From a bacterium (GTDB taxonomy: Bacteria > Patescibacteriota > CPR2 > UBA1875 > CAIMLA01): a stretch of 64,000 nt of DNA. How positions within the stretch are numbered: position 1 is the first letter of the stretch; each line of letters starts with the position of its first letter. The notes below the pieces were generated by a model, which was given only the letters and a program-made list of their open reading frames with translations, was not told the DNA's origin and did no database searches. Location: assembly GCA_037129835.1 (NCBI GenBank), contig JBAXUE010000002.1:66334-130333 (forward strand). The letters run 5' to 3'. The position numbers and the translations under genes were made by a program. Below are positions 1 through 64,000 of this stretch, one piece after another.

Positions 1-953
1 GTAGCATTGTAATTCTTCTTTTGGTTTTTGTACCGGGACTTAAGTTTTCTCATAATGGTGCCTCGCGATGGATTAATATTTTTGGGATTCAGTTTCAGCC
101 TTCAGAACTGATGAAAATTAGTATGATTATATTTTTAGCGAGCTGGCTCGAAAAAAGAAAAAATGAAATCGGAGATTTTCAAAAAGTGGTAGTACCATTT
201 GCCGGTATCGTTATTTTAGTACTCGGCCTGATATTAATCGAACCAGATATGGGAACAGCTACGGTTCTTGCGCTTACAGCAGGGGTAATGTTTTTTGTAG
301 CTGGGTCCAAAATGTCACATGTTTTCGCAGCAGTGGGTACCGCTATCGGAGGAGTAATTGTTTTAATAGCTGCCGCTCCCTATAGAATGGCCAGGTTTAC
401 TATCTTCTTAAACCCTACAGCAGATAAGTCTGGTAGTGGTTATCAAATTTCGCAAGCGCTGGTGGCAATTGGAAGTGGCGGTTTGTTTGGGCTTGGGTTC
501 GGCAGAAGTCGACAAAAATTCAATTATTTACCCGAGGCAGCTACAGATTCGATTTTTGCTGTTATCGCTGAAGAGCTTGGACTAATCATTTCCTGCGCCA
601 TCGTCTTTGTTTTTTTGCTTTTTGGCCTTCGTGGTTATAAAATATCTAGGGGAGCACCTGATATGTTTTCCAGGTTGGTAGCTACGGGGATAACTACTTG
701 GATTATTTCTCAGGCATTTATTAATATTTTAGCGATATTAAGCCTAATGCCCCTTACTGGGGTGCCTTTGCCATTTTTTAGTTATGGCGGCACATCATTA
801 ATGATGATTTTGGCTAGTTGTGGAATATTATTAAATATATCAAAATCTGCAAATCAAGGAGGAAGCGATGAGAATAATAGTATCGGGCGGTGGAACTGGC
901 GGACATATTTCCCCAGTTTTAGCAGTAATAGGCGAATTACAAAAAAAAGATAG
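1..953 (+). CDS. ftsW: FtsW/RodA-family SEDS peptidoglycan glycosyltransferase (5' partial, runs off window start; listed ORF uses TTG at 21)
   Basis: Multi-TM protein with the SEDS C-terminal signature ...LTGVPLPFFSYGGTSL...; open frame reaches position 3; immediately precedes murG as in dcw clusters; 3' end overlaps murG by 86 nt. Confidence 0.8.
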   Translation, partial: SIVILLLVFVPGLKFSHNGASRWINIFGIQFQPSELMKISMIIFLASWLEKRKNEIGDFQKVVVPFAGIVILVLGLILIEPDMGTATVLALTAGVMFFVAGSKMSHVFAAVGTAIGGVIVLIAAAPYRMARFTIFLNPTADKSGSGYQISQALVAIGSGGLFGLGFGRSRQKFNYLPEAATDSIFAVIAEELGLIISCAIVFVFLLFGLRGYKISRGAPDMFSRLVATGITTWIISQAFINILAILSLMPLTGVPLPFFSYGGTSLMMILASCGILLNISKSANQGGSDENNSIGRWNWRTYFPSFSSNRRITKKR

Positions 954-2058
954 TTCAGTTGAAGTTTTATATATTGGTTCTTCGGAGGGGCTAGAGAGCA
1001 AGATTATCCCTCAAACTGGAATTAAATTTGTCGAAATTCATTCAGGTAAATTTCGTCGATATCACAAAAATAAAATATTAAATATTATTGATCCCACTAC
1101 TATTTATAAGAATTTTGTAGATCTTATCAAATTCAGTAGAGGTTACTTCGAGGCTAAAGAAATTATTTCAGAATATGATCCAGATGTTGTTTTTTGCAAA
1201 GGGGGATACGTTAGTTTCCCAGTCGGACTGGCGGCTTCTTCATTGAAATACCCTCTCGTTATCCATGAATCTGACAGTATTATGGGTATGGCAAATAAGG
1301 CGCTAGCTAAAAGGGCAGACAAGGTTTGCGTTTCATATCCGCTCAAAAACTTCACTGATGTTCCAAAAGATAAACTTGTTTATTCTGGTAATCCAGTCAG
1401 AGGAGATATTTTCGAGGGAGATAGAGGTAAGGCTGTAGAGGAATTTAGCCTTGTAAGGACGCTTCCGACACTTTTAATAATTGGGGGTAGCCAAGGTTCT
1501 CTGGTTATTAATCAAGTCGTTTCTGAGGCGCTTAGGAGTTTATTGAAAAGATATCAAATTATTCACGTATCGGGGGAAAGAGATTACGATTGGCTGAGTT
1601 TTCAAGCCGGCAAGCTACCAGAGGATGTAAAGGCGAACTATCATTTATATAATTTTCTTTCTGGAAGTCTCAAGCACGCATACAAAGTATCTGATTTGGT
1701 TATTTCTCGGGCGGGTAATAACGTGATTTCCGAACTTGCAGTACTTGGTAAGCCAACTATCTTAATTCCACTTCAGTCCTCTGCTAATGACCATCAGGTT
1801 TCAAATGCAAAGATTCTTTCTAGAATGGGTGCTGCTATGTTGGTCAAGCAGGACAGCCTAACAGCCCAATCGCTTGAGCGGAAAATAAATTATTTATTTG
1901 ATAATAAGGAAGAGCTAGATGGACTTGCTAGGAAAATTTCGGAATTATCAGCACCCGAAGCTTCTAAAATAGTAGCAGATATTATTAACGAAGAAGGAAA
2001 TAAGTTTATTCAAGAAACAAGCTATGAAGAAAATGAAAATAAGTCAGAGGAGAAATAA
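868..2058 (+). CDS. murG: MurG, UDP-GlcNAc:lipid I N-acetylglucosaminyltransferase
   Basis: N-terminal G-loop GGGTGGHISPVLAV; GT28 N and C domains; AAGGAGG Shine-Dalgarno 6 nt upstream of the ATG. Confidence 0.9.
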   Translation: MRIIVSGGGTGGHISPVLAVIGELQKKDSSVEVLYIGSSEGLESKIIPQTGIKFVEIHSGKFRRYHKNKILNIIDPTTIYKNFVDLIKFSRGYFEAKEIISEYDPDVVFCKGGYVSFPVGLAASSLKYPLVIHESDSIMGMANKALAKRADKVCVSYPLKNFTDVPKDKLVYSGNPVRGDIFEGDRGKAVEEFSLVRTLPTLLIIGGSQGSLVINQVVSEALRSLLKRYQIIHVSGERDYDWLSFQAGKLPEDVKANYHLYNFLSGSLKHAYKVSDLVISRAGNNVISELAVLGKPTILIPLQSSANDHQVSNAKILSRMGAAMLVKQDSLTAQSLERKINYLFDNKEELDGLARKISELSAPEASKIVADIINEEGNKFIQETSYEENENKSEEK

Positions 2059-2845
2059 TTCACGAAATATTCGAAGGGCTGTTCGTCAACCTTCTCTATA
2101 TTCAAGGACAGAAGAGCCAGCTCCTAAGCCATTCTCTTTCCGTTGGATAATTATCTTCGTTATTTTGTTGTTAATAACTGGGATTATATTTTTAGTATTT
2201 ATTTCTGACGTATTTAGGGTTAATAATGTGGTTTTTTCTCCTACGAAATACATTAGTAGGGAAGAGTTGGAAAAAACTAAGAATAATAATCAGACACTTT
2301 TTGATAATAATATTATTTCTTTTGGCTTTTTTGGTCTGGCGGGAAAGCTTGAGAAAGTGACTGGAGTTTCTAAAATTTCTGTTATTAGAAAAAGCAACCA
2401 TGACATCTATGTAAATATAAAGGAAGAATATCCTCTCTTGGTTTGGCAGACGATGAATAAAAAATATTTGGTCAATAACGATGGAATTATCTGGGCTAAT
2501 TTTGAAGATAAATATGCCAGTGTCCCGATTATAATTGATACCAAGAATGTACCCGTAGAACTGAACTCAAAGGTAATTCCGGGTACCTTTATCTCTTTTA
2601 TTACTGAACTACAGAATAATTTTCCAAAGAAAACCGCTAATACAATTATAAAAATGGAAGTTTTGGATATAATCAGCGATCTTAGGGTCACTACCAAAGC
2701 TGGCTGGTGCGTTTATTTTGATACATCGAGAACTGCCGGTAACCAGATCATAAGCTTGGGCAGAGTTCTAACCGAAGTCGCTGCTAAAAAGCAACCACTT
2801 GAATATGTCGATCTTCGGGTCAGAGACAGAATATTTTATAAGTAG
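2024..2845 (+). CDS. FtsQ/DivIB-like cell-division protein (basic N-terminus, single TM, POTRA-like)
   Basis: Basic cytoplasmic N-terminus, one TM (WIIIFVILLLITGIIFLVFI), periplasmic domain; canonical position after murG; call rests on position and topology only. Confidence 0.5.
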   Translation: MKKMKISQRRNNSRNIRRAVRQPSLYSRTEEPAPKPFSFRWIIIFVILLLITGIIFLVFISDVFRVNNVVFSPTKYISREELEKTKNNNQTLFDNNIISFGFFGLAGKLEKVTGVSKISVIRKSNHDIYVNIKEEYPLLVWQTMNKKYLVNNDGIIWANFEDKYASVPIIIDTKNVPVELNSKVIPGTFISFITELQNNFPKKTANTIIKMEVLDIISDLRVTTKAGWCVYFDTSRTAGNQIISLGRVLTEVAAKKQPLEYVDLRVRDRIFYK

Positions 2846-2955
2846 GTTCGATGCTCGCTTCGGGGGAGAGGACCACAATATTTGTATAATAATTTATTAA
2901 TATTAATAAATTAACTTCTAGGTATAAACGTATAAATGCCATAATGTTAATTTAA

Positions 2956-2993
2956 CTAATTATTTGATAATAATACAATTATCAAATAATTAG
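2956..2993. repeat. Perfect 16-bp inverted repeat ctaattatttgataat / attatcaaataattag with 6-nt spacer
   Basis: Read directly from sequence; AT-rich palindrome in the convergent ftsQ / T4SS-ATPase intergenic region. Confidence 0.6.
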
Positions 2994-2999
2994 TATTTT

Positions 3000-3028
3000 A
3001 CAGTTCAAATAATATATTATGTTAAACT
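3000..3028. promoter_or_regulatory. Candidate dif (XerC/XerD) recombination site
   Basis: ACAGTTCAAATAATATATTATGTTAAACT: XerD arm TTATGTTAAAC is 10/11 to E. coli dif TTATGTTAAAT; spacer AATATA vs TGTATA; also resembles the Firmicutes dif ...AATATATATTATGTAAACT; lies in a convergent intergenic region. Confidence 0.45.
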
Positions 3029-3179
3029 ATACATTTAACAATTTACTTGCAAAGAAAACTCCAGCCACATACTGCAGAGCTATTACAGATACAGAATAAC
3101 TTTCTCCAATATTTAGGCTTTGCAAAGATATAAACGATGTATTTTTATCGTTTTCTATGACCACTTACACCCCCAAGTC

Positions 3180-3345
3180 GATATAATCAAATAGTCGTCC
3201 AAGATATATTGTGCGACACAATGCTTCAAGCAGTTCTGGTAGGTAAGGGTGAGGCTATGGTAGTCATCTAAGTATTTAATTAGGTCGACCCATACCGTTT
3301 AGACTTAGGGCGCAGAGAAAAAAGGGGGAACTTCTTTTACTTTAT
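3180..3345. other. GC-rich structured noncoding block (possible small RNA) in a 610-bp intergenic region
   Basis: Local GC far above the flanking AT-rich spacer; TATAAT at 3182-3187 with a weak -35; tgtgcgacaca hairpin; no ORF; RNA family not recognisable. Confidence 0.2.
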
Positions 3346-3456
3346 AATGTAACAATTCTATTGTATTTTGATTAAGTAATTGAGTATTTTAAAAATAATC
3401 CCCCCAAAAAAAATTGGATATAATTTGTAATCATAAACGATAACTTAATATATTAA

Positions 3457-6453
3457 TTAAAACCGGATTTCTTCGCCTGGCTTTATCTCTTTAGTACTAC
3501 TGATGATTATTTTTTCATGTGGAAGTATCGTGGTTATGTCTTTAAAGTCACTAGGAGCTATCTCTCGTTGCTTTTTGTCGCTATGAGTACTGTTTGTATG
3601 TATTGTACTCGGTTTCGCCACTGTGACGATGATTTCTTTTATCTCAGTCTTTGTCTCCAATTTTGGTTTTTCAATGGGGGAATCCAGCTTCTTGGGTTCT
3701 ATATTTTTTGTATTTTCGGTAATTGCCTGTTTTAACTTATCTGCCAGCTGAGTGTTATCGTTTTTTACTTCACTCTTTCCCCTATTTAAATTTGAATTAG
3801 AACGAGAATTTGTGTTCTTTTCTTTATTGTTACTATTAAATTTGTTTTTACTTCTCTCATTATTGTCGTTATGATCATTACTACTATTATTGGAAATATT
3901 GGTATTACCGCTAGCGCTAGGTTTTTCTTTATCTGGTTGCGGAGTAACCATTTCTTTGTTAGCAGGTGGAATGTAATTAGGATTTGTAATAGGTCTATCG
4001 CCTTCGTTGGCATTCACGCCAGCGATTACCGAATCGATATTGTACCATTTCCGAATATCGTCTTCTACTTTCTTTTTTGGAGTACCGTATTTTTTTCGCG
4101 AAATAGCAATTACTATGCTCGTTAGATCTTCCGTTGGCTCTGCAGAGGGAATACTTTTTGCTGAGAATGGTGAGCTATTTACTCCATTTACTGGCATATT
4201 AAGGTATAAATGCCGATTGTCTAGATTGATAAGGTCATTCTGTGAAAATATAGGCTCAAATTCTTTTTCTAGAAAGCTAGCATCTGTTGCGCCCACCCTA
4301 AATGATATCAGAGTACCTACGTTGCCAAATACCGCGTCTCTAACCTCTTCCTCCATCTGTGCAACGTATTGGTTGGCCACAGCTAGGGAAAGATGGTATT
4401 TTCGGGCTTCAGAAAGAATGGTTCCAAAGGATTCTGTGGCAAAATTTTGAAACTCATCAACGTAAAGATAGAAGTCTTTCCTCTCTGATTCAGGAATAAA
4501 CGCTCTTTGCATGGCAGCGAGCTGGATTTTTGTGATTATTAATGAGCCAAGAAGTTCTGAGTTTATCTCCCCTATTTTGCCCGTTGATAGATCTACTAGT
4601 AATATTTTTCCCGTATCCATTATTTCTGAAAAGTTAACAGTGCTTTTTGGTTGACCAACAATATTGCGAATAGTTTCTGAAGCTGTAAATTGGCCAACTT
4701 TATTAAGAATAGGCGCTACAGTCTCAGTAGCCATTTTATCATTATAGGTAGAAAACTCTTTGAGCCAGAACATCTGTACTACTGGGTCAGTTACTTGGCT
4801 AACTACATTTTTGCGATAATTTTTATCGGTTAGCATTCTGACAATACCTAGCATAGTAGAGCCCTCAACTTCTGCTAGCGCTAGTACCGTGTGATTTAAG
4901 ACATATTCTAGCCTTGGCCCCCAGGAGAACCCAAACATTCTCTTCAGTACTGATATAAAGCCCTTTGCAGTCTCTTCACGCATTCCAGGGGGGCTTTCCA
5001 GGGGATTAAAACCTAGGGGAAACTCTTTATCAGAGGGGTTAAGATAAATAACATCATCTAGGCGCTCTTTGGGGATAAATTTAAGAATATTATCTATAGC
5101 CTCTCCATGAGGATCAATAAAGGCTACACCCTCCCCTCTTTGGATATCTTGTATCGCTAAACCTTCAAGAAGCCTAGACTTTCCTACTCCAGTTTTCCCG
5201 ATTATGTACATATGTCTTCGTCTATCATCTCTTTTGATCCCGAACAGTTTATCGCTATTTCGGAAAGTTGTAATCGCAAGGGGTGAAATGTCTTTATCGT
5301 TAATGTTTTCATCAGTAATGAAGGGCAAGCTTGATGGTGGTTCGCCTTTTTTCGAAGATGTCCATACGATATTGGGCGTTTCTACCGAAACATGTGGCAA
5401 GTGATATAAACTTGCAAGTTCTTCAATATTAAGATCATAGCCCTTGTCATTAAATAGTCTTGCCCGATAAGCGTTTAAGAATTCTTCACTTGTAAATAAA
5501 CCCTTCCCAGTAAAGCCATTTAAGTTTGTTGTATTAAATTGTTTAAAAGCACCAACAACGGCTTGAATTTTATCGGTAGCCTTTTCTCTGGACTTAGAAA
5601 GATATACAACCCTTATCATGACGCGATACCCGAGTTTGGCGCTCTTGTCTTCAATGGCTGTTAACTCAGTTTCTTCTGCATGAGAAAGTTTAGGCGCCTC
5701 AGGCTTAGCATCTTTTTTAGCTTCTACGGGTGCAACATTGAGCGCATTGAATATAAAATCTAGAGGGAGGGTGCCGGAGTTGGGTTTTATGGTTTTTTTA
5801 GACGCGATATATGAAAGAGCTTTTTTCCTCCAGTCGTCATTTTCTGGTTTTGCGAGTATTTGAATCCAAATTTGTTCATTTGGCTCATTGGTCATAGAAA
5901 GCATGCCCGTAATTCCTGCCAGCGGGTCAACATCAAAGTTCAAAAAAGTTTTTATTGGGTAAATATCATCTTTTGTAAGAAGTAATTCTGTTCCCGCAAT
6001 AGCATCTGGATTTTTATCACCGTCTACATCGGTTGTTTTTGAGTAGTCATTAACCACTGATATTTCCGCAGTCGGATATTGAGCATAGACTTGACCTTCT
6101 ACAAATTCTTTAATCTTCTTGGGCACCCAGATGAAAAATTCTATAGAATTTAACGTAGAGACGATTTCAAGGCTGAAATGTTCTTGTACGGTGGTTCCCT
6201 TTTTTTGTTCGCTTTTTGAATGAAGAATACCGTGTAGGGCTGCGAACATCATTTCTGCTGCCACAGGGCCTTTCTCATTATTTTTAGGTATTTTTATTGA
6301 TAAGACAGTATGTTCAATTTCGTTTACGTATGAAGCTTTTTTAAAATTTTTCCATGAAAAAAATAGAACTAGTGGTACTATAAACCACCAAGTCCAAACT
6401 ACAACACTCCACATTCCTCCAAGTATCGCTAAGCTAAGTTCCTGCAAAAACAT
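3457..6453 (-). CDS. Membrane-anchored FtsK/HerA-superfamily ATPase of the type IV secretion/conjugation type (TraD/VirD4 coupling-protein-like or VirB4-like), with a roughly 200-aa low-complexity N/S/K-rich C-terminal tail
   Basis: Two N-terminal TM helices; Walker A IIGKTGVGKS followed by FIDPHGE (T4CP-like DPxGE); Walker B YLYVDEFQNF; ...EARKYHLSLAVANQ...; disordered tail NTNISNNSSNDHNDNN... Confidence 0.6.
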   Translation of the reverse strand: MFLQELSLAILGGMWSVVVWTWWFIVPLVLFFSWKNFKKASYVNEIEHTVLSIKIPKNNEKGPVAAEMMFAALHGILHSKSEQKKGTTVQEHFSLEIVSTLNSIEFFIWVPKKIKEFVEGQVYAQYPTAEISVVNDYSKTTDVDGDKNPDAIAGTELLLTKDDIYPIKTFLNFDVDPLAGITGMLSMTNEPNEQIWIQILAKPENDDWRKKALSYIASKKTIKPNSGTLPLDFIFNALNVAPVEAKKDAKPEAPKLSHAEETELTAIEDKSAKLGYRVMIRVVYLSKSREKATDKIQAVVGAFKQFNTTNLNGFTGKGLFTSEEFLNAYRARLFNDKGYDLNIEELASLYHLPHVSVETPNIVWTSSKKGEPPSSLPFITDENINDKDISPLAITTFRNSDKLFGIKRDDRRRHMYIIGKTGVGKSRLLEGLAIQDIQRGEGVAFIDPHGEAIDNILKFIPKERLDDVIYLNPSDKEFPLGFNPLESPPGMREETAKGFISVLKRMFGFSWGPRLEYVLNHTVLALAEVEGSTMLGIVRMLTDKNYRKNVVSQVTDPVVQMFWLKEFSTYNDKMATETVAPILNKVGQFTASETIRNIVGQPKSTVNFSEIMDTGKILLVDLSTGKIGEINSELLGSLIITKIQLAAMQRAFIPESERKDFYLYVDEFQNFATESFGTILSEARKYHLSLAVANQYVAQMEEEVRDAVFGNVGTLISFRVGATDASFLEKEFEPIFSQNDLINLDNRHLYLNMPVNGVNSSPFSAKSIPSAEPTEDLTSIVIAISRKKYGTPKKKVEDDIRKWYNIDSVIAGVNANEGDRPITNPNYIPPANKEMVTPQPDKEKPSASGNTNISNNSSNDHNDNNERSKNKFNSNNKEKNTNSRSNSNLNRGKSEVKNDNTQLADKLKQAITENTKNIEPKKLDSPIEKPKLETKTEIKEIIVTVAKPSTIHTNSTHSDKKQREIAPSDFKDITTILPHEKIIISSTKEIKPGEEIRF

Positions 6454-7553
6454 TATTCCCTCCCGTTAGAAATGGTATAAGTAGCCCGAGATATTCGCCT
6501 AAATCGATCTCTTTGGAGATTGAGTAATATCGTCGTTTCTTTTACAACCCTTCGTTTCAATACCTCTATTATAATATCGTCTTTATGCATAGGTTCGCCA
6601 GATGTAATTAATATTTCTGCTATTACATCCTCTACCACGCCAGAAGTATAACCCCACTCCTTGAGCGCATAGATACCTCGACCGATTAAAATAAATCTGT
6701 CATCACGTATAAGTTCATTGTGTACGGCTTGTCTGGTAACGGTTTTTTTCTTAGTTCCAACATCTTGAATCTTTTTTGATATTTCAGAATAATGAAGAGG
6801 TTTTTTGTGTTTCTTTAAGATGTAATATGTTTTATCCTTAATACTTTTAGGATTAATTTCACGCCATTTGGTAAGGCCGAAGTGTCCTGCTTCGGTTTTG
6901 ATGATTTCCTTAGCGGTCGATAATATCGCGATAATATTTTTAGTATCTGTATTTGCTTCAGGGATAGTCATTTTTATTTCTCGTATAAGCTTTACTTCTT
7001 CTATGGGATTTTGTTCTTTTTCGAGGATACTAATAGCTGCAGCACTAATCGTTTTAATTAAGGGTATTGTAATTGGTTCGACAAAATACGATTTTTTAAA
7101 GTTATCAGCGTCAGAGAGCGTTGAGATGTTGTTACTGCAAGAGATCAAAAAACTTAGTTGATATCGTTGTTTTGTAGTAACCACAGCGGTGAAAATATCC
7201 TTTTCTAGGTCGCCAGAAACGATGATGCCACCGTTATTGATTATAATATCTTTAATGATTATATATATTTCTTGAGCTCGCATGTCGGTTTTGCCGAAGT
7301 CGCGAAGCTTACCAATGGCGTTCTTCTCTATTTGTCGTACGCGTTCCCTAGTAATGCCTAGACTCTTACCTATTTCTTCGAGAGTTTTTGGTTTTAGGCC
7401 ATCAACACCAAAGCGTTCGCTCAACACTTGTCTTTCGCGATCTTTTTTTATTTTTGCAGAATTCAAAAAAAAATTAACCTCGTCTGTTGCATTAAATTTT
7501 GCAACCGAAGGTATCTCTACTGTATTCGTGTTTTTTTCTTGTTTTCTAGGCAT
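6453..7553 (-). CDS. DNA-binding protein: N-terminal sigma-70 region-4-like HTH plus C-terminal HARE-HTH-like domain
   Basis: [27 protein letters not shown] matches the sigma70 r4 HTH; C-terminus [12 protein letters not shown]... resembles the HARE-HTH of RNAP delta; stop overlaps the start of the downstream ATPase (translational coupling). Confidence 0.5.
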
Positions 7554-7613
7554 AATTCGTAATACGATTATAGCATAAAATAGCCTGTTGTGTCAACTTA
7601 TTTGCCTATAGCG

Positions 7614-8462
7614 TTATTTTATGAATATATCTATTAAAGTGCCCGCAACGGTGCTGATAACCACCAGAATCAGGGCTATTTGTGCGAGATTTTTCCACTT
7701 AATGCCTCTAGCTGCTAGAACGACGAAGACCTCTCCACCAGCGGCAGAAAGTCCAGCTACTACGGCGCCAAAGGTAATGATTTTTTCAATATATAGAGTC
7801 GCTATCGCTATAGAGGTGCCACAACCTGGTATCAACCCCACTAATGACGCAAGGAAAGGCTGTAGCCATAAAATATTCGCAAAAAAGTCGTTTAAAAAAG
7901 TCATTGTATAGGTGTCTTGAATATAATTAAAAATAGCAAGCGTGATAAATACAATAAAGACCACTCGGATAGCATGTTTGATGGCATGTATGATCTCGCC
8001 TTTCAGGCCATCATGGTGCGGATGTTGTGCGCAACAAAACTCTATTTCTTTTTCAATTTTGGTTCTGCGTATCTTAAATCCAGGGAAGAAGTCTACTAGG
8101 TAGCCAGCCGTTATGGCTATAATTAGCTTAGCCAGTAAAATCGGTATAAACTTTTCTATCCCAAGCGGTATAAATACATATATCGCTTCGTCAGAGATAG
8201 CAATAATCGCGGCTACCAAGGTTCCTAGGGTCGCTATCCCTTCCGTAAACAATATCGCTATTACAACAGCTACATTACATCCGGGAAGCATTCCGAAAAG
8301 TGCAGCGAACAGAGGCATCATTTTCTTGGATTTTTCGAGTTTATGTTCAACCTTATGTCCGTATCGATGATTAAAATAATCAACAATCACAAAGATAGGC
8401 AGGATTATTACTCCTACTCTTAGCGCAGTTTTTGCTGCTTCTATTATTGGTTCCCAATTCAT
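7614..8462 (-). CDS. Polytopic membrane protein with internal duplication (two PGC-containing halves, His-rich linker HPHHDG); possible metal/ion transporter
   Basis: Hydrophobic throughout; repeated ...LPGCNVAVVIAI... / ...LIPGCGTSIAIA... halves; family not confidently identified. Confidence 0.4.
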   Translation of the reverse strand: MNWEPIIEAAKTALRVGVIILPIFVIVDYFNHRYGHKVEHKLEKSKKMMPLFAALFGMLPGCNVAVVIAILFTEGIATLGTLVAAIIAISDEAIYVFIPLGIEKFIPILLAKLIIAITAGYLVDFFPGFKIRRTKIEKEIEFCCAQHPHHDGLKGEIIHAIKHAIRVVFIVFITLAIFNYIQDTYTMTFLNDFFANILWLQPFLASLVGLIPGCGTSIAIATLYIEKIITFGAVVAGLSAAGGEVFVVLAARGIKWKNLAQIALILVVISTVAGTLIDIFIK

Positions 8463-8477
8463 TAGGTTATTTTACCA

Positions 8478-9287
8478 CTATTTAAACAATCTTTTATAAT
8501 TTAGCCAGCTAGAAAGTTCGCTTTCATTTTGAATGTATCCACGATATTCTATATTTTCTCCGAGATGTATGCCTAGGTGCAGGTGTTTTCTCTCCCCCCC
8601 ACTATTAGTACTGTAGGCTGGTGCCAAATTTGCTATTAAACTTTTTTTGTTTAAAATGTCGTTAACTTTTAGGTTTGATGAAGCAATATCAAGATGACCG
8701 TAAAGCACGGTTACTACTTGTTCTCCCACGTTGCAATCTTGGATAACAGCTCCTCCATATCCTTCTATTGGTCCGATTAGACGTATTTTTCCGTTACATA
8801 TTGCGGTTATTGGCACCGCGATATCTGCCTCATTAGATAGCGTTTCAAAATCAATGCCGGTATGAAATCCTATAAAATTCTCGGGCTGTATTGGTGATTC
8901 AGTAGGCGTGACATAGATTCCAAAAGGTTTTTTTGTTATTCTGGATAAAGAATTTGAGATGGGTTCGCCTAATGTCCCTATATTCGATGTCGTCGTCGGT
9001 ATTGGTGTAGGCGTTGGCGTTAACATCGGCGTCACACTAGGAGAAGATTTTGCATTAATGCTTCGTTGTAAATATACCCTACCTTTTACGACGCATTTTC
9101 GTGGATTGCTCATCTGAACTGGGATGCCAGCCTTTATACAACTTTCATAACTATTTATTTGGCTTAAGGTAAATTGTTTATATGCGTATACTAGAACAAT
9201 AAATATAATAAAAATTATTAATAATAAAAAATAATATATTCGCTTATTGTGTATCTTAATTCGTAAAAATTTACGTTTCCTATACAT
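8478..9287 (-). CDS. M23-family peptidoglycan metalloendopeptidase, membrane anchored
   Basis: N-terminal TM; HTGIDF ... LYGHL ... HLHLGIH motifs of LytM/M23; Thr/Pro-rich linker. Confidence 0.7.
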   Translation of the reverse strand: MYRKRKFLRIKIHNKRIYYFLLLIIFIIFIVLVYAYKQFTLSQINSYESCIKAGIPVQMSNPRKCVVKGRVYLQRSINAKSSPSVTPMLTPTPTPIPTTTSNIGTLGEPISNSLSRITKKPFGIYVTPTESPIQPENFIGFHTGIDFETLSNEADIAVPITAICNGKIRLIGPIEGYGGAVIQDCNVGEQVVTVLYGHLDIASSNLKVNDILNKKSLIANLAPAYSTNSGGERKHLHLGIHLGENIEYRGYIQNESELSSWLNYKRLFK

Positions 9288-10584
9288 CTTGCTTTCTTTC
9301 TTCTAGCCTTTTTTTGATCTCTAACTCTGCACCATTTGAGCTCGGTTGATAATATTTCTTGTGCTTTAATTCTGGTGGTAAATATTCTTGTTCAACGAAG
9401 TGTCCAGGATAATCATGAGGGTACTTATACCCCTTCCCTTTTCCTTGACTTTTATCAAAACCTGTTGGTGCATTTACGATATGTTTAGGCACACCGCTGA
9501 ATTTTTCTTCTCGAACATCACGAAGTGCATTATCGATAGCAAGATATGAGGCATTCGACTTTGGTGCACTGGCGAGATATATAACACATTGTGCGAGATT
9601 GATTCTTGCTTCTGGAAGGCCGATTTTTGTAACTGCATCGAAGGTGGTATTCGCAAGCACTAGTGCCATCGGTGCTGCATTGCCGATATCTTCAGAGGCA
9701 AAGACCAACATTCTGCGAGCAATAAACTTAGGATCTTCACCGCCCTCTATCATTCTTGCTAGCCAGTAGATTGCTGCGTCAGGGTCACTACCACGCATTG
9801 ATTTGATAAAAGCCGAGATAATATCGTAGTGCTCGGCGCCCTGTTTGTAACTACTGATGAATCTTTTACTAATTGCTTGTTGTAAAATATCTTGAGTAAT
9901 TTTGTTATTCAATAATTTGGAATTTGACGCGATTTCTAATGAGTTTAGGGCCACTCTTGCATCACCGCTAGAATATTCAGCCAGAGTCTCGAGTGCTTTC
10001 TTGTCTATCTTGATTCCCCTGTCCCCAAGACCGTTTGTTTTATCCTTTAGTGCAGCCTTAATAATGTTTATTATATCTATTTCTTCAAGTGGTTTTAGTT
10101 CGAATAGTTTCGACCGAGACATGATGGCAGAGTTGATTTCAAAACCTGGATTCTCGGTCGTCGCGCCTATCAAAATAATAGTACCGTTCTCAATATGAGG
10201 AAGAAAACCGTCTTGTTGAGATTTGTTAAAACGATGTATTTCGTCAACGAAAAGAACAGTTTTTTTGTCATAAAGCTCTCTGTTTTCTTTTGCTTCTTTG
10301 ACTACTCTACGGAGATCGGCTACACCGCTAGTAACTGCGCTAAATTCTTCGAAATTGCTCTTTGTTTGGTTTGCGATAATCCGTGCGAGAGTAGTTTTGC
10401 CAGTTCCCGGTGGCCCCCATAGGATTATCGAAGAGAGAGTATCATTTTCGATAATTTGTCGTAGAAGTTTCCCTTCACCGACGATGTCCTCCTGACCAAA
10501 AAAGAGATTAAAATCAGTGGGCCTCATTCTGTCAGCAAGAGGTTTGTGAGAATTATTTTTATTAAAGATATTTGGTATTTCCAT
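9280..10584 (-). CDS. rarA: Replication-associated recombination protein A (RarA/MgsA AAA+ ATPase)
   Basis: GPPGTGKTTLARIIAN Walker A; FVDEIHRFNK; MgsA C-terminal helical domain. Confidence 0.85.
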   Translation of the reverse strand: MEIPNIFNKNNSHKPLADRMRPTDFNLFFGQEDIVGEGKLLRQIIENDTLSSIILWGPPGTGKTTLARIIANQTKSNFEEFSAVTSGVADLRRVVKEAKENRELYDKKTVLFVDEIHRFNKSQQDGFLPHIENGTIILIGATTENPGFEINSAIMSRSKLFELKPLEEIDIINIIKAALKDKTNGLGDRGIKIDKKALETLAEYSSGDARVALNSLEIASNSKLLNNKITQDILQQAISKRFISSYKQGAEHYDIISAFIKSMRGSDPDAAIYWLARMIEGGEDPKFIARRMLVFASEDIGNAAPMALVLANTTFDAVTKIGLPEARINLAQCVIYLASAPKSNASYLAIDNALRDVREEKFSGVPKHIVNAPTGFDKSQGKGKGYKYPHDYPGHFVEQEYLPPELKHKKYYQPSSNGAELEIKKRLEERKQDV

Positions 10585-10627
10585 AGTCTTATTCTAAGCT
10601 TAGAGTAAGCATAATTCAAGTGTACGT

Positions 10628-12157
10628 CTAGACTGTCTGTATGCCATCATGTGTTATCTCAAGTACCTTACTTGGTTTTATGGCTTCAAGAAACTCTCTG
10701 TCGTGAGTAATTACTATGTACGTTCCAGAGTATTTGTTGATAGCGGACTGAAGCTCTTCTGCGGCAGCAATATCCAAATGATTGGTTGGTTCATCAAAGA
10801 GCAGGACATTGGCTCCTTTCCACGACAAGCTAGCAAGTATCAATCTCTGTCTTTCTCCTGGGCTCATCTTTTCAGCAACTATATTATTCTTTTCATCTAG
10901 GTTAAATCTAGCGAGAACTTGTCGTAGTTTTCCTTCGGTTAAGCTTGATTTATCTGCCTCTAGTCCAGTCATGATCTTGAAATTATCTAGTAAGCTTTTA
11001 TCTGGTGCTGGAATCGATTGATCCTGGTCAATAAGGCCAAAGTGGACACTGGGACCGATGGATATATCTCCCGAAGTGGGCTTCAGTTCTTTGAGTAATA
11101 TTTTTAATAATGTAGTTTTACCTACACCATTAGCTCCCACTATCGCTATTCTATCCCCACGATTTACCTCTAGAGTCAGGGGTCCTATCTTTCGTTCTTT
11201 GCTTAGGTTTATTTCGACTTTATCTAGCTTTGCAATCGAGTCACCCAGATATTCGTGGTTATCAAACAGGAAATTTAAGTCCAACTCCTTTTGAGGCTTC
11301 GACTTATCGTCCATTCTACCGATTCGATTTCTTAAAACTTCAGTTTGACGCCCTAGTTTTCTGGTAGCAGATTCTTTCTCCCTATTGAAAGCGAGCTTAT
11401 CGTTATCCTTTTTGTTTTTTGAATTATTCGATTTTGTCGCATTTCTTTGCATTTCCCGATAAGCTTTTTCTGCTCGTTTTTTGTCTTCTAAGTAGTTCTC
11501 ATAATCAGATTTGATTTTTTCTTTTTCTAGATGTTTTTCGTTGAGGTAATCATCATAGCTCATATTGTATGTCGCCAGTCCAGTCGCGTTAGCGCTAAGT
11601 TCCAGTACTTTTGTGCTCAATTTACGGATAAAGGTTCGATCATGAGAAACAAAAATCACAGCCTTTTTGTTATTTAGTAAATACTCTTCTAAAAGTATCA
11701 GGCCTTCTTTATCGAGGTTATTTGTAGGCTCGTCGAGTAAGAGAATGTCACTACCCGCAAGCATAATAGTAGCCAGAAGAAGCTTCGTTTTTTCTCCCCC
11801 AGAAAGTGTGCCAACCTCTCTATCTAGAGATATCTCTCTAATTCCGGTCGAATCAAATACCTTTAATCTTTGAAACTCTTCGATATCCCCTATTCTTAGC
11901 TTTAGATATTCAAGAACGCTGCCCTTATAATTTGCCGGTATTTCCTGGGGGAAATAGCAGATACTTTGTTCTTTATCTTTCACTATTTCTCCCGAGTTTG
12001 CTTCTAATTCACCGGCAATTATCCGCAAGAGAGTACTTTTACCGACCCCGTTTTCACCTATTAGGGCGACCTTTTCACCCAAATCCAAAGTAAGAGAAAT
12101 ATTATTTAGTATTTCTCGACCTGCTATATTATAGTAAATATTATTTATTTTAATCAT
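10628..12157 (-). CDS. ABC-F family ATPase (tandem ABC domains, no TMD)
   Basis: Two Walker A (GENGVGKST, GANGVGKTT) and two LSGGE/MSPGE signature motifs with a charged linker. Confidence 0.85.
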   Translation of the reverse strand: MIKINNIYYNIAGREILNNISLTLDLGEKVALIGENGVGKSTLLRIIAGELEANSGEIVKDKEQSICYFPQEIPANYKGSVLEYLKLRIGDIEEFQRLKVFDSTGIREISLDREVGTLSGGEKTKLLLATIMLAGSDILLLDEPTNNLDKEGLILLEEYLLNNKKAVIFVSHDRTFIRKLSTKVLELSANATGLATYNMSYDDYLNEKHLEKEKIKSDYENYLEDKKRAEKAYREMQRNATKSNNSKNKKDNDKLAFNREKESATRKLGRQTEVLRNRIGRMDDKSKPQKELDLNFLFDNHEYLGDSIAKLDKVEINLSKERKIGPLTLEVNRGDRIAIVGANGVGKTTLLKILLKELKPTSGDISIGPSVHFGLIDQDQSIPAPDKSLLDNFKIMTGLEADKSSLTEGKLRQVLARFNLDEKNNIVAEKMSPGERQRLILASLSWKGANVLLFDEPTNHLDIAAAEELQSAINKYSGTYIVITHDREFLEAIKPSKVLEITHDGIQTV

Positions 12158-12193
12158 TTTGTGGCCTTATTCTAGGCCAAACACGGCTTATAT

Positions 12194-13444
12194 TCAAGTA
12201 GGTATCAGGGTGTTTTCTCGAAGCAACTTATCTAGTTCCCTTGCTTCATCGCTGACCTTTAAGGACATTTCATTATATCCTAGCAAGCTTAAGCCATCGA
12301 GTTCACGAATACGAGAGAGCGCGACATATCCAAGTCCATATGTAAATGCTCGGCTGAGGTCTATTTCGGCATAATCAAGAGTCATTCCTTGGCTTTTGTG
12401 TATTGTTATCGCCCATGCAAGCCGTAGCGGAATTTGTTCGATCCAGCCATCGAAGTCGATTTCTTCTATTCCCCAACGGATCGGCATCGCGATTATTTTG
12501 TTGCCCTTAAATGTTTCTACTATTGGATTGTTGGTTTCTAAATCGAAACCGATTATTGTACCCGTGGTGCCATTTACGTATCCTTTGGCAAGATTATTAA
12601 ATACGAACATTACAACGGCGCCGATCTTTAGCTTTAGTTTCTCGGGTGCGAGACAACCTTTTTTCATTTGGCCGACGATAAAGTCATCACCGCTCGACGA
12701 CATCAGATAGACTCTTTCGGCTTCATCTATCACTGCTAATCTCTGGAGATTATAGTCATCGACATTAGAATTGTGGGTAAAAAGCTTGGTGGGTATTATT
12801 CCTTCATCGAAGCCACAGTTTATTCTAGAGCTTAGTAGCTCGCAGGATTCTTCTGTCACTCTAGATTCTCTGATCTCGTTTAGAAGCCTATAAAGGTCGT
12901 TATTGTCGCTCTGTCTGTATTGTTTCTCGAGATAACATATCTGGAGGTCCATCTGTTGCCAGGCAGTGGATTTATTAACAAAATCACCACTAGATTTACC
13001 TTTCGCAACCGGAGGCAATTGGAAAAAATCTCCACAAAGCACTACTTGCAAGCCACCAAATGGCCCTAGATCCGTTCTTACTCTACGGCAAATCTCATCT
13101 ATCATGTCTAGTTGATGGGCGTGTAGCATCGATACTTCGTCTATTATCAGAACTTTTGCTTCTTGGATTCTTTTTACTGTAGATTTGTTACGACTAAAAA
13201 GCTTTTTGATATCTGCGCTAGTTATATTGTCCTTGATCCCTATCCCCGACCAAGAGTGGATGGTCACCCCGTTTAGATGTGTCGCAGCAATGCCAGTAGA
13301 GGCGGTAATGCCAACAGCAATATCGTTTTTATTTAAATACTGAATAAACTGGTTTAGTAGAAATGTTTTTCCAGTTCCTGCTTGGCCAGTTATCAGAGCA
13401 TTTTTGCCGCTTACTAATATTTCAAAAGCTTCTTCTTGGGTCAT
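12194..13444 (-). CDS. PIF1/RecD-like SF1 DNA helicase
   Basis: GQAGTGKTFLL Walker A; IIDEVSMLHAHQLD; GGLQVVLCGDFFQLPPV (PIF1 signature); C-terminal SH3-like barrel region. Confidence 0.7.
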   Translation of the reverse strand: MTQEEAFEILVSGKNALITGQAGTGKTFLLNQFIQYLNKNDIAVGITASTGIAATHLNGVTIHSWSGIGIKDNITSADIKKLFSRNKSTVKRIQEAKVLIIDEVSMLHAHQLDMIDEICRRVRTDLGPFGGLQVVLCGDFFQLPPVAKGKSSGDFVNKSTAWQQMDLQICYLEKQYRQSDNNDLYRLLNEIRESRVTEESCELLSSRINCGFDEGIIPTKLFTHNSNVDDYNLQRLAVIDEAERVYLMSSSGDDFIVGQMKKGCLAPEKLKLKIGAVVMFVFNNLAKGYVNGTTGTIIGFDLETNNPIVETFKGNKIIAMPIRWGIEEIDFDGWIEQIPLRLAWAITIHKSQGMTLDYAEIDLSRAFTYGLGYVALSRIRELDGLSLLGYNEMSLKVSDEARELDKLLRENTLIPT

Positions 13445-13552
13445 TTATGTATTATCCCGTTTATTGGGAATATATTCCAGTAGACAGTCCATATATTTTG
13501 AGTACGAGTGTGTTTTTATAGATGAAGGGTTAAGGTTATTGAAAATTATGAC

Positions 13553-14188
13553 CTAAATATTTTTTAATGTCTTGACCGCCCTGTTTGTTTGTTCAATAAA
13601 ATCACCTTTGTATTCTATGATACGGAGGTTATATTTGTTTGTTTCTTTTGTAATTTTATCAGAATATTGGCTGAGCATATTGGCAATTTTGGGATAAATT
13701 TTGTTATTTTTTGATTTATTTTTCACCCAGCATGACTCACTTTGATCTAGTAGTATATTATTGATAAAATCTTCAGATTTTTGTTTCGTCACTATTACTG
13801 CCTTTATCTTTTTTTCGCCGTACTGGTCTATCATCTCTTTTATAAATTTCGGCGCCAGGTGATATCCTTCTATTATGATATTGTGTCCGTCTCCCAGGGT
13901 ATACGCTATTAGCCCCCCGATTGCAGGTTGTGTAATTGCTCCTTGAGCGGTGTAGGCACGGATAATGTCTGTTGCAGAGTTATTGTTATACATTTCTTCA
14001 TTTGATGATGTATTCTCTCTAATTGTATCGATGGGAAATAGCCTCGCAATATCAGCTTTATCAATATAAGGCTTTACCATACCCTCGATAGTGTCTGTGG
14101 AGACCCACGGGATGCCAGTATCTATGGACAGTTTATTTGCGACCGTTGTTTTCCCACATCTTGGCGGCCCGCCTATAAGATATATCAT
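13553..14188 (-). CDS. P-loop NTPase / small-molecule kinase-like protein
   Basis: MIYLIGGPPRCGKTT Walker A at the N-terminus; size and layout of zeta-toxin/adenylate-kinase-like kinases; substrate unknown. Confidence 0.45.
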   Translation of the reverse strand: MIYLIGGPPRCGKTTVANKLSIDTGIPWVSTDTIEGMVKPYIDKADIARLFPIDTIRENTSSNEEMYNNNSATDIIRAYTAQGAITQPAIGGLIAYTLGDGHNIIIEGYHLAPKFIKEMIDQYGEKKIKAVIVTKQKSEDFINNILLDQSESCWVKNKSKNNKIYPKIANMLSQYSDKITKETNKYNLRIIEYKGDFIEQTNRAVKTLKNI

Positions 14189-14220
14189 ATATTACCTCAA
14201 AATTATTTTGTTCTTTAAGC

Positions 14221-15708
14221 TCATTGAATTTTTCCGAGAAATTCCCATATCTTGACCATCGCTAGTGTGTCGAGTCCACAGTAGTCCCAGAGGTCTTTTA
14301 GAATTTTCTCTTTTTCGTCTGGATTATTACCATCGAGGACCGCTCCCATCCACAGTCTTTGGGCAGCCAGTCCTTCGGATATTTCTAGGTCTTTGTGTGA
14401 AAGCTCGGGAATAAGTACAGGTAGAACGTGTTTTATTGAAGCACTACCGCCAAATCTAGCGTCCACGTAGTCAAACTCTATAAATGGAGTGATTAGATCG
14501 ATGATTCTCTCATTCAGATTATGATAAAAGGTATGAAACTCGGGCAACATCTCTCCCATATCCCGATTACATCCCTTTTCGAAATCTTCCCACCAGACTA
14601 GTACACTGCCTTTTTTGCCAATATTTTCTGCAAGAGATTGTGATAGTGGTAATACTGGATTGCTATTGTCCTTGTGTAGATATTCGAGATGTCTTACTTC
14701 TGCCCCAGGGCTATCTATAATATGTAGTGAATATTGGAAAGGCACTTGTTGAAACGGTTTATGACCGTCAAAATACGGTATCACACTGCTCATAGTCTCA
14801 TAGTCAAGAAAATATATAGGATACTCTATTGTTGCCAAGAATTGTTTAATATTTTCTTTATTAATAAGCGCTTTATTCTGTTTTAGGGCCTTTATTTGCC
14901 ATCCTTGTTTATCAGAGAGACCAGCGAAATCTTCTGGAACCTCGGCAATCTTCGTGTAACCAGCTTTTTCTAGCTTTCCTATCAGGGTCGCGCTAGGATT
15001 ATAGATATCATAGATACTGCCATCACCGCTTTTTATCCCTGCTAGTAGTTTGTATATTTCTATCCAGTCAGAAGTAGCCGAAAGACCACAGTGTGCAGGT
15101 GAAATATCTGGCATTTTATCTAGCTTGGCAGTTCTAAGAGCTTCTGCGATATTTTCTCTGGCCGCAGGTATTCGTTTTTTTACGGCATCGGTAATATCTG
15201 TGACCGTAGTAATGTCCTCGGGTTTTATTTCTCCTTGTCGAACGAAGTCTTTGTTCACATGAGCTACCATAATGTTGCGTACATGGTATCCCGAGTCCTC
15301 GATCACTATTGTCTGAAATGCCAGATCATGTTCGTGATATACTCGTGGTCCCGTGGAAGATTTGATTTCATATAGATCAATCATATTCTCGTCAACAAAC
15401 TGGATTACGTCAAAAATACAGGTTAGCTCCCCTGCTTCGAAACGACCTTGGAATATAGTTTTAGCGCCAGATTCGATTACCAGTTTTGTTCTACCCGGTA
15501 GAGATAGATACTCTTTGTAGCCGTCCCAGTTTAGCTTCACACCATCTGGAAAAAGCTTCTCGGCGTAGGTTTCAAAACGAAAACCCGCTGCGAATATCGC
15601 TTGAGTAGCCGCGTCGTATGGCGGCAGTTTCTTGGGCTCATTCTTTTTGAGCCAAAGCCAAGCAGGGTGTTTTAAATATAATAAATAATCAGATTTGGAT
15701 AATTGCAT
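14221..15708 (-). CDS. DUF2779-like protein (predicted PD-(D/E)XK-type nuclease)
   Basis: N-terminus LSKSDYLLYLKHPAWLWL matches the characteristic DUF2779 start; Cys cluster; about 495 aa as typical. Confidence 0.5.
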   Translation of the reverse strand: MQLSKSDYLLYLKHPAWLWLKKNEPKKLPPYDAATQAIFAAGFRFETYAEKLFPDGVKLNWDGYKEYLSLPGRTKLVIESGAKTIFQGRFEAGELTCIFDVIQFVDENMIDLYEIKSSTGPRVYHEHDLAFQTIVIEDSGYHVRNIMVAHVNKDFVRQGEIKPEDITTVTDITDAVKKRIPAARENIAEALRTAKLDKMPDISPAHCGLSATSDWIEIYKLLAGIKSGDGSIYDIYNPSATLIGKLEKAGYTKIAEVPEDFAGLSDKQGWQIKALKQNKALINKENIKQFLATIEYPIYFLDYETMSSVIPYFDGHKPFQQVPFQYSLHIIDSPGAEVRHLEYLHKDNSNPVLPLSQSLAENIGKKGSVLVWWEDFEKGCNRDMGEMLPEFHTFYHNLNERIIDLITPFIEFDYVDARFGGSASIKHVLPVLIPELSHKDLEISEGLAAQRLWMGAVLDGNNPDEKEKILKDLWDYCGLDTLAMVKIWEFLGKIQ

Positions 15709-15718
15709 ACTCGCCTAT

Positions 15719-15997
15719 CTAGTTGGTAAAGCCAACGTGCTTGGTATTTTCTTCTGCTTGCTCTATCTTAACTCCAAAACCGCTTTCATACTGTTCTATA
15801 TTGGTTTTGAGTGCCTCGTAGAGCCTTTTGGTGTGTCCTGGTGACATTATTATCCTTGAGAGCAACATTCCTTGGTTCTGGAAGATATTAATGAAATCTA
15901 GGGTAAATTCTTCTCTAGTATGTCCGATCATCGCGACATTGGCATAGTTTCCCTTCAGGGTGGCGTCATCGGCTTTTATTTGTACTTGTTGTTCCAT
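15719..15997 (-). CDS. DUF3467 domain protein
   Basis: ...YANVAMIGHTREEFTLDFI...SRIIMSPGHTKRLYEALKTNIEQYE matches the DUF3467 consensus. Confidence 0.6.
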   Translation of the reverse strand: MEQQVQIKADDATLKGNYANVAMIGHTREEFTLDFINIFQNQGMLLSRIIMSPGHTKRLYEALKTNIEQYESGFGVKIEQAEENTKHVGFTN

Positions 15998-16039
15998 AGT
16001 GTCTCCTTTTCTCTCTTCGTCATTCTGAACCGAGTGAAG

Positions 16040-16100
16040 AATCTAGGATTGTATCTGGATTCCTGCTTACCGCAGGCAAGCTTCTTTCCGACTCAGGATG
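16040..16100. repeat. GC-rich hairpin repeat (GTCATCC...GGATC family), copy A, inverted relative to copy B
   Basis: Reverse complement cgtcatcctgagtcggaaagaagcttgcctgcggtaagcaggaatcc is 44/47 identical to 19806-19853. Confidence 0.75.
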
Positions 16101-16122
16101 ACGATTTGGGGGTGTTAAATTA

Positions 16123-18852
16123 TTATTTTGATACTAATTTCTCTGCTACTAGTTGGGTTATTCTCTTTGGAGGTTTATTTCTAGCTTTAAATGTTTCTTG
16201 AACCAAAAGATAGAATAAAGCGATAAATATTGCTATTGCCCAGGCAGAGAAGTTAAGCGGTGCCATGCCAGCGAATTTCTGGAGAAAAGGAACGTAAATT
16301 AATAAATTTACAAACATAAAAGACACGGCCAGTCCTATCCAGACTCTTTGTGAACCAAGTAGTTTCCATACTGGTTTTCTGGCTGACCGTATAGAAAAAG
16401 CGTTGGCATATTGGCACAGGGCCATGGTGGCATAAGTGACAGTAGTGGCCGCAATATATGTTTCGTTATTCGGAAAAGCACTCCCCCAACGCCAACCATT
16501 TAGATATCCATATATGCAAAATCCCGCCACCGAAAAAACACCCAGCATTATACCACTCCTTACGATGTAGTAGATAGTATCTGTACCAAAGAGGATATCC
16601 TTTTTGTCTCTTGGCGGTTTTGACATCACATCATCCTCTTCTATATCGCCTGCAAGTGCGAGAGCCGGAAAAGCCTCTGCGCAGAGGTCGATTAATAGTA
16701 TTTGGATAACAAAAATCGGAGGCAAGCCGATAACTAGCCCAAAAACAACAGCAGTGAACTCCGCCATATTTGCAGTAAAGACATATTTTGTTGCTTTTTT
16801 GATATTGTCATAGACGATTCTGCCCTCTTTTACCGCCCAAACAATAGAAGAAAAACTGTCGTTCAGCGAAACCATTTCTGCAGCTTCTTTGGTAACATCT
16901 GTTCCTGTCAGCCCCATCGCTACGCCAATATCCGAGGTCTTTAGAGCCGGAGCGTCATTGACGCCATCGCCTGTGACCGAGACGATATTTCCATGTGCTT
17001 GTAGTACTTTCACTAGCCGCAGCTTGTGGATTGGGTCTACCCGAGAGAATATTACATCTCCAGTTTCGATAATCTGATATAGTTCATCGTCTTTCAATTG
17101 ATTTAGTTCATTACCGTCGATGACGCGCGGATCTATGTTCAGCTTGATTCTCTTACCTACGGCTGCTGCTGTCAGGCCATAGTCGCCAGTCGCCATTATT
17201 ATCTTTATTCCAGCTTCTTTAGCGATTCTGACAGTTTCTGCTACATCTTCTCTTGGTGGATCGATAATACCAAGAAGTCCTAAGAAAATCAGGTCAGAAT
17301 CGATTGTACTGCCATCCATAGGCTTATAGGCAGAGGCTATTACTCTCAGCGCATCCTTGGAATATTCGTCATTTGTTTTTTCGATATCTTTTCTATCAGC
17401 TGTAGTTAGTTCGACTGCTTTGCCACCCTTAAGTATTTTTGTACATTTTTGTAAGATAACCGCAGGCGCCCCTTTGACGTATACCGTCTTTTCACCTTTG
17501 TAGTCGACTGCCTTGGCCATGAATTTTCGTTCTGAAGTAAAGGGTATTTCCTCTACACTTTTCGCTTCCCTCTGCATCGTATAAGTATCTAGTCCTGCCT
17601 TTTCTGCTGCCACAAGCAGAGCGATCTCGGTTGAGTCACCGATATAATCTGGTTTGTGATGATTTTTTGTATCGACTTCGGCATTATTGGAAATAGTTAC
17701 AGCTTGAAACAATATATTAGTTTCATCCAGACAGCTTCTGTTGCACAGTTTTCCTTCACGGGTGATTTCCCCGTCGAGACTATATCCCACGCCCTTTATA
17801 TGATAATTTTCGTTATTAAAGTAAATCTCTTTTACGGTCATCTGGTTCTTGGTTAGGGTGCCTGTTTTGTCAGTAATGATGTAGTTTGCCTCACCTAGGG
17901 TTTCCACTGCCGAAAGTCTGCGGATAGCAGCCTTTCTTCTGGTCATTTTTTGGATGCCGATCGCAAGTGCGATAGACACCGTGGCTGGTAAACCCTCAGG
18001 GACAAGAGAAGATGCTACTCCGATGGCAAAACGAAAAGATTCTAGTGCGTCAAAGTGACCCTTTGCTACTGTATCGACTACGAGCAGGATGAGAACGACC
18101 CAGAAGGTTGCTTTGGCTACAGTCTTGGCAATCCGGTCTATCTCTATTTGTAGCGGTGATTTTGATACCTTTTGGGTCGAGGTTATTTTGGCAATTTTAC
18201 CAAAGCTAGTTTCCATTCCGGTGGATACCACCACACCGATACCGTTACCAGAGATTACGTCAGTTCCCATAAATACAGAGCCTGTTACATCGACTACGTT
18301 TCTCTCGTTCTCCTCTGTTACCATCGCTACTTTGGATTGTGTTTCAGATTCTCCTGTAAGTGCTGCATCATTCGTTTCTAACTCATTTGCAGATATTAGC
18401 CGGATGTCTGCTGGTATCTTCATTCCCTCGGAAAGAACAATAATGTCACCGGGTACGATATCCATGGCGTCGATAGTCTGGCGGTCATTGTCTCTGATAA
18501 CGGTTGCAGACTGAGCGACAAATTTCTTAAGAGCGTCTATCGCTTTATCAGCTTTGTATTCTTGGAAAAAACCAATAGTGCTATTGGCAATCACAACTAA
18601 AAAGATGACAATTGCATCTTTAGGTGCTCCTAGAATATATGCGAGACCGGCGGCCGTCAGAAGAACTATCGCTAGAAGGTCAGTGAATTGGACAAGAAAT
18701 TTGACTATATATGGAGTTCGTTTTTGCTGTACTAGCTTATTGTGGCCGTATTTATTGAGACGCGTTGTAACTTCTGCGCTCGAAAGACCTTTGTCAGTCG
18801 TCTTTAGAGTATCTAATACTTTAGTAATATCGTCATAGAGCAATGAATTCAT
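16123..18852 (-). CDS. P-type cation-transporting ATPase (P2-type, Ca2+/Mg2+-like)
   Basis: DKTGTLT phosphorylation motif, TGDGVNDAPAL hinge, N-terminal cation ATPase domain, about 10 TM. Confidence 0.9.
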   Translation of the reverse strand: MNSLLYDDITKVLDTLKTTDKGLSSAEVTTRLNKYGHNKLVQQKRTPYIVKFLVQFTDLLAIVLLTAAGLAYILGAPKDAIVIFLVVIANSTIGFFQEYKADKAIDALKKFVAQSATVIRDNDRQTIDAMDIVPGDIIVLSEGMKIPADIRLISANELETNDAALTGESETQSKVAMVTEENERNVVDVTGSVFMGTDVISGNGIGVVVSTGMETSFGKIAKITSTQKVSKSPLQIEIDRIAKTVAKATFWVVLILLVVDTVAKGHFDALESFRFAIGVASSLVPEGLPATVSIALAIGIQKMTRRKAAIRRLSAVETLGEANYIITDKTGTLTKNQMTVKEIYFNNENYHIKGVGYSLDGEITREGKLCNRSCLDETNILFQAVTISNNAEVDTKNHHKPDYIGDSTEIALLVAAEKAGLDTYTMQREAKSVEEIPFTSERKFMAKAVDYKGEKTVYVKGAPAVILQKCTKILKGGKAVELTTADRKDIEKTNDEYSKDALRVIASAYKPMDGSTIDSDLIFLGLLGIIDPPREDVAETVRIAKEAGIKIIMATGDYGLTAAAVGKRIKLNIDPRVIDGNELNQLKDDELYQIIETGDVIFSRVDPIHKLRLVKVLQAHGNIVSVTGDGVNDAPALKTSDIGVAMGLTGTDVTKEAAEMVSLNDSFSSIVWAVKEGRIVYDNIKKATKYVFTANMAEFTAVVFGLVIGLPPIFVIQILLIDLCAEAFPALALAGDIEEDDVMSKPPRDKKDILFGTDTIYYIVRSGIMLGVFSVAGFCIYGYLNGWRWGSAFPNNETYIAATTVTYATMALCQYANAFSIRSARKPVWKLLGSQRVWIGLAVSFMFVNLLIYVPFLQKFAGMAPLNFSAWAIAIFIALFYLLVQETFKARNKPPKRITQLVAEKLVSK

Positions 18853-18967
18853 AAATATATTTTATGCTATATATAGATAATAATGAAGAGAAATAAATAC
18901 AAATGGAGAAGGTCCGCGCCGGGAAGACGCTTTATATAGCTACCTTCTCGTTGCGGACCTCTTGGAC

Positions 18968-19342
18968 CTAGTCTTCGACCTCATCGATCCCGAGCATCGC
19001 TCTCGCGACTTCGATATCGGGTGCCAGGTCGAAGTTGTTGGTGTACTTCACCAACTTCTTAGAGACCTTCTCGTCCTCGGGGACTACGATCACAAACGGA
19101 ATGTGATCATTCATCAGGTACCGACCAAAGCTGTAGATACGGCCGATAGCCGCGCTACAAAGCTTGGTGACCATTGCGAGGTCGAGAATGACTCCGGCCT
19201 TGCGGGCCTTTATCAGAGTCTTGTCGAACTCGAGTCGGAGAACCGGCTCGACACTGTCGTCGAGATTTCCTCCGAGCTTCAGGATCACGGCCTTGTGGCC
19301 GTTACCTGCTTCGAACTTTTCGATACTGTGTACACAATGCAT
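18968..19342 (-). CDS. STAS-domain protein (SpoIIAA-like anti-sigma-factor antagonist fold)
   Basis: About 120 aa; alternating beta/alpha pattern with the conserved ...LDL..V..I.S..IG... region; sits in a locally GC-richer segment. Confidence 0.45.
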   Translation of the reverse strand: MHCVHSIEKFEAGNGHKAVILKLGGNLDDSVEPVLRLEFDKTLIKARKAGVILDLAMVTKLCSAAIGRIYSFGRYLMNDHIPFVIVVPEDEKVSKKLVKYTNNFDLAPDIEVARAMLGIDEVED

Positions 19343-19351
19343 ATATCCCCC

Positions 19352-19768
19352 TCAGTCGGTTTCTAGTATTGCCGGGTTTTCGGAAAAGAACCATGAACCC
19401 CACAGCTCTCTCTTGACACCTACTTGCAGCGAATGTACCCACATTCCCCCTATGGGGATTTCGAAAGAGGGAAAGAAATCGAGTTCGATCTCTCCCTGCC
19501 AAACCACTTTCTCACGGTCAACGATATCGTAGATGACAAGTGAGTCACCGGTCTGGAGCAAGTGCAGGCCATCATAGCCGCCTTGCCTTCCTTCTTCTTC
19601 GAAGGCCCAGAAACCTCCTTCGGTTCCGGTCTCGAAGTAGAAATGTAACGTACCCACAAGTTTCATGTGGCTCACCTCCCAAACGATGTTATCGTGATTG
19701 AGACAAAGAGGATTATACAACATAATGAGTGTTCTGTAAAGATAAACATATACTCCCCAGTCATCCAT
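19352..19768 (-). CDS. Hypothetical protein (true start may be the internal Met at about 19665)
   Basis: ORF only; N-terminal part overlaps repeat-derived sequence. Confidence 0.3.
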   Translation of the reverse strand: MDDWGVYVYLYRTLIMLYNPLCLNHDNIVWEVSHMKLVGTLHFYFETGTEGGFWAFEEEGRQGGYDGLHLLQTGDSLVIYDIVDREKVVWQGEIELDFFPSFEIPIGGMWVHSLQVGVKRELWGSWFFSENPAILETD

Positions 19769-19774
19769 GGCCCG

Positions 19775-19860
19775 CTTTCGTCATCCTTGCGAACGCGAGG
19801 GTCTCTTTTGGCAACGTCATCCTGAGTCGAAACGAAGCTTGCCTGCGGTAAGCAGGGATC
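19775..19860. repeat. Tandem GC-rich hairpin repeats (two units), copy B
   Basis: gtcatccttgcgaacgcgagggtctc + gtcatcctgagtcgaaacgaagcttgcctgcggtaagcagggatcc. Confidence 0.75.
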
Positions 19861-20227
19861 CATGTCCACTCTCCTTATCGTTCGAATTCTAATGAGAACT
19901 ACAGATACAGGTTATATGTAGTTTTCATAGGATCTACGTAATCCAACCATCAGTTCGAAAAGAAAGAGAGTAAAGTAACGAAGTTATAATAAATAACTTC
20001 CGGTATCGGCTTGTTGTTATTTATTATATTTGAGCTACTGCAACGAATGATACTTTAAAGAATCTGTTAGGTTGGGCTTTTTGCACCACTTTTATTAAAA
20101 AAGTGGCATATATTATAATATAACGTTTAAAAGATATTCGCTAAAGTCGTAATTGCTCGACCTCGAAGATAGTCGAGTACACGGTACCAAGGCGATTTTT
20201 CATTGGGATTAACGCTTAAATATACCG

Positions 20228-20335
20228 CCCCTTTGTCATCCCTGGTCGCACTTGTCCTCCAGTAGCTTGTTAGCGAAGTAGGAACCCCAGTCTGCCCGAG
20301 CCGTACGCTCGTGTCGGCCAGGGGGATCTCTCTAG
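20228..20335. repeat. GC-rich hairpin repeat, long-loop variant (tgtcatccctggtcgc...cggccagggggatctc)
   Basis: Shares the termini of the family with a longer internal segment. Confidence 0.5.
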
Positions 20336-20619
20336 TTCCCTTTTATAAATTCCAAAAGTTTCCTTTTAGTTTCCTCTGGGTCATTCGTATATATAAAGAT
20401 ATACTGTCTCGTCGTATTCCCACGGACGACGCATTTAAACCCACTATCGATGTCGAGAAGCTTGATGTTGCGTATTCCCCTGCCGATAACCTTGATTTCA
20501 CCGAGAGAAATCTTACTCACTTCTGGATATTTGGATGCAGCATCGACAAAATCCTCCGCAGCATCGATGATGGTGGTGTGACTGCCGGCATATTTGCTGC
20601 CAGAGCGGTGCGGACTCAT
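20332..20619 (-). CDS. Hypothetical small protein
   Basis: ORF only, 95 aa; overlaps the next gene by 4 nt. Confidence 0.35.
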   Translation of the reverse strand: MSPHRSGSKYAGSHTTIIDAAEDFVDAASKYPEVSKISLGEIKVIGRGIRNIKLLDIDSGFKCVVRGNTTRQYIFIYTNDPEETKRKLLEFIKGN

Positions 20620-21254
20620 TTCTTATTCTCTCTGGCCTTCTCCCACCGTATTTCTAGCTCTTGTTTTACTTCAGTCTCGAAATCCAAAATTGATATGCCG
20701 TATACTTTATTAAAATCCTTTGCAAAGCCCTTTTCTGTCATATCTGGGCCCATATATTTGATCATTTCTAGTAGCTTATCTTTACCGTAGTCTCGGACTA
20801 ACTTGTTTACCATCAGGATTCCCCAGCGATATGTTTGCTGATCACAGCTAGAATAATGCTTTGCACAGACATTTTCGTCAGTTTCTACTGGGAGATATGT
20901 TTTCTGTCCCGCCATGTGTTCGGCTAGTCCCTCGACAAACCAAATAGGCTCCCCGTTGTATCTTCCGACGATATGATCAAAGTACCAGTGGCTCATCTCG
21001 TGGTGGACTACTTTCCAAAAATCCCCCTTTTTATGCGGGGTGATGTCTTCCAAAACACTTTCGTCGATAAAGGCCAGTCCCCTGCTATGCGTAGTCGCCC
21101 TGACCCAGTCCTCTGTTTTCCTACCTGTGAATTCGTCCATCTCAGCCCTAGTAAATAGAAACTTTATCGGCGGATCAGGGACTTTATCAGCATCGGTGAG
21201 CTCGAAGAACTCTCGACACAGTTTTTGTATTTCTTTTATCTTCTTTGTATTCAT
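20616..21254 (-). CDS. Peptidase_MA_2-like zinc metalloprotease-fold protein (HExxH)
   Basis: HHEMSHWY...WFVEGLAEHMAGQ: HExxH followed by W.x.EGxA, as in the 56359-56931 paralogue. Confidence 0.5.
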   Translation of the reverse strand: MNTKKIKEIQKLCREFFELTDADKVPDPPIKFLFTRAEMDEFTGRKTEDWVRATTHSRGLAFIDESVLEDITPHKKGDFWKVVHHEMSHWYFDHIVGRYNGEPIWFVEGLAEHMAGQKTYLPVETDENVCAKHYSSCDQQTYRWGILMVNKLVRDYGKDKLLEMIKYMGPDMTEKGFAKDFNKVYGISILDFETEVKQELEIRWEKARENKK

Positions 21255-21275
21255 AATTACTTTTCCTCTCCTGTG

Positions 21276-21310
21276 TCATCCCTGGCCACAAACCAGGGAT
21301 CTCCTGCTTA
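21276..21310. repeat. GC-rich hairpin repeat tgtcatccctggccacaaaccagggatctc
   Basis: Near-identical inverted copy at 34745-34775. Confidence 0.7.
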
Positions 21311-21369
21311 TTGTTCGAAGATCGGCAGTAGCCGAAGCGAGAACTAAAAAATAGCCTCTTGGTACTAGT

Positions 21370-22356
21370 TTATACCTCGCTAATTACGTCAAAGCCCTTG
21401 AAACTACCAGTTATGGCAAGGCCAATTATTTTGCCGTTTGTTAGGTGTTTTTCTCGCATTTTTCCAGCGATTTCATTAATAGTTGCGCCAGAACCGACGG
21501 CATCATCTATTATCAAGATATTTTTGTATTTACTGTTATCTTCTACCACGAATGTTTTTCTAGCATTTTCTATACGGTCCTCAAGTTTATTGAGAGTTTT
21601 CTGGGGTACTATCACTTGAGTTTTTATCTTTACGATACCTATCGTTCGAATGTGCAGATTTAGCTCTTTCTCCAGCTCTTTCATAAACTGAAGTTCACGT
21701 TTCACGGTAGGCTGAACAAAAGCCACCCCGTCTACATTCTTGTCATGTATCAGCTTCATAATCTGCGGTTTGATACTATCCACCAGATCATCGATGAGCT
21801 CCCTATTTTGGCTTTGTTTAGAATATAGTAGTAGTTGACCCAGGCGAGTTTTACCAAATCTTTCGATACTATAAAAATCGAGATAATATAGGTTGTCTAC
21901 ATTCACTTGTTCGAAACTAGTTCGAAGCTTGTCTATGCCAGATATCAAACCATTTTTTGTGTATTTCAGATACTTTTCGAGTGTTTTGATATACTCCACA
22001 GCTGTTTTTGTGATGTCTAGATGGTTTTTCTGAGTCCAGTATGCGAAACCCTCCCATCCAGTTTTCATTTCGCCAGCAGGCGTAATAATGAGGTAGTTTT
22101 TGTCTATAGTATTGATTATTTTTCTATCAACATTAAGACCGTCTAGGGTTTTGCCAGCCTCACCAGACTCACTTAGTGAATAATACACCTTGGGAGGCGT
22201 GCCACTCTTTACTAGGGCACCATTTTCTATCAGATTCTTGAGCTGTTTGTGAATAGCCTGTTCTGATATATCAAACTCAACAACCAATTCCTTGGGAGTT
22301 GCTTGTTTGTGTTCTGAGATGTATCTGATTATATTTTTTGAGGTATCTGTTTTCAT
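21370..22356 (-). CDS. Winged-HTH + type I phosphoribosyltransferase-domain fusion protein
   Basis: N-terminal wHTH (TPKELVVEFDISEQAIHKQLKNLIENG); C-terminal PRPP-binding motif ILIIDDAVGSGATI. Confidence 0.55.
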   Translation of the reverse strand: MKTDTSKNIIRYISEHKQATPKELVVEFDISEQAIHKQLKNLIENGALVKSGTPPKVYYSLSESGEAGKTLDGLNVDRKIINTIDKNYLIITPAGEMKTGWEGFAYWTQKNHLDITKTAVEYIKTLEKYLKYTKNGLISGIDKLRTSFEQVNVDNLYYLDFYSIERFGKTRLGQLLLYSKQSQNRELIDDLVDSIKPQIMKLIHDKNVDGVAFVQPTVKRELQFMKELEKELNLHIRTIGIVKIKTQVIVPQKTLNKLEDRIENARKTFVVEDNSKYKNILIIDDAVGSGATINEIAGKMREKHLTNGKIIGLAITGSFKGFDVISEV

Positions 22357-22431
22357 AGTAAGATTATATATGGTTTATGGTTTAGTGTCAACTATAAACT
22401 ATAAACTATTAATCAAATAATATTTCTGGTC

Positions 22432-22617
22432 TTATCGTATTACCCCTTCTCTTTTCTCGGCTTCTTCAAGGATTTCGTTGATTCCTCCATCAGATACGAG
22501 GAATTTGAAGGGCTGTATCAGCCTCTCGCCTTTTTTGGTGATGACTGTAGCAGTTTCATTCTTCATATTTACCTTTACTACTGTGACTTGGTTCTCAAAA
22601 TAATCAAATACTGTCAT
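22432..22617 (-). CDS. Hypothetical small protein (61 aa)
   Basis: ORF only; tightly packed between neighbouring genes. Confidence 0.3.
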   Translation of the reverse strand: MTVFDYFENQVTVVKVNMKNETATVITKKGERLIQPFKFLVSDGGINEILEEAEKREGVIR

Positions 22618-22625
22618 AATGCCCC

Positions 22626-24428
22626 TTACTTCTTATCGAGTATTTTTACATTTTTTTTAGCATAGTCAGCAGAGAGCATTTTGATCCCCGTATCTTTAAA
22701 AGAAACTCGAATTTCATCATCAGATATTCCCTCTACTTCGCCTATTCCGAAATCAGGATGACTGATAAGATCCCCAACTTCCAAGAAAGTTTCCGACTCT
22801 TCATCGATGTGTTCTACCACAGGTTCTTCGTCTGACCTATCTTCTACTCCTTTAGTATTTCCACTAAATATCGCTCGAAGTATTTTTTCTTCTGACGACT
22901 GAATAGCTTTTTCCTCTTCTACAGAAACAACTGTTTTTTCTACTTCTGTAACAGGTTTCTGGAAGTCATCTCCACCAGGAAGCTCTAGTGCCTTTATCTC
23001 AGGTAGGGCTATGTGACCACCAATATCACCATACATTCCTACAGTATTTGTGAGTACTCTGCTAAGCTGCTTTTCTCTCTCACACCATATCTTTTCGAAA
23101 GCGTTTCGCTCTTTGCGTATACCACTTTCCATAGCTCCAAAAGCCTCTACTATGGCCTCTACCCTTTGTTTAAACTCATTGCCCGTAAGGTATGTATATA
23201 GGTAGTCCATCTTGTCGTTCTTGTTGACTGCCAAGGCCTTCTCTCTATAGACATCCACCAGGCCTTTTCTCAGCACTGTAGCGAGTGCAATAGCATATTT
23301 TAACTCACATACCCAAATCTTTTCTATTTGTACGAATCCATGAGCATCTCCAGGCATAGCTGCTGTTACTATCACTCCGATATCTGCCTTTATAGCCCTC
23401 ATATCTTCTTTTAACTTATCTACCCAACCTGCACTCCAAGACTTGGTTTGCTTGGATTCCCAAGCTATTTTGCCACACAGAGCACCGGCTTTGTTTTGTA
23501 CTAGCTGTACCACATCAGCACCGTTTACACCCTTTGGTACTGGCGCGATAGCGTCAAAAGGAAAAGCGTCGGTTAGCACTTGTTCTAGCTCGAGCTCCTG
23601 AACTTCGCCTTGGGTTTGCATGGAGCCTTGCTCCAGCTTCCTAGCTAGATCGTCCTTTGCCCTGCTGACATTCGATAGCTTCATCTCTAGCTCAGCAATC
23701 TTTTTGTGCTGTTGCTCTTCGGCCTTTCTACCCGCTTCTTCTTGAATCTTCTGACGCTCCTCGTCTAGCTGTCTCATCTTCTCTAGCTCAAAGCTCTGCT
23801 TGTCTTCCTCTAGGGTAATCTTTTGCTTTCGAAGTTCCAGCTCTTTTTCCTGAGCTTTACGGAGCTTCTCGTCCTTTTCATTCATTTGCTCTTGGAAACT
23901 ACGTTTCTCTAGCTCCAGCTCTTTTTGAGTTTCGTCGGCTAGCTCTTTTTTGAGCTCTAGGCGATAGGCCTCAGTCTTCTCGGCGTATTTCTTCTCGACT
24001 TCGAGCTCTATCTTGATTTTTTCCTCTTCTAGCCTAGTCTTTTCTTTTCTGAGCTCTATTTCACTCTCTTGAGCTTTTTCGAGCTTTTCATTTTTTTCCA
24101 AAATTAACTGCTCAAAATTATGTTTTTCTAGCTCTAGCTCTTTTTTTGCCTCTATTGATAATTCTTTTTTGAGTTCTAGCCGATAATTTTCTATCTTTTC
24201 GGCATACTTTATCTCAGCCTCTAGTTCTATCTTGGTTTTCTCTTTTTCTATCTCAGATTCTCTGGTGGCCAGAAGCCTATTAGTCTGCTCTAGCTCATCT
24301 TTTAGCTTTTGCTGTTCACTACTTAGCTCTTTGCGAACCTTTAGTTCCATCTGCTCTTTTAGGATGTCGTCGATGTCTATATCCCAACCGCATTTTGGGC
24401 ACTTAATGTTTTGTTCTGAATCTGTCAT
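22626..24428 (-). CDS. DUF2130-family coiled-coil protein with N-terminal zinc ribbon and an internally duplicated coiled-coil block
   Basis: CPKCGWDIDID zinc ribbon; long E/K/L heptad region with a near-perfect roughly 45-aa duplication; conserved DUF2130 core QGEVQELELEQVLTDAF...GADVVQ...WESKQTKSWSAGWVDKLKEDM...YLTGNEFKQRVEAI. Confidence 0.55.
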   Translation of the reverse strand: MTDSEQNIKCPKCGWDIDIDDILKEQMELKVRKELSSEQQKLKDELEQTNRLLATRESEIEKEKTKIELEAEIKYAEKIENYRLELKKELSIEAKKELELEKHNFEQLILEKNEKLEKAQESEIELRKEKTRLEEEKIKIELEVEKKYAEKTEAYRLELKKELADETQKELELEKRSFQEQMNEKDEKLRKAQEKELELRKQKITLEEDKQSFELEKMRQLDEERQKIQEEAGRKAEEQQHKKIAELEMKLSNVSRAKDDLARKLEQGSMQTQGEVQELELEQVLTDAFPFDAIAPVPKGVNGADVVQLVQNKAGALCGKIAWESKQTKSWSAGWVDKLKEDMRAIKADIGVIVTAAMPGDAHGFVQIEKIWVCELKYAIALATVLRKGLVDVYREKALAVNKNDKMDYLYTYLTGNEFKQRVEAIVEAFGAMESGIRKERNAFEKIWCEREKQLSRVLTNTVGMYGDIGGHIALPEIKALELPGGDDFQKPVTEVEKTVVSVEEEKAIQSSEEKILRAIFSGNTKGVEDRSDEEPVVEHIDEESETFLEVGDLISHPDFGIGEVEGISDDEIRVSFKDTGIKMLSADYAKKNVKILDKK

Positions 24429-24514
24429 CTTATCTCCTTATTCTTTTTAGCATTTATTAATAGCTCCTGCATTATACACCCCAATAATGCCAAAAGTGCC
24501 CATTTACGAAAAAA

Positions 24515-24757
24515 TTAATCAAAAAGTATAAAAGGATTCATCTCCGCCGGTGTTTTCCAGCGTATTTTATACTTCTTCCTAAGTATTTCTTTTTTCTTAT
24601 GCCAAAAGGTATGGCAATATCCCAAATCACCTTCTTTGATTGGCGAATCTTTCAACGCATCCGTGACTTCATTATTGATTTTTGCGAAAATATCACGATA
24701 CCTCGGGTCTCGCTCTATTGGATCGTTAGCTATGTCGTCATCGTACATATTAATCAT
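24515..24757 (-). CDS. Hypothetical protein (80 aa)
   Basis: ORF only. Confidence 0.3.
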   Translation of the reverse strand: MINMYDDDIANDPIERDPRYRDIFAKINNEVTDALKDSPIKEGDLGYCHTFWHKKKEILRKKYKIRWKTPAEMNPFILFD

Positions 24758-24768
24758 CTTTGTTCTTC

Positions 24769-25110
24769 TTATTCCGGAGCTTGAATTGGCTTCGCTTCTC
24801 GTCTTTTCTTTATGTAGCTAACTAGGTTAATTATATCTACAACGAATGACCCAAGCAAAATCACTACGAAAAAGAATAGACCAAGTGCATAAGAGATGGC
24901 ATCACCCCAGGCCTGGTTTGGTAATGTGCGTATATAGGTTCCGAATAGAAAAAATCCGACGGCTACTACGACGCTAGTTATCTTTAGACCTATTGATAGA
25001 TCTCCGAGTTTTTTCCCGGTCTTGATATAGATAATGATCGAAGGTGCGACCATAGCCGCGATAGCAAGCAAGAGTATGAATAGCCCAGTAATTAGACCCA
25101 TAAGCACCAC
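24769..25110 (-). CDS. Small membrane protein (3 predicted TM)
   Basis: Hydrophobic segments; ORF only. Confidence 0.35.
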   Translation of the reverse strand: MVLMGLITGLFILLLAIAAMVAPSIIIYIKTGKKLGDLSIGLKITSVVVAVGFFLFGTYIRTLPNQAWGDAISYALGLFFFVVILLGSFVVDIINLVSYIKKRREAKPIQAPE

Positions 25111-25146
25111 CCTCCAGACGCGATACGTAACGATTTTGTTATGATA

Positions 25147-26121
25147 TTACTTTTGTACATGTTCCTCTCCTTTTGCATGAATTATATTTTCCATATTATC
25201 ATACAGATAAACAAAATATTTTTCTATTTCATTCATTTTATTTGGTAACATATTTTTTGTAAGAGCTGCCGATTCTGCAAAAAACTCTTCGAAATATTCT
25301 GCATATTCAAGAATAAAGTCGTCAGTGAACTCTCCCTTAATTATACATTCATCATAGAGTGGTTTGATCGCCTTTACTCTGGTCTTTAGATATGGGGTAA
25401 AGGGATTATCTATTAGATATCCCATCCCTGGTGGGTTGTAATACATATTGCCTTCGTCATCTTTGATAAAGAAGAACTGTCCGAATTCGGTATTTGCTAG
25501 TATTCCTCGTTCTAGTTGAGCGCCAGTCCCGTTTTCTGTAGCGTAAAGATTTTTAAAATAAAAATGTCCGATTTCATGTGCAAGTAGATATTCGAGTAGC
25601 GCCTCTTCTTTGTTATCTGCTTCTTTTACTACATCTGGCATCTCGTATGGATAGTCATAGGTATCAAATAGCTTTATATCGCCAAAGTGCTCGCTTTCTC
25701 TGTCGGAAATGGCATGTGCCCGTACCCTCAACCACTCATCACCCTCAGGTAGCTCGTTGTTTGCTTTGGCTTTTTCGTATTCTTCCCTGTTATAAAGCTT
25801 CTTTTCATTCTCTATTCCTGGGGTGTAGACATACATTATTACATTATCATAGATTATTTTTGATATACCGACTTTTTTAAAATCCTCTAATTCGTAATTT
25901 CTCGCGATGAACTCCAAGGCGCTCTCTCCTAGATTCTTGTTTTCTTCAAATCCTTCGAAACCGAGATATGCTCGAAAATCATCTAGCTTCTCCTTTGATA
26001 TTTCATCATGAGTTTCCGTATAGACACTACTAGTAGGCGCACTTTCTTTAAGTTTTGTTCTTTCCCACAGCTTACTAGCCTCACGCTCAGCAGGTCCTAT
26101 TGGTAATGGTATATGTTCCAC
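25147..26121 (-). CDS. Hypothetical protein with HExxH zincin-like motif
   Basis: LLAHEIGHFYF; acidic, no TM. Confidence 0.35.
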   Translation of the reverse strand: MEHIPLPIGPAEREASKLWERTKLKESAPTSSVYTETHDEISKEKLDDFRAYLGFEGFEENKNLGESALEFIARNYELEDFKKVGISKIIYDNVIMYVYTPGIENEKKLYNREEYEKAKANNELPEGDEWLRVRAHAISDRESEHFGDIKLFDTYDYPYEMPDVVKEADNKEEALLEYLLAHEIGHFYFKNLYATENGTGAQLERGILANTEFGQFFFIKDDEGNMYYNPPGMGYLIDNPFTPYLKTRVKAIKPLYDECIIKGEFTDDFILEYAEYFEEFFAESAALTKNMLPNKMNEIEKYFVYLYDNMENIIHAKGEEHVQK

Positions 26122-26140
26122 TATTATCCTTTCTTTGTAT

Positions 26141-26812
26141 TTATTTCTCTTTCGTCACCAAGAACGGAAAAACTCTGTTCATTTCATCGTTCCGAAGGAT
26201 AAATGCCGCCTCGAGGAAAGTATACAGTAAATCTTTTGTATTTTTCAGTACATCAGCACTACAAAAGACGACGAAATCAGCTTCGTTTATCTCTGAGGGC
26301 GATTGGATGTGGATCTTGTTTCTCAAGTTCTTGAGCTGTTTCAAATCATTTCGATAAAAGGCAAATGACAGCCCGAATGTCTGCTCCTGCGCAGACTTAT
26401 AGAGTAAGCTCTTAAAATCATGGATATCGTCATAGCTGGCACCTGTTTCTTTGTGCTGGATATACAGAATAGACTCTATTATTAGTGCCGATATCAGAAC
26501 AAATGTCTTCACATTCTGCCCATAGAGAGAGCTGGTGAGATATAGCTGCTTGGTGCATTCGTCTAGATAGTGAAGATATTGGAGATTATAGGCGATGTTA
26601 CTAAAAGCAGCATACTTTGGGTCATCATCAGAAAATTCGTAATCTATCAGCCGTGGGAATATAGTACTGCGATAGAAATCTATTGAGTTTGGCAGAAACT
26701 TGTTCGAACCCTCCTCTTTGGAACAAACCCGACACAAGATATTAGGCTTGTCTGGATTGTACAAGTCCTGCTTTACAAAGCCTGAATTGCTGTGTTGTTC
26801 TGTTTTAGTCAT
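26141..26812 (-). CDS. Hypothetical protein
   Basis: ORF only, 223 aa. Confidence 0.3.
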   Translation of the reverse strand: MTKTEQHSNSGFVKQDLYNPDKPNILCRVCSKEEGSNKFLPNSIDFYRSTIFPRLIDYEFSDDDPKYAAFSNIAYNLQYLHYLDECTKQLYLTSSLYGQNVKTFVLISALIIESILYIQHKETGASYDDIHDFKSLLYKSAQEQTFGLSFAFYRNDLKQLKNLRNKIHIQSPSEINEADFVVFCSADVLKNTKDLLYTFLEAAFILRNDEMNRVFPFLVTKEK

Positions 26813-26873
26813 TTTTCCCTTTTATAAAAGAATACATTGTTCTATCTTACTTTGTAAAAAATTATTAACTAAA

Positions 26874-28229
26874 CTAGTCTCTGCCACCCCTTTGTCTATT
26901 ACAATATCGGTGGACTAATCTGGCGTTTGATAGCTTGGTTTCTCCACCTCGCCAGTAAAACTCAATATGATCAACCTCAGAATCGTCTAAAACACGTATT
27001 TTTTGACCACATATTTTACAGGTTGAATCAGTGTCAAAAAGTTGCTTTTTCTCGTCGTGTGAATAGTTTCTTGTCTGTGACTTGGAATAATCTACGATTT
27101 TCCTCAAAGATTCTAGCCATTTCTCAAATCTGTATTGCACATTTTCTGGCTTATCTGTTGATGACTTCAAGGAATCTTCAAATTTCTTGACAGCTGTCAT
27201 TAAGTGTAAAAGTTCTTCGCGAATAGAATCAAGGTGAGGGATAATTTCGTTTTTTTGATACATCGTGAAACCCCACATTACGATGTCAAATAAGCCTTTG
27301 TTTATTTTTGTATTTTCCCACTTTCCGTTTGAGTCAGATTCTTCGCCTACAACAAACCTACGAAAAGCATTGTCACCAAATACTGAGCGAGTTAGGTCAA
27401 CAGATTTTTTAAAAACCTCACGAAGTTCTTTTGCTTTTTCTTCATTTAGATTTTGGTTATTATGCATTTCTTGATTTAGAAACTGTCTCATGGGTGCTTT
27501 GTATTTTAAGTATGAGTTATTATAAAAAGCGAAAAATCGTAATAAAAGCTCTCTATCAATCATTCTTATGGACATAGCTGGTGATTTTAATAATGTTTGA
27601 TATTCTTTATTTTCGGCAAGCTCGATTAGTAAGTCGTTATATTTTCCACGGTAAATACAGTTTCTGAGTTCCTGGTCGTTCAGCTTCACTGCGCCAGTAT
27701 TTAGTCTTTCGAAAACCTCAAATCTAACATTGATATCAGAATCCTTTTTGATTCTGATAAATGGTATAAGATAAGAATCAACTTTTCGCTGTGTTATTTT
27801 GTCTAGTTCCTTAAATGATTTCCTGTTTAGTCCTGTCAAAACCTTTAATCCCGAAAGGGCAAATTTTTCGTGCTTGTCTTGAAAGTACCCGTCCTTAAAA
27901 GAAAAGATAGAAATTAGTCTTTGTTGCCCGTCTATTACTGATTGGGTACCGTCATCTTCTTCGGCAGTGTATATTACTGGTATCGGGACTCCCAAGAGAA
28001 TAGATTCTATCAGTCTACTAGCTTTGCTTTTATCCCAGACATATCCTCTTTGAAAGTATGGTCTTACATCAAGTTCCCCTGCCTTGTAATCAGAATATAA
28101 GTCTTTTATGGCTCTACTGGGGTTGTCAAAGGTAATTCTTCTTTCATCCTCAGGTATATCAAAAACCAGTGGTTCGTTGTCATTATTGTCTTCTTCAAGA
28201 ATAACGTCATTATTATCTATTACCGTCAT
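26874..28229 (-). CDS. DUF262 (ParB/Srx-like NTPase) + C-terminal HNH nuclease protein, GmrSD/BrxU-like (copy 1)
   Basis: DGQQRLISIF (DUF262 DGQQR motif); C-terminal CKICGQK...DHIEFYWRGGETKLSNARLVHRYCN HNH. Confidence 0.7.
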   Translation of the reverse strand: MTVIDNNDVILEEDNNDNEPLVFDIPEDERRITFDNPSRAIKDLYSDYKAGELDVRPYFQRGYVWDKSKASRLIESILLGVPIPVIYTAEEDDGTQSVIDGQQRLISIFSFKDGYFQDKHEKFALSGLKVLTGLNRKSFKELDKITQRKVDSYLIPFIRIKKDSDINVRFEVFERLNTGAVKLNDQELRNCIYRGKYNDLLIELAENKEYQTLLKSPAMSIRMIDRELLLRFFAFYNNSYLKYKAPMRQFLNQEMHNNQNLNEEKAKELREVFKKSVDLTRSVFGDNAFRRFVVGEESDSNGKWENTKINKGLFDIVMWGFTMYQKNEIIPHLDSIREELLHLMTAVKKFEDSLKSSTDKPENVQYRFEKWLESLRKIVDYSKSQTRNYSHDEKKQLFDTDSTCKICGQKIRVLDDSEVDHIEFYWRGGETKLSNARLVHRYCNRQRGGRD

Positions 28230-28285
28230 AATTCTCCTTTACTTTGATCTATCGTTTTTGCTTATCAAGTTTTTTCATTGGTTCG

Positions 28286-29449
28286 CTATTTATTTCCCTT
28301 GGCACGGTTATGTGTTTTACAAAGCATCTCACAGTTATTGATATCTGTGGCGCCACCTTTACTCCATGCTGTAACATGGTCAGCATCCATTTCGGTAAGA
28401 CTCCAGATTTTTGTCTTGTTGGCGTCGTGACCGATTACGCAATTCGGACAATTTGAAATGCCTTTAGATTTAGCGGTCGTAGTTTGTGACGAATATACCG
28501 CTTTTTTAGTTGCCTCATCAAAAACACGAACTTCAAGTAGTTTCTTTTCATTAGACCCACCTAGAATATATTCAAATATTCCCTTTCGATTTTTTATGTA
28601 TGGGTCTCCATAAAGCTTTTGTACGGCCAATGACACTTTTGCAGGATCATAGGCTTTTGTATGAAATTTTTTATAAAGTCGACCCCAATCCAGGCCTCGC
28701 ATTTCACTTTCAACATCTATAAATACACCAGAAACCCATTCTATTACGCTTTTAAAATATGCTTTTAACTCAGTGATATTGTTATCAAAGCGGTGACGAC
28801 TCATATATTCGCCGTTATTACCACAACTAATCCAGTCTAAGGCTCTCTCTAGAAATTCCTGTCTGTTGGCACTGCCAGTTACATAAGCACTCCATTTTTG
28901 AATGTTGGCATTTTGACTATTACTGAATTCCTCTTTACCAAGTGTGACAAATGGACCAGAATAAACCGCATTTAATAGTTCTTGATTATTTAGCGGTACA
29001 CCGGCAATGTTTATGGTTTTGAACCACTCTTTTATTTCACTTTCTTCGCCCTCGCATTCGTATATAAGAAGCTCAGCGTTCATGATTTTAGCCTGCTTAT
29101 CTGAAGCAATTCCACTGAAGTATTGTTCCATGCCGTTTTCGTCTTTTATGGCAAATTTGTTATAAACGAATCGTCCGATACTAGTGATACGTTGTTGTCC
29201 GTCCAATACTTCTAAGTTGTCAGTGCTCACTTTGTTAAAATATATTAAGCCCAGCGGATAGTCTTTGAGTAATGAGTCAATGACCGCGACGTCTTTTTTA
29301 CCATCAGCATAGATGTAGTTACGTTGATACTCTGGCTGAATAGTGAGCTTGCCAGAGAGTCCGAACAAACCCTTGCCTTCATGCTGGTTATACACAAATC
29401 CTTCACATATATTTCTTACGGTTATGTTAGTTACTAAAGTAGTTTTCAT
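28286..29449 (-). CDS. DUF262 (ParB/Srx-like) + C-terminal HNH nuclease protein (copy 2, diverged paralogue)
   Basis: [14 protein letters not shown]; C-terminal CPNC...[29 protein letters not shown]. Confidence 0.7.
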
Positions 29450-30648
29450 GCTATACCTTTCTTGTGTTTGATTAAAATCCTAGCGAATGGAACCACAACA
29501 GTTTCATCTTTTATCATATATAAATCACCGTTCACCGTTCCTCTTTTTTGCACTTCTTTCCGATACTTTTTATGCTCAGGTTTATACGGTTTGACTCCGA
29601 TGGATAAGCCCAGGTTTGCTATTCCCAAACCAATAATATCAAATTGTTCAGGAGAATATTTGTCAAGGAAACTAATTGGCACGCCCATAATACCCTTAAA
29701 GTCTCCAGGAATATGTTTAACGAAAGGAACTTCTATTGCATTAAAATTATCATAATTATCAAAAGATCTTTTAGTGCCAAATTTTATAACGTCTGACAAT
29801 TTCATTAATGGTAAGAATTCGTGAAGCCTTCCGTGGTCAAGATTAGTAAACCAGCGAACACCTTGGACTCTCGTGATGTAAACTTTCTTACCATTTTCAT
29901 CCGTCCGTATTTCGCGTACTTGCTCTAGATTGGCAATATCTTCTGGTATTTCATAAAACATTGCTCCACCATTCACTTTATGATTATTGCCAAGCCAAAT
30001 CTTGTTATCCTTAATTAATGGAAAGACTTCTTTATAAGTAATAGCGTTCATACTACCAATTATTAAGAACTTTTTTTTGTACTCAATAAGTTGTTTTAAG
30101 TACTCGCGGAACAAACTGAAAGGCGGGTTAGTTACCACTATATCAGCCTGCTTTAGTAGCTCAACACACTCGTTGCTCCGAAAATCTCCGGCTGCGTATT
30201 TATCATCGCCAAGTAAAAGCGAATAAGCATTATTGTCATGTTCTAAAAGCCATTTCACATCATTAAGGTTGGTTATGCCATCTTTATTAAGGTCTGAAAC
30301 CTCATTGATCTCAATTTTAAATGCTTTTTTATTTTTTCGATTAGAAAGTGTCTTATTTTTACCCATTTCTTCGAAACCCGGTATTTGTATCTGTGTTTGT
30401 ACAATCGGCGAACCAACGTAGCTTGTCGTTATCAACTTTTTTAAGCCAAATTCCTTAAATTTATTTGCAAAATACTTGAAGAAATTACTTTCAAATGGGT
30501 CATCGCAGTTGCAATAGACTATCTTGCCGCGAAAAACATCAGGATCGTAATCAATGTAGGCTTGGATTTCCTTCTGAATATCTTGATATTGAGTATAAAA
30601 CTCGTCGTTTTTAGTCTTTTTTGCGTTATGTAAATTTTTTTGTGCCAT
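29446..30648 (-). CDS. N6-adenine DNA methyltransferase, M.EcoRI family (PF13651-like)
   Basis: N-terminus ...[15 protein letters not shown]...VYCNCDDP closely resembles M.EcoRI; NPPF catalytic motif ([10 protein letters not shown]); 4-nt overlap with the downstream gene. Confidence 0.7.
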
Positions 30649-30660
30649 TTAAAACCTTAT

Positions 30661-31128
30661 TTATTTTTCAAAGCAAATTGGATTAAATATCTTTTCAGGA
30701 AAATCGTTATCTCCAATTTTATATTTTAATTCACCGTTTGTTCCATGTACTGAATATTTTTCTCGATTGCGCTTTGACACAGAAATTGATTTGACTCCGG
30801 ACTGGCTAGGCCTTAACAACCTCTCAATTTCGTCATAGTTTAAGCAACAAACTCCTGCATCGTAACATACAAGTAGGACAAAAACCTTCTCAAACTTTGA
30901 TTTTAGCTCTAATAGTTTTTCGAGATGATTCTCCGAAAATGTAAAGCTCCAGGGGATTAACCGACTCTCAGTATATTTAACATATAAGCCACTTTCTCTG
31001 AGCTGAGAGAGAATCTTAAAACTAGAATTGTCATCATCAACATAATCACTAACACCAAGACATCTTTGGTCTTGAATTATTTTTAGTAAAGCTGCCCCGT
31101 AATATAGTTGATATTTAAAATTTGCCAT
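30661..31128 (-). CDS. Hypothetical 155-aa protein within the R-M/defence operon (candidate nuclease or specificity partner)
   Basis: ORF between the Z1 ATPase and the methyltransferase with 6-12 nt spacers; no recognisable motif. Confidence 0.35.
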   Translation of the reverse strand: MANFKYQLYYGAALLKIIQDQRCLGVSDYVDDDNSSFKILSQLRESGLYVKYTESRLIPWSFTFSENHLEKLLELKSKFEKVFVLLVCYDAGVCCLNYDEIERLLRPSQSGVKSISVSKRNREKYSVHGTNGELKYKIGDNDFPEKIFNPICFEK

Positions 31129-31134
31129 AATAAT

Positions 31135-33018
31135 TTATCTTAGCCTATAGTTTGCCTTTTTAAGGCTATCTTTAAAATAGTAAACAAATCTACACTTTCC
31201 TGCCTCGTTTCTGATCAACATAATATGGTGCTTTGCATTGGGAAAAGCGACCATTTCTGTACCACCAAAAACACCCCTACTTCTGTATAAAAAGTCCTTA
31301 TATTCAAGGTCATCTGTTTTTGAAACCATTCTTATTGGATGGAATGCTATGTCCTTGTCTGCAGTCATTCCACTGTATACAATAAAATTAATTAGAAATA
31401 GAGGCACCACACTGCCACCGTAAAGCCGGTTAACTTCTTTTAGCTTTTGGATATTACTTATTCCTTTTTTACTAATAATATCTGAAAAAATGCTAGCGTA
31501 ATCAAACATAGGAAAATACATTTCGTTTTTGTCAGTTAATATATTCTTCTTGTCGATACTAGAACTAGAGGCGGGCTTAACTCTTTGGCTTGAAATCCAA
31601 ACTGGTGCTGCACCCTCGTCATTGCTTTTTAATGATTTTAAAGATAAATCATGAAAAATAAAACAACGGTGCCAGTCCTCGAAAAGTGATTTTGGTATTG
31701 AGAGTTCAAAGAAGTCTTTGTATTTGCCTCTACTGCCGAACATTCTAGCTCTTTGGATATAAGTGTCTTGTTGAATCCTGTGTTTAGCAGTTCGTGTGAA
31801 GAACATGCCCAAAAGATTCTTTATTGTTAAGCCCCGGGAAATTATATTTCCACCAATTATTATTGTAAAAAGAGCTGGTGCATTAGTTGGGTCTTCTTCC
31901 ATTTTATTATTTGAGTTAATAACATAAACTTTTTTCTTATTAACATAATCTTTGACAAATGTTGTCACTTCTTTTGCTGCTATATCACCAAATCTTTCTT
32001 CTGCAATACTGTGTATTATTCCAAGGTAACGTTCCCATTTGGGACCCTTATTTGTATCTGCCAGTGCGTCAAAAAAATTATCTACAATTTTTTTATCTCT
32101 TTCGTGTTCACTTTTAATGCCACTTGTATGAATAATAAAAGCAAAATTAACATCATCATTATTCGCATTTTGTTCTACGAGCTTTTCCTTGTACTCGGGA
32201 TTTATATTTAAATAAGAAGCATTAACTAAAAAGCTTGCTAAAGCTTCATGTAAATATGATGGGTCATCTCCATTCTCAGGAAGTATATTCACCATGTATT
32301 CAACTTCGGTTATTTTTTCTAGATTAATTGGAAAAAAAAAGTCTTTGCCTACATAATTTTTATGAGAATCAAAAAATACCCATTCTTCAGATAAATTATC
32401 AAAAGTATTGTTAAGATCTAGTCGTGCTGGAGTGGCTGTTACCCCAACGTAGGTGCCGTCTCTTCGAAGTAATTTGCCGATTTCGTTATTAATTGCCGTT
32501 ACTTCATCTTTATTTATTTTAGAATTTGGGCTGGCATAATCAGCCTCGTCATCAATTATTATTAAACCACTTCTATTTCTTAGTTTTTCGTTTAAATTTG
32601 TTAAATTGCGGATATTTTTCTTTGAAAAAATTATAACCTGCCCATCATTTAAGTCTTCTTCAAGAAAAGCCCTGCTAGACATGGTATCTGGTGTAGGGTC
32701 GATACCTGAACTAGTAAATCTTTCGAGATTTTGAAGTTCAAGCTTTTTATTGTCATTCATGAGAATAACAATAGTGTTGTTGCCAATATCAAGTAATTTT
32801 GCTGTAAGCGATATCATCATTTCGGTTTTGCCACTTTGTGGCTCACCGTAAATCACAAATGATGTTATACCCTTTTGAATTTTTTCTACTGAATCTGAAA
32901 CAGCGTTTTCAATTTGAAAAGTATCAATACCCTTTTTATCTCTAAGGAAATTAATTCTTTTCTCATATCGGCTGTTTCTTCTATTTTCTGAGTCTCTATA
33001 ATCATCTGGATTAAACAT
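31135..33018 (-). CDS. Z1-domain SF2 helicase-like ATPase (restriction-system-associated)
   Basis: Motif I GEPQSGKT, motif II IIDDEADYAS, motif III GVTATP, motif V FTIIIGGNIISRGLTI, motif VI QQDTYIQRARMFGSRG (Z1-type QxxRxFGYR). Confidence 0.55.
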   Translation of the reverse strand: MFNPDDYRDSENRRNSRYEKRINFLRDKKGIDTFQIENAVSDSVEKIQKGITSFVIYGEPQSGKTEMMISLTAKLLDIGNNTIVILMNDNKKLELQNLERFTSSGIDPTPDTMSSRAFLEEDLNDGQVIIFSKKNIRNLTNLNEKLRNRSGLIIIDDEADYASPNSKINKDEVTAINNEIGKLLRRDGTYVGVTATPARLDLNNTFDNLSEEWVFFDSHKNYVGKDFFFPINLEKITEVEYMVNILPENGDDPSYLHEALASFLVNASYLNINPEYKEKLVEQNANNDDVNFAFIIHTSGIKSEHERDKKIVDNFFDALADTNKGPKWERYLGIIHSIAEERFGDIAAKEVTTFVKDYVNKKKVYVINSNNKMEEDPTNAPALFTIIIGGNIISRGLTIKNLLGMFFTRTAKHRIQQDTYIQRARMFGSRGKYKDFFELSIPKSLFEDWHRCFIFHDLSLKSLKSNDEGAAPVWISSQRVKPASSSSIDKKNILTDKNEMYFPMFDYASIFSDIISKKGISNIQKLKEVNRLYGGSVVPLFLINFIVYSGMTADKDIAFHPIRMVSKTDDLEYKDFLYRSRGVFGGTEMVAFPNAKHHIMLIRNEAGKCRFVYYFKDSLKKANYRLR

Positions 33019-33109
33019 AGCTCTCCAAATTTAATATATATTATATTCTACTCTCCTTTTGTGCTTATCGCAAGCATAAATTCGGTTTGACGGCTCTAGG
33101 CATCGGATA

Positions 33110-33137
33110 TTGACAACTAAAATACGCGGAGTATAAT
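33110..33137 (+). promoter_or_regulatory. Consensus sigma70-type promoter TTGACA-16-TATAAT on the plus strand, inside a GC-rich intergenic block
   Basis: ttgacaactaaaatacgcggagtataat read directly; every flanking gene is minus-strand. Confidence 0.4.
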
Positions 33138-33241
33138 TATTCATGAAGAGAGCAGTAATGCCTATGTAACGCCGAGTGGAGGCACCTCGATAGAGGGCCC
33201 GTGAAGCGAGGAGCACGAGTATATAGGTCACCTCTTCTTTT

Positions 33242-33877
33242 TTATAGCTTATTTTCTAAATATATTAAATTAACTTTTTTACCTAGTTTAGTCAGAGTTT
33301 TTTTATTTCCATACAGGTGACTATGAATAATTCCACATATCTGATCTGCTATTTGTAGATTTGCTTCTTCTGACGTGCCAAAATCAATACGAAAGTCCGA
33401 CTCTGGGTACTCTAGTTTTAGTTCGGTCTCGATAGTTCTTGATAAACCTTCTTTATTAATTAATTTTGTTTTAAAACTATCTAAAGTCACTATAGTCACC
33501 TTTTCACGTTTAAATGTTTTGCTAGATTCAAGCAAAACCTTCTTTACAAGGTTGATGTACAACCTGTCATAGACAAGCTTACTTTTGTAATAATATTTCT
33601 GAGACAGCAGATTCTTGCTCTGAGAAGCAGCGAATACTGTAATCTCAGGTGCTGGACACTCAGGACTAAAGATATATGGCAATATATACAAGTCTGATAA
33701 AGCATTTGAGCTCTTTATTTCACCTTTCGGATAACTGGCAGGTAGTGCCTTCCTCTTAACCTTCTTATACCATTTCGCCGTCTCACCCGGATTTGCAGTG
33801 CTAAAACCGGCCACAGCCATAAACTGATTTTTTGTGCCCTTTTCTAAGTTAAAAGTTTCGTCGATATAGATAAACAT
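33242..33877 (-). CDS. DUF3800-family protein
   Basis: N-terminus MFIYIDETFN matches the DUF3800 hallmark (I-Y-I-D-E-S/T); about 210 aa. Confidence 0.5.
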   Translation of the reverse strand: MFIYIDETFNLEKGTKNQFMAVAGFSTANPGETAKWYKKVKRKALPASYPKGEIKSSNALSDLYILPYIFSPECPAPEITVFAASQSKNLLSQKYYYKSKLVYDRLYINLVKKVLLESSKTFKREKVTIVTLDSFKTKLINKEGLSRTIETELKLEYPESDFRIDFGTSEEANLQIADQICGIIHSHLYGNKKTLTKLGKKVNLIYLENKL

Positions 33878-33941
33878 ACTTATATTTTACCCTTGCCATA
33901 GGATAAAACTAGTAGACAAGTTGAAACAGCACGCTAGCCTA

Positions 33942-34823
33942 CTATTTCAAATCACGTAATTCCTCTATCACTCCGACTTTATTAAGAATGGGTATCATTT
34001 CGGAGCTACCTTCATAATTACTATAGTAGAAAGTTCCACCGATTTCGTACCATCTTTTAAATGGTTTCCCTTTCTCTGGAGTGAACAAAAAATGTGTCCA
34101 AAGTCTGTAGTCTAGCATGTCGATGTGATTTGTCTCGACATGTAGAAATGAGTGCGGCTTCAACACGCCTAGTGAGTTCTCTGCTATCCCCATCGGTGCT
34201 GGCGGGTCATCATCTTGAGGTATATTACCCCCTACAATATCCTCGACACTGGTATAGTGATTACTTGAATCATTTATAATATAGGCGTCATAGAAGCCAG
34301 ACTCTTTTTCGTCAAAGACGATTGCAATGTAGAGTCCCTTGTTATGTTTTCTGATTTTGTCCCACTCTTTCTGTTCTTCTATCTCTGGACATATCATCTT
34401 GGCACTGCATTTAGGGCATGGATGACTAGCTGGCCAGATGTGATACTTTTCGTCATGACAATATGGGCATAGATTCACTAGAGACTGAAAGTATTTCTCT
34501 GGATCCCACGGCACATCCCAAGCCTTGGTAGTGACTTCTACTAATATCTTTCTTCTATCACAGACACAAGTCCGCGTTTCCTGATCGGCACAGCGGCCAA
34601 AACCAGCAATAGTCTTTTTTTGATAATTACACTTTGTGCATTTGTATAACTTGTGTGTCATATTTGCAATATACGCTCGTTTTGTGCCTGGGGCAAGACC
34701 CAGGAGGTCATCCTTACGAAAGTAAGGATGACCTCCGGAGGGTAAGAAAGAGATCCCTGGGTTTGTGACCAGGGATGACAACGGGTGTTCCCACGAAAAA
34801 TAACTCAGTCCGCAGACCGACAC
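33942..34823 (-). CDS. Cys-rich zinc-finger protein (true start probably Met at 34661; upstream part is repeat-derived)
   Basis: Multiple CxxC pairs (CTKCNY...CADQ, CPYCHDEK, CPKCSAK); first 54 codons overlap a GC-rich hairpin repeat. Confidence 0.4.
   Translation of the reverse strand: MSVCGLSYFSWEHPLSSLVTNPGISFLPSGGHPYFRKDDLLGLAPGTKRAYIANMTHKLYKCTKCNYQKKTIAGFGRCADQETRTCVCDRRKILVEVTTKAWDVPWDPEKYFQSLVNLCPYCHDEKYHIWPASHPCPKCSAKMICPEIEEQKEWDKIRKHNKGLYIAIVFDEKESGFYDAYIINDSSNHYTSVEDIVGGNIPQDDDPPAPMGIAENSLGVLKPHSFLHVETNHIDMLDYRLWTHFLFTPEKGKPFKRWYEIGGTFYYSNYEGSSEMIPILNKVGVIEELRDLK
34738..34790. repeat. GC-rich hairpin repeat (inverted copy of the 21276-21310 unit plus partial unit)
   Basis: Reverse complement tgtcatccctggtcacaaacccagggatctc. 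Confidence 0.7.
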
Positions 34824-34976
34824 TTTGAGAAATATGTATGCTGTAGCTCGGCTACTAAAAGTATTTTTAAAAGAGAGTTGTTATTTTTCTTGAACTTAAC
34901 TCCATTTTCTTTCAAGAGAAAATGGATAATAAATAATTAATAAATTTTTAGTTAGAATAAATTGGTATATTGCGAA

Positions 34977-35546
34977 TTAATGTCCGCCGTAGACAGTGAA
35001 GCCTTTTTGTTTTAGCTCTTCGGCGAGCTTTATCTCGGCCTTTTTTGCTTCTTCTCTATTTTCTATCTTTCCTATCTTGCCGTAGAGGTCTGGGCGGAGC
35101 TTTGGATTGTCTGCCTTTCGGACCTTTACTGATGAGTTCAGCCCTGCCATGTGTTGCTCCAGTCGTATTTCTGGATCATAGATACTTTGCCCGATATATA
35201 TTTTCTTCTCGTTGTTATCTAGTTCGATAGCATATACTTGCCAAAAATCATTCTGGACCATGGGTCCAGCGATAACCATATATTTTTTTGCTTCGAGAGC
35301 GACGATAACCGCTTTTGCGGCCTCTATCGCCTCTTCGGCAGTATCATACTCTGGTAATTCTTTTGTCCATTTGGTCAGATTAGCGGGGTGACGTTCTTTG
35401 CGAACGCTAGTCACAAACTTTTCAAAGGCTTGCTGGTGATTGCTCGTGCCATATCCGACAAATACTTTTTTCTTACCTTGGTCTATTTCAAATACGTTTA
35501 CTATGTATTTATTATCTTCCATTTTTTTGGTCTCCTGTAGCGTCAT
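34977..35546 (-). CDS. Hypothetical protein with C-terminal GIY-YIG nuclease-like motif
   Basis: VYAIELDNNEKKIYIGQS...RLEQH fits GIY-(x10)-YIG...R...E/QH. Confidence 0.4.
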   Translation of the reverse strand: MTLQETKKMEDNKYIVNVFEIDQGKKKVFVGYGTSNHQQAFEKFVTSVRKERHPANLTKWTKELPEYDTAEEAIEAAKAVIVALEAKKYMVIAGPMVQNDFWQVYAIELDNNEKKIYIGQSIYDPEIRLEQHMAGLNSSVKVRKADNPKLRPDLYGKIGKIENREEAKKAEIKLAEELKQKGFTVYGGH

Positions 35547-35577
35547 TTTACTCCTATTTTGTGCTTAGAGCAAGGGA

Positions 35578-36651
35578 TTATTTATCCCAAACGCAGCTAC
35601 TCCCAAAGTGTCCGTGCTTTGCGGTTTCTAGATACATTGGCTTTTTTAGTTTTAGAAAACTGATGATTCCCCGAGGGGTCAAGTCGTACTCGTTCGATCC
35701 CAGTAGGTTTACCTCGGTTCTGTTATCAATAATAGCGATGGCCATCACCGGCTCTGCGACACCGATACTATAAGCAAGCTTCACGAGCACTTCATGGGCA
35801 TTTTCTTTGCGGAGATAGTCTACGGCGATACGGCGCGCCATATAGGCAGCGCTTCTGTCTACCTTCGTGGCGTCTTTGCCACTAAAACAGCCACCTCCTA
35901 TGGGAATCTGAGGACCGTAATTGTCTACTGCTAGCTTGCGACCGGTGAGACCAGTGTCGGCGGTAAAGCCTCCTACTACAAATTCCCCTGTCGGGTTAAT
36001 GTGAATATGTTTTGGTTCAAGTGTTTCCGCTAATATTCTCAGGGGTGTAAAGTCTGCGCCTTCAAGATGCTGGGCACTGATGACTACTGTGTCTACTTTA
36101 CCATTTTCACCCAACGTTACTTGACTTTTCGCATCTGGACCGAAACCTTTCGGTAAATTCTTCATCAGTTGTCTGGCTAAATATAGCTCCTGCGGGATCA
36201 TTTCTTCGTTTTCATCGCAGGCATATCCGACCATGATTCCTTGGTCCCCCGCCCCACCAGTATCTACTCCTTGGGCGATTTCTGGGCTTTGATGAACGAT
36301 ATTTATGTGTATCTCGAGTTCGTCAGAATATCCGATTTCTGAATAAATATTTTGTACAATATTTTTGACGTCTACTTTTGCACATGATGTCACTTCTCCG
36401 GTGATATATATGTGCCCATGACCTCCCATCGTCTCTATCGCTACCCTACTTTCTGGGTCTTGTCTTAGATATTCGTCTAGTAATCCGTCGGATATTTGGT
36501 CGCAGACTTTATCGGGGTGTCCAGGGCTGACGCACTCGGCTGTCCGTATCCCCTTCTTGCTATAATATTCTACTTTTTCTTTTCGCGAGTTTATCGCCGT
36601 CATCGCTTCTTTCACTACTTCCTCCTTTGTCTTACCATGGGTATCGATCAT
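35578..36651 (-). CDS. metK: S-adenosylmethionine synthetase
   Basis: ECVSPGHPDKVCDQISD, GGHGHIYITGE, GGGCFSGKDATKVDRSAAYMARRIA motifs. Confidence 0.85.
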   Translation of the reverse strand: MIDTHGKTKEEVVKEAMTAINSRKEKVEYYSKKGIRTAECVSPGHPDKVCDQISDGLLDEYLRQDPESRVAIETMGGHGHIYITGEVTSCAKVDVKNIVQNIYSEIGYSDELEIHINIVHQSPEIAQGVDTGGAGDQGIMVGYACDENEEMIPQELYLARQLMKNLPKGFGPDAKSQVTLGENGKVDTVVISAQHLEGADFTPLRILAETLEPKHIHINPTGEFVVGGFTADTGLTGRKLAVDNYGPQIPIGGGCFSGKDATKVDRSAAYMARRIAVDYLRKENAHEVLVKLAYSIGVAEPVMAIAIIDNRTEVNLLGSNEYDLTPRGIISFLKLKKPMYLETAKHGHFGSSCVWDK

Positions 36652-36668
36652 AAATAATAGTTCTTTTG

Positions 36669-36881
36669 TTATTTCTTCCTTCTTTCTTTTTCACATCTAT
36701 CAATATAATTAATAGTTACTTCTGCAATTGTTTCTGGTGTTTCATTTAGCACATCAGTCAGGTATCCTATCCCGAATCGAATTTCTTGTTTTTCTTTTTC
36801 TGTTAGATACATAAACATCCCTTTCTTTTCTTTCTTTTCTTTTGAAAAATCATTAGGTAGCCTCAGCTGCCCGACTATCAA
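36669..36881 (-). CDS. Hypothetical small ORF in the metK leader region (may be spurious or a leader peptide)
   Basis: ORF only. Confidence 0.2.
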   Translation of the reverse strand: MIVGQLRLPNDFSKEKKEKKGMFMYLTEKEKQEIRFGIGYLTDVLNETPETIAEVTINYIDRCEKERRKK

Positions 36882-37370
36882 CGATTGCCAGAAATTGCGT
36901 TAAACGAATTTCTTAATGAGTTGAAGGAGTCGATTTTCCTGAACCTGGCGCCACCTGCTTTCAAGAGGAGGTGGCAATTAATAAAATTAATCTGCCGTAA
37001 TCTATAACTATTTAACTACTTATTTTGATACCTTTGTCTTTCGTCACAAAGGTATCGCCAAAAGACTCTTTTCATGCGGACTCACTGCGGTTCACCGCAA
37101 TGTCTGATAATATTTTGTTTTCAGAAACATCGTTGTCATTGAATCAACTTTCATCAAGTTAGTTATTTACCAATCAAAAAATCTTTCCATTTGGAAAGAT
37201 AAGTTCGACCTTTGAGTTTTCACTCCTTATCGTTCCGCATTTGCGGCTAGCATTGGCACCCATTTGGTGTGGGTTGCCGGCAGGTACCGCCGTCGCGACG
37301 CTATGTCGGTCAGGCATCGGGCTAGTTCCCTATCTGCACTCTTGATATATTTGATTGTAGATATATTATA

Positions 37371-37940
37371 TCACATCTTTGATTTTCTCGTTTCGGTAAG
37401 TAGCCTTTCATATTCGTCTATTATATTGCTATCTAGTTTTGTTTTCAGCACTCTTAGTATTTCTTCGTGATACCAGAGTCTTTCTTCTGGAGTGGAGTTA
37501 AAGTTTTTTCCAGCTTCTTCGCCTACTAATTTCTTGTCGTCTAATAGGTTTCTCATATTATGAATTTTGTCTGCGGCACACACCATCAGAGACTCTACTC
37601 TGTCGTTTTCCAGATTCTCAATATAGGCATCTTTTCTGACTTTCCATGGCAGTTTCTCTTTGCCATCTGATTTCTTTTCAGTAACGCCCATAACTATCTC
37701 ACAGACATCTGGTCCAAAATCTCTGGTAAGCTCCTCCGGAGTGTATTCTGAGTCTTCTATCGTATCGTGAAGTAGCCCGGCTACTATGGTATTTTCGTCA
37801 TCGGTGTAGTTTGACAAGATAATAGCGACAGCAAAAGGATGAATGATATATGGAATGGCTACGTCTGATTTTCTTAGTTGATCTCGGTGGCAGACTGCTG
37901 CTACCTTTAGGGCTTTTTCGATCTTTGGTGTATATTTCAT
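37371..37940 (-). CDS. HD-domain phosphohydrolase (RelA/SpoT-type (p)ppGpp hydrolase-like, HD_4)
   Basis: HRDQ...IIHP...LLHDTIEDS metal-binding H-HD-D pattern. Confidence 0.65.
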   Translation of the reverse strand: MKYTPKIEKALKVAAVCHRDQLRKSDVAIPYIIHPFAVAIILSNYTDDENTIVAGLLHDTIEDSEYTPEELTRDFGPDVCEIVMGVTEKKSDGKEKLPWKVRKDAYIENLENDRVESLMVCAADKIHNMRNLLDDKKLVGEEAGKNFNSTPEERLWYHEEILRVLKTKLDSNIIDEYERLLTETRKSKM

Positions 37941-38093
37941 ACAACCTCCATTTCTTTGTTAATGCATTTATAAACAAAAAGCGGTCAATAAACAAGGTAC
38001 AATCCTTGTAATAACCGCAATGGACGCTCCTCGGAGCCGCTGACCTATTACATGTTTATTATATCATTATGGGTTGAAAAATCAACTTTAGGA

Positions 38094-39956
38094 TTAGCAC
38101 CCGCCTCCACCGCCACCGCCGCCACCACCACCAGCTCCACCAGAACCAGACATCGAAGAGCTAGCGACAGATGATGAAACAGAAGACATGGCCGATGAAA
38201 AAGAGTCGGCATTGAAGTTATTAAAAGAGCCGACATACCAAACGGGTGCATATGTATTGAAGTATTCCTTGCCATAGATATCTTCCATTTTCTTTGCCCA
38301 TTCTTTGGTAATGCCAAATACGATTGCATAGGGCAGTAGCTTTTCAAATATCCCCTCTTTTTCATAGAATCTTTGGCGATATTTTTCGGCAATATTCATA
38401 TAATATCTCAGTCCTTCTATTCTCCATCTAGCTTCTGCTCCCTTGGGCGTTACTTTGTCCATCAGAATCCCAAAGATAATGAGTATAGCCGCCGAGATAC
38501 CAAATGATGCGGTAACAAAAAAATTGGAACTTGCGATAATATAGGCAAGAAAAGCAAAGAAGCCACCTATGCTTAAAATAATTATTTGATTTTTACTACC
38601 GCTAGTATCTAAATATCCAGCTGAAACCAACTCTGCTTTTATTAGTTTTTCTACCATCGTATACGTGGTTGTGAATTTATTTTTTAAAGCCGATAGTTTC
38701 CTAGTTGTTTGAAGACCCATATCTACTTCGTTTTTGGGGTCATAGTCTCCTGGAGTTATTTTTGGCTTGCCCGAGAATATTAGTCCAATTTTGCCGATAA
38801 CATTTACCGGATCCATAAAAACACCTCGAATAAGTATCCTTTGATGCTCTTTGAGTTTACTAAAGTCCCGATTGAGTAGGGTGAATTGAAAATCCTTTCC
38901 GAGTCCTAGAAAGCTACCCTTGATTTCCTCGATTTTTAGATATTTGTTTGTTGCTAGATATACAAGTTCAGCAGCGATAAATTTATCTTTACCACCACCA
39001 CCTTGTAAGTAGCTGATCTCCCCAGGAGATAATTCGTCTGGTGGGTCGTATTCGGCAACTATCGCGGCTTTCTTCTTTGGGTCGCGGCCGTATTTATACC
39101 AAAACCAAAATACAAACGGGAAGAGGAACAAAGGGATTATTAACCAAAAAACATCAAAAGGAACGATATCGAAGAGTCCGAGCTTGGCGGCCGTGAATGT
39201 GTTTTTGGGTAGTTTTGCATCAATCGTAATCCCATCCCCTTTTCGCATAAGTTCTGTCCGCGTAAGTGATAAGGTGTTGTCGGTGTTCCAAGAAGCCGTA
39301 GAGCTAATGTTATTAGTGCCCCCTTGACTACCGTAGTATATCTTGTAATCTATCTGGTTTTCGGTAACGTTATCAGGGAATCTAATCGTCGCGACAACTT
39401 GGTCTATCTCCATGTCCCAGCTGTTGCCAGTAATATTCCAATTAAATCTGTCATAGTCAGAATTGGAATAGTCTATACCGTTTTTGACATGATAAGTTAC
39501 CATATATTCATTCACCCCCGATACATTTACTAGGTCATCCGCGATTCTCAAAGTGATGAGGCCACTTAAAGAATCAATAGTAGTTGTATAGTATCGGTTT
39601 TTTCCGGAAAAGTCAGTAACAGAAGAAATAACTATTGGCGTAAAGATAATATTACCCTGATCGCTTAGATAGCGAGTAGGTAAAACTCTAAAGATACCGT
39701 GTTTGTCATATACATCGCCAATATCTGCGGTAATTTTCTCCGTAATGTCTAATGATGAGTCCTGATTTACTATAATATTGGTCTCAAAATTCTGTACGTA
39801 CCACTCGGTGATGTTGGTGCGGCGAGGTGGTATCGATAACTCATTAAAGGTTAAATTGTCTGTGTTTAAGCTATCAGCTGTGAAACTATTTAGGGTCTGA
39901 GCTGATACGGTGATTGGAAACAATAATAAAGTTAAGAATATAAAAATTTTCTTCAT
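38094..39956 (-). CDS. DUF2207 membrane protein with C-terminal poly-Gly tail
   Basis: Signal peptide, DUF2207-like N-terminal domain, central TM helices, C-terminus SGSGGAGGGGGGGGGGGC encoded by a GC-rich simple repeat (38098-38140). Confidence 0.6.
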   Translation of the reverse strand: MKKIFIFLTLLLFPITVSAQTLNSFTADSLNTDNLTFNELSIPPRRTNITEWYVQNFETNIIVNQDSSLDITEKITADIGDVYDKHGIFRVLPTRYLSDQGNIIFTPIVISSVTDFSGKNRYYTTTIDSLSGLITLRIADDLVNVSGVNEYMVTYHVKNGIDYSNSDYDRFNWNITGNSWDMEIDQVVATIRFPDNVTENQIDYKIYYGSQGGTNNISSTASWNTDNTLSLTRTELMRKGDGITIDAKLPKNTFTAAKLGLFDIVPFDVFWLIIPLFLFPFVFWFWYKYGRDPKKKAAIVAEYDPPDELSPGEISYLQGGGGKDKFIAAELVYLATNKYLKIEEIKGSFLGLGKDFQFTLLNRDFSKLKEHQRILIRGVFMDPVNVIGKIGLIFSGKPKITPGDYDPKNEVDMGLQTTRKLSALKNKFTTTYTMVEKLIKAELVSAGYLDTSGSKNQIIILSIGGFFAFLAYIIASSNFFVTASFGISAAILIIFGILMDKVTPKGAEARWRIEGLRYYMNIAEKYRQRFYEKEGIFEKLLPYAIVFGITKEWAKKMEDIYGKEYFNTYAPVWYVGSFNNFNADSFSSAMSSVSSSVASSSMSGSGGAGGGGGGGGGGGC

Positions 39957-40063
39957 AAATATATCTTACACTTTATTGAAATTATTTAATACTAAAGTAT
40001 AAAATCTTAATTAAAATAATCTTTACAGTAATTCAGAAAGCGTTAAAAACTAAGCTTATGAGA

Positions 40064-43000
40064 TTATTCTTCTTTGCTTTCGATTTCCGCAGCTGCCTTG
40101 ATGGCTATCATGGTTTTCCAGAGATCTTGTAATGTGCTTAAGCCCTCGGTATGGCTAAGTGCGGCCTGACTCGGTTTGCTTATTTCGACGAAACCGGCTT
40201 TACCGATAATCTCAGGGACAAAACCTTGTGAGTCATCATTAATCGGTTTCTCATAGTCAGTCCACGGGTCTACAAAGGCTACTTCCATGTGTTTTTCGGT
40301 CGGCATTATCTCAACAAATTTTGTATGATCTTCACCGACACCATCCTTGGTTTTACCAAAAAATCGTAATGTTACTCCACCGAGAGATTCCTGTCTTCTG
40401 TTTAAAAAGTTGTAAAGACACTCGAGAGATCGGGGTGCTCTTCTAGTAGATTCATCCATAAATAAAGCTCTTCCTCCAAGCATTGAAATCATTTTGAGGA
40501 ATGTGAGATACTCATCGATCCCCTCTGGCTCATCTTTACTGGCGTTAGAAAGACTAGAAGGAATTTTCGTGCCATATATTGGTATTATAAGCTCATCGTC
40601 ATATCCAATAGCTTCTTTTGCCTCTGTAATTAATGTTTCGTCTAAGGCGCCAGTTTGTTCATACTCTTCAAAGGCGGCTTCAATCCGATCTTTATTTGCT
40701 CGTACAAAATTGCGAATATCATCGGTACGAAGCTCTTGGAGTATTTTTCTTTCTTTAGCAAACTGTTCTGGTAAGTATTCGGCTGCTACATCGGCAGGAC
40801 CAGTCCTCTCATTGGCAAGCAAAAAAACAGGGCTTTCTGGATTTTCTCTTTGATATAACAGAGCCGTATTCCAAGTAGTGACTGATGACTCAATATTATG
40901 TTCCATAGTTTCTATCAATTGCTCTGGAGTAAAATTTGATTTTCTACGATTTCTACCTTTTTTGTCTTCTAGTGAACCAAGCTGTTCGTAAAAAATATCT
41001 CCAGTAGTATAGGCTGAACCCTTTTCTATAATTTTTTGTGCGATATATTTTGCCATTTCTACCAGTGGTATTGCATTAGGATGTTCTCTTTTTATCTTCA
41101 CAAATTCTCTTAGAAACTCAACAGGCATCTTAAAATTCTTTGGCTTAATATTTAGATCGCTGACAATCTCATCGTAGATCTTTCTGATGTGTATATAATC
41201 GGAGGAAAAACGGTCAATCTGTGCTGCATCTTGGGAAAAAGGAACAAAACCTTCCTTGAAACCATCCAAAGAGGCTTCTAGCTTACTCTGTATCTGCTCT
41301 ACAGTATCATCTAGGGTTACTTGGTCTTCTGTCAGCCACCTAAGTGCCCGTGAAATTATTTGAAATCTATCGGCGTCAGAATAATTTTCTAGTTCCCTTG
41401 TTAGTATTTGTAGTTTTATTGGGTTATCAAACTGTTTATAACAGGAAATGTCCAGTAGTATCTGTGTGGCTTCTTTTCCCTCTGCAAACAAAGATGCTGT
41501 CAACTGTCCCAACTCAGAATTTTTTGTTTCCTCTAGGTCAGATATTCTTTCGTCGGAAATATTCGTAATGTTATCCACAAAAGTCATAAAAGAATCAAGT
41601 AATAGTTCTCGATTTTCTTTTTTGATACTACCGCTTTCTATAGTGTCTTGGTAAACGTCTATAAAATACCAGAAATTATCAAGACCGGTTTTGTCGATCA
41701 CTTTACTAAAAAATTCTATATCATCATCTCCGCTAAATAATTCGGGATTCGACACAAGATATTCGCAAAGCCTTGTATAATTTATTGCTTCAGTGTGATC
41801 TGTGGCAGACCCCAATATTTTATTTATAAAATCCTTGAAACCAGGCTTTTCGGCAAGAATAAAGACATTCGGCAAAGCCTCTTCGGATAAATATAGGTCA
41901 TAAAATAATTCATTATTTGCCCTTAAGTCTGTTATGTATGCGACATATTCGCTAGCTGCAGTCACCTGCTCTTTTGTAACTCCATGTACCTGTCCATATA
42001 ATTCGAACCCAGACTCGGAAATTTTGTCAGAAAGGAAAAGAGCATCCAATAACATTTTTGCAGTATTTTTGCTTTTCCCAAGCCTTTCGTAATTGTTCAA
42101 CAATACAAGGATAGCAGTCCTAACATATTCTAAATCTCCTTTATAGGTAAATTCTTGGAAGATTTCCACTAAAGAAGCTATAACTCTTGGGTTGGTAGCG
42201 GTTTGAAGTGCTTGGTCGAGCTCGTTTAGATGATCAGCTTTTGCTTGCTCTACATTCTCACTACCATCTTTATCTTTTTCTGGAAAATCTTCCATAATCC
42301 CAATGATAAAAAATCGCTCTTCTTCAGTTCCATTGTTGGCAAAATATAGTGCAGTTTGCCTTAAAAGGCGGCGAAATTCACGGTCATTGTCAAAATTACT
42401 TTTTTCTCCACTGTCTTGATACCAAAGTTGCAGGGTATTCGGATTGGCCTTGATGAAAAGTATAAAATCCAGAAGCTCTTTGGGGAGCTCTATTAGGTTT
42501 CTCAAGTCATCAGATGAAAGTGACTCTAGATATCCGGGTAACTGATCAATATATGGCCAACCTCCAGAATAACCTACCTCTCTAAAGGCATTTAGGACAT
42601 TAATCTTTACGGCCTCGGGATCTTTAAAAGAAAGAAGCATAGAGCTACATCTCACCGAAAGGTCTGAATGGTCGTTTATTACTGTCATTTCATCGATAAT
42701 TGATCTTTTTATTTTAGTACGGATTATATCGACTAGGGTTTCTCCAAAAATATCTGACAAACCAGGGGCTTCTATTAAGAATTTGATTAAATCACGTTTT
42801 TGATTAAGAAAATCACCATCAATTTCAGTTATTAATCGTTTTAGCATTGTGGTATCTGCAATTGAGTCTTTTTGAGGGTTGCTTTCGACTTGTCGTATGC
42901 GTTTTCTTATCAATTCGGCTAGATCATTGTATTTATCGAATTCTGTAAAAATAGTAACGGCATCTGCAATATTATTTCTACTAATATTCATTGATTTCCT

Positions 43001-43846
43001 GATCTCAGAGGCTAAATCATGGCCACCGATCTCCCTAATTTTTTCTTCAGTCTCTGAAAAGTCACCGTCTTGGTAAAATTCTAAAAGGGGTACTCTCGCT
43101 TTTTCTAAGTTTTCATCAGAAAGTGCTTTTATTTGTTTGACCAGATAGTCGCGATAAGGCCAGACAATCAATTCTTTTTCTGCTTCTTCTCGTGTCTTCC
43201 GAGCTTCTTGAACAAAGTATTCATAGAAGGAAAGACCCATCTTCTTTTGTAATTCTACCCCTGGATCTAACTCATCTTTTTCGGTTAGGATGCTATTTAC
43301 GGCTTGTTTCATCTCGTCGATCTCTTCCCAACCGACAGACATAGATGGTTCTGCGATACTAATGATTGAACTTATAGTTAGCGCGCCATTAAAATTATAA
43401 TATTCTGGTTGTACGGGGCTAGTAATATTTGAAGATTCTTTAAGTCTTGGGAGGTTATTTTGTAAAACCTTGATTCTAACGTTATTTTCTCTGATGGAAA
43501 TGCTCAGCTGGACAATTTCTGTGATGATTGTTTCTAGTTCTTGATTTGTATTATCTTTAGATAATATCTCTCTCAATTGAGACATTAATGTGAATAATTT
43601 TTCATCAAACCTGCCGTTCATTTCCACCCAAATTTTAAGAGACTTGCATAGTTCTTCATACTCCGTCACATCAATTTGTTCTTTCGACTCTAGTTCCATC
43701 TTATAGTCTACGATAGAGGGCAAAAGCGGTTTTGTAATGTCAATATATAGACGAGAAAGTAGTTCGTTCTTGTCAATGCGTTTTTCTAATCTTTGATAAG
43801 GCGTTTCCGGGAACTCTGTATTCTCATGTTCTATTTCTTGGCTCAT
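40064..43846 (-). CDS. Giant hypothetical protein (1260 aa), predominantly alpha-helical, no recognised domain
   Basis: Long uninterrupted ORF with coding-like composition. Confidence 0.5.
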   Translation of the reverse strand: MSQEIEHENTEFPETPYQRLEKRIDKNELLSRLYIDITKPLLPSIVDYKMELESKEQIDVTEYEELCKSLKIWVEMNGRFDEKLFTLMSQLREILSKDNTNQELETIITEIVQLSISIRENNVRIKVLQNNLPRLKESSNITSPVQPEYYNFNGALTISSIISIAEPSMSVGWEEIDEMKQAVNSILTEKDELDPGVELQKKMGLSFYEYFVQEARKTREEAEKELIVWPYRDYLVKQIKALSDENLEKARVPLLEFYQDGDFSETEEKIREIGGHDLASEIRKSMNISRNNIADAVTIFTEFDKYNDLAELIRKRIRQVESNPQKDSIADTTMLKRLITEIDGDFLNQKRDLIKFLIEAPGLSDIFGETLVDIIRTKIKRSIIDEMTVINDHSDLSVRCSSMLLSFKDPEAVKINVLNAFREVGYSGGWPYIDQLPGYLESLSSDDLRNLIELPKELLDFILFIKANPNTLQLWYQDSGEKSNFDNDREFRRLLRQTALYFANNGTEEERFFIIGIMEDFPEKDKDGSENVEQAKADHLNELDQALQTATNPRVIASLVEIFQEFTYKGDLEYVRTAILVLLNNYERLGKSKNTAKMLLDALFLSDKISESGFELYGQVHGVTKEQVTAASEYVAYITDLRANNELFYDLYLSEEALPNVFILAEKPGFKDFINKILGSATDHTEAINYTRLCEYLVSNPELFSGDDDIEFFSKVIDKTGLDNFWYFIDVYQDTIESGSIKKENRELLLDSFMTFVDNITNISDERISDLEETKNSELGQLTASLFAEGKEATQILLDISCYKQFDNPIKLQILTRELENYSDADRFQIISRALRWLTEDQVTLDDTVEQIQSKLEASLDGFKEGFVPFSQDAAQIDRFSSDYIHIRKIYDEIVSDLNIKPKNFKMPVEFLREFVKIKREHPNAIPLVEMAKYIAQKIIEKGSAYTTGDIFYEQLGSLEDKKGRNRRKSNFTPEQLIETMEHNIESSVTTWNTALLYQRENPESPVFLLANERTGPADVAAEYLPEQFAKERKILQELRTDDIRNFVRANKDRIEAAFEEYEQTGALDETLITEAKEAIGYDDELIIPIYGTKIPSSLSNASKDEPEGIDEYLTFLKMISMLGGRALFMDESTRRAPRSLECLYNFLNRRQESLGGVTLRFFGKTKDGVGEDHTKFVEIMPTEKHMEVAFVDPWTDYEKPINDDSQGFVPEIIGKAGFVEISKPSQAALSHTEGLSTLQDLWKTMIAIKAAAEIESKEE

Positions 43847-43945
43847 AAAGTAATATTAATATTATTTAAGCTTTATTACAAGAAACTATTATCATTGAGA
43901 TTCTTATTTCCTAGATATATGACATGGGTCTATTTTGTATATATG

Positions 43946-44752
43946 TTATAAAACTTTTAATTCTTTCGCACGCTTTATTTGAGAAATATCTTCTGGTATT
44001 TTCCCAGCTAGAGAGTTTCCTTTAAATGATTGAATAATCCTAACTTCTTCAATATCAATATCGACTCGACTGGTAGAGGCTAATACCAGTCCTGGTTCTC
44101 TGATTGTGCCTTTTGACGGACCACCCGTGATAAAGCATTTTCTAGCATCCATAATGATGAGATCTGGTGTATAGATAGTATTCATCTCAGCGACTTTCTC
44201 GGATACTTTGCCGAGATGTAGACTGATTCTCTCTGTTGGCTTCATAAAGCCAATAATAATCTTCAGTGCACCGGTAAAGTCAGCGATAAAGTGGGTTTTG
44301 CAGCAGGGCAAGAGAATAATCTTGTCTACTTCATCCATGATCTTTGGCACTGATACTTTCTTTAGATATTTTCCTTCTGGGATTTGTTTTGTCACCCACT
44401 GATGGTCATCAAAAATGTATATATCCGGTGGTGTCTTGGATTTCTGCAGGTCATAGACACATGCCTTGCACAATGTCTTTTCTGTTGATATAGAGTGATT
44501 ACTGATAGTAAAAGTTGAGCTCTCGCCCACTATCACCCTTTTGGCTCCAGCTGCGAAGACGAGCTCGACAGTAGCTGCCAAGAAGTCTGGTGCTGTCGAT
44601 GCCGGTGATTCATCCGCGGTATTGTAGTTGGGCTTTATTAGTACAGTCTCACCTTTTTTAACGAAATTATCAAAACCACCAATTTCATCAACTGCTTTTT
44701 GAATTGATGGCTTAATATCTTTTTCTGCTTTTACCTTGGCTATATGCATCAT
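43946..44752 (-). CDS. DUF362 domain protein
   Basis: ...VLIKPNYNT... and overall length typical of DUF362. Confidence 0.45.
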   Translation of the reverse strand: MMHIAKVKAEKDIKPSIQKAVDEIGGFDNFVKKGETVLIKPNYNTADESPASTAPDFLAATVELVFAAGAKRVIVGESSTFTISNHSISTEKTLCKACVYDLQKSKTPPDIYIFDDHQWVTKQIPEGKYLKKVSVPKIMDEVDKIILLPCCKTHFIADFTGALKIIIGFMKPTERISLHLGKVSEKVAEMNTIYTPDLIIMDARKCFITGGPSKGTIREPGLVLASTSRVDIDIEEVRIIQSFKGNSLAGKIPEDISQIKRAKELKVL

Positions 44753-44765
44753 AATTTTTTTATCC

Positions 44766-46043
44766 TTATCTGATTATGTCTTCCATCCCATGTTTTAAAA
44801 GTAATCTAATGAACTCCCCAGAGGTAAATATCTTTGCGAAGTTTGGTCCACTAGCGGTAAGGTCCGCACCTTCTTTTTCTGAGAGCAGCTTAAGTAGCGC
44901 TTCGGCTTCTTCTGGGTCAACGATATTTTCTACTGAGTGTGAGCTTTTCCCTCCGATTTGAATAGCTGATTTTCTTCTTTGTTTTCTTGTTTCTGACATG
45001 TAATAATCAGTCATAAATTTATCATAGTCTGGGTCCATCATAGATACCTCTCGATAGATTCCTTCATTGGTTAACTCAGTCATTTCTTCATTTATCTCAT
45101 ATCCGGTCATCATGACAGTGTCGCCTTCACTATTATCTATCCTGATTCTCCCACCCAAAATCTTAACAGCATATCCGTCTTTTAGTGTTCCGTCTGGTTT
45201 TAGTAGCCTTTCTTTGTAAAAGTTTTCAACTCTAGTCTTGAACTCGGCATTCTGCTTATAATGATTGTTATTTTTGATAAAACTGTTTATCAGCTGTCTT
45301 TCGAAATTAGCTATTATCACTTTTGCTAGTCTATCTTTTTCTTCTGGGTCGGTTACTAACTCTGGCTTTGACTCTAGGTGAATATATTCATGAGACAGTG
45401 TATGTGATACATCAAGTAGCTTCATTTGTCGTATTTGCTCTGGTGTATGAATAGCTGTGATCTCTGGGCTCTCAAACTGATATGAAAATTCCTGCATATT
45501 CTTTTTTACGTCTGCATAAGTCATATATGCCTTACCGTCCTCGACGAAGCTAGTAGTGGCAAATACATAATCTTTTCCTGGTTCTAGGTACATGGTGAAT
45601 TCAAATTCGTCCTTAAGAATCTTTTGTAGATCTTTTGTTTCAGTAGAACGACTGTCAGATTCTTTCTTTTCTATTACTTCGCCGTCCACTATTTCGAATA
45701 AATCGGCTGAGAAATCTGCTGCGATATCTGGGACAATTTTTTCCATTGCTTGTTTTACAGATATAGATGCTTCAGCTATCAATGATTGCATAACAGGGAT
45801 AATCTCTGCCTTTTCTTTCTCAATATCTCGGGTCATCTCATTAGCTTCATTTATTTGATCAATACTGTCTTGAGACCCCTTGGGGTCGTTCTCACGGTGT
45901 TTTGTAAAAAATCCCTCTGCTCTTGAGTAATCTTCTGTGCTAGGCAATGTAACATTGCGATCACTCGCTATTGCTTCTGCAATTTTCTTTACTACGAGTC
46001 CTTCTTTGTAGGCTTCGTCGTTGCTAAGTCTTTCTGGTGTCAT
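44766..46043 (-). CDS. Hypothetical protein with HExxH motif (SHEYIH)
   Basis: ORF; acidic; possible zincin-like. Confidence 0.35.
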   Translation of the reverse strand: MTPERLSNDEAYKEGLVVKKIAEAIASDRNVTLPSTEDYSRAEGFFTKHRENDPKGSQDSIDQINEANEMTRDIEKEKAEIIPVMQSLIAEASISVKQAMEKIVPDIAADFSADLFEIVDGEVIEKKESDSRSTETKDLQKILKDEFEFTMYLEPGKDYVFATTSFVEDGKAYMTYADVKKNMQEFSYQFESPEITAIHTPEQIRQMKLLDVSHTLSHEYIHLESKPELVTDPEEKDRLAKVIIANFERQLINSFIKNNNHYKQNAEFKTRVENFYKERLLKPDGTLKDGYAVKILGGRIRIDNSEGDTVMMTGYEINEEMTELTNEGIYREVSMMDPDYDKFMTDYYMSETRKQRRKSAIQIGGKSSHSVENIVDPEEAEALLKLLSEKEGADLTASGPNFAKIFTSGEFIRLLLKHGMEDIIR

Positions 46044-46168
46044 ATTATTCTTCCCTTATTATCAAATATTACCTCAGTTAGTTGTTGTAAACAACCTTAG
46101 TTTACAAAAGTTCGGAGCCCAAGATCGGGCCCCATTAGGGTGCCGTCCATGGGCTCATATTGTTCTAC

Positions 46169-46510
46169 TTACTTCTTCTCGAAGGCTGGTGGTTTTACCC
46201 ACACACCTCTTTTGCGAAGTAGCTTATAGAAACCTTTTAGGATATCTTGGTATTCCGACTCTACAGTCGAAATGTTGAGCTGTTGCCAAGCCTCCTTTAG
46301 TTCTCGATACGAGATGTTGCTCGCTAGTGACTTCCACTGGTCTTGAGCCCCAAAGTAGAAGATATAGCTACTAGGGCCGCATCGCTTTCCGGTGATGTGT
46401 ATCACTATTTCTCGACGACGATTCGACTTGCATAAATAGACTTTGACACAGTTGTGTCGAAAGCATCTGCCGATAAAGCCAAGCTTACTCACGATGGGTC
46501 CTCCTCTCAC
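46169..46510 (-). pseudogene. Cys/basic-rich ORF inside a GC-rich island; possibly a remnant of a larger disrupted gene (continues in another frame at 46534-46917)
   Basis: Atypical composition, adjacent out-of-frame ORF, no domain recognised. Confidence 0.2.
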
Positions 46511-47269
46511 TAGGGGCAGATTGTGCGACTACTCTAGCTGCGGTGCTTCTTCTTCCCTTTTCTTGGGTGAGCAGCAGTTACGGCCTTGCCACAACCTCTG
46601 GCGCAACATTTCCTGCAACGCCGCAGATCCTTTTCGTTACAGATTCGCATGCTCGCTCCCCCCGATAGTAATGGATACCAGACTAGGTGATAATATACTA
46701 AAATATTTGTCAGAGCAAGGTAAATCTGCTCAAAATTAATTAATAATTGTAAATATATTTTGTAATATGCGGCCATTTTCTTTGCATAAAGCCACAAAGG
46801 TTCTCTCAGCTTTTGCTCAGATTTGATGTATACAATATAGATGTCATTTAAACAAGGAAGGAGATGAATGACAAAACCTGGCGAGTAGTGATCGCCGCTA
46901 TCAAGACTTGGCGCCACTGGAGGACACGAATTTCACAAAGAGTTGGTGCTAGTGTGTCGCAAAAGTCGGATAGCAAATACAGTTCAGGGCTAGAAGTACA
47001 TATTCTCAGCTCGGGCAGGGTCACGAAAACCACCACAACTAAATATATATTTTTCATTCCACTCAAAATAATAGAGGCCATCCCCCGGCCTCTATTATTA
47101 TTAATATCAATAATGCAAAAAGCCATCGTTTGGGAACGATAGCTTCCATAGGCATTCCTCTCTGTTGTTGGAATAATAGATGGTTTGCTGTTTGGTCGAA
47201 GTCCTCTGCGATATTACTCGCTCTCTCACCTACTGGTGAGACCCATGGGCTCCATTGTTGCGGTGTTGA

Positions 47270-47512
47270 CTAGCTTGGGAATTTGATTCGCTTGCCAATT
47301 TTTTCGGCTCTTACTGCCTTAAGGAATTCTTCGGGTTCTATCCCAAAGTGCTCCGAGAGCCAGTTTTGAACCTCACAGAGGGCGTAGTTGCGTTCCCACA
47401 ACGTATCTCCTCTAAAGGACTGTGAAGCCAAAGCGATAACCTCCGCTCTGCTAAAACTGTCATAACCGTCTTTGTTGGTACTGTTACTCCCTTTCTTCAT
47501 GATTGTCTCCAA
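47270..47512 (-). CDS. Hypothetical small protein (80 aa) at the edge of a GC-rich island
   Basis: ORF only. Confidence 0.3.
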   Translation of the reverse strand: METIMKKGSNSTNKDGYDSFSRAEVIALASQSFRGDTLWERNYALCEVQNWLSEHFGIEPEEFLKAVRAEKIGKRIKFPS

Positions 47513-47632
47513 TCGCTAAACGCTGGTTTGATCCAACGCTGTCGTCTTATGAACGACAAGAACTGATAGGACTTAACACAAACGATATTATAGTCATTTA
47601 ACGGGGTTTTGTCAATAAGCATCAATAATAAA

Positions 47633-47664
47633 GCCGAGGTGATCTTTCCCCCTCGGTTTTATTT
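47633..47664 (-). terminator. Rho-independent terminator hairpin (ccgagg...cctcgg + T-run), usable on either strand
   Basis: 6-bp GC stem, 12-nt loop, TTTTATTT after on plus; T-rich after on minus; downstream of the ABC ATPase gene. Confidence 0.45.
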
Positions 47665-47672
47665 AATGGTAA

Positions 47673-48554
47673 TTATTTTGCTACTTTGCCGTCGACTATC
47701 GTGATCGTACGAGTGCAGAGTTTGGCCACTTCTGGATTATGGGTAACAATTATAAATGTCTGCCCGTGCTGATTGAGTCGAACTATAAGATCCATTATTT
47801 CTTTGGTCATTTTGATATCTAGTTCTCCTGTAAGCTCATCACCAAATATAATTGCTGGTTTATTTACTAGAGAGCGAGCTATTGCTACTCTCTGCCGTTG
47901 ACCGCCCGAAAGTTCGTTTGGAGTGTGAGTAAGTCTATCTCCAAGCCCCACAAGCCTTAACGATTTTTCTGCAAGTGCCCTTCGTTCGTTTCTCGGAGTT
48001 TTTCCATAACGGAGTGGTAGCATCACATTTTCTATGGCTGTCAGCGTTGGAATCAGATTGAAAGATTGAAAGACAAAGCCGAGCTCGCTAGATCGGACTT
48101 CTGGTAGTTTGTTTTGACTAATTCCAGTAACATTGACGCCTCGTAGAAATATCTGCCCAGTCGTTGGCTCGTCTAGAAGGCCTAGCATATTTAAAAGAGT
48201 TGATTTCCCAGAACCAGATGGTCCCATAATAGCAACCATCTCCCCCTTTTTAATATCTATGTCCACGCCATTTAGGGCATGGACAACAACCCCTTTTTCA
48301 TTTTTGCCTTCTTTTATTTTTTTACCCGTTAGAAAATGATAAGTTTCGACGTATTTTTCTTTATCAAATAAATCTTGTGCTTTTTCTAGTCTTATCTCAA
48401 TTTCAGAAATTTTTTCAGTATTATTCTTTGAAACTGCTTTTTCATAAGCATGATGAAGTTTGTGGATTGCTTCCTGGGCCTTTATTGCCACCTTCTTATT
48501 CCCCATAATGTAAACCTTGCGAAGGTTATTAAGCTTTAGAATAGTATCGGCCAT
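47673..48554 (-). CDS. ABC transporter ATP-binding protein (MacB/LolD/FtsE-like) with about 70-aa N-terminal coiled-coil extension
   Basis: GPSGSGKSTLLN Walker A, LSGGQRQRVAIARSL signature, IIFGDELTGELD Walker B. Confidence 0.85.
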   Translation of the reverse strand: MADTILKLNNLRKVYIMGNKKVAIKAQEAIHKLHHAYEKAVSKNNTEKISEIEIRLEKAQDLFDKEKYVETYHFLTGKKIKEGKNEKGVVVHALNGVDIDIKKGEMVAIMGPSGSGKSTLLNMLGLLDEPTTGQIFLRGVNVTGISQNKLPEVRSSELGFVFQSFNLIPTLTAIENVMLPLRYGKTPRNERRALAEKSLRLVGLGDRLTHTPNELSGGQRQRVAIARSLVNKPAIIFGDELTGELDIKMTKEIMDLIVRLNQHGQTFIIVTHNPEVAKLCTRTITIVDGKVAK

Positions 48555-48556
48555 GA

Positions 48557-49711
48557 TTATTCCTCCCTCAGTGATTTAACAATACTGATTTTCACCGCAT
48601 AGTAAGCGGGGTAAATACCCGCAATTACGCCGATGGCGAGCGAGAATATCATTGAACCGATAAGTAACCTAGGAGTGAGTAAAAATATCTTGTCCCCAGT
48701 CTGCTCCATATAATAGTTCACTAAATATACAATAACAGCTCCAAGGGCTATCCCGATGGCGCCACCAAAAAATCCGATAACGCCAGCTTCTGTAAGATAT
48801 TCGAGTAATATATTGCGGTTTTTTGCCCCTAGAGCTTTCTTTATCCCTATTTCCTTAGTTCTTTCTGAAATTGACATCGTCATGGTATTGACTATTGATA
48901 GCGTGCCAACAAGAAGTGAGATGATACAAATTCCGTAAATAATTGAGTTAAAAGTTTGCATTGTAGATGCTATTTGGTCTTGAAATTGTTTCGGTCCAAG
49001 AGTATCAACGCCTTTGACCTCTTTCTTTATTTTTTCTGATAATTTATTTGGGTCTACACCTTTTTTAGGATAGGCAATAAAGCCATAAACCAGATCGTCT
49101 GGTTTCGTAGTATTTCTAAGTAATTCGGGTAATTCATTGTACATTATTTCTCTACCATCATGTAAAGAGACGGATATTTGAGTATCAGGTAGAGTGAAAG
49201 TTTTTTCGGCAATGCCAACAACTTCAAAATTTTTACCTCTAATTTTGATATTTTCTCCCACCTTGGCTTTTAGTTTTTTTACTAGGTCTGCGCCGACCAA
49301 TGCCTTGTTACGGTCTGAAGCAGTAATAGCTCGCCCACTAGTAAGTCTAATTTTAAAGCTTTCGTAATCGTTGGATTTTTCGTCAATGCTAATAATGTTT
49401 GCTAGTGGTCCAAGACTAGCAGTGATGTTATCACTAAGTAGTGAATAAGTTTCGGCCGCTACATATGCGACGCCATCGACTTTTTCTATTTCTTTTTTCT
49501 TATCAATCTTTAATGGGCTACTATATGTACTTATTTTGGCAGATATTTCTACTTTGTCCTTATAATATTCTGCCCCTCCATCTACAAGCAAACTCAGTTT
49601 CTCGGCGATAGCTCCCATAACCACAAGGGCCAGGATACCGATGGCGATACCAAAAACCGTCAGTAGTGTTCTGGTTTTTCGTCTCCACATATTTTTTAAG
49701 ATTTCAAACAT
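48557..49711 (-). CDS. ABC transporter permease, MacB_PCD + FtsX domain
   Basis: N-terminal TM, large periplasmic domain, C-terminal 3-TM FtsX-like module; 2-nt spacing to the ATPase gene. Confidence 0.8.
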   Translation of the reverse strand: MFEILKNMWRRKTRTLLTVFGIAIGILALVVMGAIAEKLSLLVDGGAEYYKDKVEISAKISTYSSPLKIDKKKEIEKVDGVAYVAAETYSLLSDNITASLGPLANIISIDEKSNDYESFKIRLTSGRAITASDRNKALVGADLVKKLKAKVGENIKIRGKNFEVVGIAEKTFTLPDTQISVSLHDGREIMYNELPELLRNTTKPDDLVYGFIAYPKKGVDPNKLSEKIKKEVKGVDTLGPKQFQDQIASTMQTFNSIIYGICIISLLVGTLSIVNTMTMSISERTKEIGIKKALGAKNRNILLEYLTEAGVIGFFGGAIGIALGAVIVYLVNYYMEQTGDKIFLLTPRLLIGSMIFSLAIGVIAGIYPAYYAVKISIVKSLREE

Positions 49712-49760
49712 TTAATTCCTTATGATTATGAAAATATTTTAACATAATTATGAATGATAA

Positions 49761-49816
49761 ATAATAAAAAGAAAAGGCCCGCACTAGGGTAGGTGTGAAC
49801 CTTCTCTTTGCGGGCC
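49761..49816 (-). terminator. Hairpin ggcccgca...tgcgggcc followed by a U-run on the minus strand
   Basis: 8-bp GC stem; plus-strand A-run 49761-49775 becomes a U-tract on the minus strand. Confidence 0.4.
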
Positions 49817-49828
49817 GTTGTGTCTTGT

Positions 49829-50631
49829 TTAGAACAGGGAGGGCTGGTCTTTCCCAGCAGCATCAGACGTATCTGATACTTGCAGTTTGTCGATAGGTCC
49901 CTTTGGAAACCTCTCGACAAACTCCTCGAGATTACTGTCTTGCACCAACCAGCTCTGTTCTATCTTGCGATTGAACTTCCTACTCAGTGCATTGCTGATG
50001 ATGTGTGAGAAGTTCACAGTAGTAGTGAACTCCCGGGGACGAGCGTGCCACGCGTCGTGTTGCTTCTGCGTGACATAGATACCGACACTCAAGCCGGCGA
50101 CCTTGAATACCCCGATGTAGGGGCAATTGGGTCTGGTGACCTTCATTTTTGTTACATCTGTAGTGCTAGTGCGTTTGGCCAAGCCAAACACCCCCTTCAG
50201 TTTAGTGAGATGTACAGGTCGGTTCTTGCTCTTTCAGGTTCGTGCCGGGCTGCCATAAAGAGTAAAACAATCGCTCTTCTGCTGGCCAAAACCAGTGTTT
50301 CAGGATCTTTGGTTGTTGGGCCGAAGCAACCGCTTTCGATGTACTCGATCTGATCGCCGATAATCTCAGCAATCGTGATCATGTCATCGGGCACTTGATA
50401 ATGTGCCGCGAAGTTTAGTACCGCCTCTCTTTGGACAGAAGCCGTTAACAGTACAGTAATACTGAGTTCAGGCTCGAGACCTAGATCTTCACAGCGTTGA
50501 ACTAGCATGTCTTGGACTGCCCCAAGTATTAGTGTGCTTAAAGCCGCCATTGACAATCCCCTCGTTTCTAGACGAATTGTGTAGGTACAATGTAAATTAC
50601 TATACCACTTTATGGTATATTTGTAAAGCAT
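49829..50631 (-). pseudogene. Two adjacent out-of-frame ORFs (50197-50631 and 49829-50191) in a GC-rich island: frameshifted or programmed-frameshift gene of unknown function
   Basis: ORFs abut within 6 nt in different frames; GC content well above genome background. Confidence 0.3.
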
Positions 50632-50637
50632 GATTTA

Positions 50638-50666
50638 CGCAAAAAACAGCCCTAAGTCGGGGCTGT
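50638..50666 (-). terminator. Hairpin acagccc/gggctgt followed by UUUUUU on the minus strand
   Basis: Read from sequence: gggctgttttttgcg on the minus strand. Confidence 0.45.
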
Positions 50667-50842
50667 TTGTAATAAATTGCAGGTTGAGCCGCACTGTAGG
50701 GTAACAGTAGTGCGCGGCTTTGCCCATAGGCGAATCCTCTCTCATGAAGGGTTGTGGTATCTTACTTGAGTTATTGAGATTGACCTAATCCCAGAATCAA
50801 ACTGTTTCCAGTTACCCTTGATTCTGAGTGCAGAGTTTTGGG

Positions 50843-51190
50843 TTATCTTTTTTGGAAGAAGACTTTGCGACCAAGGTCCTGTGGTTTACAAACGGCCCAG
50901 AAAAGACTAAGTCCCATCTCGGATAAACCAAGAAGGTCATCTAGTAATTCTGGGTTATTCCATCGAACCTCTTTGCCGGCATACTTCTTGAGTAGTTCGT
51001 CGACGTCCCTGATATTTTGGTCTCTTTCGATTTCACGCCGTTGTTCTTCAAGGTCTACTAAGACCTCAATGTGATACCCATTACGCTGCAGAGCTTGTAA
51101 AAGAGCTAATTGAGTCATAAAGACTCCCTTCGTTTGACAGCACTTCGCAATATTGCGGAGTAACTGCATCATCACGTTGCCGCGACTCAT
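50843..51190 (-). CDS. Hypothetical protein (115 aa) in GC-rich island
   Basis: ORF only. Confidence 0.3.
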   Translation of the reverse strand: MSRGNVMMQLLRNIAKCCQTKGVFMTQLALLQALQRNGYHIEVLVDLEEQRREIERDQNIRDVDELLKKYAGKEVRWNNPELLDDLLGLSEMGLSLFWAVCKPQDLGRKVFFQKR

Positions 51191-51268
51191 GTGCGGTATT
51201 ATACTCTTTTTTACCTATATGTCAAGATAATTTACTGTTACAAGTTTTTGTTATAGGAATAGGTTGCT

Positions 51269-53377
51269 TTAGTTGAATTTAACTTCTGCGACCTTTGAGA
51301 TATCGCTAAGTTTATGACCCTGAATCATCGAATCCGAAATTGTGTACAAAATGTCACCAATATATAAAATTCTAGATATTGTACTGTTGGCTGCATAGTC
51401 GTAAGAATAATTATTTTTTGAGTTTTCGTTAGTTGTTTTGTGTGTGATGCGATCGCGGAACTGGAATCCTTTTTCTAAGTCCACTTTGTAAACATAGGCT
51501 CCTTGGAAAGTATCCGTACCATATGTATTTGCCTCTGCCCCAGTACTCGCCTTTTGTTCTGGTGTTAGCTCGGCAAGAGATATTGGTAACGATAATAGGC
51601 TTTTTGCTTTATCAAACAGAAACGCCTTTGGGTCTGTAAGGACTGGTGAATCAGTCCCTCGGTCACCTATTACCGTCTTGAACATTTCTTTTGGATTGGT
51701 AACATCTGTAACATCAAATATAGCCATCTTTACGCCCTGGTACCAAGCGAAGTCCAAATTTCTGCTTTCGATCGCTTCGGTGGAGGCGTCGATAGCTTCT
51801 TTTCCGATGCCGATAATGTGGTTTTCGTCATATGGATGTAAATAGTCAGAGTATCCCGGTATCTTTAGGTATCCAAGAACAGCGGGTTTCTCGGGATCCT
51901 TAAGGTCAATAACATAAAAAGGATCTACTTTTTTGAAAGTGACAAGGTACCCTCTATCTCCCATAAATCTGGCGGAATATATCTCTTCTCCTGGCGCAAG
52001 ATCTTCTAGGGCGCCAACTTGTTTCATGTCACCATTAAAAACATAAATATTATTTGTCGATTTATTGACTGTATCAGTAATACTTCCCTTGGTAGCGGCT
52101 ACTCTAAAAAATCCATTGCTCTCGTCCATAGAATATTGATTAAGCGCACTACCCTCTATCGAAGCCGAACTAAGATATTCAGAATTGTTACCTACTAGTT
52201 TAAATTTGTGGAACTGTGTTTTTGAGACAGTGTTCCTGGTATAGTTTGTATAAATTGGTTGTTCAAGACTGGCAAGATACAGGTTTTGGCTGGATGCATA
52301 TACAATGTCTGAATTTCCGATAATTGTCCGTCTATTGATTTCCTTGGTTTCGTCTTTGATCGATAGACTCACAACACTTACAAAGGTGTTATTGGTCTTA
52401 TCTTCTATATTATTAACGTTTTTGAAATATTCCACATCGGCACAGCCACAAGTGGGTTTATAAACTGCTTTGGCAGAACCTTGAACATCAGAATATTTAG
52501 GAAGTAGAGATAGGGCATCTGTTTGGGGTGTAATGACATTATAATTTGGATATGTATTAAGAACTAAGTGAACATTGTCACCAATCATTCTGCCAGCACT
52601 ATAATTACCTTCATACTCAACACTTCTAGTGAGTTTTGGGTTTGTCTTATTGCTAGTATCCCAGATTTTGATAAAAGTATAGGTGGTAGAGGGATTATAG
52701 GGTTTTGTAAACCTTTCGATAATACTATTATTTGTAGAGGTCTCTTTTGTAACTGTTTTATTGCCGATGGCTAATAACCTATTTTTCGCGATAAATAATT
52801 GACTAACATTTCCATAATCGCTACCCGTATATTCTTCAGGCATTATAGAGGAAGGGCTAGCATCGGTATTGTTACTTTCTACTACCTTGATTGTTTTTAC
52901 AAGTTTGGCATCTTCGGCGGGATAAGCTTTAACGATGTCAATGTTACCTTGCCTGACAGTATAGATATATTCACCATCATTCTTAACAGTATCAGCTTCG
53001 TCAACTCCCTCAACTTGCACATTCGTTTTAGAATAATCACTACTACCTCCTGTAGTATCTGCGGTAGTGGCTTCACCGGCCTCTATACTCATGCCAAGCG
53101 GGGCATTAACGCCTATGTTTTTTGTTTGTACATCTCTTGCGAGCATTTTAGTAATATCTCCGCAGGATTTTGCAGTTCCAATGTACGTATTATTAACTTT
53201 GATAGCGCTTTTCGATGTATTTCTTACGCGATAATACCAGCCCAAGGCGATAATTGAAAATAAGAATATAATTGCTATAGATCCAAAGAAAATTTTCATA
53301 AAGACAGGGCTTTTGTAAAAATTATTTTTTATAGAGTCCTTTTTTGTTATATCCATATCATCTCCTTTAATATACAT
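51269..53377 (-). CDS. Membrane-anchored large extracellular protein (possible beta-propeller-type)
   Basis: N-terminal TM anchor, 650-aa Ser/Thr/Asn-rich ectodomain; family uncertain. Confidence 0.4.
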   Translation of the reverse strand: MYIKGDDMDITKKDSIKNNFYKSPVFMKIFFGSIAIIFLFSIIALGWYYRVRNTSKSAIKVNNTYIGTAKSCGDITKMLARDVQTKNIGVNAPLGMSIEAGEATTADTTGGSSDYSKTNVQVEGVDEADTVKNDGEYIYTVRQGNIDIVKAYPAEDAKLVKTIKVVESNNTDASPSSIMPEEYTGSDYGNVSQLFIAKNRLLAIGNKTVTKETSTNNSIIERFTKPYNPSTTYTFIKIWDTSNKTNPKLTRSVEYEGNYSAGRMIGDNVHLVLNTYPNYNVITPQTDALSLLPKYSDVQGSAKAVYKPTCGCADVEYFKNVNNIEDKTNNTFVSVVSLSIKDETKEINRRTIIGNSDIVYASSQNLYLASLEQPIYTNYTRNTVSKTQFHKFKLVGNNSEYLSSASIEGSALNQYSMDESNGFFRVAATKGSITDTVNKSTNNIYVFNGDMKQVGALEDLAPGEEIYSARFMGDRGYLVTFKKVDPFYVIDLKDPEKPAVLGYLKIPGYSDYLHPYDENHIIGIGKEAIDASTEAIESRNLDFAWYQGVKMAIFDVTDVTNPKEMFKTVIGDRGTDSPVLTDPKAFLFDKAKSLLSLPISLAELTPEQKASTGAEANTYGTDTFQGAYVYKVDLEKGFQFRDRITHKTTNENSKNNYSYDYAANSTISRILYIGDILYTISDSMIQGHKLSDISKVAEVKFN

Positions 53378-53397
53378 TATTATTAATACTTTACACT

Positions 53398-53871
53398 TTA
53401 CAATTTCTTTTGAAAAGTAACATCTGTTTCCGTAAGGCCCATTTTGGTATAAAAGTTTCTGCCAAAACTATTATTGTAAGACGCAGTAATAGTCATTAGA
53501 TTTGAATCTTGCGCTATGGCCCATTTTTCAATCATCGTATACAACTGTTCACCGATACCCATTCTGCGGTATTCTTTTTTGATGAAGGTGTTTTCAACTT
53601 CTGCTAATTTTAGGTCCTTTCGCATATGGTCGGGAGTTTCTGTCAAATGTGCAATCATGTACCCAATAATCTTTTCGTCAGTTTCAACTACAAGAACTAG
53701 CGAGTCGCTTATGTTTATTCTTTTTTCGAAATAGTCTCTACCCCACTGAGAATCTGGCCAGGCAACATCCAATGTATCGTCAAAAACATAATCGTGTTCA
53801 AATAGCGCGGTATTTAAGTTTACGATAGTATCGATATCTTTTGTTGTAGCTTTTCTTATATTGGTATTCAT
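53398..53871 (-). CDS. GNAT-family N-acetyltransferase
   Basis: Acetyl-CoA-binding motif RRMGIGEQLYTMIEKWA. Confidence 0.7.
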   Translation of the reverse strand: MNTNIRKATTKDIDTIVNLNTALFEHDYVFDDTLDVAWPDSQWGRDYFEKRINISDSLVLVVETDEKIIGYMIAHLTETPDHMRKDLKLAEVENTFIKKEYRRMGIGEQLYTMIEKWAIAQDSNLMTITASYNNSFGRNFYTKMGLTETDVTFQKKL

Positions 53872-54007
53872 ATAAAAATCCGTTAGTAGACCATTTTATA
53901 GGTTATTCTAACCTAACTTCGAGATAATGCAAAATTACGTTTTTTTTGTATAATTAATAAGCTCAAAATATTATCTATCCGAGAGCACAAATAAATATAT
54001 TATAGTA

Positions 54008-54109
54008 TTATTTCTCGGCTTGAACTGAAGAAGTAATTTGAATACCTTTAGGCTTTTTTGCCTGCTTTGGTTTCTTGGTATTCTTTTGTGAATTTTTTCC
54101 TTTAGCCAT
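54008..54109 (-). CDS. Small basic protein (33 aa, MAKGKNSQKNTKKPKQAKKPKGIQITSSVQAEK)
   Basis: Not in the ORF track (below 60 aa); strong AGGAGG SD 7 nt upstream of the ATG; lies immediately downstream of topA. Confidence 0.35.
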   Translation of the reverse strand: MAKGKNSQKNTKKPKQAKKPKGIQITSSVQAEK

Positions 54110-54126
54110 TTTTCCTCCTTGTAGCA

Positions 54127-56289
54127 TTATACATTTTTATGTGGATTATGATTAGGACAATCTTTGCTAGAACAACGCTCTGGGATAGTTTTGGTCCCTT
54201 CCATCATCAGAGAGCCGCATTCTTTACATATATTACCTGTCGGTTTCGCTTTAATAGCGTATTTGCATTTTGGATAATTGTTACAAGAATAGAATATTCC
54301 GAAACGACCTTTTCTTTCAGCCATTTCACCTTTTTTGCAGACTGGGCACTTTACGCCAGTACCATTATCGATTACAGCCGTTTCGTCTTTTCTGATATAT
54401 TTGCATTTCGGATAATTTGAACAAGAAATGAATTTGCCGTATTTTCCCTCACGTTCAATAAGATCTCCGCCACATTCGGGGCAGGGTTCACCGATTGGTT
54501 TCGGCCCTTCCATCTCTTCGCCTTCCATAGTAAGTGCACCCTGGCATTCTGGATACTTGGAGCAACTAAGAAATTTACCGTTCTTCCCAAGCTTTATTAT
54601 CATACTACTTTTGCATTTTGGGCATTTGAATTTTGGATCCGCAGGTTCTGGTTTTACTGGTTCTTTGAGCTCTGTTTTTACTTTTTTGATAAATGGACCA
54701 TAAAATTCTGACAGTATTTGGACATACTTGGCTTTTCCGTTAGCTATAAGGTCAAGTTCATCTTCCATTTCAGCAGTAAAGGTGTCGCTGATGTATTCGG
54801 CAAAATATTTTTCAAGAAAGGTACTAACAACATCGCCGGTATCTGTAGGAATGAGTGTTCGACCCTCTTTTGTAACATAGCCACGATCTTCTAGTGTTTT
54901 CATAATGGAAGCATAAGTACTAGGTCTGCCGATACCTCTTTTCTCTAATTCCTTAATCAGGCCAGCTTCCGTGTATCTGGTTGGAGGTTCGGTCTGTTTG
55001 GCAGTAGTAACAAAATCTATCAGTGTTAGCTCGTCACCGATATTAACTTTTGGTAGGTTGACTTCTTCGCCTGCCACTGCCGGATCAGCTGAAAGCCAGC
55101 CGGCGAATAGTTGATGACTACCATTGGCTGTAAATAAAGGAAATTTGTTGTCATCGTAATACTTGGCAGTTATCTTGCTTCGAAGAAGTTTGGCATCAGC
55201 CATCTGACTTGCCACTGTTCTGCCCCATATCAGCTTGTAGAGTTTCTTTTGTTCGTCATTGTGACCAGCATTGTCATGTTCAAAATTTGTGGGACGGATT
55301 GCCTCATGAGCTTCCTGGGCATTTTTACTCGTAGTTTTGTATTTATGAGGGGATAAATATTCTTTGCCGTACTTACTCGTCACCACTTGGTTTATTTGTT
55401 CTAGCGCTGTCTCTGAAAGATTAGTACTATCGGTACGCATATAACTGATTAAACCTGCTTCATATAGTTTCTGTGCTACTCCCATGGTTCGTGATGGCGA
55501 GAATCCTAGTCTAGTGCTCGCTGTCTGCTGTAGTGTAGATGTAGTAAATGGTGGTTTTGGTGCTCTTTTTGCTTCTGTACTTGTGACATTGGCAACTATC
55601 CATTGTCCATTTTTGGCAACGGTTTCTATTTCGGTTAATCGTTCTATATTTTTTGGCTCTTCGGTACAGGTAAGCGAAAGATTATCTTTGCCCAGAGTCT
55701 TTGTTTCGGCAACTAGTGTCCAAAAATCTTCACTGACAAAAGCTCGTCTTTCTCTTTCTCTTTCCATAATAATTCTAAGTGCAGGAGATTGTACTCGGCC
55801 TGCAGATAGACCATATCGAACCTTTTTCCAGATGACTCCAGAAAGGTCATAGCCAACAAGACGGTCTAGGACACGCCTAGCCTGTTGTGCATCTACTAAG
55901 TCAATATTTATCTTGCGTGGATTATTGGCGGCATGTTCAACTGCGCTTTTGGTGATTTCATGAAATTCAATCCTGTCATAATCGCTTTCTTTTAGCTTCA
56001 ACGCTTGGGCCAAGTGCCACGAAATTGCTTCACCTTCACGATCAGGATCAGTCGCCAGTAGTACTTGGTCGGCTTTCACTGCTACCGCTCGTAGATCACT
56101 GATAATTTTTTTACCACGGGGAGTAATAATGTATTTTGGTTTAAACCCGTGTTCGATATCTACGGCGTCTTTATTGCTTTTTGGTAGATCTCGCACATGT
56201 CCAAAAGAAGCCATTACTTTGTGGCCTGGACCTAAATATTTTTCTATTGTCTTCCCTTTTGCGGGAGACTCTACAATTACAAGTTTCAT
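54127..56289 (-). CDS. topA: DNA topoisomerase I with C-terminal zinc-ribbon repeats
   Basis: TOPRIM N-terminus (MKLVIVESPAK), Topo IA core, three to four C4 zinc ribbons (CPKCKS..., CPECGG..., CPVCKKG...). Confidence 0.9.
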   Translation of the reverse strand: MKLVIVESPAKGKTIEKYLGPGHKVMASFGHVRDLPKSNKDAVDIEHGFKPKYIITPRGKKIISDLRAVAVKADQVLLATDPDREGEAISWHLAQALKLKESDYDRIEFHEITKSAVEHAANNPRKINIDLVDAQQARRVLDRLVGYDLSGVIWKKVRYGLSAGRVQSPALRIIMERERERRAFVSEDFWTLVAETKTLGKDNLSLTCTEEPKNIERLTEIETVAKNGQWIVANVTSTEAKRAPKPPFTTSTLQQTASTRLGFSPSRTMGVAQKLYEAGLISYMRTDSTNLSETALEQINQVVTSKYGKEYLSPHKYKTTSKNAQEAHEAIRPTNFEHDNAGHNDEQKKLYKLIWGRTVASQMADAKLLRSKITAKYYDDNKFPLFTANGSHQLFAGWLSADPAVAGEEVNLPKVNIGDELTLIDFVTTAKQTEPPTRYTEAGLIKELEKRGIGRPSTYASIMKTLEDRGYVTKEGRTLIPTDTGDVVSTFLEKYFAEYISDTFTAEMEDELDLIANGKAKYVQILSEFYGPFIKKVKTELKEPVKPEPADPKFKCPKCKSSMIIKLGKNGKFLSCSKYPECQGALTMEGEEMEGPKPIGEPCPECGGDLIEREGKYGKFISCSNYPKCKYIRKDETAVIDNGTGVKCPVCKKGEMAERKGRFGIFYSCNNYPKCKYAIKAKPTGNICKECGSLMMEGTKTIPERCSSKDCPNHNPHKNV

Positions 56290-56358
56290 AACTAAGTGTT
56301 AATGTTATTTTAATTAGTGCTATGTGTCAATCTTTTCCATTCATGGCTGCCGGTAAAG

Positions 56359-56931
56359 CTATTCTTTGTTTAGCCATGGAAACATTTTGACGAGCTCTAT
56401 GTTTCTTTCGTCATTTTTTTCTAACGAGGCAAGGTTAAATAGTTTTTCTTTGCCAAATTCGGACATGATCAAATTGACCATAGTTATACCCACTTGATAT
56501 TTATCACCGTTTTGGGTGTAGCTAAGTTTATTCAGTAACTGTATATTTATATCTTCTTGGGTCCAAGTACTACTTTGGCCAGCAACGTATCCGCAGACAC
56601 CTTCTATTAACCATCCTGGCGTATGCTTATTGCTGACAGGGCGTAAATATTTATGAACCAGTTCGTGTTTTAAAACTTTCTGAAATCTGATGTGACCTGG
56701 ATCCTTTTGCGGGGGCATTCCATTTGGACCAATAATGTAAATATGGTTTTGGGGAGAAAAGCCAACGAGGTAGTCTGGGGCTGGGATATCATCATTTCTG
56801 TTTTTGTCATAAAAAGTAATAATATCTTTTTGACTATCAAACAAAACAACGTCTATATCTTTTAGTGGTTTGGTGCCGAAAAAGTCTGCCACTTCCTGAT
56901 TGTACCTTTGGGCTAGATCGTTTGTATCCAT
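56359..56931 (-). CDS. Peptidase_MA_2-like zinc metalloprotease-fold protein (HExxH), paralogue of 20616-21254
   Basis: LKHELVHKY...WLIEGVCGYVAGQ. Confidence 0.5.
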   Translation of the reverse strand: MDTNDLAQRYNQEVADFFGTKPLKDIDVVLFDSQKDIITFYDKNRNDDIPAPDYLVGFSPQNHIYIIGPNGMPPQKDPGHIRFQKVLKHELVHKYLRPVSNKHTPGWLIEGVCGYVAGQSSTWTQEDINIQLLNKLSYTQNGDKYQVGITMVNLIMSEFGKEKLFNLASLEKNDERNIELVKMFPWLNKE

Positions 56932-56949
56932 ATTATCTCCTTAAATATT

Positions 56950-58095
56950 TTAATTGATTCTATATACCATACCACCAATATGCTTAATTTTGCCAGATAT
57001 TTCCATAATGGTTATAGCAGAGCTTATTTCACTTTGGGAGAGCCCGGCTTTTTTTGAAATCTCGTCAATGTGTTTTGGTTCTAGTCTTAGCACTTCGATA
57101 ATTGTTTTTTCTGTTTTATTGCTACCAACTGCTTGGCGCATCTCGGAAACTACTTCAGGGCAAGAAAACCCAAATTCATCATAGACGTCTTGAACACTGG
57201 TAAGGACATGAGCTCCAGATTTGATCAGGTTGTTTGTTCCAATACTGGCTAAACTAAATATATTTCCAGGAACGGCAAAAACTTCTCTGTTCTGGTTCAG
57301 TGCCGAAAGCGCAGTGATGAGGCTTCCAGAGCTCTCTGCTGCTTCGGTAACGATGAGACCCTGAGATATACCGCTAATGATTCGGTTTCTGGCTGGGAAG
57401 TTTTGTTTTAATGGAGGAGTGTCGAATGGATATTCAGAGATTATTGCTCCGTTACCGATGATTTCGCGAGATAATCTAAAGTTGCTGCTCGGATAGATCT
57501 GATTCAGGCCGCAGCCGATAACCGCAATAGTCTGCCCACCGCCAGATAGGGCTCCTTTGTGAGCGGCAGTATCGATGCCAATTGCTAGCCCACTAACGAC
57601 TGTCACACCTCCCATGGCAAGTTCGCTGGTAATCTTTTCTGTGACGCGGAGGCCATAGTCAGAGGGTCTTCTACTGCCTACTACGCCGATACATAACTGA
57701 TTTAGCTTGGCTGTGCCCTTTTTGTATAGAATAAATGGAGGATCGTAAATCTGTTTCAACAGTTCGGGGTAGTCATTTTCAAAAATAAAGACAGGCTCTA
57801 TATTATTTTGTTTAAGTTCGTGGAGAACGTTTTCTGGTTTGTAGTTCTCTTTTGAGAATATGAATTCTTTGAGACATCGCTTGCTTAGTTTGAGAGCTCT
57901 TAGCTTGCTATCGGGTAGCTCGAACAAATTATTTATGGGAGCGTCTAAGGCGAAAACCTCAAGAAACAGAGAGGCAGTGAATCGAGCATTTCTACCTAGT
58001 GTAAGCCAATATATGTAGTCTTCAATATTCTTTTCCACAACCCCTCCAAAAAACACTTGACAAAAGTAGCCAACAGTGCTAGAATAAATAGTCAA
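56950..58095 (-). CDS. dprA: DNA processing protein DprA (Smf)
   Basis: Rossmann-like DprA core GVVGSRRPSDYG...VVSGLAIGIDTAAHKGAL...; C-terminal wHTH; next to topA as is common. Confidence 0.8.
   Translation of the reverse strand: MTIYSSTVGYFCQVFFGGVVEKNIEDYIYWLTLGRNARFTASLFLEVFALDAPINNLFELPDSKLRALKLSKRCLKEFIFSKENYKPENVLHELKQNNIEPVFIFENDYPELLKQIYDPPFILYKKGTAKLNQLCIGVVGSRRPSDYGLRVTEKITSELAMGGVTVVSGLAIGIDTAAHKGALSGGGQTIAVIGCGLNQIYPSSNFRLSREIIGNGAIISEYPFDTPPLKQNFPARNRIISGISQGLIVTEAAESSGSLITALSALNQNREVFAVPGNIFSLASIGTNNLIKSGAHVLTSVQDVYDEFGFSCPEVVSEMRQAVGSNKTEKTIIEVLRLEPKHIDEISKKAGLSQSEISSAITIMEISGKIKHIGGMVYRIN
58057..58085 (+). promoter_or_regulatory. Consensus sigma70-type promoter TTGACA-17-TAGAAT on the plus strand
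   Basis: cacTTGACAaaagtagccaacagtgcTAGAATaaat read directly; overlaps the first codons of dprA on the opposite strand. Confidence 0.45.
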
Positions 58096-58341
58096 CCTAA
58101 ATCAGGATGACATTTGACAATAAGTTTCTCTAGGTAAACGCCAGTTATGGCGAGTGTCCTATCAATGAGTAAGGCCTTAAACACCCTCCTTTAAGCTTAC
58201 TTGTTGGTAGGGTTCTCCCCGTAACCGCCAGCCAATATTTTGGGCTAGGTAAAGTCTTCGGATCGAGTTACACTAACGGGAGAACTTTGAAACAAAAGTA
58301 AGGGAGTCGTATTTATACGGCTCCCTTACTTTATTATATTT
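58093..58341 (+). ncRNA. Candidate sRNA of about 250 nt between the promoter at 58057 and a strong terminator (stem aagtaagggag/ctcccttactt + T-run)
   Basis: No ORF; long-range complementarity (gttctcccgt / acgggagaac); 11-bp terminator stem 58296-58331 followed by TATTATATTT; RNA family not recognised. Confidence 0.35.
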
Positions 58342-58375
58342 AAGTGTTTATGACTAGTGGACAAGGAAAAATTAA

Positions 58376-59344
58376 CTATTCTTTAACTATTTTCACAACA
58401 TTAATTTTCGGGGTTACTTTTACCACTACAGGTTGCTTTATTTTTGGTAGGCTCACATCACTTCCCTCTCGCACTTCAGCTGTGGCAAAGATGTTATTAG
58501 ATTCTTTCGGTAATACTCTCTCTCGGATAAACGCCAGTCTTTCTGGGTCTAAAGAGTCAGGATCTACAATTGCTGCTACCATACTGTCACAAAAATCTTC
58601 AGCAGCAGAATGGATTGCATATTCGCTGATACACCTTGATGGATCTTTGGGTTTAAAATACAAAGTAAGGCCACCAGGTGTTGTTATGCCTTCTGGGACG
58701 TGTTCCCAGCCAAAATCTTTCTGCCATTTATCTAGTTGTTTAGAGGCCAAACTGTGAGAAAGCTCATGAATTAATGTCCCTTCAAAGTTTGATGTAGCCG
58801 ATATTCGGTGTTGTTTGTCTTCTAACGCAGGAGGATAAAGCTTAATTGCACCTTCGCCTGTTTCTGCGTAACCATTTAGTGGCTCATTAGTGTATTTATT
58901 AATCTCGTTTTTGTCATCAATTAGAATATATTTAACGGTATTAAGAGCTTCGCCACCTAAGATATTAGAGAATTTCTCTAATATGGATTTTAGCTGAAAT
59001 ATTCTCTTGTCTTCTATTTTTTGACTAAAACTGTATAATTCAAGGCTGTACTCACCTACTTTAATCGATACTTGTTGTTCTGGTATGCCTTTTTCTCTCC
59101 ACTTATCCTGTAACCACCAATTATTACTAATAATTTCTTCTTTTGCTTTTTCTTCAATATTTTCTTGAGAAACTGTAATATCTGCCACTCGATCACTACC
59201 ATCTTCTAGAAATTCAAATTTAATGTCGTTTATTTTTTCATACTCTCGATCTTTCGGTAATTGGAATTCAGAAGCCTTGATATTAGAAATAATTTTGTGA
59301 CTTTCTTTTTTCATTTCTTGAAAATCTACTAGTTGTTTTTCCAT
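58376..59344 (-). CDS. Hypothetical protein with HExxH motif (LIHELSHSL)
   Basis: ORF; possible zincin-like. Confidence 0.35.
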   Translation of the reverse strand: MEKQLVDFQEMKKESHKIISNIKASEFQLPKDREYEKINDIKFEFLEDGSDRVADITVSQENIEEKAKEEIISNNWWLQDKWREKGIPEQQVSIKVGEYSLELYSFSQKIEDKRIFQLKSILEKFSNILGGEALNTVKYILIDDKNEINKYTNEPLNGYAETGEGAIKLYPPALEDKQHRISATSNFEGTLIHELSHSLASKQLDKWQKDFGWEHVPEGITTPGGLTLYFKPKDPSRCISEYAIHSAAEDFCDSMVAAIVDPDSLDPERLAFIRERVLPKESNNIFATAEVREGSDVSLPKIKQPVVVKVTPKINVVKIVKE

Positions 59345-59383
59345 ATAAACCCTTAATCTTTTACTATTGCTGGATACTGTTAT

Positions 59384-59938
59384 TTAAATACTAATATGCT
59401 CTATGCCTTCTGCGAGGGCTTTTTCTATTTCTGACACTGTTTTTGTGACAACTTCTTGTGCAAGGGCCTCTTCATCTTTAGTAAATTTCTGTAACACAAA
59501 AGCTTCTGTGGGTATATTATCACATTCTTTTGTTTTGATTCCCATTCGAAACCTGGCAAATTCATCAGTGCCGATACACTCTATGATAGATTTAACACCT
59601 TTGTGTCCCGCAGAGCTACCACCTTGTCTGACTCTGACTACACCAAGCTCGAGATCGATATCGTCATAAGCGACCCAGAGATGTTCAGTATTAATATTAA
59701 AATAACTCATTACAGATTGTATAGCTTCTCCAGATAGGTTCATAAAAGTCTGAGGTTTAAGAAGTTTGATCTTTTCGCCACTTACTATTATTTCGCAGAT
59801 CTCAGCCTTGAACTTTTTCTCAAGCTTAAAATCACCGTCATATTTATCTGCTAGGTTATCAACCGTAGCGAAGCCGAAATTATGGCGTGTGCCGATATAT
59901 TCTTTTCCCGGATTACCAAGTCCAACGATTAGTTTCAT
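59384..59938 (-). CDS. pth: Peptidyl-tRNA hydrolase
   Basis: MKLIVGLGNPGKEY...TRHNFGF N-terminal signature. Confidence 0.9.
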   Translation of the reverse strand: MKLIVGLGNPGKEYIGTRHNFGFATVDNLADKYDGDFKLEKKFKAEICEIIVSGEKIKLLKPQTFMNLSGEAIQSVMSYFNINTEHLWVAYDDIDLELGVVRVRQGGSSAGHKGVKSIIECIGTDEFARFRMGIKTKECDNIPTEAFVLQKFTKDEEALAQEVVTKTVSEIEKALAEGIEHISI

Positions 59939-60036
59939 GGTTTATGTACTTTCCCCCGTCATGCTGAATTTATTTCAGTATCCCGAGATCCTGAATCGAG
60001 TTCAGGAAGACGCAAAGAGGTGTGCGACGAGTGTAG

Positions 60037-61437
60037 TTATTTTTTCTTTTTACTTTTCTTATTATACTCAGCATTTTTCTTTTTGAAAACCAGTCTTATG
60101 GCCGTACCTGAGAAATCCCAGTGGTCGCGAATTCGATTTTCGAGATATCTTTTGTAAGAAAAGTGAATATGTTCTGGGTGACTTGAGAAGAAAATAAATG
60201 TCGGTGGATTGATATCGGCTTGAGTGATGTAGTTGATTTTGGGTAATACATTCTTCTTTGCTGGTGGTGATTTTTTCAAGATGTCCGCACCTATAAGTAG
60301 GTTTAGCTCGGATGTTGGGATTCGGCGGGCACGTGCTTCTGTTACTTCGAAGACTACATCGGGGATTTTCTCGATATTTTTACTTGTTTTTGCTGAAACG
60401 AATACAACTGGAGCAAAAGGTAGGAATGAAATCTTGTTATGAAGATAGGCAAGATAGTTTTGCATGTCGGTTTCGTCTTTATCAATTGCGTCCCATTTGT
60501 TAACAACTATTACAACACCTTTTGCTTGATCGGCGGCGAATCCTGCGATGTGTAGGTCTTGTGATGTAAGTCCTTCTGTTGGATCTATAAGTATTAGCAC
60601 GATATCAGCGTCTTCAACGGCACGGAATGAACGAAGGACTGAGTATTTCTCTATTTTACCTTCTTCATATTTGGTTCCTAGATCTCCAACTTTACCTCTT
60701 CTTCGGATTCCAGCAGTATCGATAAAGTTTATTTTTCCTCTTTCGTCTTCGAAACTCGAAATAGTAAAGTCTCTGGTGGTGCCAGCAATATCAGAGATAA
60801 TTGCTAGCTTTTTGCCGATGAGAGCATTGAAAAGGCTTGATTTGCCGACGTTCGGACGACCCGCAATAGCGACGTTTATTCCTTCTTCGTTGTCTATGAC
60901 CACTTTTCTTTGTGGTTCGATATCTTTTAGATTTGTGACAATACCGTCCATAAGATCGCCCATATTGCGGCCTGTGAGCGCAGATATCGGTGTTATTTCA
61001 CTTGCGCCAAGGCGGTGAAGCTCTGATAAATTTGAAAGATATTTTTCACTATCATATTTGTTGGCAGCAACAATAAACGGTTTTTTTGCTTTTTGTACCA
61101 TTCTAATGGCATTGTCATCGTCTTTAGTCGGTCCGACAGAGGCATCAACGATAAATACTATTAGATCTGCTTCATCGAGTGCTACTAATACCTGTTCTTT
61201 GACATCTTCATCGAGAACTGTGTAAGCAGTTCCTTCTGATTCTATTCCTGCGGTATCAACTAATATAAATTCGGTACTATTCCAGGTTGTCCTTGCATAT
61301 AGACGGTCTCTAGTCGTTCCAGCCCAGTCGGCAGTAACTGCTTGTTGTTTTCCTAAGATACGATTAAAAAGAGTCGATTTTCCGACATTCGGTCTGCCCA
61401 CAATGGCAATAACTGGGATATTAGCATTTTCTGACAT
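60037..61437 (-). CDS. der: GTPase Der (EngA), tandem GTP-binding domains + KH-like C-terminus
   Basis: Two G1 motifs (GRPNVGKSTLFN, GRPNVGKSSLFN), two DxxG motifs, C-terminal KH-like domain. Confidence 0.9.
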   Translation of the reverse strand: MSENANIPVIAIVGRPNVGKSTLFNRILGKQQAVTADWAGTTRDRLYARTTWNSTEFILVDTAGIESEGTAYTVLDEDVKEQVLVALDEADLIVFIVDASVGPTKDDDNAIRMVQKAKKPFIVAANKYDSEKYLSNLSELHRLGASEITPISALTGRNMGDLMDGIVTNLKDIEPQRKVVIDNEEGINVAIAGRPNVGKSSLFNALIGKKLAIISDIAGTTRDFTISSFEDERGKINFIDTAGIRRRGKVGDLGTKYEEGKIEKYSVLRSFRAVEDADIVLILIDPTEGLTSQDLHIAGFAADQAKGVVIVVNKWDAIDKDETDMQNYLAYLHNKISFLPFAPVVFVSAKTSKNIEKIPDVVFEVTEARARRIPTSELNLLIGADILKKSPPAKKNVLPKINYITQADINPPTFIFFSSHPEHIHFSYKRYLENRIRDHWDFSGTAIRLVFKKKNAEYNKKSKKKK

Positions 61438-61468
61438 ATTTTCTCTTTGGTTTACTTAACGATGTATT

Positions 61469-62368
61469 TTACCACACAAAGTGGGTAAAAATCCATGAGT
61501 TTATGTTATAAGATTCAGAAAATCTACTCGCTGAGCCGATCACTGCCGTCAGAACCTCGTGGCCATCTTGCTTTTCTAGGGATATTAGGCACTCTCCTGC
61601 CCCAAAAGTATAACCGGTTTTGACACCGAAATATTTCTTTCCATCGAGCAAGATATTTGTATTCGTGAGATAGATCGGTCTTCCGGCCGTGGTGTAGACC
61701 ACCTTTTGTGTTGTCGCCACTGTTTCTGCGAAGAAATTATTTCTGAGTAATATTCGGCTTAGCTCTAACATGTCTTTGGCGCTAGAATAGTTGCCTGCAT
61801 CGTCCCAACCTACAGGATTGGCAAAATGAGTATTTGATAGGTTTAGGCTCTCTGCTGCTAGATTCATTTTTGTCACAAAACCATCAACGCTCCCAGCATC
61901 TAGAGTCGCTAGCGAGGTAGCGGCGTCAGAGCCAGAATTCAACAGCATTCCAGTAAGTAGATCGCGCTTAGATATTTCCTCGCCTTTACTTATGCCCATC
62001 AGGGCGTCGCCAGCTTGAGTGATGTAATCTGGGATTGTAACTTTCTCGTCTAGGTTTGGGCTGTCTTTTAGGACTACATATGCCGTCATTAGCTTCGTTA
62101 GGCTGGCAATCTGAAGCTTTTCGTCTTTGTTGCTCTCGTTTAGAGCTGTGTTGCTGCCAAGATCAATACTATAAACTGATTTCGCCAAATTTTGGTATTC
62201 TGCATCAACGCTAGATAAAGTAGGACCGCTTACAATCTCCGGCAATTTTGTAACTACAGTTTCTTTTTGAGGGGATGGCTTCAAAAAATTATCAAGATAA
62301 GCCCTTGGTCCGTCGAAAATATGCCAACCGGGTGTCAGTAATAGTAGTATTAAGGCTATTTCACGCAT
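61469..62368 (-). CDS. D-alanyl-D-alanine carboxypeptidase (peptidase S11, PBP5-like)
   Basis: SxxK active site (ASLTKLMT), signal/TM N-terminus. Confidence 0.7.
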   Translation of the reverse strand: MREIALILLLLTPGWHIFDGPRAYLDNFLKPSPQKETVVTKLPEIVSGPTLSSVDAEYQNLAKSVYSIDLGSNTALNESNKDEKLQIASLTKLMTAYVVLKDSPNLDEKVTIPDYITQAGDALMGISKGEEISKRDLLTGMLLNSGSDAATSLATLDAGSVDGFVTKMNLAAESLNLSNTHFANPVGWDDAGNYSSAKDMLELSRILLRNNFFAETVATTQKVVYTTAGRPIYLTNTNILLDGKKYFGVKTGYTFGAGECLISLEKQDGHEVLTAVIGSASRFSESYNINSWIFTHFVW

Positions 62369-63059
62369 CTAGAAGGCTCCTGAGCTCTTTTTCTGTTAGA
62401 TTGCGATATTCACCCATCTTCAAATTACCTAGTTCTAGTGGGCCTACTTTGGCCCTGTGAAGCTTGGTAATGTTTTTACCAAAGTGCTCAATAGAACGCC
62501 GAATCAGTCTATTTCGGCCCTCGTGGACTCTAACCAGATATTTACCCTGAGAAAGCACTTCTAGGTGATCTGGTTTAAACTCGCCATCTTCTAGGGCAAT
62601 CCCCTTTTTCATCTTCGCTAATTCTACATCAGAGAGCGGTCTATCTACTGAAAAACTATATTCTTTGAGTTTTTGATGGCTCGGATGTGTAATCTTTTGG
62701 GTTAGGTCTCCGTCATTTGTCATAATAATCAGACCCGAGGTGTTTTTGTCTAGTCTACCAACAGGCCAAACGCTGGGACTTCCTGGGACGAGCTCGGTAA
62801 TAAGAAGATCGGCGTGTCTGTCTGAGACCGTAGAAGTATAGCCAACGGGCTTATTTAGCAGATAATACACCTTATTGCTTATCTGCACTTCTTTACCATC
62901 AAGTAATATCTTATCTACTTCAGACACAGAAAAAGCAGGATCGATAATGTTTGTACCGTTTACTGTAACTCTGCCAGACTGAATAATGTCTTCACTTTTT
63001 CTTCTCGAAGAAACCCCGGTAGATGCTAAATATTTAGCTAGCCTCATCGTTTTTCTCAA
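62361..63059 (-). CDS. rluB: 23S rRNA pseudouridine synthase, RsuA/RluB family (S4 + PseudoU_synth_2)
   Basis: N-terminal S4 domain; catalytic motif GRLDKNTSGLIIMTNDG. Confidence 0.8.
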   Translation of the reverse strand: MRKTMRLAKYLASTGVSSRRKSEDIIQSGRVTVNGTNIIDPAFSVSEVDKILLDGKEVQISNKVYYLLNKPVGYTSTVSDRHADLLITELVPGSPSVWPVGRLDKNTSGLIIMTNDGDLTQKITHPSHQKLKEYSFSVDRPLSDVELAKMKKGIALEDGEFKPDHLEVLSQGKYLVRVHEGRNRLIRRSIEHFGKNITKLHRAKVGPLELGNLKMGEYRNLTEKELRSLLDA

Positions 63060-63585
63060 AAAGATTTAATTCTTCCATCTTGGGTAGTGCATTTTCGTTT
63101 TCTAGACCACAATATTGGATAAATTCCATAGTAGTACCGTAAAGTATCGGTTTACCGACACTTTCTTTGCGGCCTATTTCGGCTATAAGCCCTCGAACCA
63201 TTAGATTTCGAACTATCTGGTCGGAGTTTACTCCTCGGATTTCTTCGATTTCGGCTTTTGTCAGGGGCTGTTTGTAGGTAATTATAGCTAGTGTCTCTAG
63301 AGCTGCTTGTGATAAATCGTGTCTGAGCTCTTCGTTGAGTAGTCTGCTTACTTCCTTTGAATTTTCAGGAGCCGAGATAAGGGCAAAATATTCACCTTTA
63401 TTTATGAGGCTTATTCCCCTATTTTTGTAATCAGCTTCAAGCTCTTTTAGCGATTTCTGTATCTCCGAAACTGGGATGCCGATCGCTTCGGCGATTTCTA
63501 GTAGAGAAAGTGGTTTTTCGGCAACAAAAAGTAAGCTTTCTACGATAGATTTGATATTAATATTTTTTGTTTCTATTCCGCTCAT
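63034..63585 (-). CDS. scpB: Segregation and condensation protein B
   Basis: Tandem wHTH; N-terminus ...IVESLLFVAEKPLSLLEIAEAIG... Confidence 0.8.
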   Translation of the reverse strand: MSGIETKNINIKSIVESLLFVAEKPLSLLEIAEAIGIPVSEIQKSLKELEADYKNRGISLINKGEYFALISAPENSKEVSRLLNEELRHDLSQAALETLAIITYKQPLTKAEIEEIRGVNSDQIVRNLMVRGLIAEIGRKESVGKPILYGTTMEFIQYCGLENENALPKMEELNLFEKNDEAS

Positions 63586-63589
63586 AGCT

Positions 63590-64000
63590 TTATTTTAAAC
63601 CCATTATAAGGATATCCGCAAAGGATTCTTTTTGGATGACCCCTATTTCTTTCTGTTTTATCATTTCTAATATTGCCAAAAAGGTCACAATAACCTCGGT
63701 TTTATTCTTTGCACCAGCTAATATTTCTTTGAATCTAATAGTTTTTTTCTTTTTAGTTAGGGAATAAATAATCTTTTTTTTGTCTTCTATGGTAATTTTT
63801 TGCTCAGGTGAATCTGTAATAACTCTTTCCTCTATTTGCTCTGGTAATTTGTTTAGAGTTTCTTGGAAAATCGCGAAAAGCATTTGATGATTAATGTCCT
63901 GTGGAGGTAAAAAGATTATTTCTGACTCTGATTTTGCGCGTCTGGAATAGCCTCTTTGGCCGTCTATAAGGATAGATTCTAAATTTGCTGCCGCTTTTTT
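63590..64000 (-). CDS. scpA: Segregation and condensation protein A (3' portion; N-terminus beyond window end)
   Basis: C-terminal ScpA region upstream of scpB; frame stays open to the window edge. Confidence 0.65.
   Translation of the reverse strand, partial: KKAAANLESILIDGQRGYSRRAKSESEIIFLPPQDINHQMLFAIFQETLNKLPEQIEERVITDSPEQKITIEDKKKIIYSLTKKKKTIRFKEILAGAKNKTEVIVTFLAILEMIKQKEIGVIQKESFADILIMGLK

What the first reader, a model, noticed from the sequence alone, without database searches (positions are those of the whole stretch)
58057..58341. Candidate sRNA of about 250 nt with consensus promoter and strong terminator, antisense to the dprA start
A plus-strand TTGACA-17-TAGAAT promoter (58057-58085) is followed by an ORF-free segment with long-range complementary stretches. 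An 11-bp terminator stem with a T-run sits at 58296-58341. All surrounding genes are on the minus strand. The promoter overlaps the 5' end of dprA, so the transcript could also regulate dprA in cis.
Basis: seen in the sequence. Interest (0 to 1): 0.55.

Follow-up and report, generated by a model that had tools for sequence, protein, structure and literature searches.

The report
New structured small RNA beside dprA
The flagged segment is very likely a real, previously uncatalogued small structured RNA gene that sits head-to-head with the DNA-uptake gene dprA in one lineage of the tiny-celled Patescibacteria; its function is still unknown.

Summary
A unique consensus promoter (TTGACA-17-TAGAAT with an extended TG, 58057-58085) is followed by about 250 ORF-free, strongly structured bases. 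These end in a 17-bp hairpin terminator (58295-58332).

The segment matches no Rfam 15 family. It is conserved immediately upstream of dprA, in divergent orientation, in every relative examined (DprA 45-67% identical). It was also dprA-adjacent in all 13 hits of a metagenome DNA-pattern scan that made no use of dprA.

The core is more conserved than the neighbouring proteins. Helices show compensatory changes. G.U pairs (125, against 6 A.C) place the RNA on the + strand.

An 8-nt apical loop, CACCCUCC, resembles the anti-Shine-Dalgarno sequence and is invariant. A central strand can pair with either of two partners, and both pairings covary, which suggests a two-state fold.

More distant Patescibacteria carry differently built RNAs at the same position with the same kind of C-rich loop.

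The promoter therefore lies 19 nt upstream of the coding sequence, and the RNA is divergent from it, not antisense to it.

Mechanism is inferred only. The RNA probably acts as a regulator through the C-rich loop, and its promoter probably competes with dprA transcription.

The parts
58057..58085 (+). Sigma-70-type promoter: -35 TTGACA (58057-62), extended TG (58077-78), -10 TAGAAT (58080-85)
   Evidence: The hexamers, the TG and the 17-nt spacing are invariant or nearly so in all family members, while the spacer sequence varies.
58091..58340 (+). Predicted sRNA transcript (about 250 nt). The start is inferred from the -10 box and the end from the terminator.
   Evidence: Conserved in 24 or more loci. 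There is no direct expression evidence.
58091..58111 (+). P0, a 5' hairpin. It is variable and is absent or replaced in the divergent subgroup.
58113..58124 (+). Conserved single-stranded motif UUUGACAAUAAG
   Evidence: A similar UUGA(A/C)A..UAAG motif occurs in L098 and in the type B RNAs.
58122..58130 (+). Segment A (AAGUUUCUC). It can pair with segment D to close a four-way junction.
   Evidence: The pairing covaries in L098 (AAUUUCUC with GGGAGAAAUU).
58144..58154 (+). Segment B (GUUAUGGCGAG), the 5' strand of helix P1 (state 1). It pairs with segment X.
58156..58213 (+). P2, a long hairpin with three conserved G.U pairs. The apical 6-bp stem carries the invariant 8-nt loop CACCCUCC (58182-58189).
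   Evidence: The lower stem covaries completely in L098 while the loop is kept.
58212..58225 (+). Segment X (GUUCUCCCCGUAAC), the shared strand that pairs with B (state 1) or with D (state 2)
58227..58250 (+). P3 hairpin. The base (G.U, C-G, C-G, bulged A) is invariant, the upper stem covaries and the loop varies in length.
   Evidence: 100% of cells paired, 3 pairs with changes on both sides.
58254..58263 (+). P4, a short hairpin with a UUCG loop
58267..58285 (+). Segment D (GUUAC...GGGAGAAC). It pairs with X (state 2, closing a three-way junction with P3 and P4) or with A (state 1).
58286..58293 (+). Invariant UUUGAAAC linker before the terminator
58295..58341 (+). Intrinsic terminator: 17-bp stem, 4-nt loop, interrupted U tail. 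It is also usable on the - strand (tail UUUUGUUUC).
   Evidence: The stem covaries (8 or more pairs with changes on both sides). 24 G.U cells against 1 A.C cell.
58353..58364 (.). Conserved 12-nt motif just beyond the terminator (ACTAGTGGACAA on +, TTGTCCACTAGT on -). Function unknown.
56950..58038 (-). dprA, with its probable start at GTG 58038 and its Shine-Dalgarno sequence GGAGG at 58047-58043. It is the invariant head-to-head neighbour of the RNA gene.

Best explanation
What it is (shown). The segment is a genuine, independently transcribed, structured small RNA gene of about 250 nt (start about 58091, intrinsic terminator 58295-58341). It is a member of an RNA family that matches nothing in Rfam. 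The family occurs in one lineage of Patescibacteria and always lies head-to-head with the dprA(-topA) operon. The features shown are the gene anatomy, the conservation, the strand, the secondary-structure elements and the fixed linkage to dprA.

How it works (inferred). The RNA acts as a regulator through the invariant C-rich loop CACCCUCC at the tip of the long hairpin P2. This loop has the sequence logic of the 16S rRNA anti-Shine-Dalgarno tail. I therefore expect it to pair with G-rich or Shine-Dalgarno-like sequences of mRNAs and block ribosome binding. An alternative is that a factor which recognises that sequence binds the loop.

Two states. A central strand (X) can pair either with an upstream strand (B) or with a downstream strand (D). 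Pairing with B lengthens P2 into a four-way junction. Pairing with D closes a three-way junction with P3 and P4. Both pairings are kept by compensatory changes, so the RNA probably toggles between two folds that modulate its activity.

Cis effect. The consensus promoter lies 19 nt from the dprA start codon. Its occupancy probably also competes with dprA transcription.
For: Gene anatomy: a unique consensus extended -10 promoter, an ORF-free body and a terminator.

Structure: folding z = -6.7 on the + strand.

Conservation:
- The element is present, divergent and adjacent to dprA in all relatives fetched through DprA homologues of 45-67% identity.
- It is also present in 13 of 13 hits of a metagenome DNA-pattern scan that did not use dprA. 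Every hit with enough flanking sequence has dprA next door.
- In L083 the pth gene has moved, but the RNA stays with dprA.
- The promoter hexamers are invariant with a variable spacer. The RNA core is near-invariant while the DprA proteins differ by 35-55%.

Base pairing:
- 92.5% (state 1) and 94.4% (state 2) of cells are paired, against 27-50% in slid controls. There are 11 and 10 pairs with changes on both sides.
- P1 alone and the X:D helices alone each beat their controls.
- Every sequence can form both pairings, and the two states lie within 0.5-10 kcal/mol of each other.

Strand: 125 G.U cells against 6 A.C cells in the core, and 24 against 1 in the terminator.

Loop: CACCCUCC is invariant in all 22 aligned sequences and is kept in L098, where the stem below it has completely covaried.

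Analogues: differently built RNAs with consensus promoters, the same position relative to dprA and C-rich CC(C)CUCCU loops occur in other Patescibacteria (L113, L008/L009/L039, L003/L004/L020).

From my own knowledge: C-rich anti-Shine-Dalgarno loops are the working seed of Gram-positive sRNAs such as csRNAs, RsaE/RoxS and RNAIII.
Against: There is no expression evidence of any kind.

No specific target was found. Beyond the generic 6-nt GGAGGG, the loop has no extended complementarity to the dprA ribosome-binding site. dprA lacks a Shine-Dalgarno sequence in several relatives that keep the loop (L095, L097 and types B and C). The only extended match in the window lies inside an ORF.

Near-invariance of the whole P2 stem, including its G.U pairs, is more typical of a protein- or RNA-bound scaffold than of a simple seed-carrying sRNA.

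The two-state model rests on few independent substitution events (about 3-5 lineages).

The + strand terminator tail is a weak U-run in this window.
Confidence: 0.45

Rival explanations
1. The RNA is a protein-binding or ribonucleoprotein scaffold RNA, not a base-pairing regulator. In this view the C-rich loop and the sequence-invariant P2 stem are a recognition site for a protein. One example is a mimic of the 16S rRNA 3' end that titrates a KH-domain or other anti-Shine-Dalgarno-binding factor. The junction domain would provide tertiary structure.
For: The whole P2 stem and its tandem G.U pairs are invariant across relatives whose DprA is 50-67% identical. The junction nucleotides of P3 and P4 are invariant while the peripheral stems covary. 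The consensus promoter implies high abundance. The loop resembles CACCUCCUUU of the 16S 3' end; the Era KH domain binds that sequence (both from my own knowledge).
Against: No partner has been identified. No known RNP RNA family matches. The more distant analogues (types B, C and D) keep the loop but not the stem sequence. That pattern fits a seed at least as well as it fits a protein site.
Confidence: 0.2
2. The functional unit is cis-acting. The strong promoter, by occlusion, competition or supercoiling, or a 5'-overlapping antisense transcript, represses or tunes the dprA-topA operon. The RNA product has no function in trans.
For: The RNA gene is linked head-to-head to dprA in all loci. The -35 box lies 19 nt from the dprA start here. 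In L004 (type C) it overlaps the dprA ATG, and there the near-palindromic extended -10 gives a -10-like element on both strands. No separate sigma-70 promoter for dprA is recognisable, so any dprA 5' UTR must cross the sRNA promoter.
Against: A DNA-level or transcription-only role does not explain several observations: compensatory base-pair changes, a G.U to A.C ratio of 125:6, an invariant hairpin loop 90 nt downstream of the start, or a dedicated terminator. In type B loci the promoter is 49-182 nt from dprA.
Confidence: 0.15
3. The RNA is a ligand-sensing, riboswitch-like sRNA. The three-way junction (X:D, P3, P4) is an aptamer. Occupancy of the aptamer decides whether strand X is released from B, switching the RNA between active and inactive forms.
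For: There are two mutually exclusive helices, both covarying. The junction nucleotides are invariant, with covarying stems and a P3 loop of variable length. The two states are close in energy.
Against: No known aptamer class matches. There is no downstream ORF and no terminator/antiterminator coupling: the terminator stem does not compete with either state (sequence inspection). Types B, C and D lack this domain.
Confidence: 0.1
4. The conserved structure belongs to the - strand as a 5' leader of dprA, or the segment is fortuitous intergenic sequence with a chance promoter and a terminator that serves only the upstream - strand gene.
For: The hairpin at 58295-58332 has a good U tail on the - strand. 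The - strand also folds better than shuffled sequence (z = -3.8).
Against: On the - strand the 125 G.U cells become A.C mismatches. The promoter hexamers and spacing are conserved on the + strand. In the divergent subgroups the terminator has a U tail only in the RNA sense. Conservation is far above that of the flanking genes.
Confidence: 0.04

Closest known systems
C-rich, anti-Shine-Dalgarno-seed sRNAs of Gram-positive bacteria: streptococcal cia-dependent csRNAs, RsaE/RoxS and RNAIII loops (from my own knowledge)
   Same: Each is a stand-alone gene with its own promoter and intrinsic terminator. Each presents an unpaired C-rich motif (CCUCC or CCCC) in a hairpin loop, complementary to ribosome-binding sites. 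csRNAs regulate a competence gene (comC), and this RNA is tied to a competence gene (dprA).
   Different: There is no sequence or covariance-model similarity (Rfam negative). This RNA is two to three times longer and has a multi-helix junction domain and an apparent two-state fold. Its stems are sequence-invariant. No target has been identified.
Legionella RocR, with the RocC chaperone: an sRNA that silences competence genes (Attaiech et al. 2016, from my own knowledge; PMC6744872 was listed but I did not read it)
   Same: Both are small RNAs dedicated to the DNA-uptake and processing regulon.
   Different: RocR is short, depends on a FinO-domain chaperone, and is not encoded next to dprA. There is no homology.
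sRNA genes transcribed divergently from a functionally linked gene: oxyS/oxyR, gcvB/gcvA, sgrS/sgrR (from my own knowledge)
   Same: The layout is a conserved, compact, head-to-head arrangement with shared or abutting promoter regions.
   Different: In those pairs the neighbour is the transcription factor that controls the sRNA. DprA is not known as a DNA-binding regulator of transcription.
Lineage-restricted orphan structured RNAs found by comparative genomics, such as the raiA motif (often near comFC), Bacteroidales-1 and Chlorobi-1 (Weinberg et al. 2010 and 2017: PMC2864571 and PMC5737381, listed but not read; the content is from my own knowledge)
   Same: They are about 100-250 nt long, have their own promoter and terminator, show strong covariation, have no known function and are restricted to one clade.
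   Different: None of these families matches. This RNA comes from Patescibacteria, has a fixed dprA linkage and carries an anti-Shine-Dalgarno-like loop.
Riboswitch-controlled sRNAs such as EutX/Rli55 (from my own knowledge)
   Same: Both are non-coding transcripts whose activity depends on alternative folds.
   Different: There the switch controls a terminator. Here the terminator appears constitutive, and no ligand or aptamer class is known.

Membership tests
Any described RNA family (Rfam 15, 4227 models, including 6S, SRP, RNase P, tmRNA, raiA, RsaE, csRNA and all riboswitches) | A covariance-model match at or near the family's gathering score | tested here: not met
   There is no hit at E<=1 in 56000-60500 and none at gathering score in the whole window. 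With only the 266-nt segment searched at E<=10, the only hits are spurious miRNA or terminator-like matches below 16 bits. Relatives and analogues are also negative.
6S RNA | A rod-like fold: a closing stem formed by the 5' and 3' ends, a large central bubble and a terminal hairpin | tested here: not met
   The consensus structure is a long hairpin plus a three- or four-way junction, with no central bubble.
6S RNA | Binds the RNA polymerase holoenzyme and templates pRNA | not testable with these tools
   This needs biochemistry.
SRP RNA (4.5S / scRNA) | Domain IV: a GNRA-capped helix 8 with conserved symmetric and asymmetric loops | tested here: not met
   No match to RF00169 or RF01854 even at E<=10. 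The only tetraloop hairpin (P4, UUCG) lacks the flanking loop motifs.
tRNA / tmRNA | A tRNA-like fold detected by ARAGORN | tested here: not met
   No genes were found in the window.
Trans-encoded base-pairing sRNA with a C-rich anti-Shine-Dalgarno seed (csRNA / RsaE type) | An independent gene with its own promoter, an intrinsic terminator and no ORF | tested here: met
   The feature is conserved in relatives.
Trans-encoded base-pairing sRNA with a C-rich anti-Shine-Dalgarno seed (csRNA / RsaE type) | A conserved unpaired C-rich motif complementary to GGAGG, presented in a loop | tested here: met
   The CACCCUCC loop is invariant in 22 of 22 sequences and is retained as CC(C)CUCCU in the analogous RNAs.
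Trans-encoded base-pairing sRNA with a C-rich anti-Shine-Dalgarno seed (csRNA / RsaE type) | Identifiable mRNA targets with conserved extended complementarity | tested here: inconclusive
   Only the generic 6-nt match to the dprA Shine-Dalgarno sequence was found, and that match is not conserved in subgroups. No other site occurs in the 64 kb window. Whole genomes were not available.
Cis-encoded antisense RNA of dprA | The transcript overlaps the target transcript on the opposite strand | tested here: inconclusive
   There is no overlap with the dprA coding sequence, which starts at GTG 58038. Overlap with a dprA 5' UTR depends on an unmapped dprA transcription start. No clear dprA promoter was found.
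Riboswitch | A conserved aptamer upstream of, and on the same strand as, a regulated ORF or expression platform | tested here: not met
   There is no downstream + strand gene here or in relatives, where the gene downstream is convergent. The terminator does not compete with either fold.
Riboswitch | Two mutually exclusive, evolutionarily maintained structures | tested here: met
   B:X and X:D both form in every sequence and both covary. The number of independent events is small.
Riboswitch | Specific ligand binding | not testable with these tools
   This needs in-line probing or ITC.

The most novel reading that the evidence does not exclude
The window RNA is one form of a widespread Patescibacteria ribo-regulator that mimics the 16S rRNA 3' end (the anti-Shine-Dalgarno sequence). 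In this reading it is a conformational sensor. Its junction domain binds a metabolite or protein and flips strand X between two conserved pairings. This controls whether the RNA sequesters Shine-Dalgarno-bearing mRNAs or an anti-Shine-Dalgarno-binding assembly factor. In that way it would couple the DNA-scavenging/recombination operon dprA-topA, or translation at large, to the cell's nucleotide or growth state.
Probability: 0.12. Interest if true: 0.85.

Novelty: new member of a known kind. Interest (0 to 1): 0.6.

Why it matters
Patescibacteria (the candidate phyla radiation) make up a large share of bacterial diversity and have tiny genomes. One transcriptome preprint states that its model strain has no validated small RNAs.

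This RNA is abundant-looking and highly conserved. It is physically locked to dprA-topA, the operon that processes imported DNA in organisms thought to depend on scavenged nucleotides (from my own knowledge). It gives a concrete, testable handle on gene regulation in this group.

Two features raise it above a routine sRNA call:
- The invariant anti-Shine-Dalgarno-like loop is shared with differently built RNAs at the same locus in other classes, which points to a common and possibly ancient function.
- The apparently selected two-state fold would make this a useful model for RNA switches outside classical riboswitches.

If the RNA only tunes one operon in one clade, the impact is modest.

Tried and rejected
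1. Known RNA families. Three Rfam scans of the window and one of the relatives found nothing meaningful. ARAGORN found nothing.

2. SRP RNA. I recalled that E. coli 4.5S RNA contains GGUUCUCCCGCAAC, close to strand X. The domain IV features and the covariance models do not match, so I treat this as coincidence.

3. Hidden small protein. The 9-codon ORF ATGAGTAAG...TAA inside P2 is not conserved in the divergent subgroup, and no Shine-Dalgarno sequence precedes it.

4. The loop as a specific anti-dprA-RBS seed. Complementarity is limited to GGAGGG. dprA lacks a Shine-Dalgarno sequence in L095, L097 and types B and C.

5. An antiterminator coupled to the two-state fold. Neither state competes consistently with the terminator stem. 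Similarities between P2 and the terminator arms exist only in the main subgroup.

6. The internal TTGACAA pairing with the dprA 5' UTR. The apparent 10-bp match arises because there are two TTGACA motifs, and its flanks do not covary.

7. A sigma-70 promoter for dprA inside or beyond the RNA gene. I found no conserved -35/-10 pair with proper spacing. The post-terminator TTGTCYACTWGT motif sits 15-20 nt from various A/T-rich -10-like hexamers.

8. The post-terminator motif as a regulon operator. Its only other exact copy in the window is upstream of a DUF3800 gene, which is not a competence gene.

9. Phage or mobile-element origin. The pattern has no hits in the viral contigs.

10. Homology of the analogous RNAs to this family. 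Model R1 with filters off gives only weak hits at the right place and strand (L020 16.8 bits, L004 14.8, L003 11.2, L008 10.8). A spurious hit scores higher (20.1 bits), so the relationship is suggestive and not demonstrated.

None carries this family.

12. Literature. Three searches and two paper look-ups found no description of this RNA.
Full report
**1. The observation**

The promoter scan finds TTGACA-17-TAGAAT at 58057-58085 on the + strand. It matches 11 of 12 consensus positions and has a TG two bases before the -10 box. The pattern TTGACA-N14-TGNTANAAT occurs only once in the 64 kb window, with 0.00 expected by chance.

The hairpin at 58295-58332 has 17 pairs, 7 of them G-C, and a 4-nt loop. 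The tail on the + strand is AUUAUAUUU. On the - strand it is UUUUGUUUC, so in this organism the hairpin could also terminate the upstream - strand gene.

No + strand ORF of 30 aa or more lies between promoter and terminator. The 250-nt + strand RNA folds at -88 kcal/mol against -57 +/- 4.6 for shuffles (z = -6.7). The - strand is weaker (z = -3.8).

Pfam confirms the neighbours, all on the - strand: DprA (56950-58038), Pth (59384-59938), and TopA and Der from their translations.

**2. The dprA start**

The longest dprA ORF begins at TTG 58095 and would overlap the promoter. Homologues are 363-364 aa. A GGAGG lies at 58047-58043, followed by GTG at 58038. The same GGAGGG-NNN-GTG-GAA-AA is conserved in relatives.

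The coding sequence therefore very probably starts at 58038, 19 nt from the -35 box. The RNA is divergent from dprA and is not antisense to its start.

**3. Not a known RNA**

Rfam 15 gives no match at E<=1 around the locus and nothing at gathering score in the window. When only the 266-nt segment is searched, the hits are spurious and below 16 bits. ARAGORN finds no tRNA or tmRNA.

**4. Conservation**

*GTDB scan.* DprA places the organism among the Patescibacteria. The best hits from the GTDB representative genomes are Daviesbacteria, Paceibacterota, Saccharibacteria and Berkelbacteria at 48% identity or less. None of those 80 loci contains the RNA, by nhmmer or by covariance model.

*Closer relatives.* A protein search found a graded series of closer DprA homologues (45-67% identity). 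Their contigs were fetched. Every one from 67% down to 45% (L081-L099, L115) has the element immediately upstream of dprA on the opposite strand. One locus at 47% (L113) does not.

*Independent scan.* I scanned JGI metagenomes with a DNA pattern taken from the RNA (CACCCTCCTTTAAG-N8-30-TAGGRTTCTCC). This scan is independent of dprA. It gave 13 loci. In all that have enough flanking sequence, the dprA start is 1-12 nt from the aligned RNA-promoter region. The three without dprA are cut by a contig end.

*Other points.*
- In L083-L085 the pth gene has moved elsewhere, but the RNA stays with dprA.
- The viral collection gave no hit.
- In the four-sequence alignment the region is 86% identical, although the DprA proteins are 62-67% identical.
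- Across 22 distinct sequences the stretch CCUAUCAAUGAG...ACACCCUCCUUUAAG...UUGGUAGGGUUCUCC...AACCGCC is essentially invariant.
- The -35 box, the TG and the -10 box are conserved with fixed spacing, while the spacer sequence varies freely. That is the signature of a working promoter.

**5. Structure and strand**

RNAalifold on the 22 sequences predicts these helices:
- P1
- a long hairpin P2 capped by a 6-bp stem and the 8-nt loop CACCCUCC
- P3
- P4, with a UUCG loop
- the terminator

Twenty pairs show changes on both sides.

On a 17-sequence core alignment, 92.5% of cells are paired, against 27-50% when partners are slid. Eleven pairs have changes on both sides, and 0 of 500 shuffles reach the observed covariation score.

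In the most divergent member (L098), the 16-bp lower stem of P2 is completely replaced by a different complementary pair of strands, while the apical stem-loop is kept.

G.U pairs number 125 against 6 A.C in the core, and 24 against 1 in the terminator. The structure therefore exists on the + strand of the window, the strand of the promoter.

**6. Two competing pairings**

The 14-nt strand X (58212-58225, GUUCUCCCCGUAAC) can pair in two ways:
- State 1: X pairs with strand B (58144-58154), forming P1, which extends P2.
- State 2: X pairs with strand D (58267-58285), closing a three-way junction with P3 and P4.

Both duplexes form in every sequence. Where X changes (CUCCC to CUCCAG, CUCCAC or CUCCAA), both B and D change to match.

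Counted separately:
- P1 has 82.9% of cells paired, against 32-65% in slid controls. It has 10 cells with changes on both sides, against 4.2 in shuffles (0 of 500).
- X:D has 92.1% paired, against 36-62%, and 5 such cells against 1.3 (1 of 500).

Constrained folding puts the two states within 0.5-10 kcal/mol of each other, usually favouring state 1.

In the main subgroup and L098, strand D is satisfied in state 1 by a further strand A (58122-58130), giving a four-way junction. This A:D helix covaries in L098. In the divergent subgroup, strand A is missing and a 5' hairpin overlaps B.

I regard a selected two-state fold as likely but not proven. The substitutions come from only a few lineages.

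**7. Analogous RNAs in other Patescibacteria**

Looking upstream of dprA in the more distant loci, I found three further designs. Each has a consensus TTGACA-17-TGnTAnnAT promoter divergent from dprA and a hairpin loop rich in CCUCC.

- *L113.* A 107-nt hairpin (z = -8.1) has the loop UUCCUCCUU and a U7 tail. A second element follows it, consisting of a closing stem plus a loop UCCCUCCU, and it lies in the leader of a 104-aa ORF.
- *L008, L009, L039 (Parcubacteria / Moranbacteria).* A 24-bp closing stem encloses a hairpin with the loop GACCCCUCCUUAA and a second hairpin. There are 10 compensatory pairs among three sequences.
- *L003, L004, L020 (Paceibacterota).* A closing stem encloses a hairpin with the loop ACCCCUCCUA and a second hairpin.

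None of these matches Rfam. Model R1 with filters off hits the correct place and strand only weakly (11-17 bits), and a spurious hit scores higher. Common descent is therefore suggested but not shown.

In L004 the dprA ATG overlaps the sRNA -35 box. The near-palindromic extended -10 also puts a -10-like TATCAT on the dprA strand. This hints at mutually exclusive back-to-back promoters.

**8. What it most likely does**

*Shown:*
- an independent, conserved, structured RNA gene on the + strand
- an invariant C-rich loop
- obligatory linkage to dprA(-topA)

*Inferred:* the loop is the business end. Its sequence is that of the anti-Shine-Dalgarno tail with one extra C. In Gram-positive sRNAs such loops occlude ribosome-binding sites (from my own knowledge). 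The survival of the loop across otherwise different architectures argues that it matters more than any other part.

*Against a simple seed model:*
- no specific target emerged
- dprA itself is not a conserved target
- the invariance of the P2 stem suggests a bound partner

A protein-binding or 16S-3'-end-mimic role is therefore a serious rival.

The promoter is so close to the dprA start that it must interfere with, or be coordinated with, dprA transcription. That cannot account for the RNA-level constraints.

*Confidence:*

| Claim | Estimate |
|---|---|
| It is a real sRNA gene | about 0.9 |
| It acts by Shine-Dalgarno-type pairing through the loop | about 0.3 |
| The two-state fold is functional | about 0.5 |

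**9. Novelty and verdict**

The kind, a stand-alone structured bacterial sRNA, is familiar. The family is absent from Rfam 15, and my literature searches found no description of it. It comes from a group for which one transcriptome preprint states that its model strain has no validated small RNAs.

Its sRNA interpretation is supported. Its 'antisense to the dprA start' reading is corrected to 'divergent, abutting the dprA translation start'.

Noticed in passing
window 58353-58364 (also 33908-33919, - strand): A 12-nt motif TTGTCYACTWGT (read on the - strand) lies 20-25 nt beyond the RNA terminator, right after the stop codon of the upstream gene. It is conserved in the main subgroup whatever that gene is. 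Its only other exact copy in the window (about 0.06 expected by my own estimate; the tool's shuffles covered only the scan allowing one mismatch) sits upstream of a DUF3800 gene. It may be a promoter or operator element, or it may be chance.
   Followed up: partly
L113:2079-2465 (- strand): In this more distant relative there are two consecutive promoter-led elements with CCUCC-type loops between dprA and pth. The first is a 107-nt hairpin ending in U7. The second is a closing stem with a loop UCCCUCCU, and it forms the leader of a 104-aa ORF of unknown function with a strong GAGGAGG ribosome-binding site. In that genome the element might therefore act in cis on a downstream gene.
   Followed up: partly
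L004:3883-3912: The dprA ATG (3906-3908) overlaps the -35 box of the divergent RNA promoter. The extended -10 (TGATAACAT) is nearly palindromic, so the dprA strand carries TGTTATCAT. These may be mutually exclusive back-to-back promoters with a near-leaderless dprA.
   Followed up: partly
window 56359-56931 and 58376-59344 (- strand): Two ORFs with HExxH metalloprotease-like motifs (190 aa with a weak BSP-peptidase hit; 322 aa with no Pfam hit) lie between dprA and topA and between pth and the RNA. In relatives those gene pairs are directly adjacent, so these look like lineage-specific insertions. The two proteins are not detectably similar to each other.
   Followed up: partly
window 31135-35546 (- strand): This is a cluster of DUF3800, Z1-domain SWI2/SNF2-type helicase and GIY-YIG nuclease genes. 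It looks like a defence or mobile island.
   Followed up: no
window 3457-6453 (- strand): A 998-aa ORF has an N-terminal membrane-like segment, a Walker A motif (GKTGVGKS) and a long low-complexity Asn/Ser/Lys-rich tail. It was not characterised.
   Followed up: no
window 1-64000: There is no tRNA, tmRNA or Rfam family at gathering score anywhere in the 64 kb. Almost all genes near the locus are on the - strand.
   Followed up: yes
window 51269-53377 (- strand): A 702-aa secreted-looking protein consists almost entirely of a PF09826 beta-propeller domain (E = 2e-154).
   Followed up: no
L107:4623-4934: In this metagenome contig, tblastn reported only residues 1-104 of DprA next to an intact copy of the RNA. 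This may be a frameshift, an assembly error or a truncated dprA.
   Followed up: no
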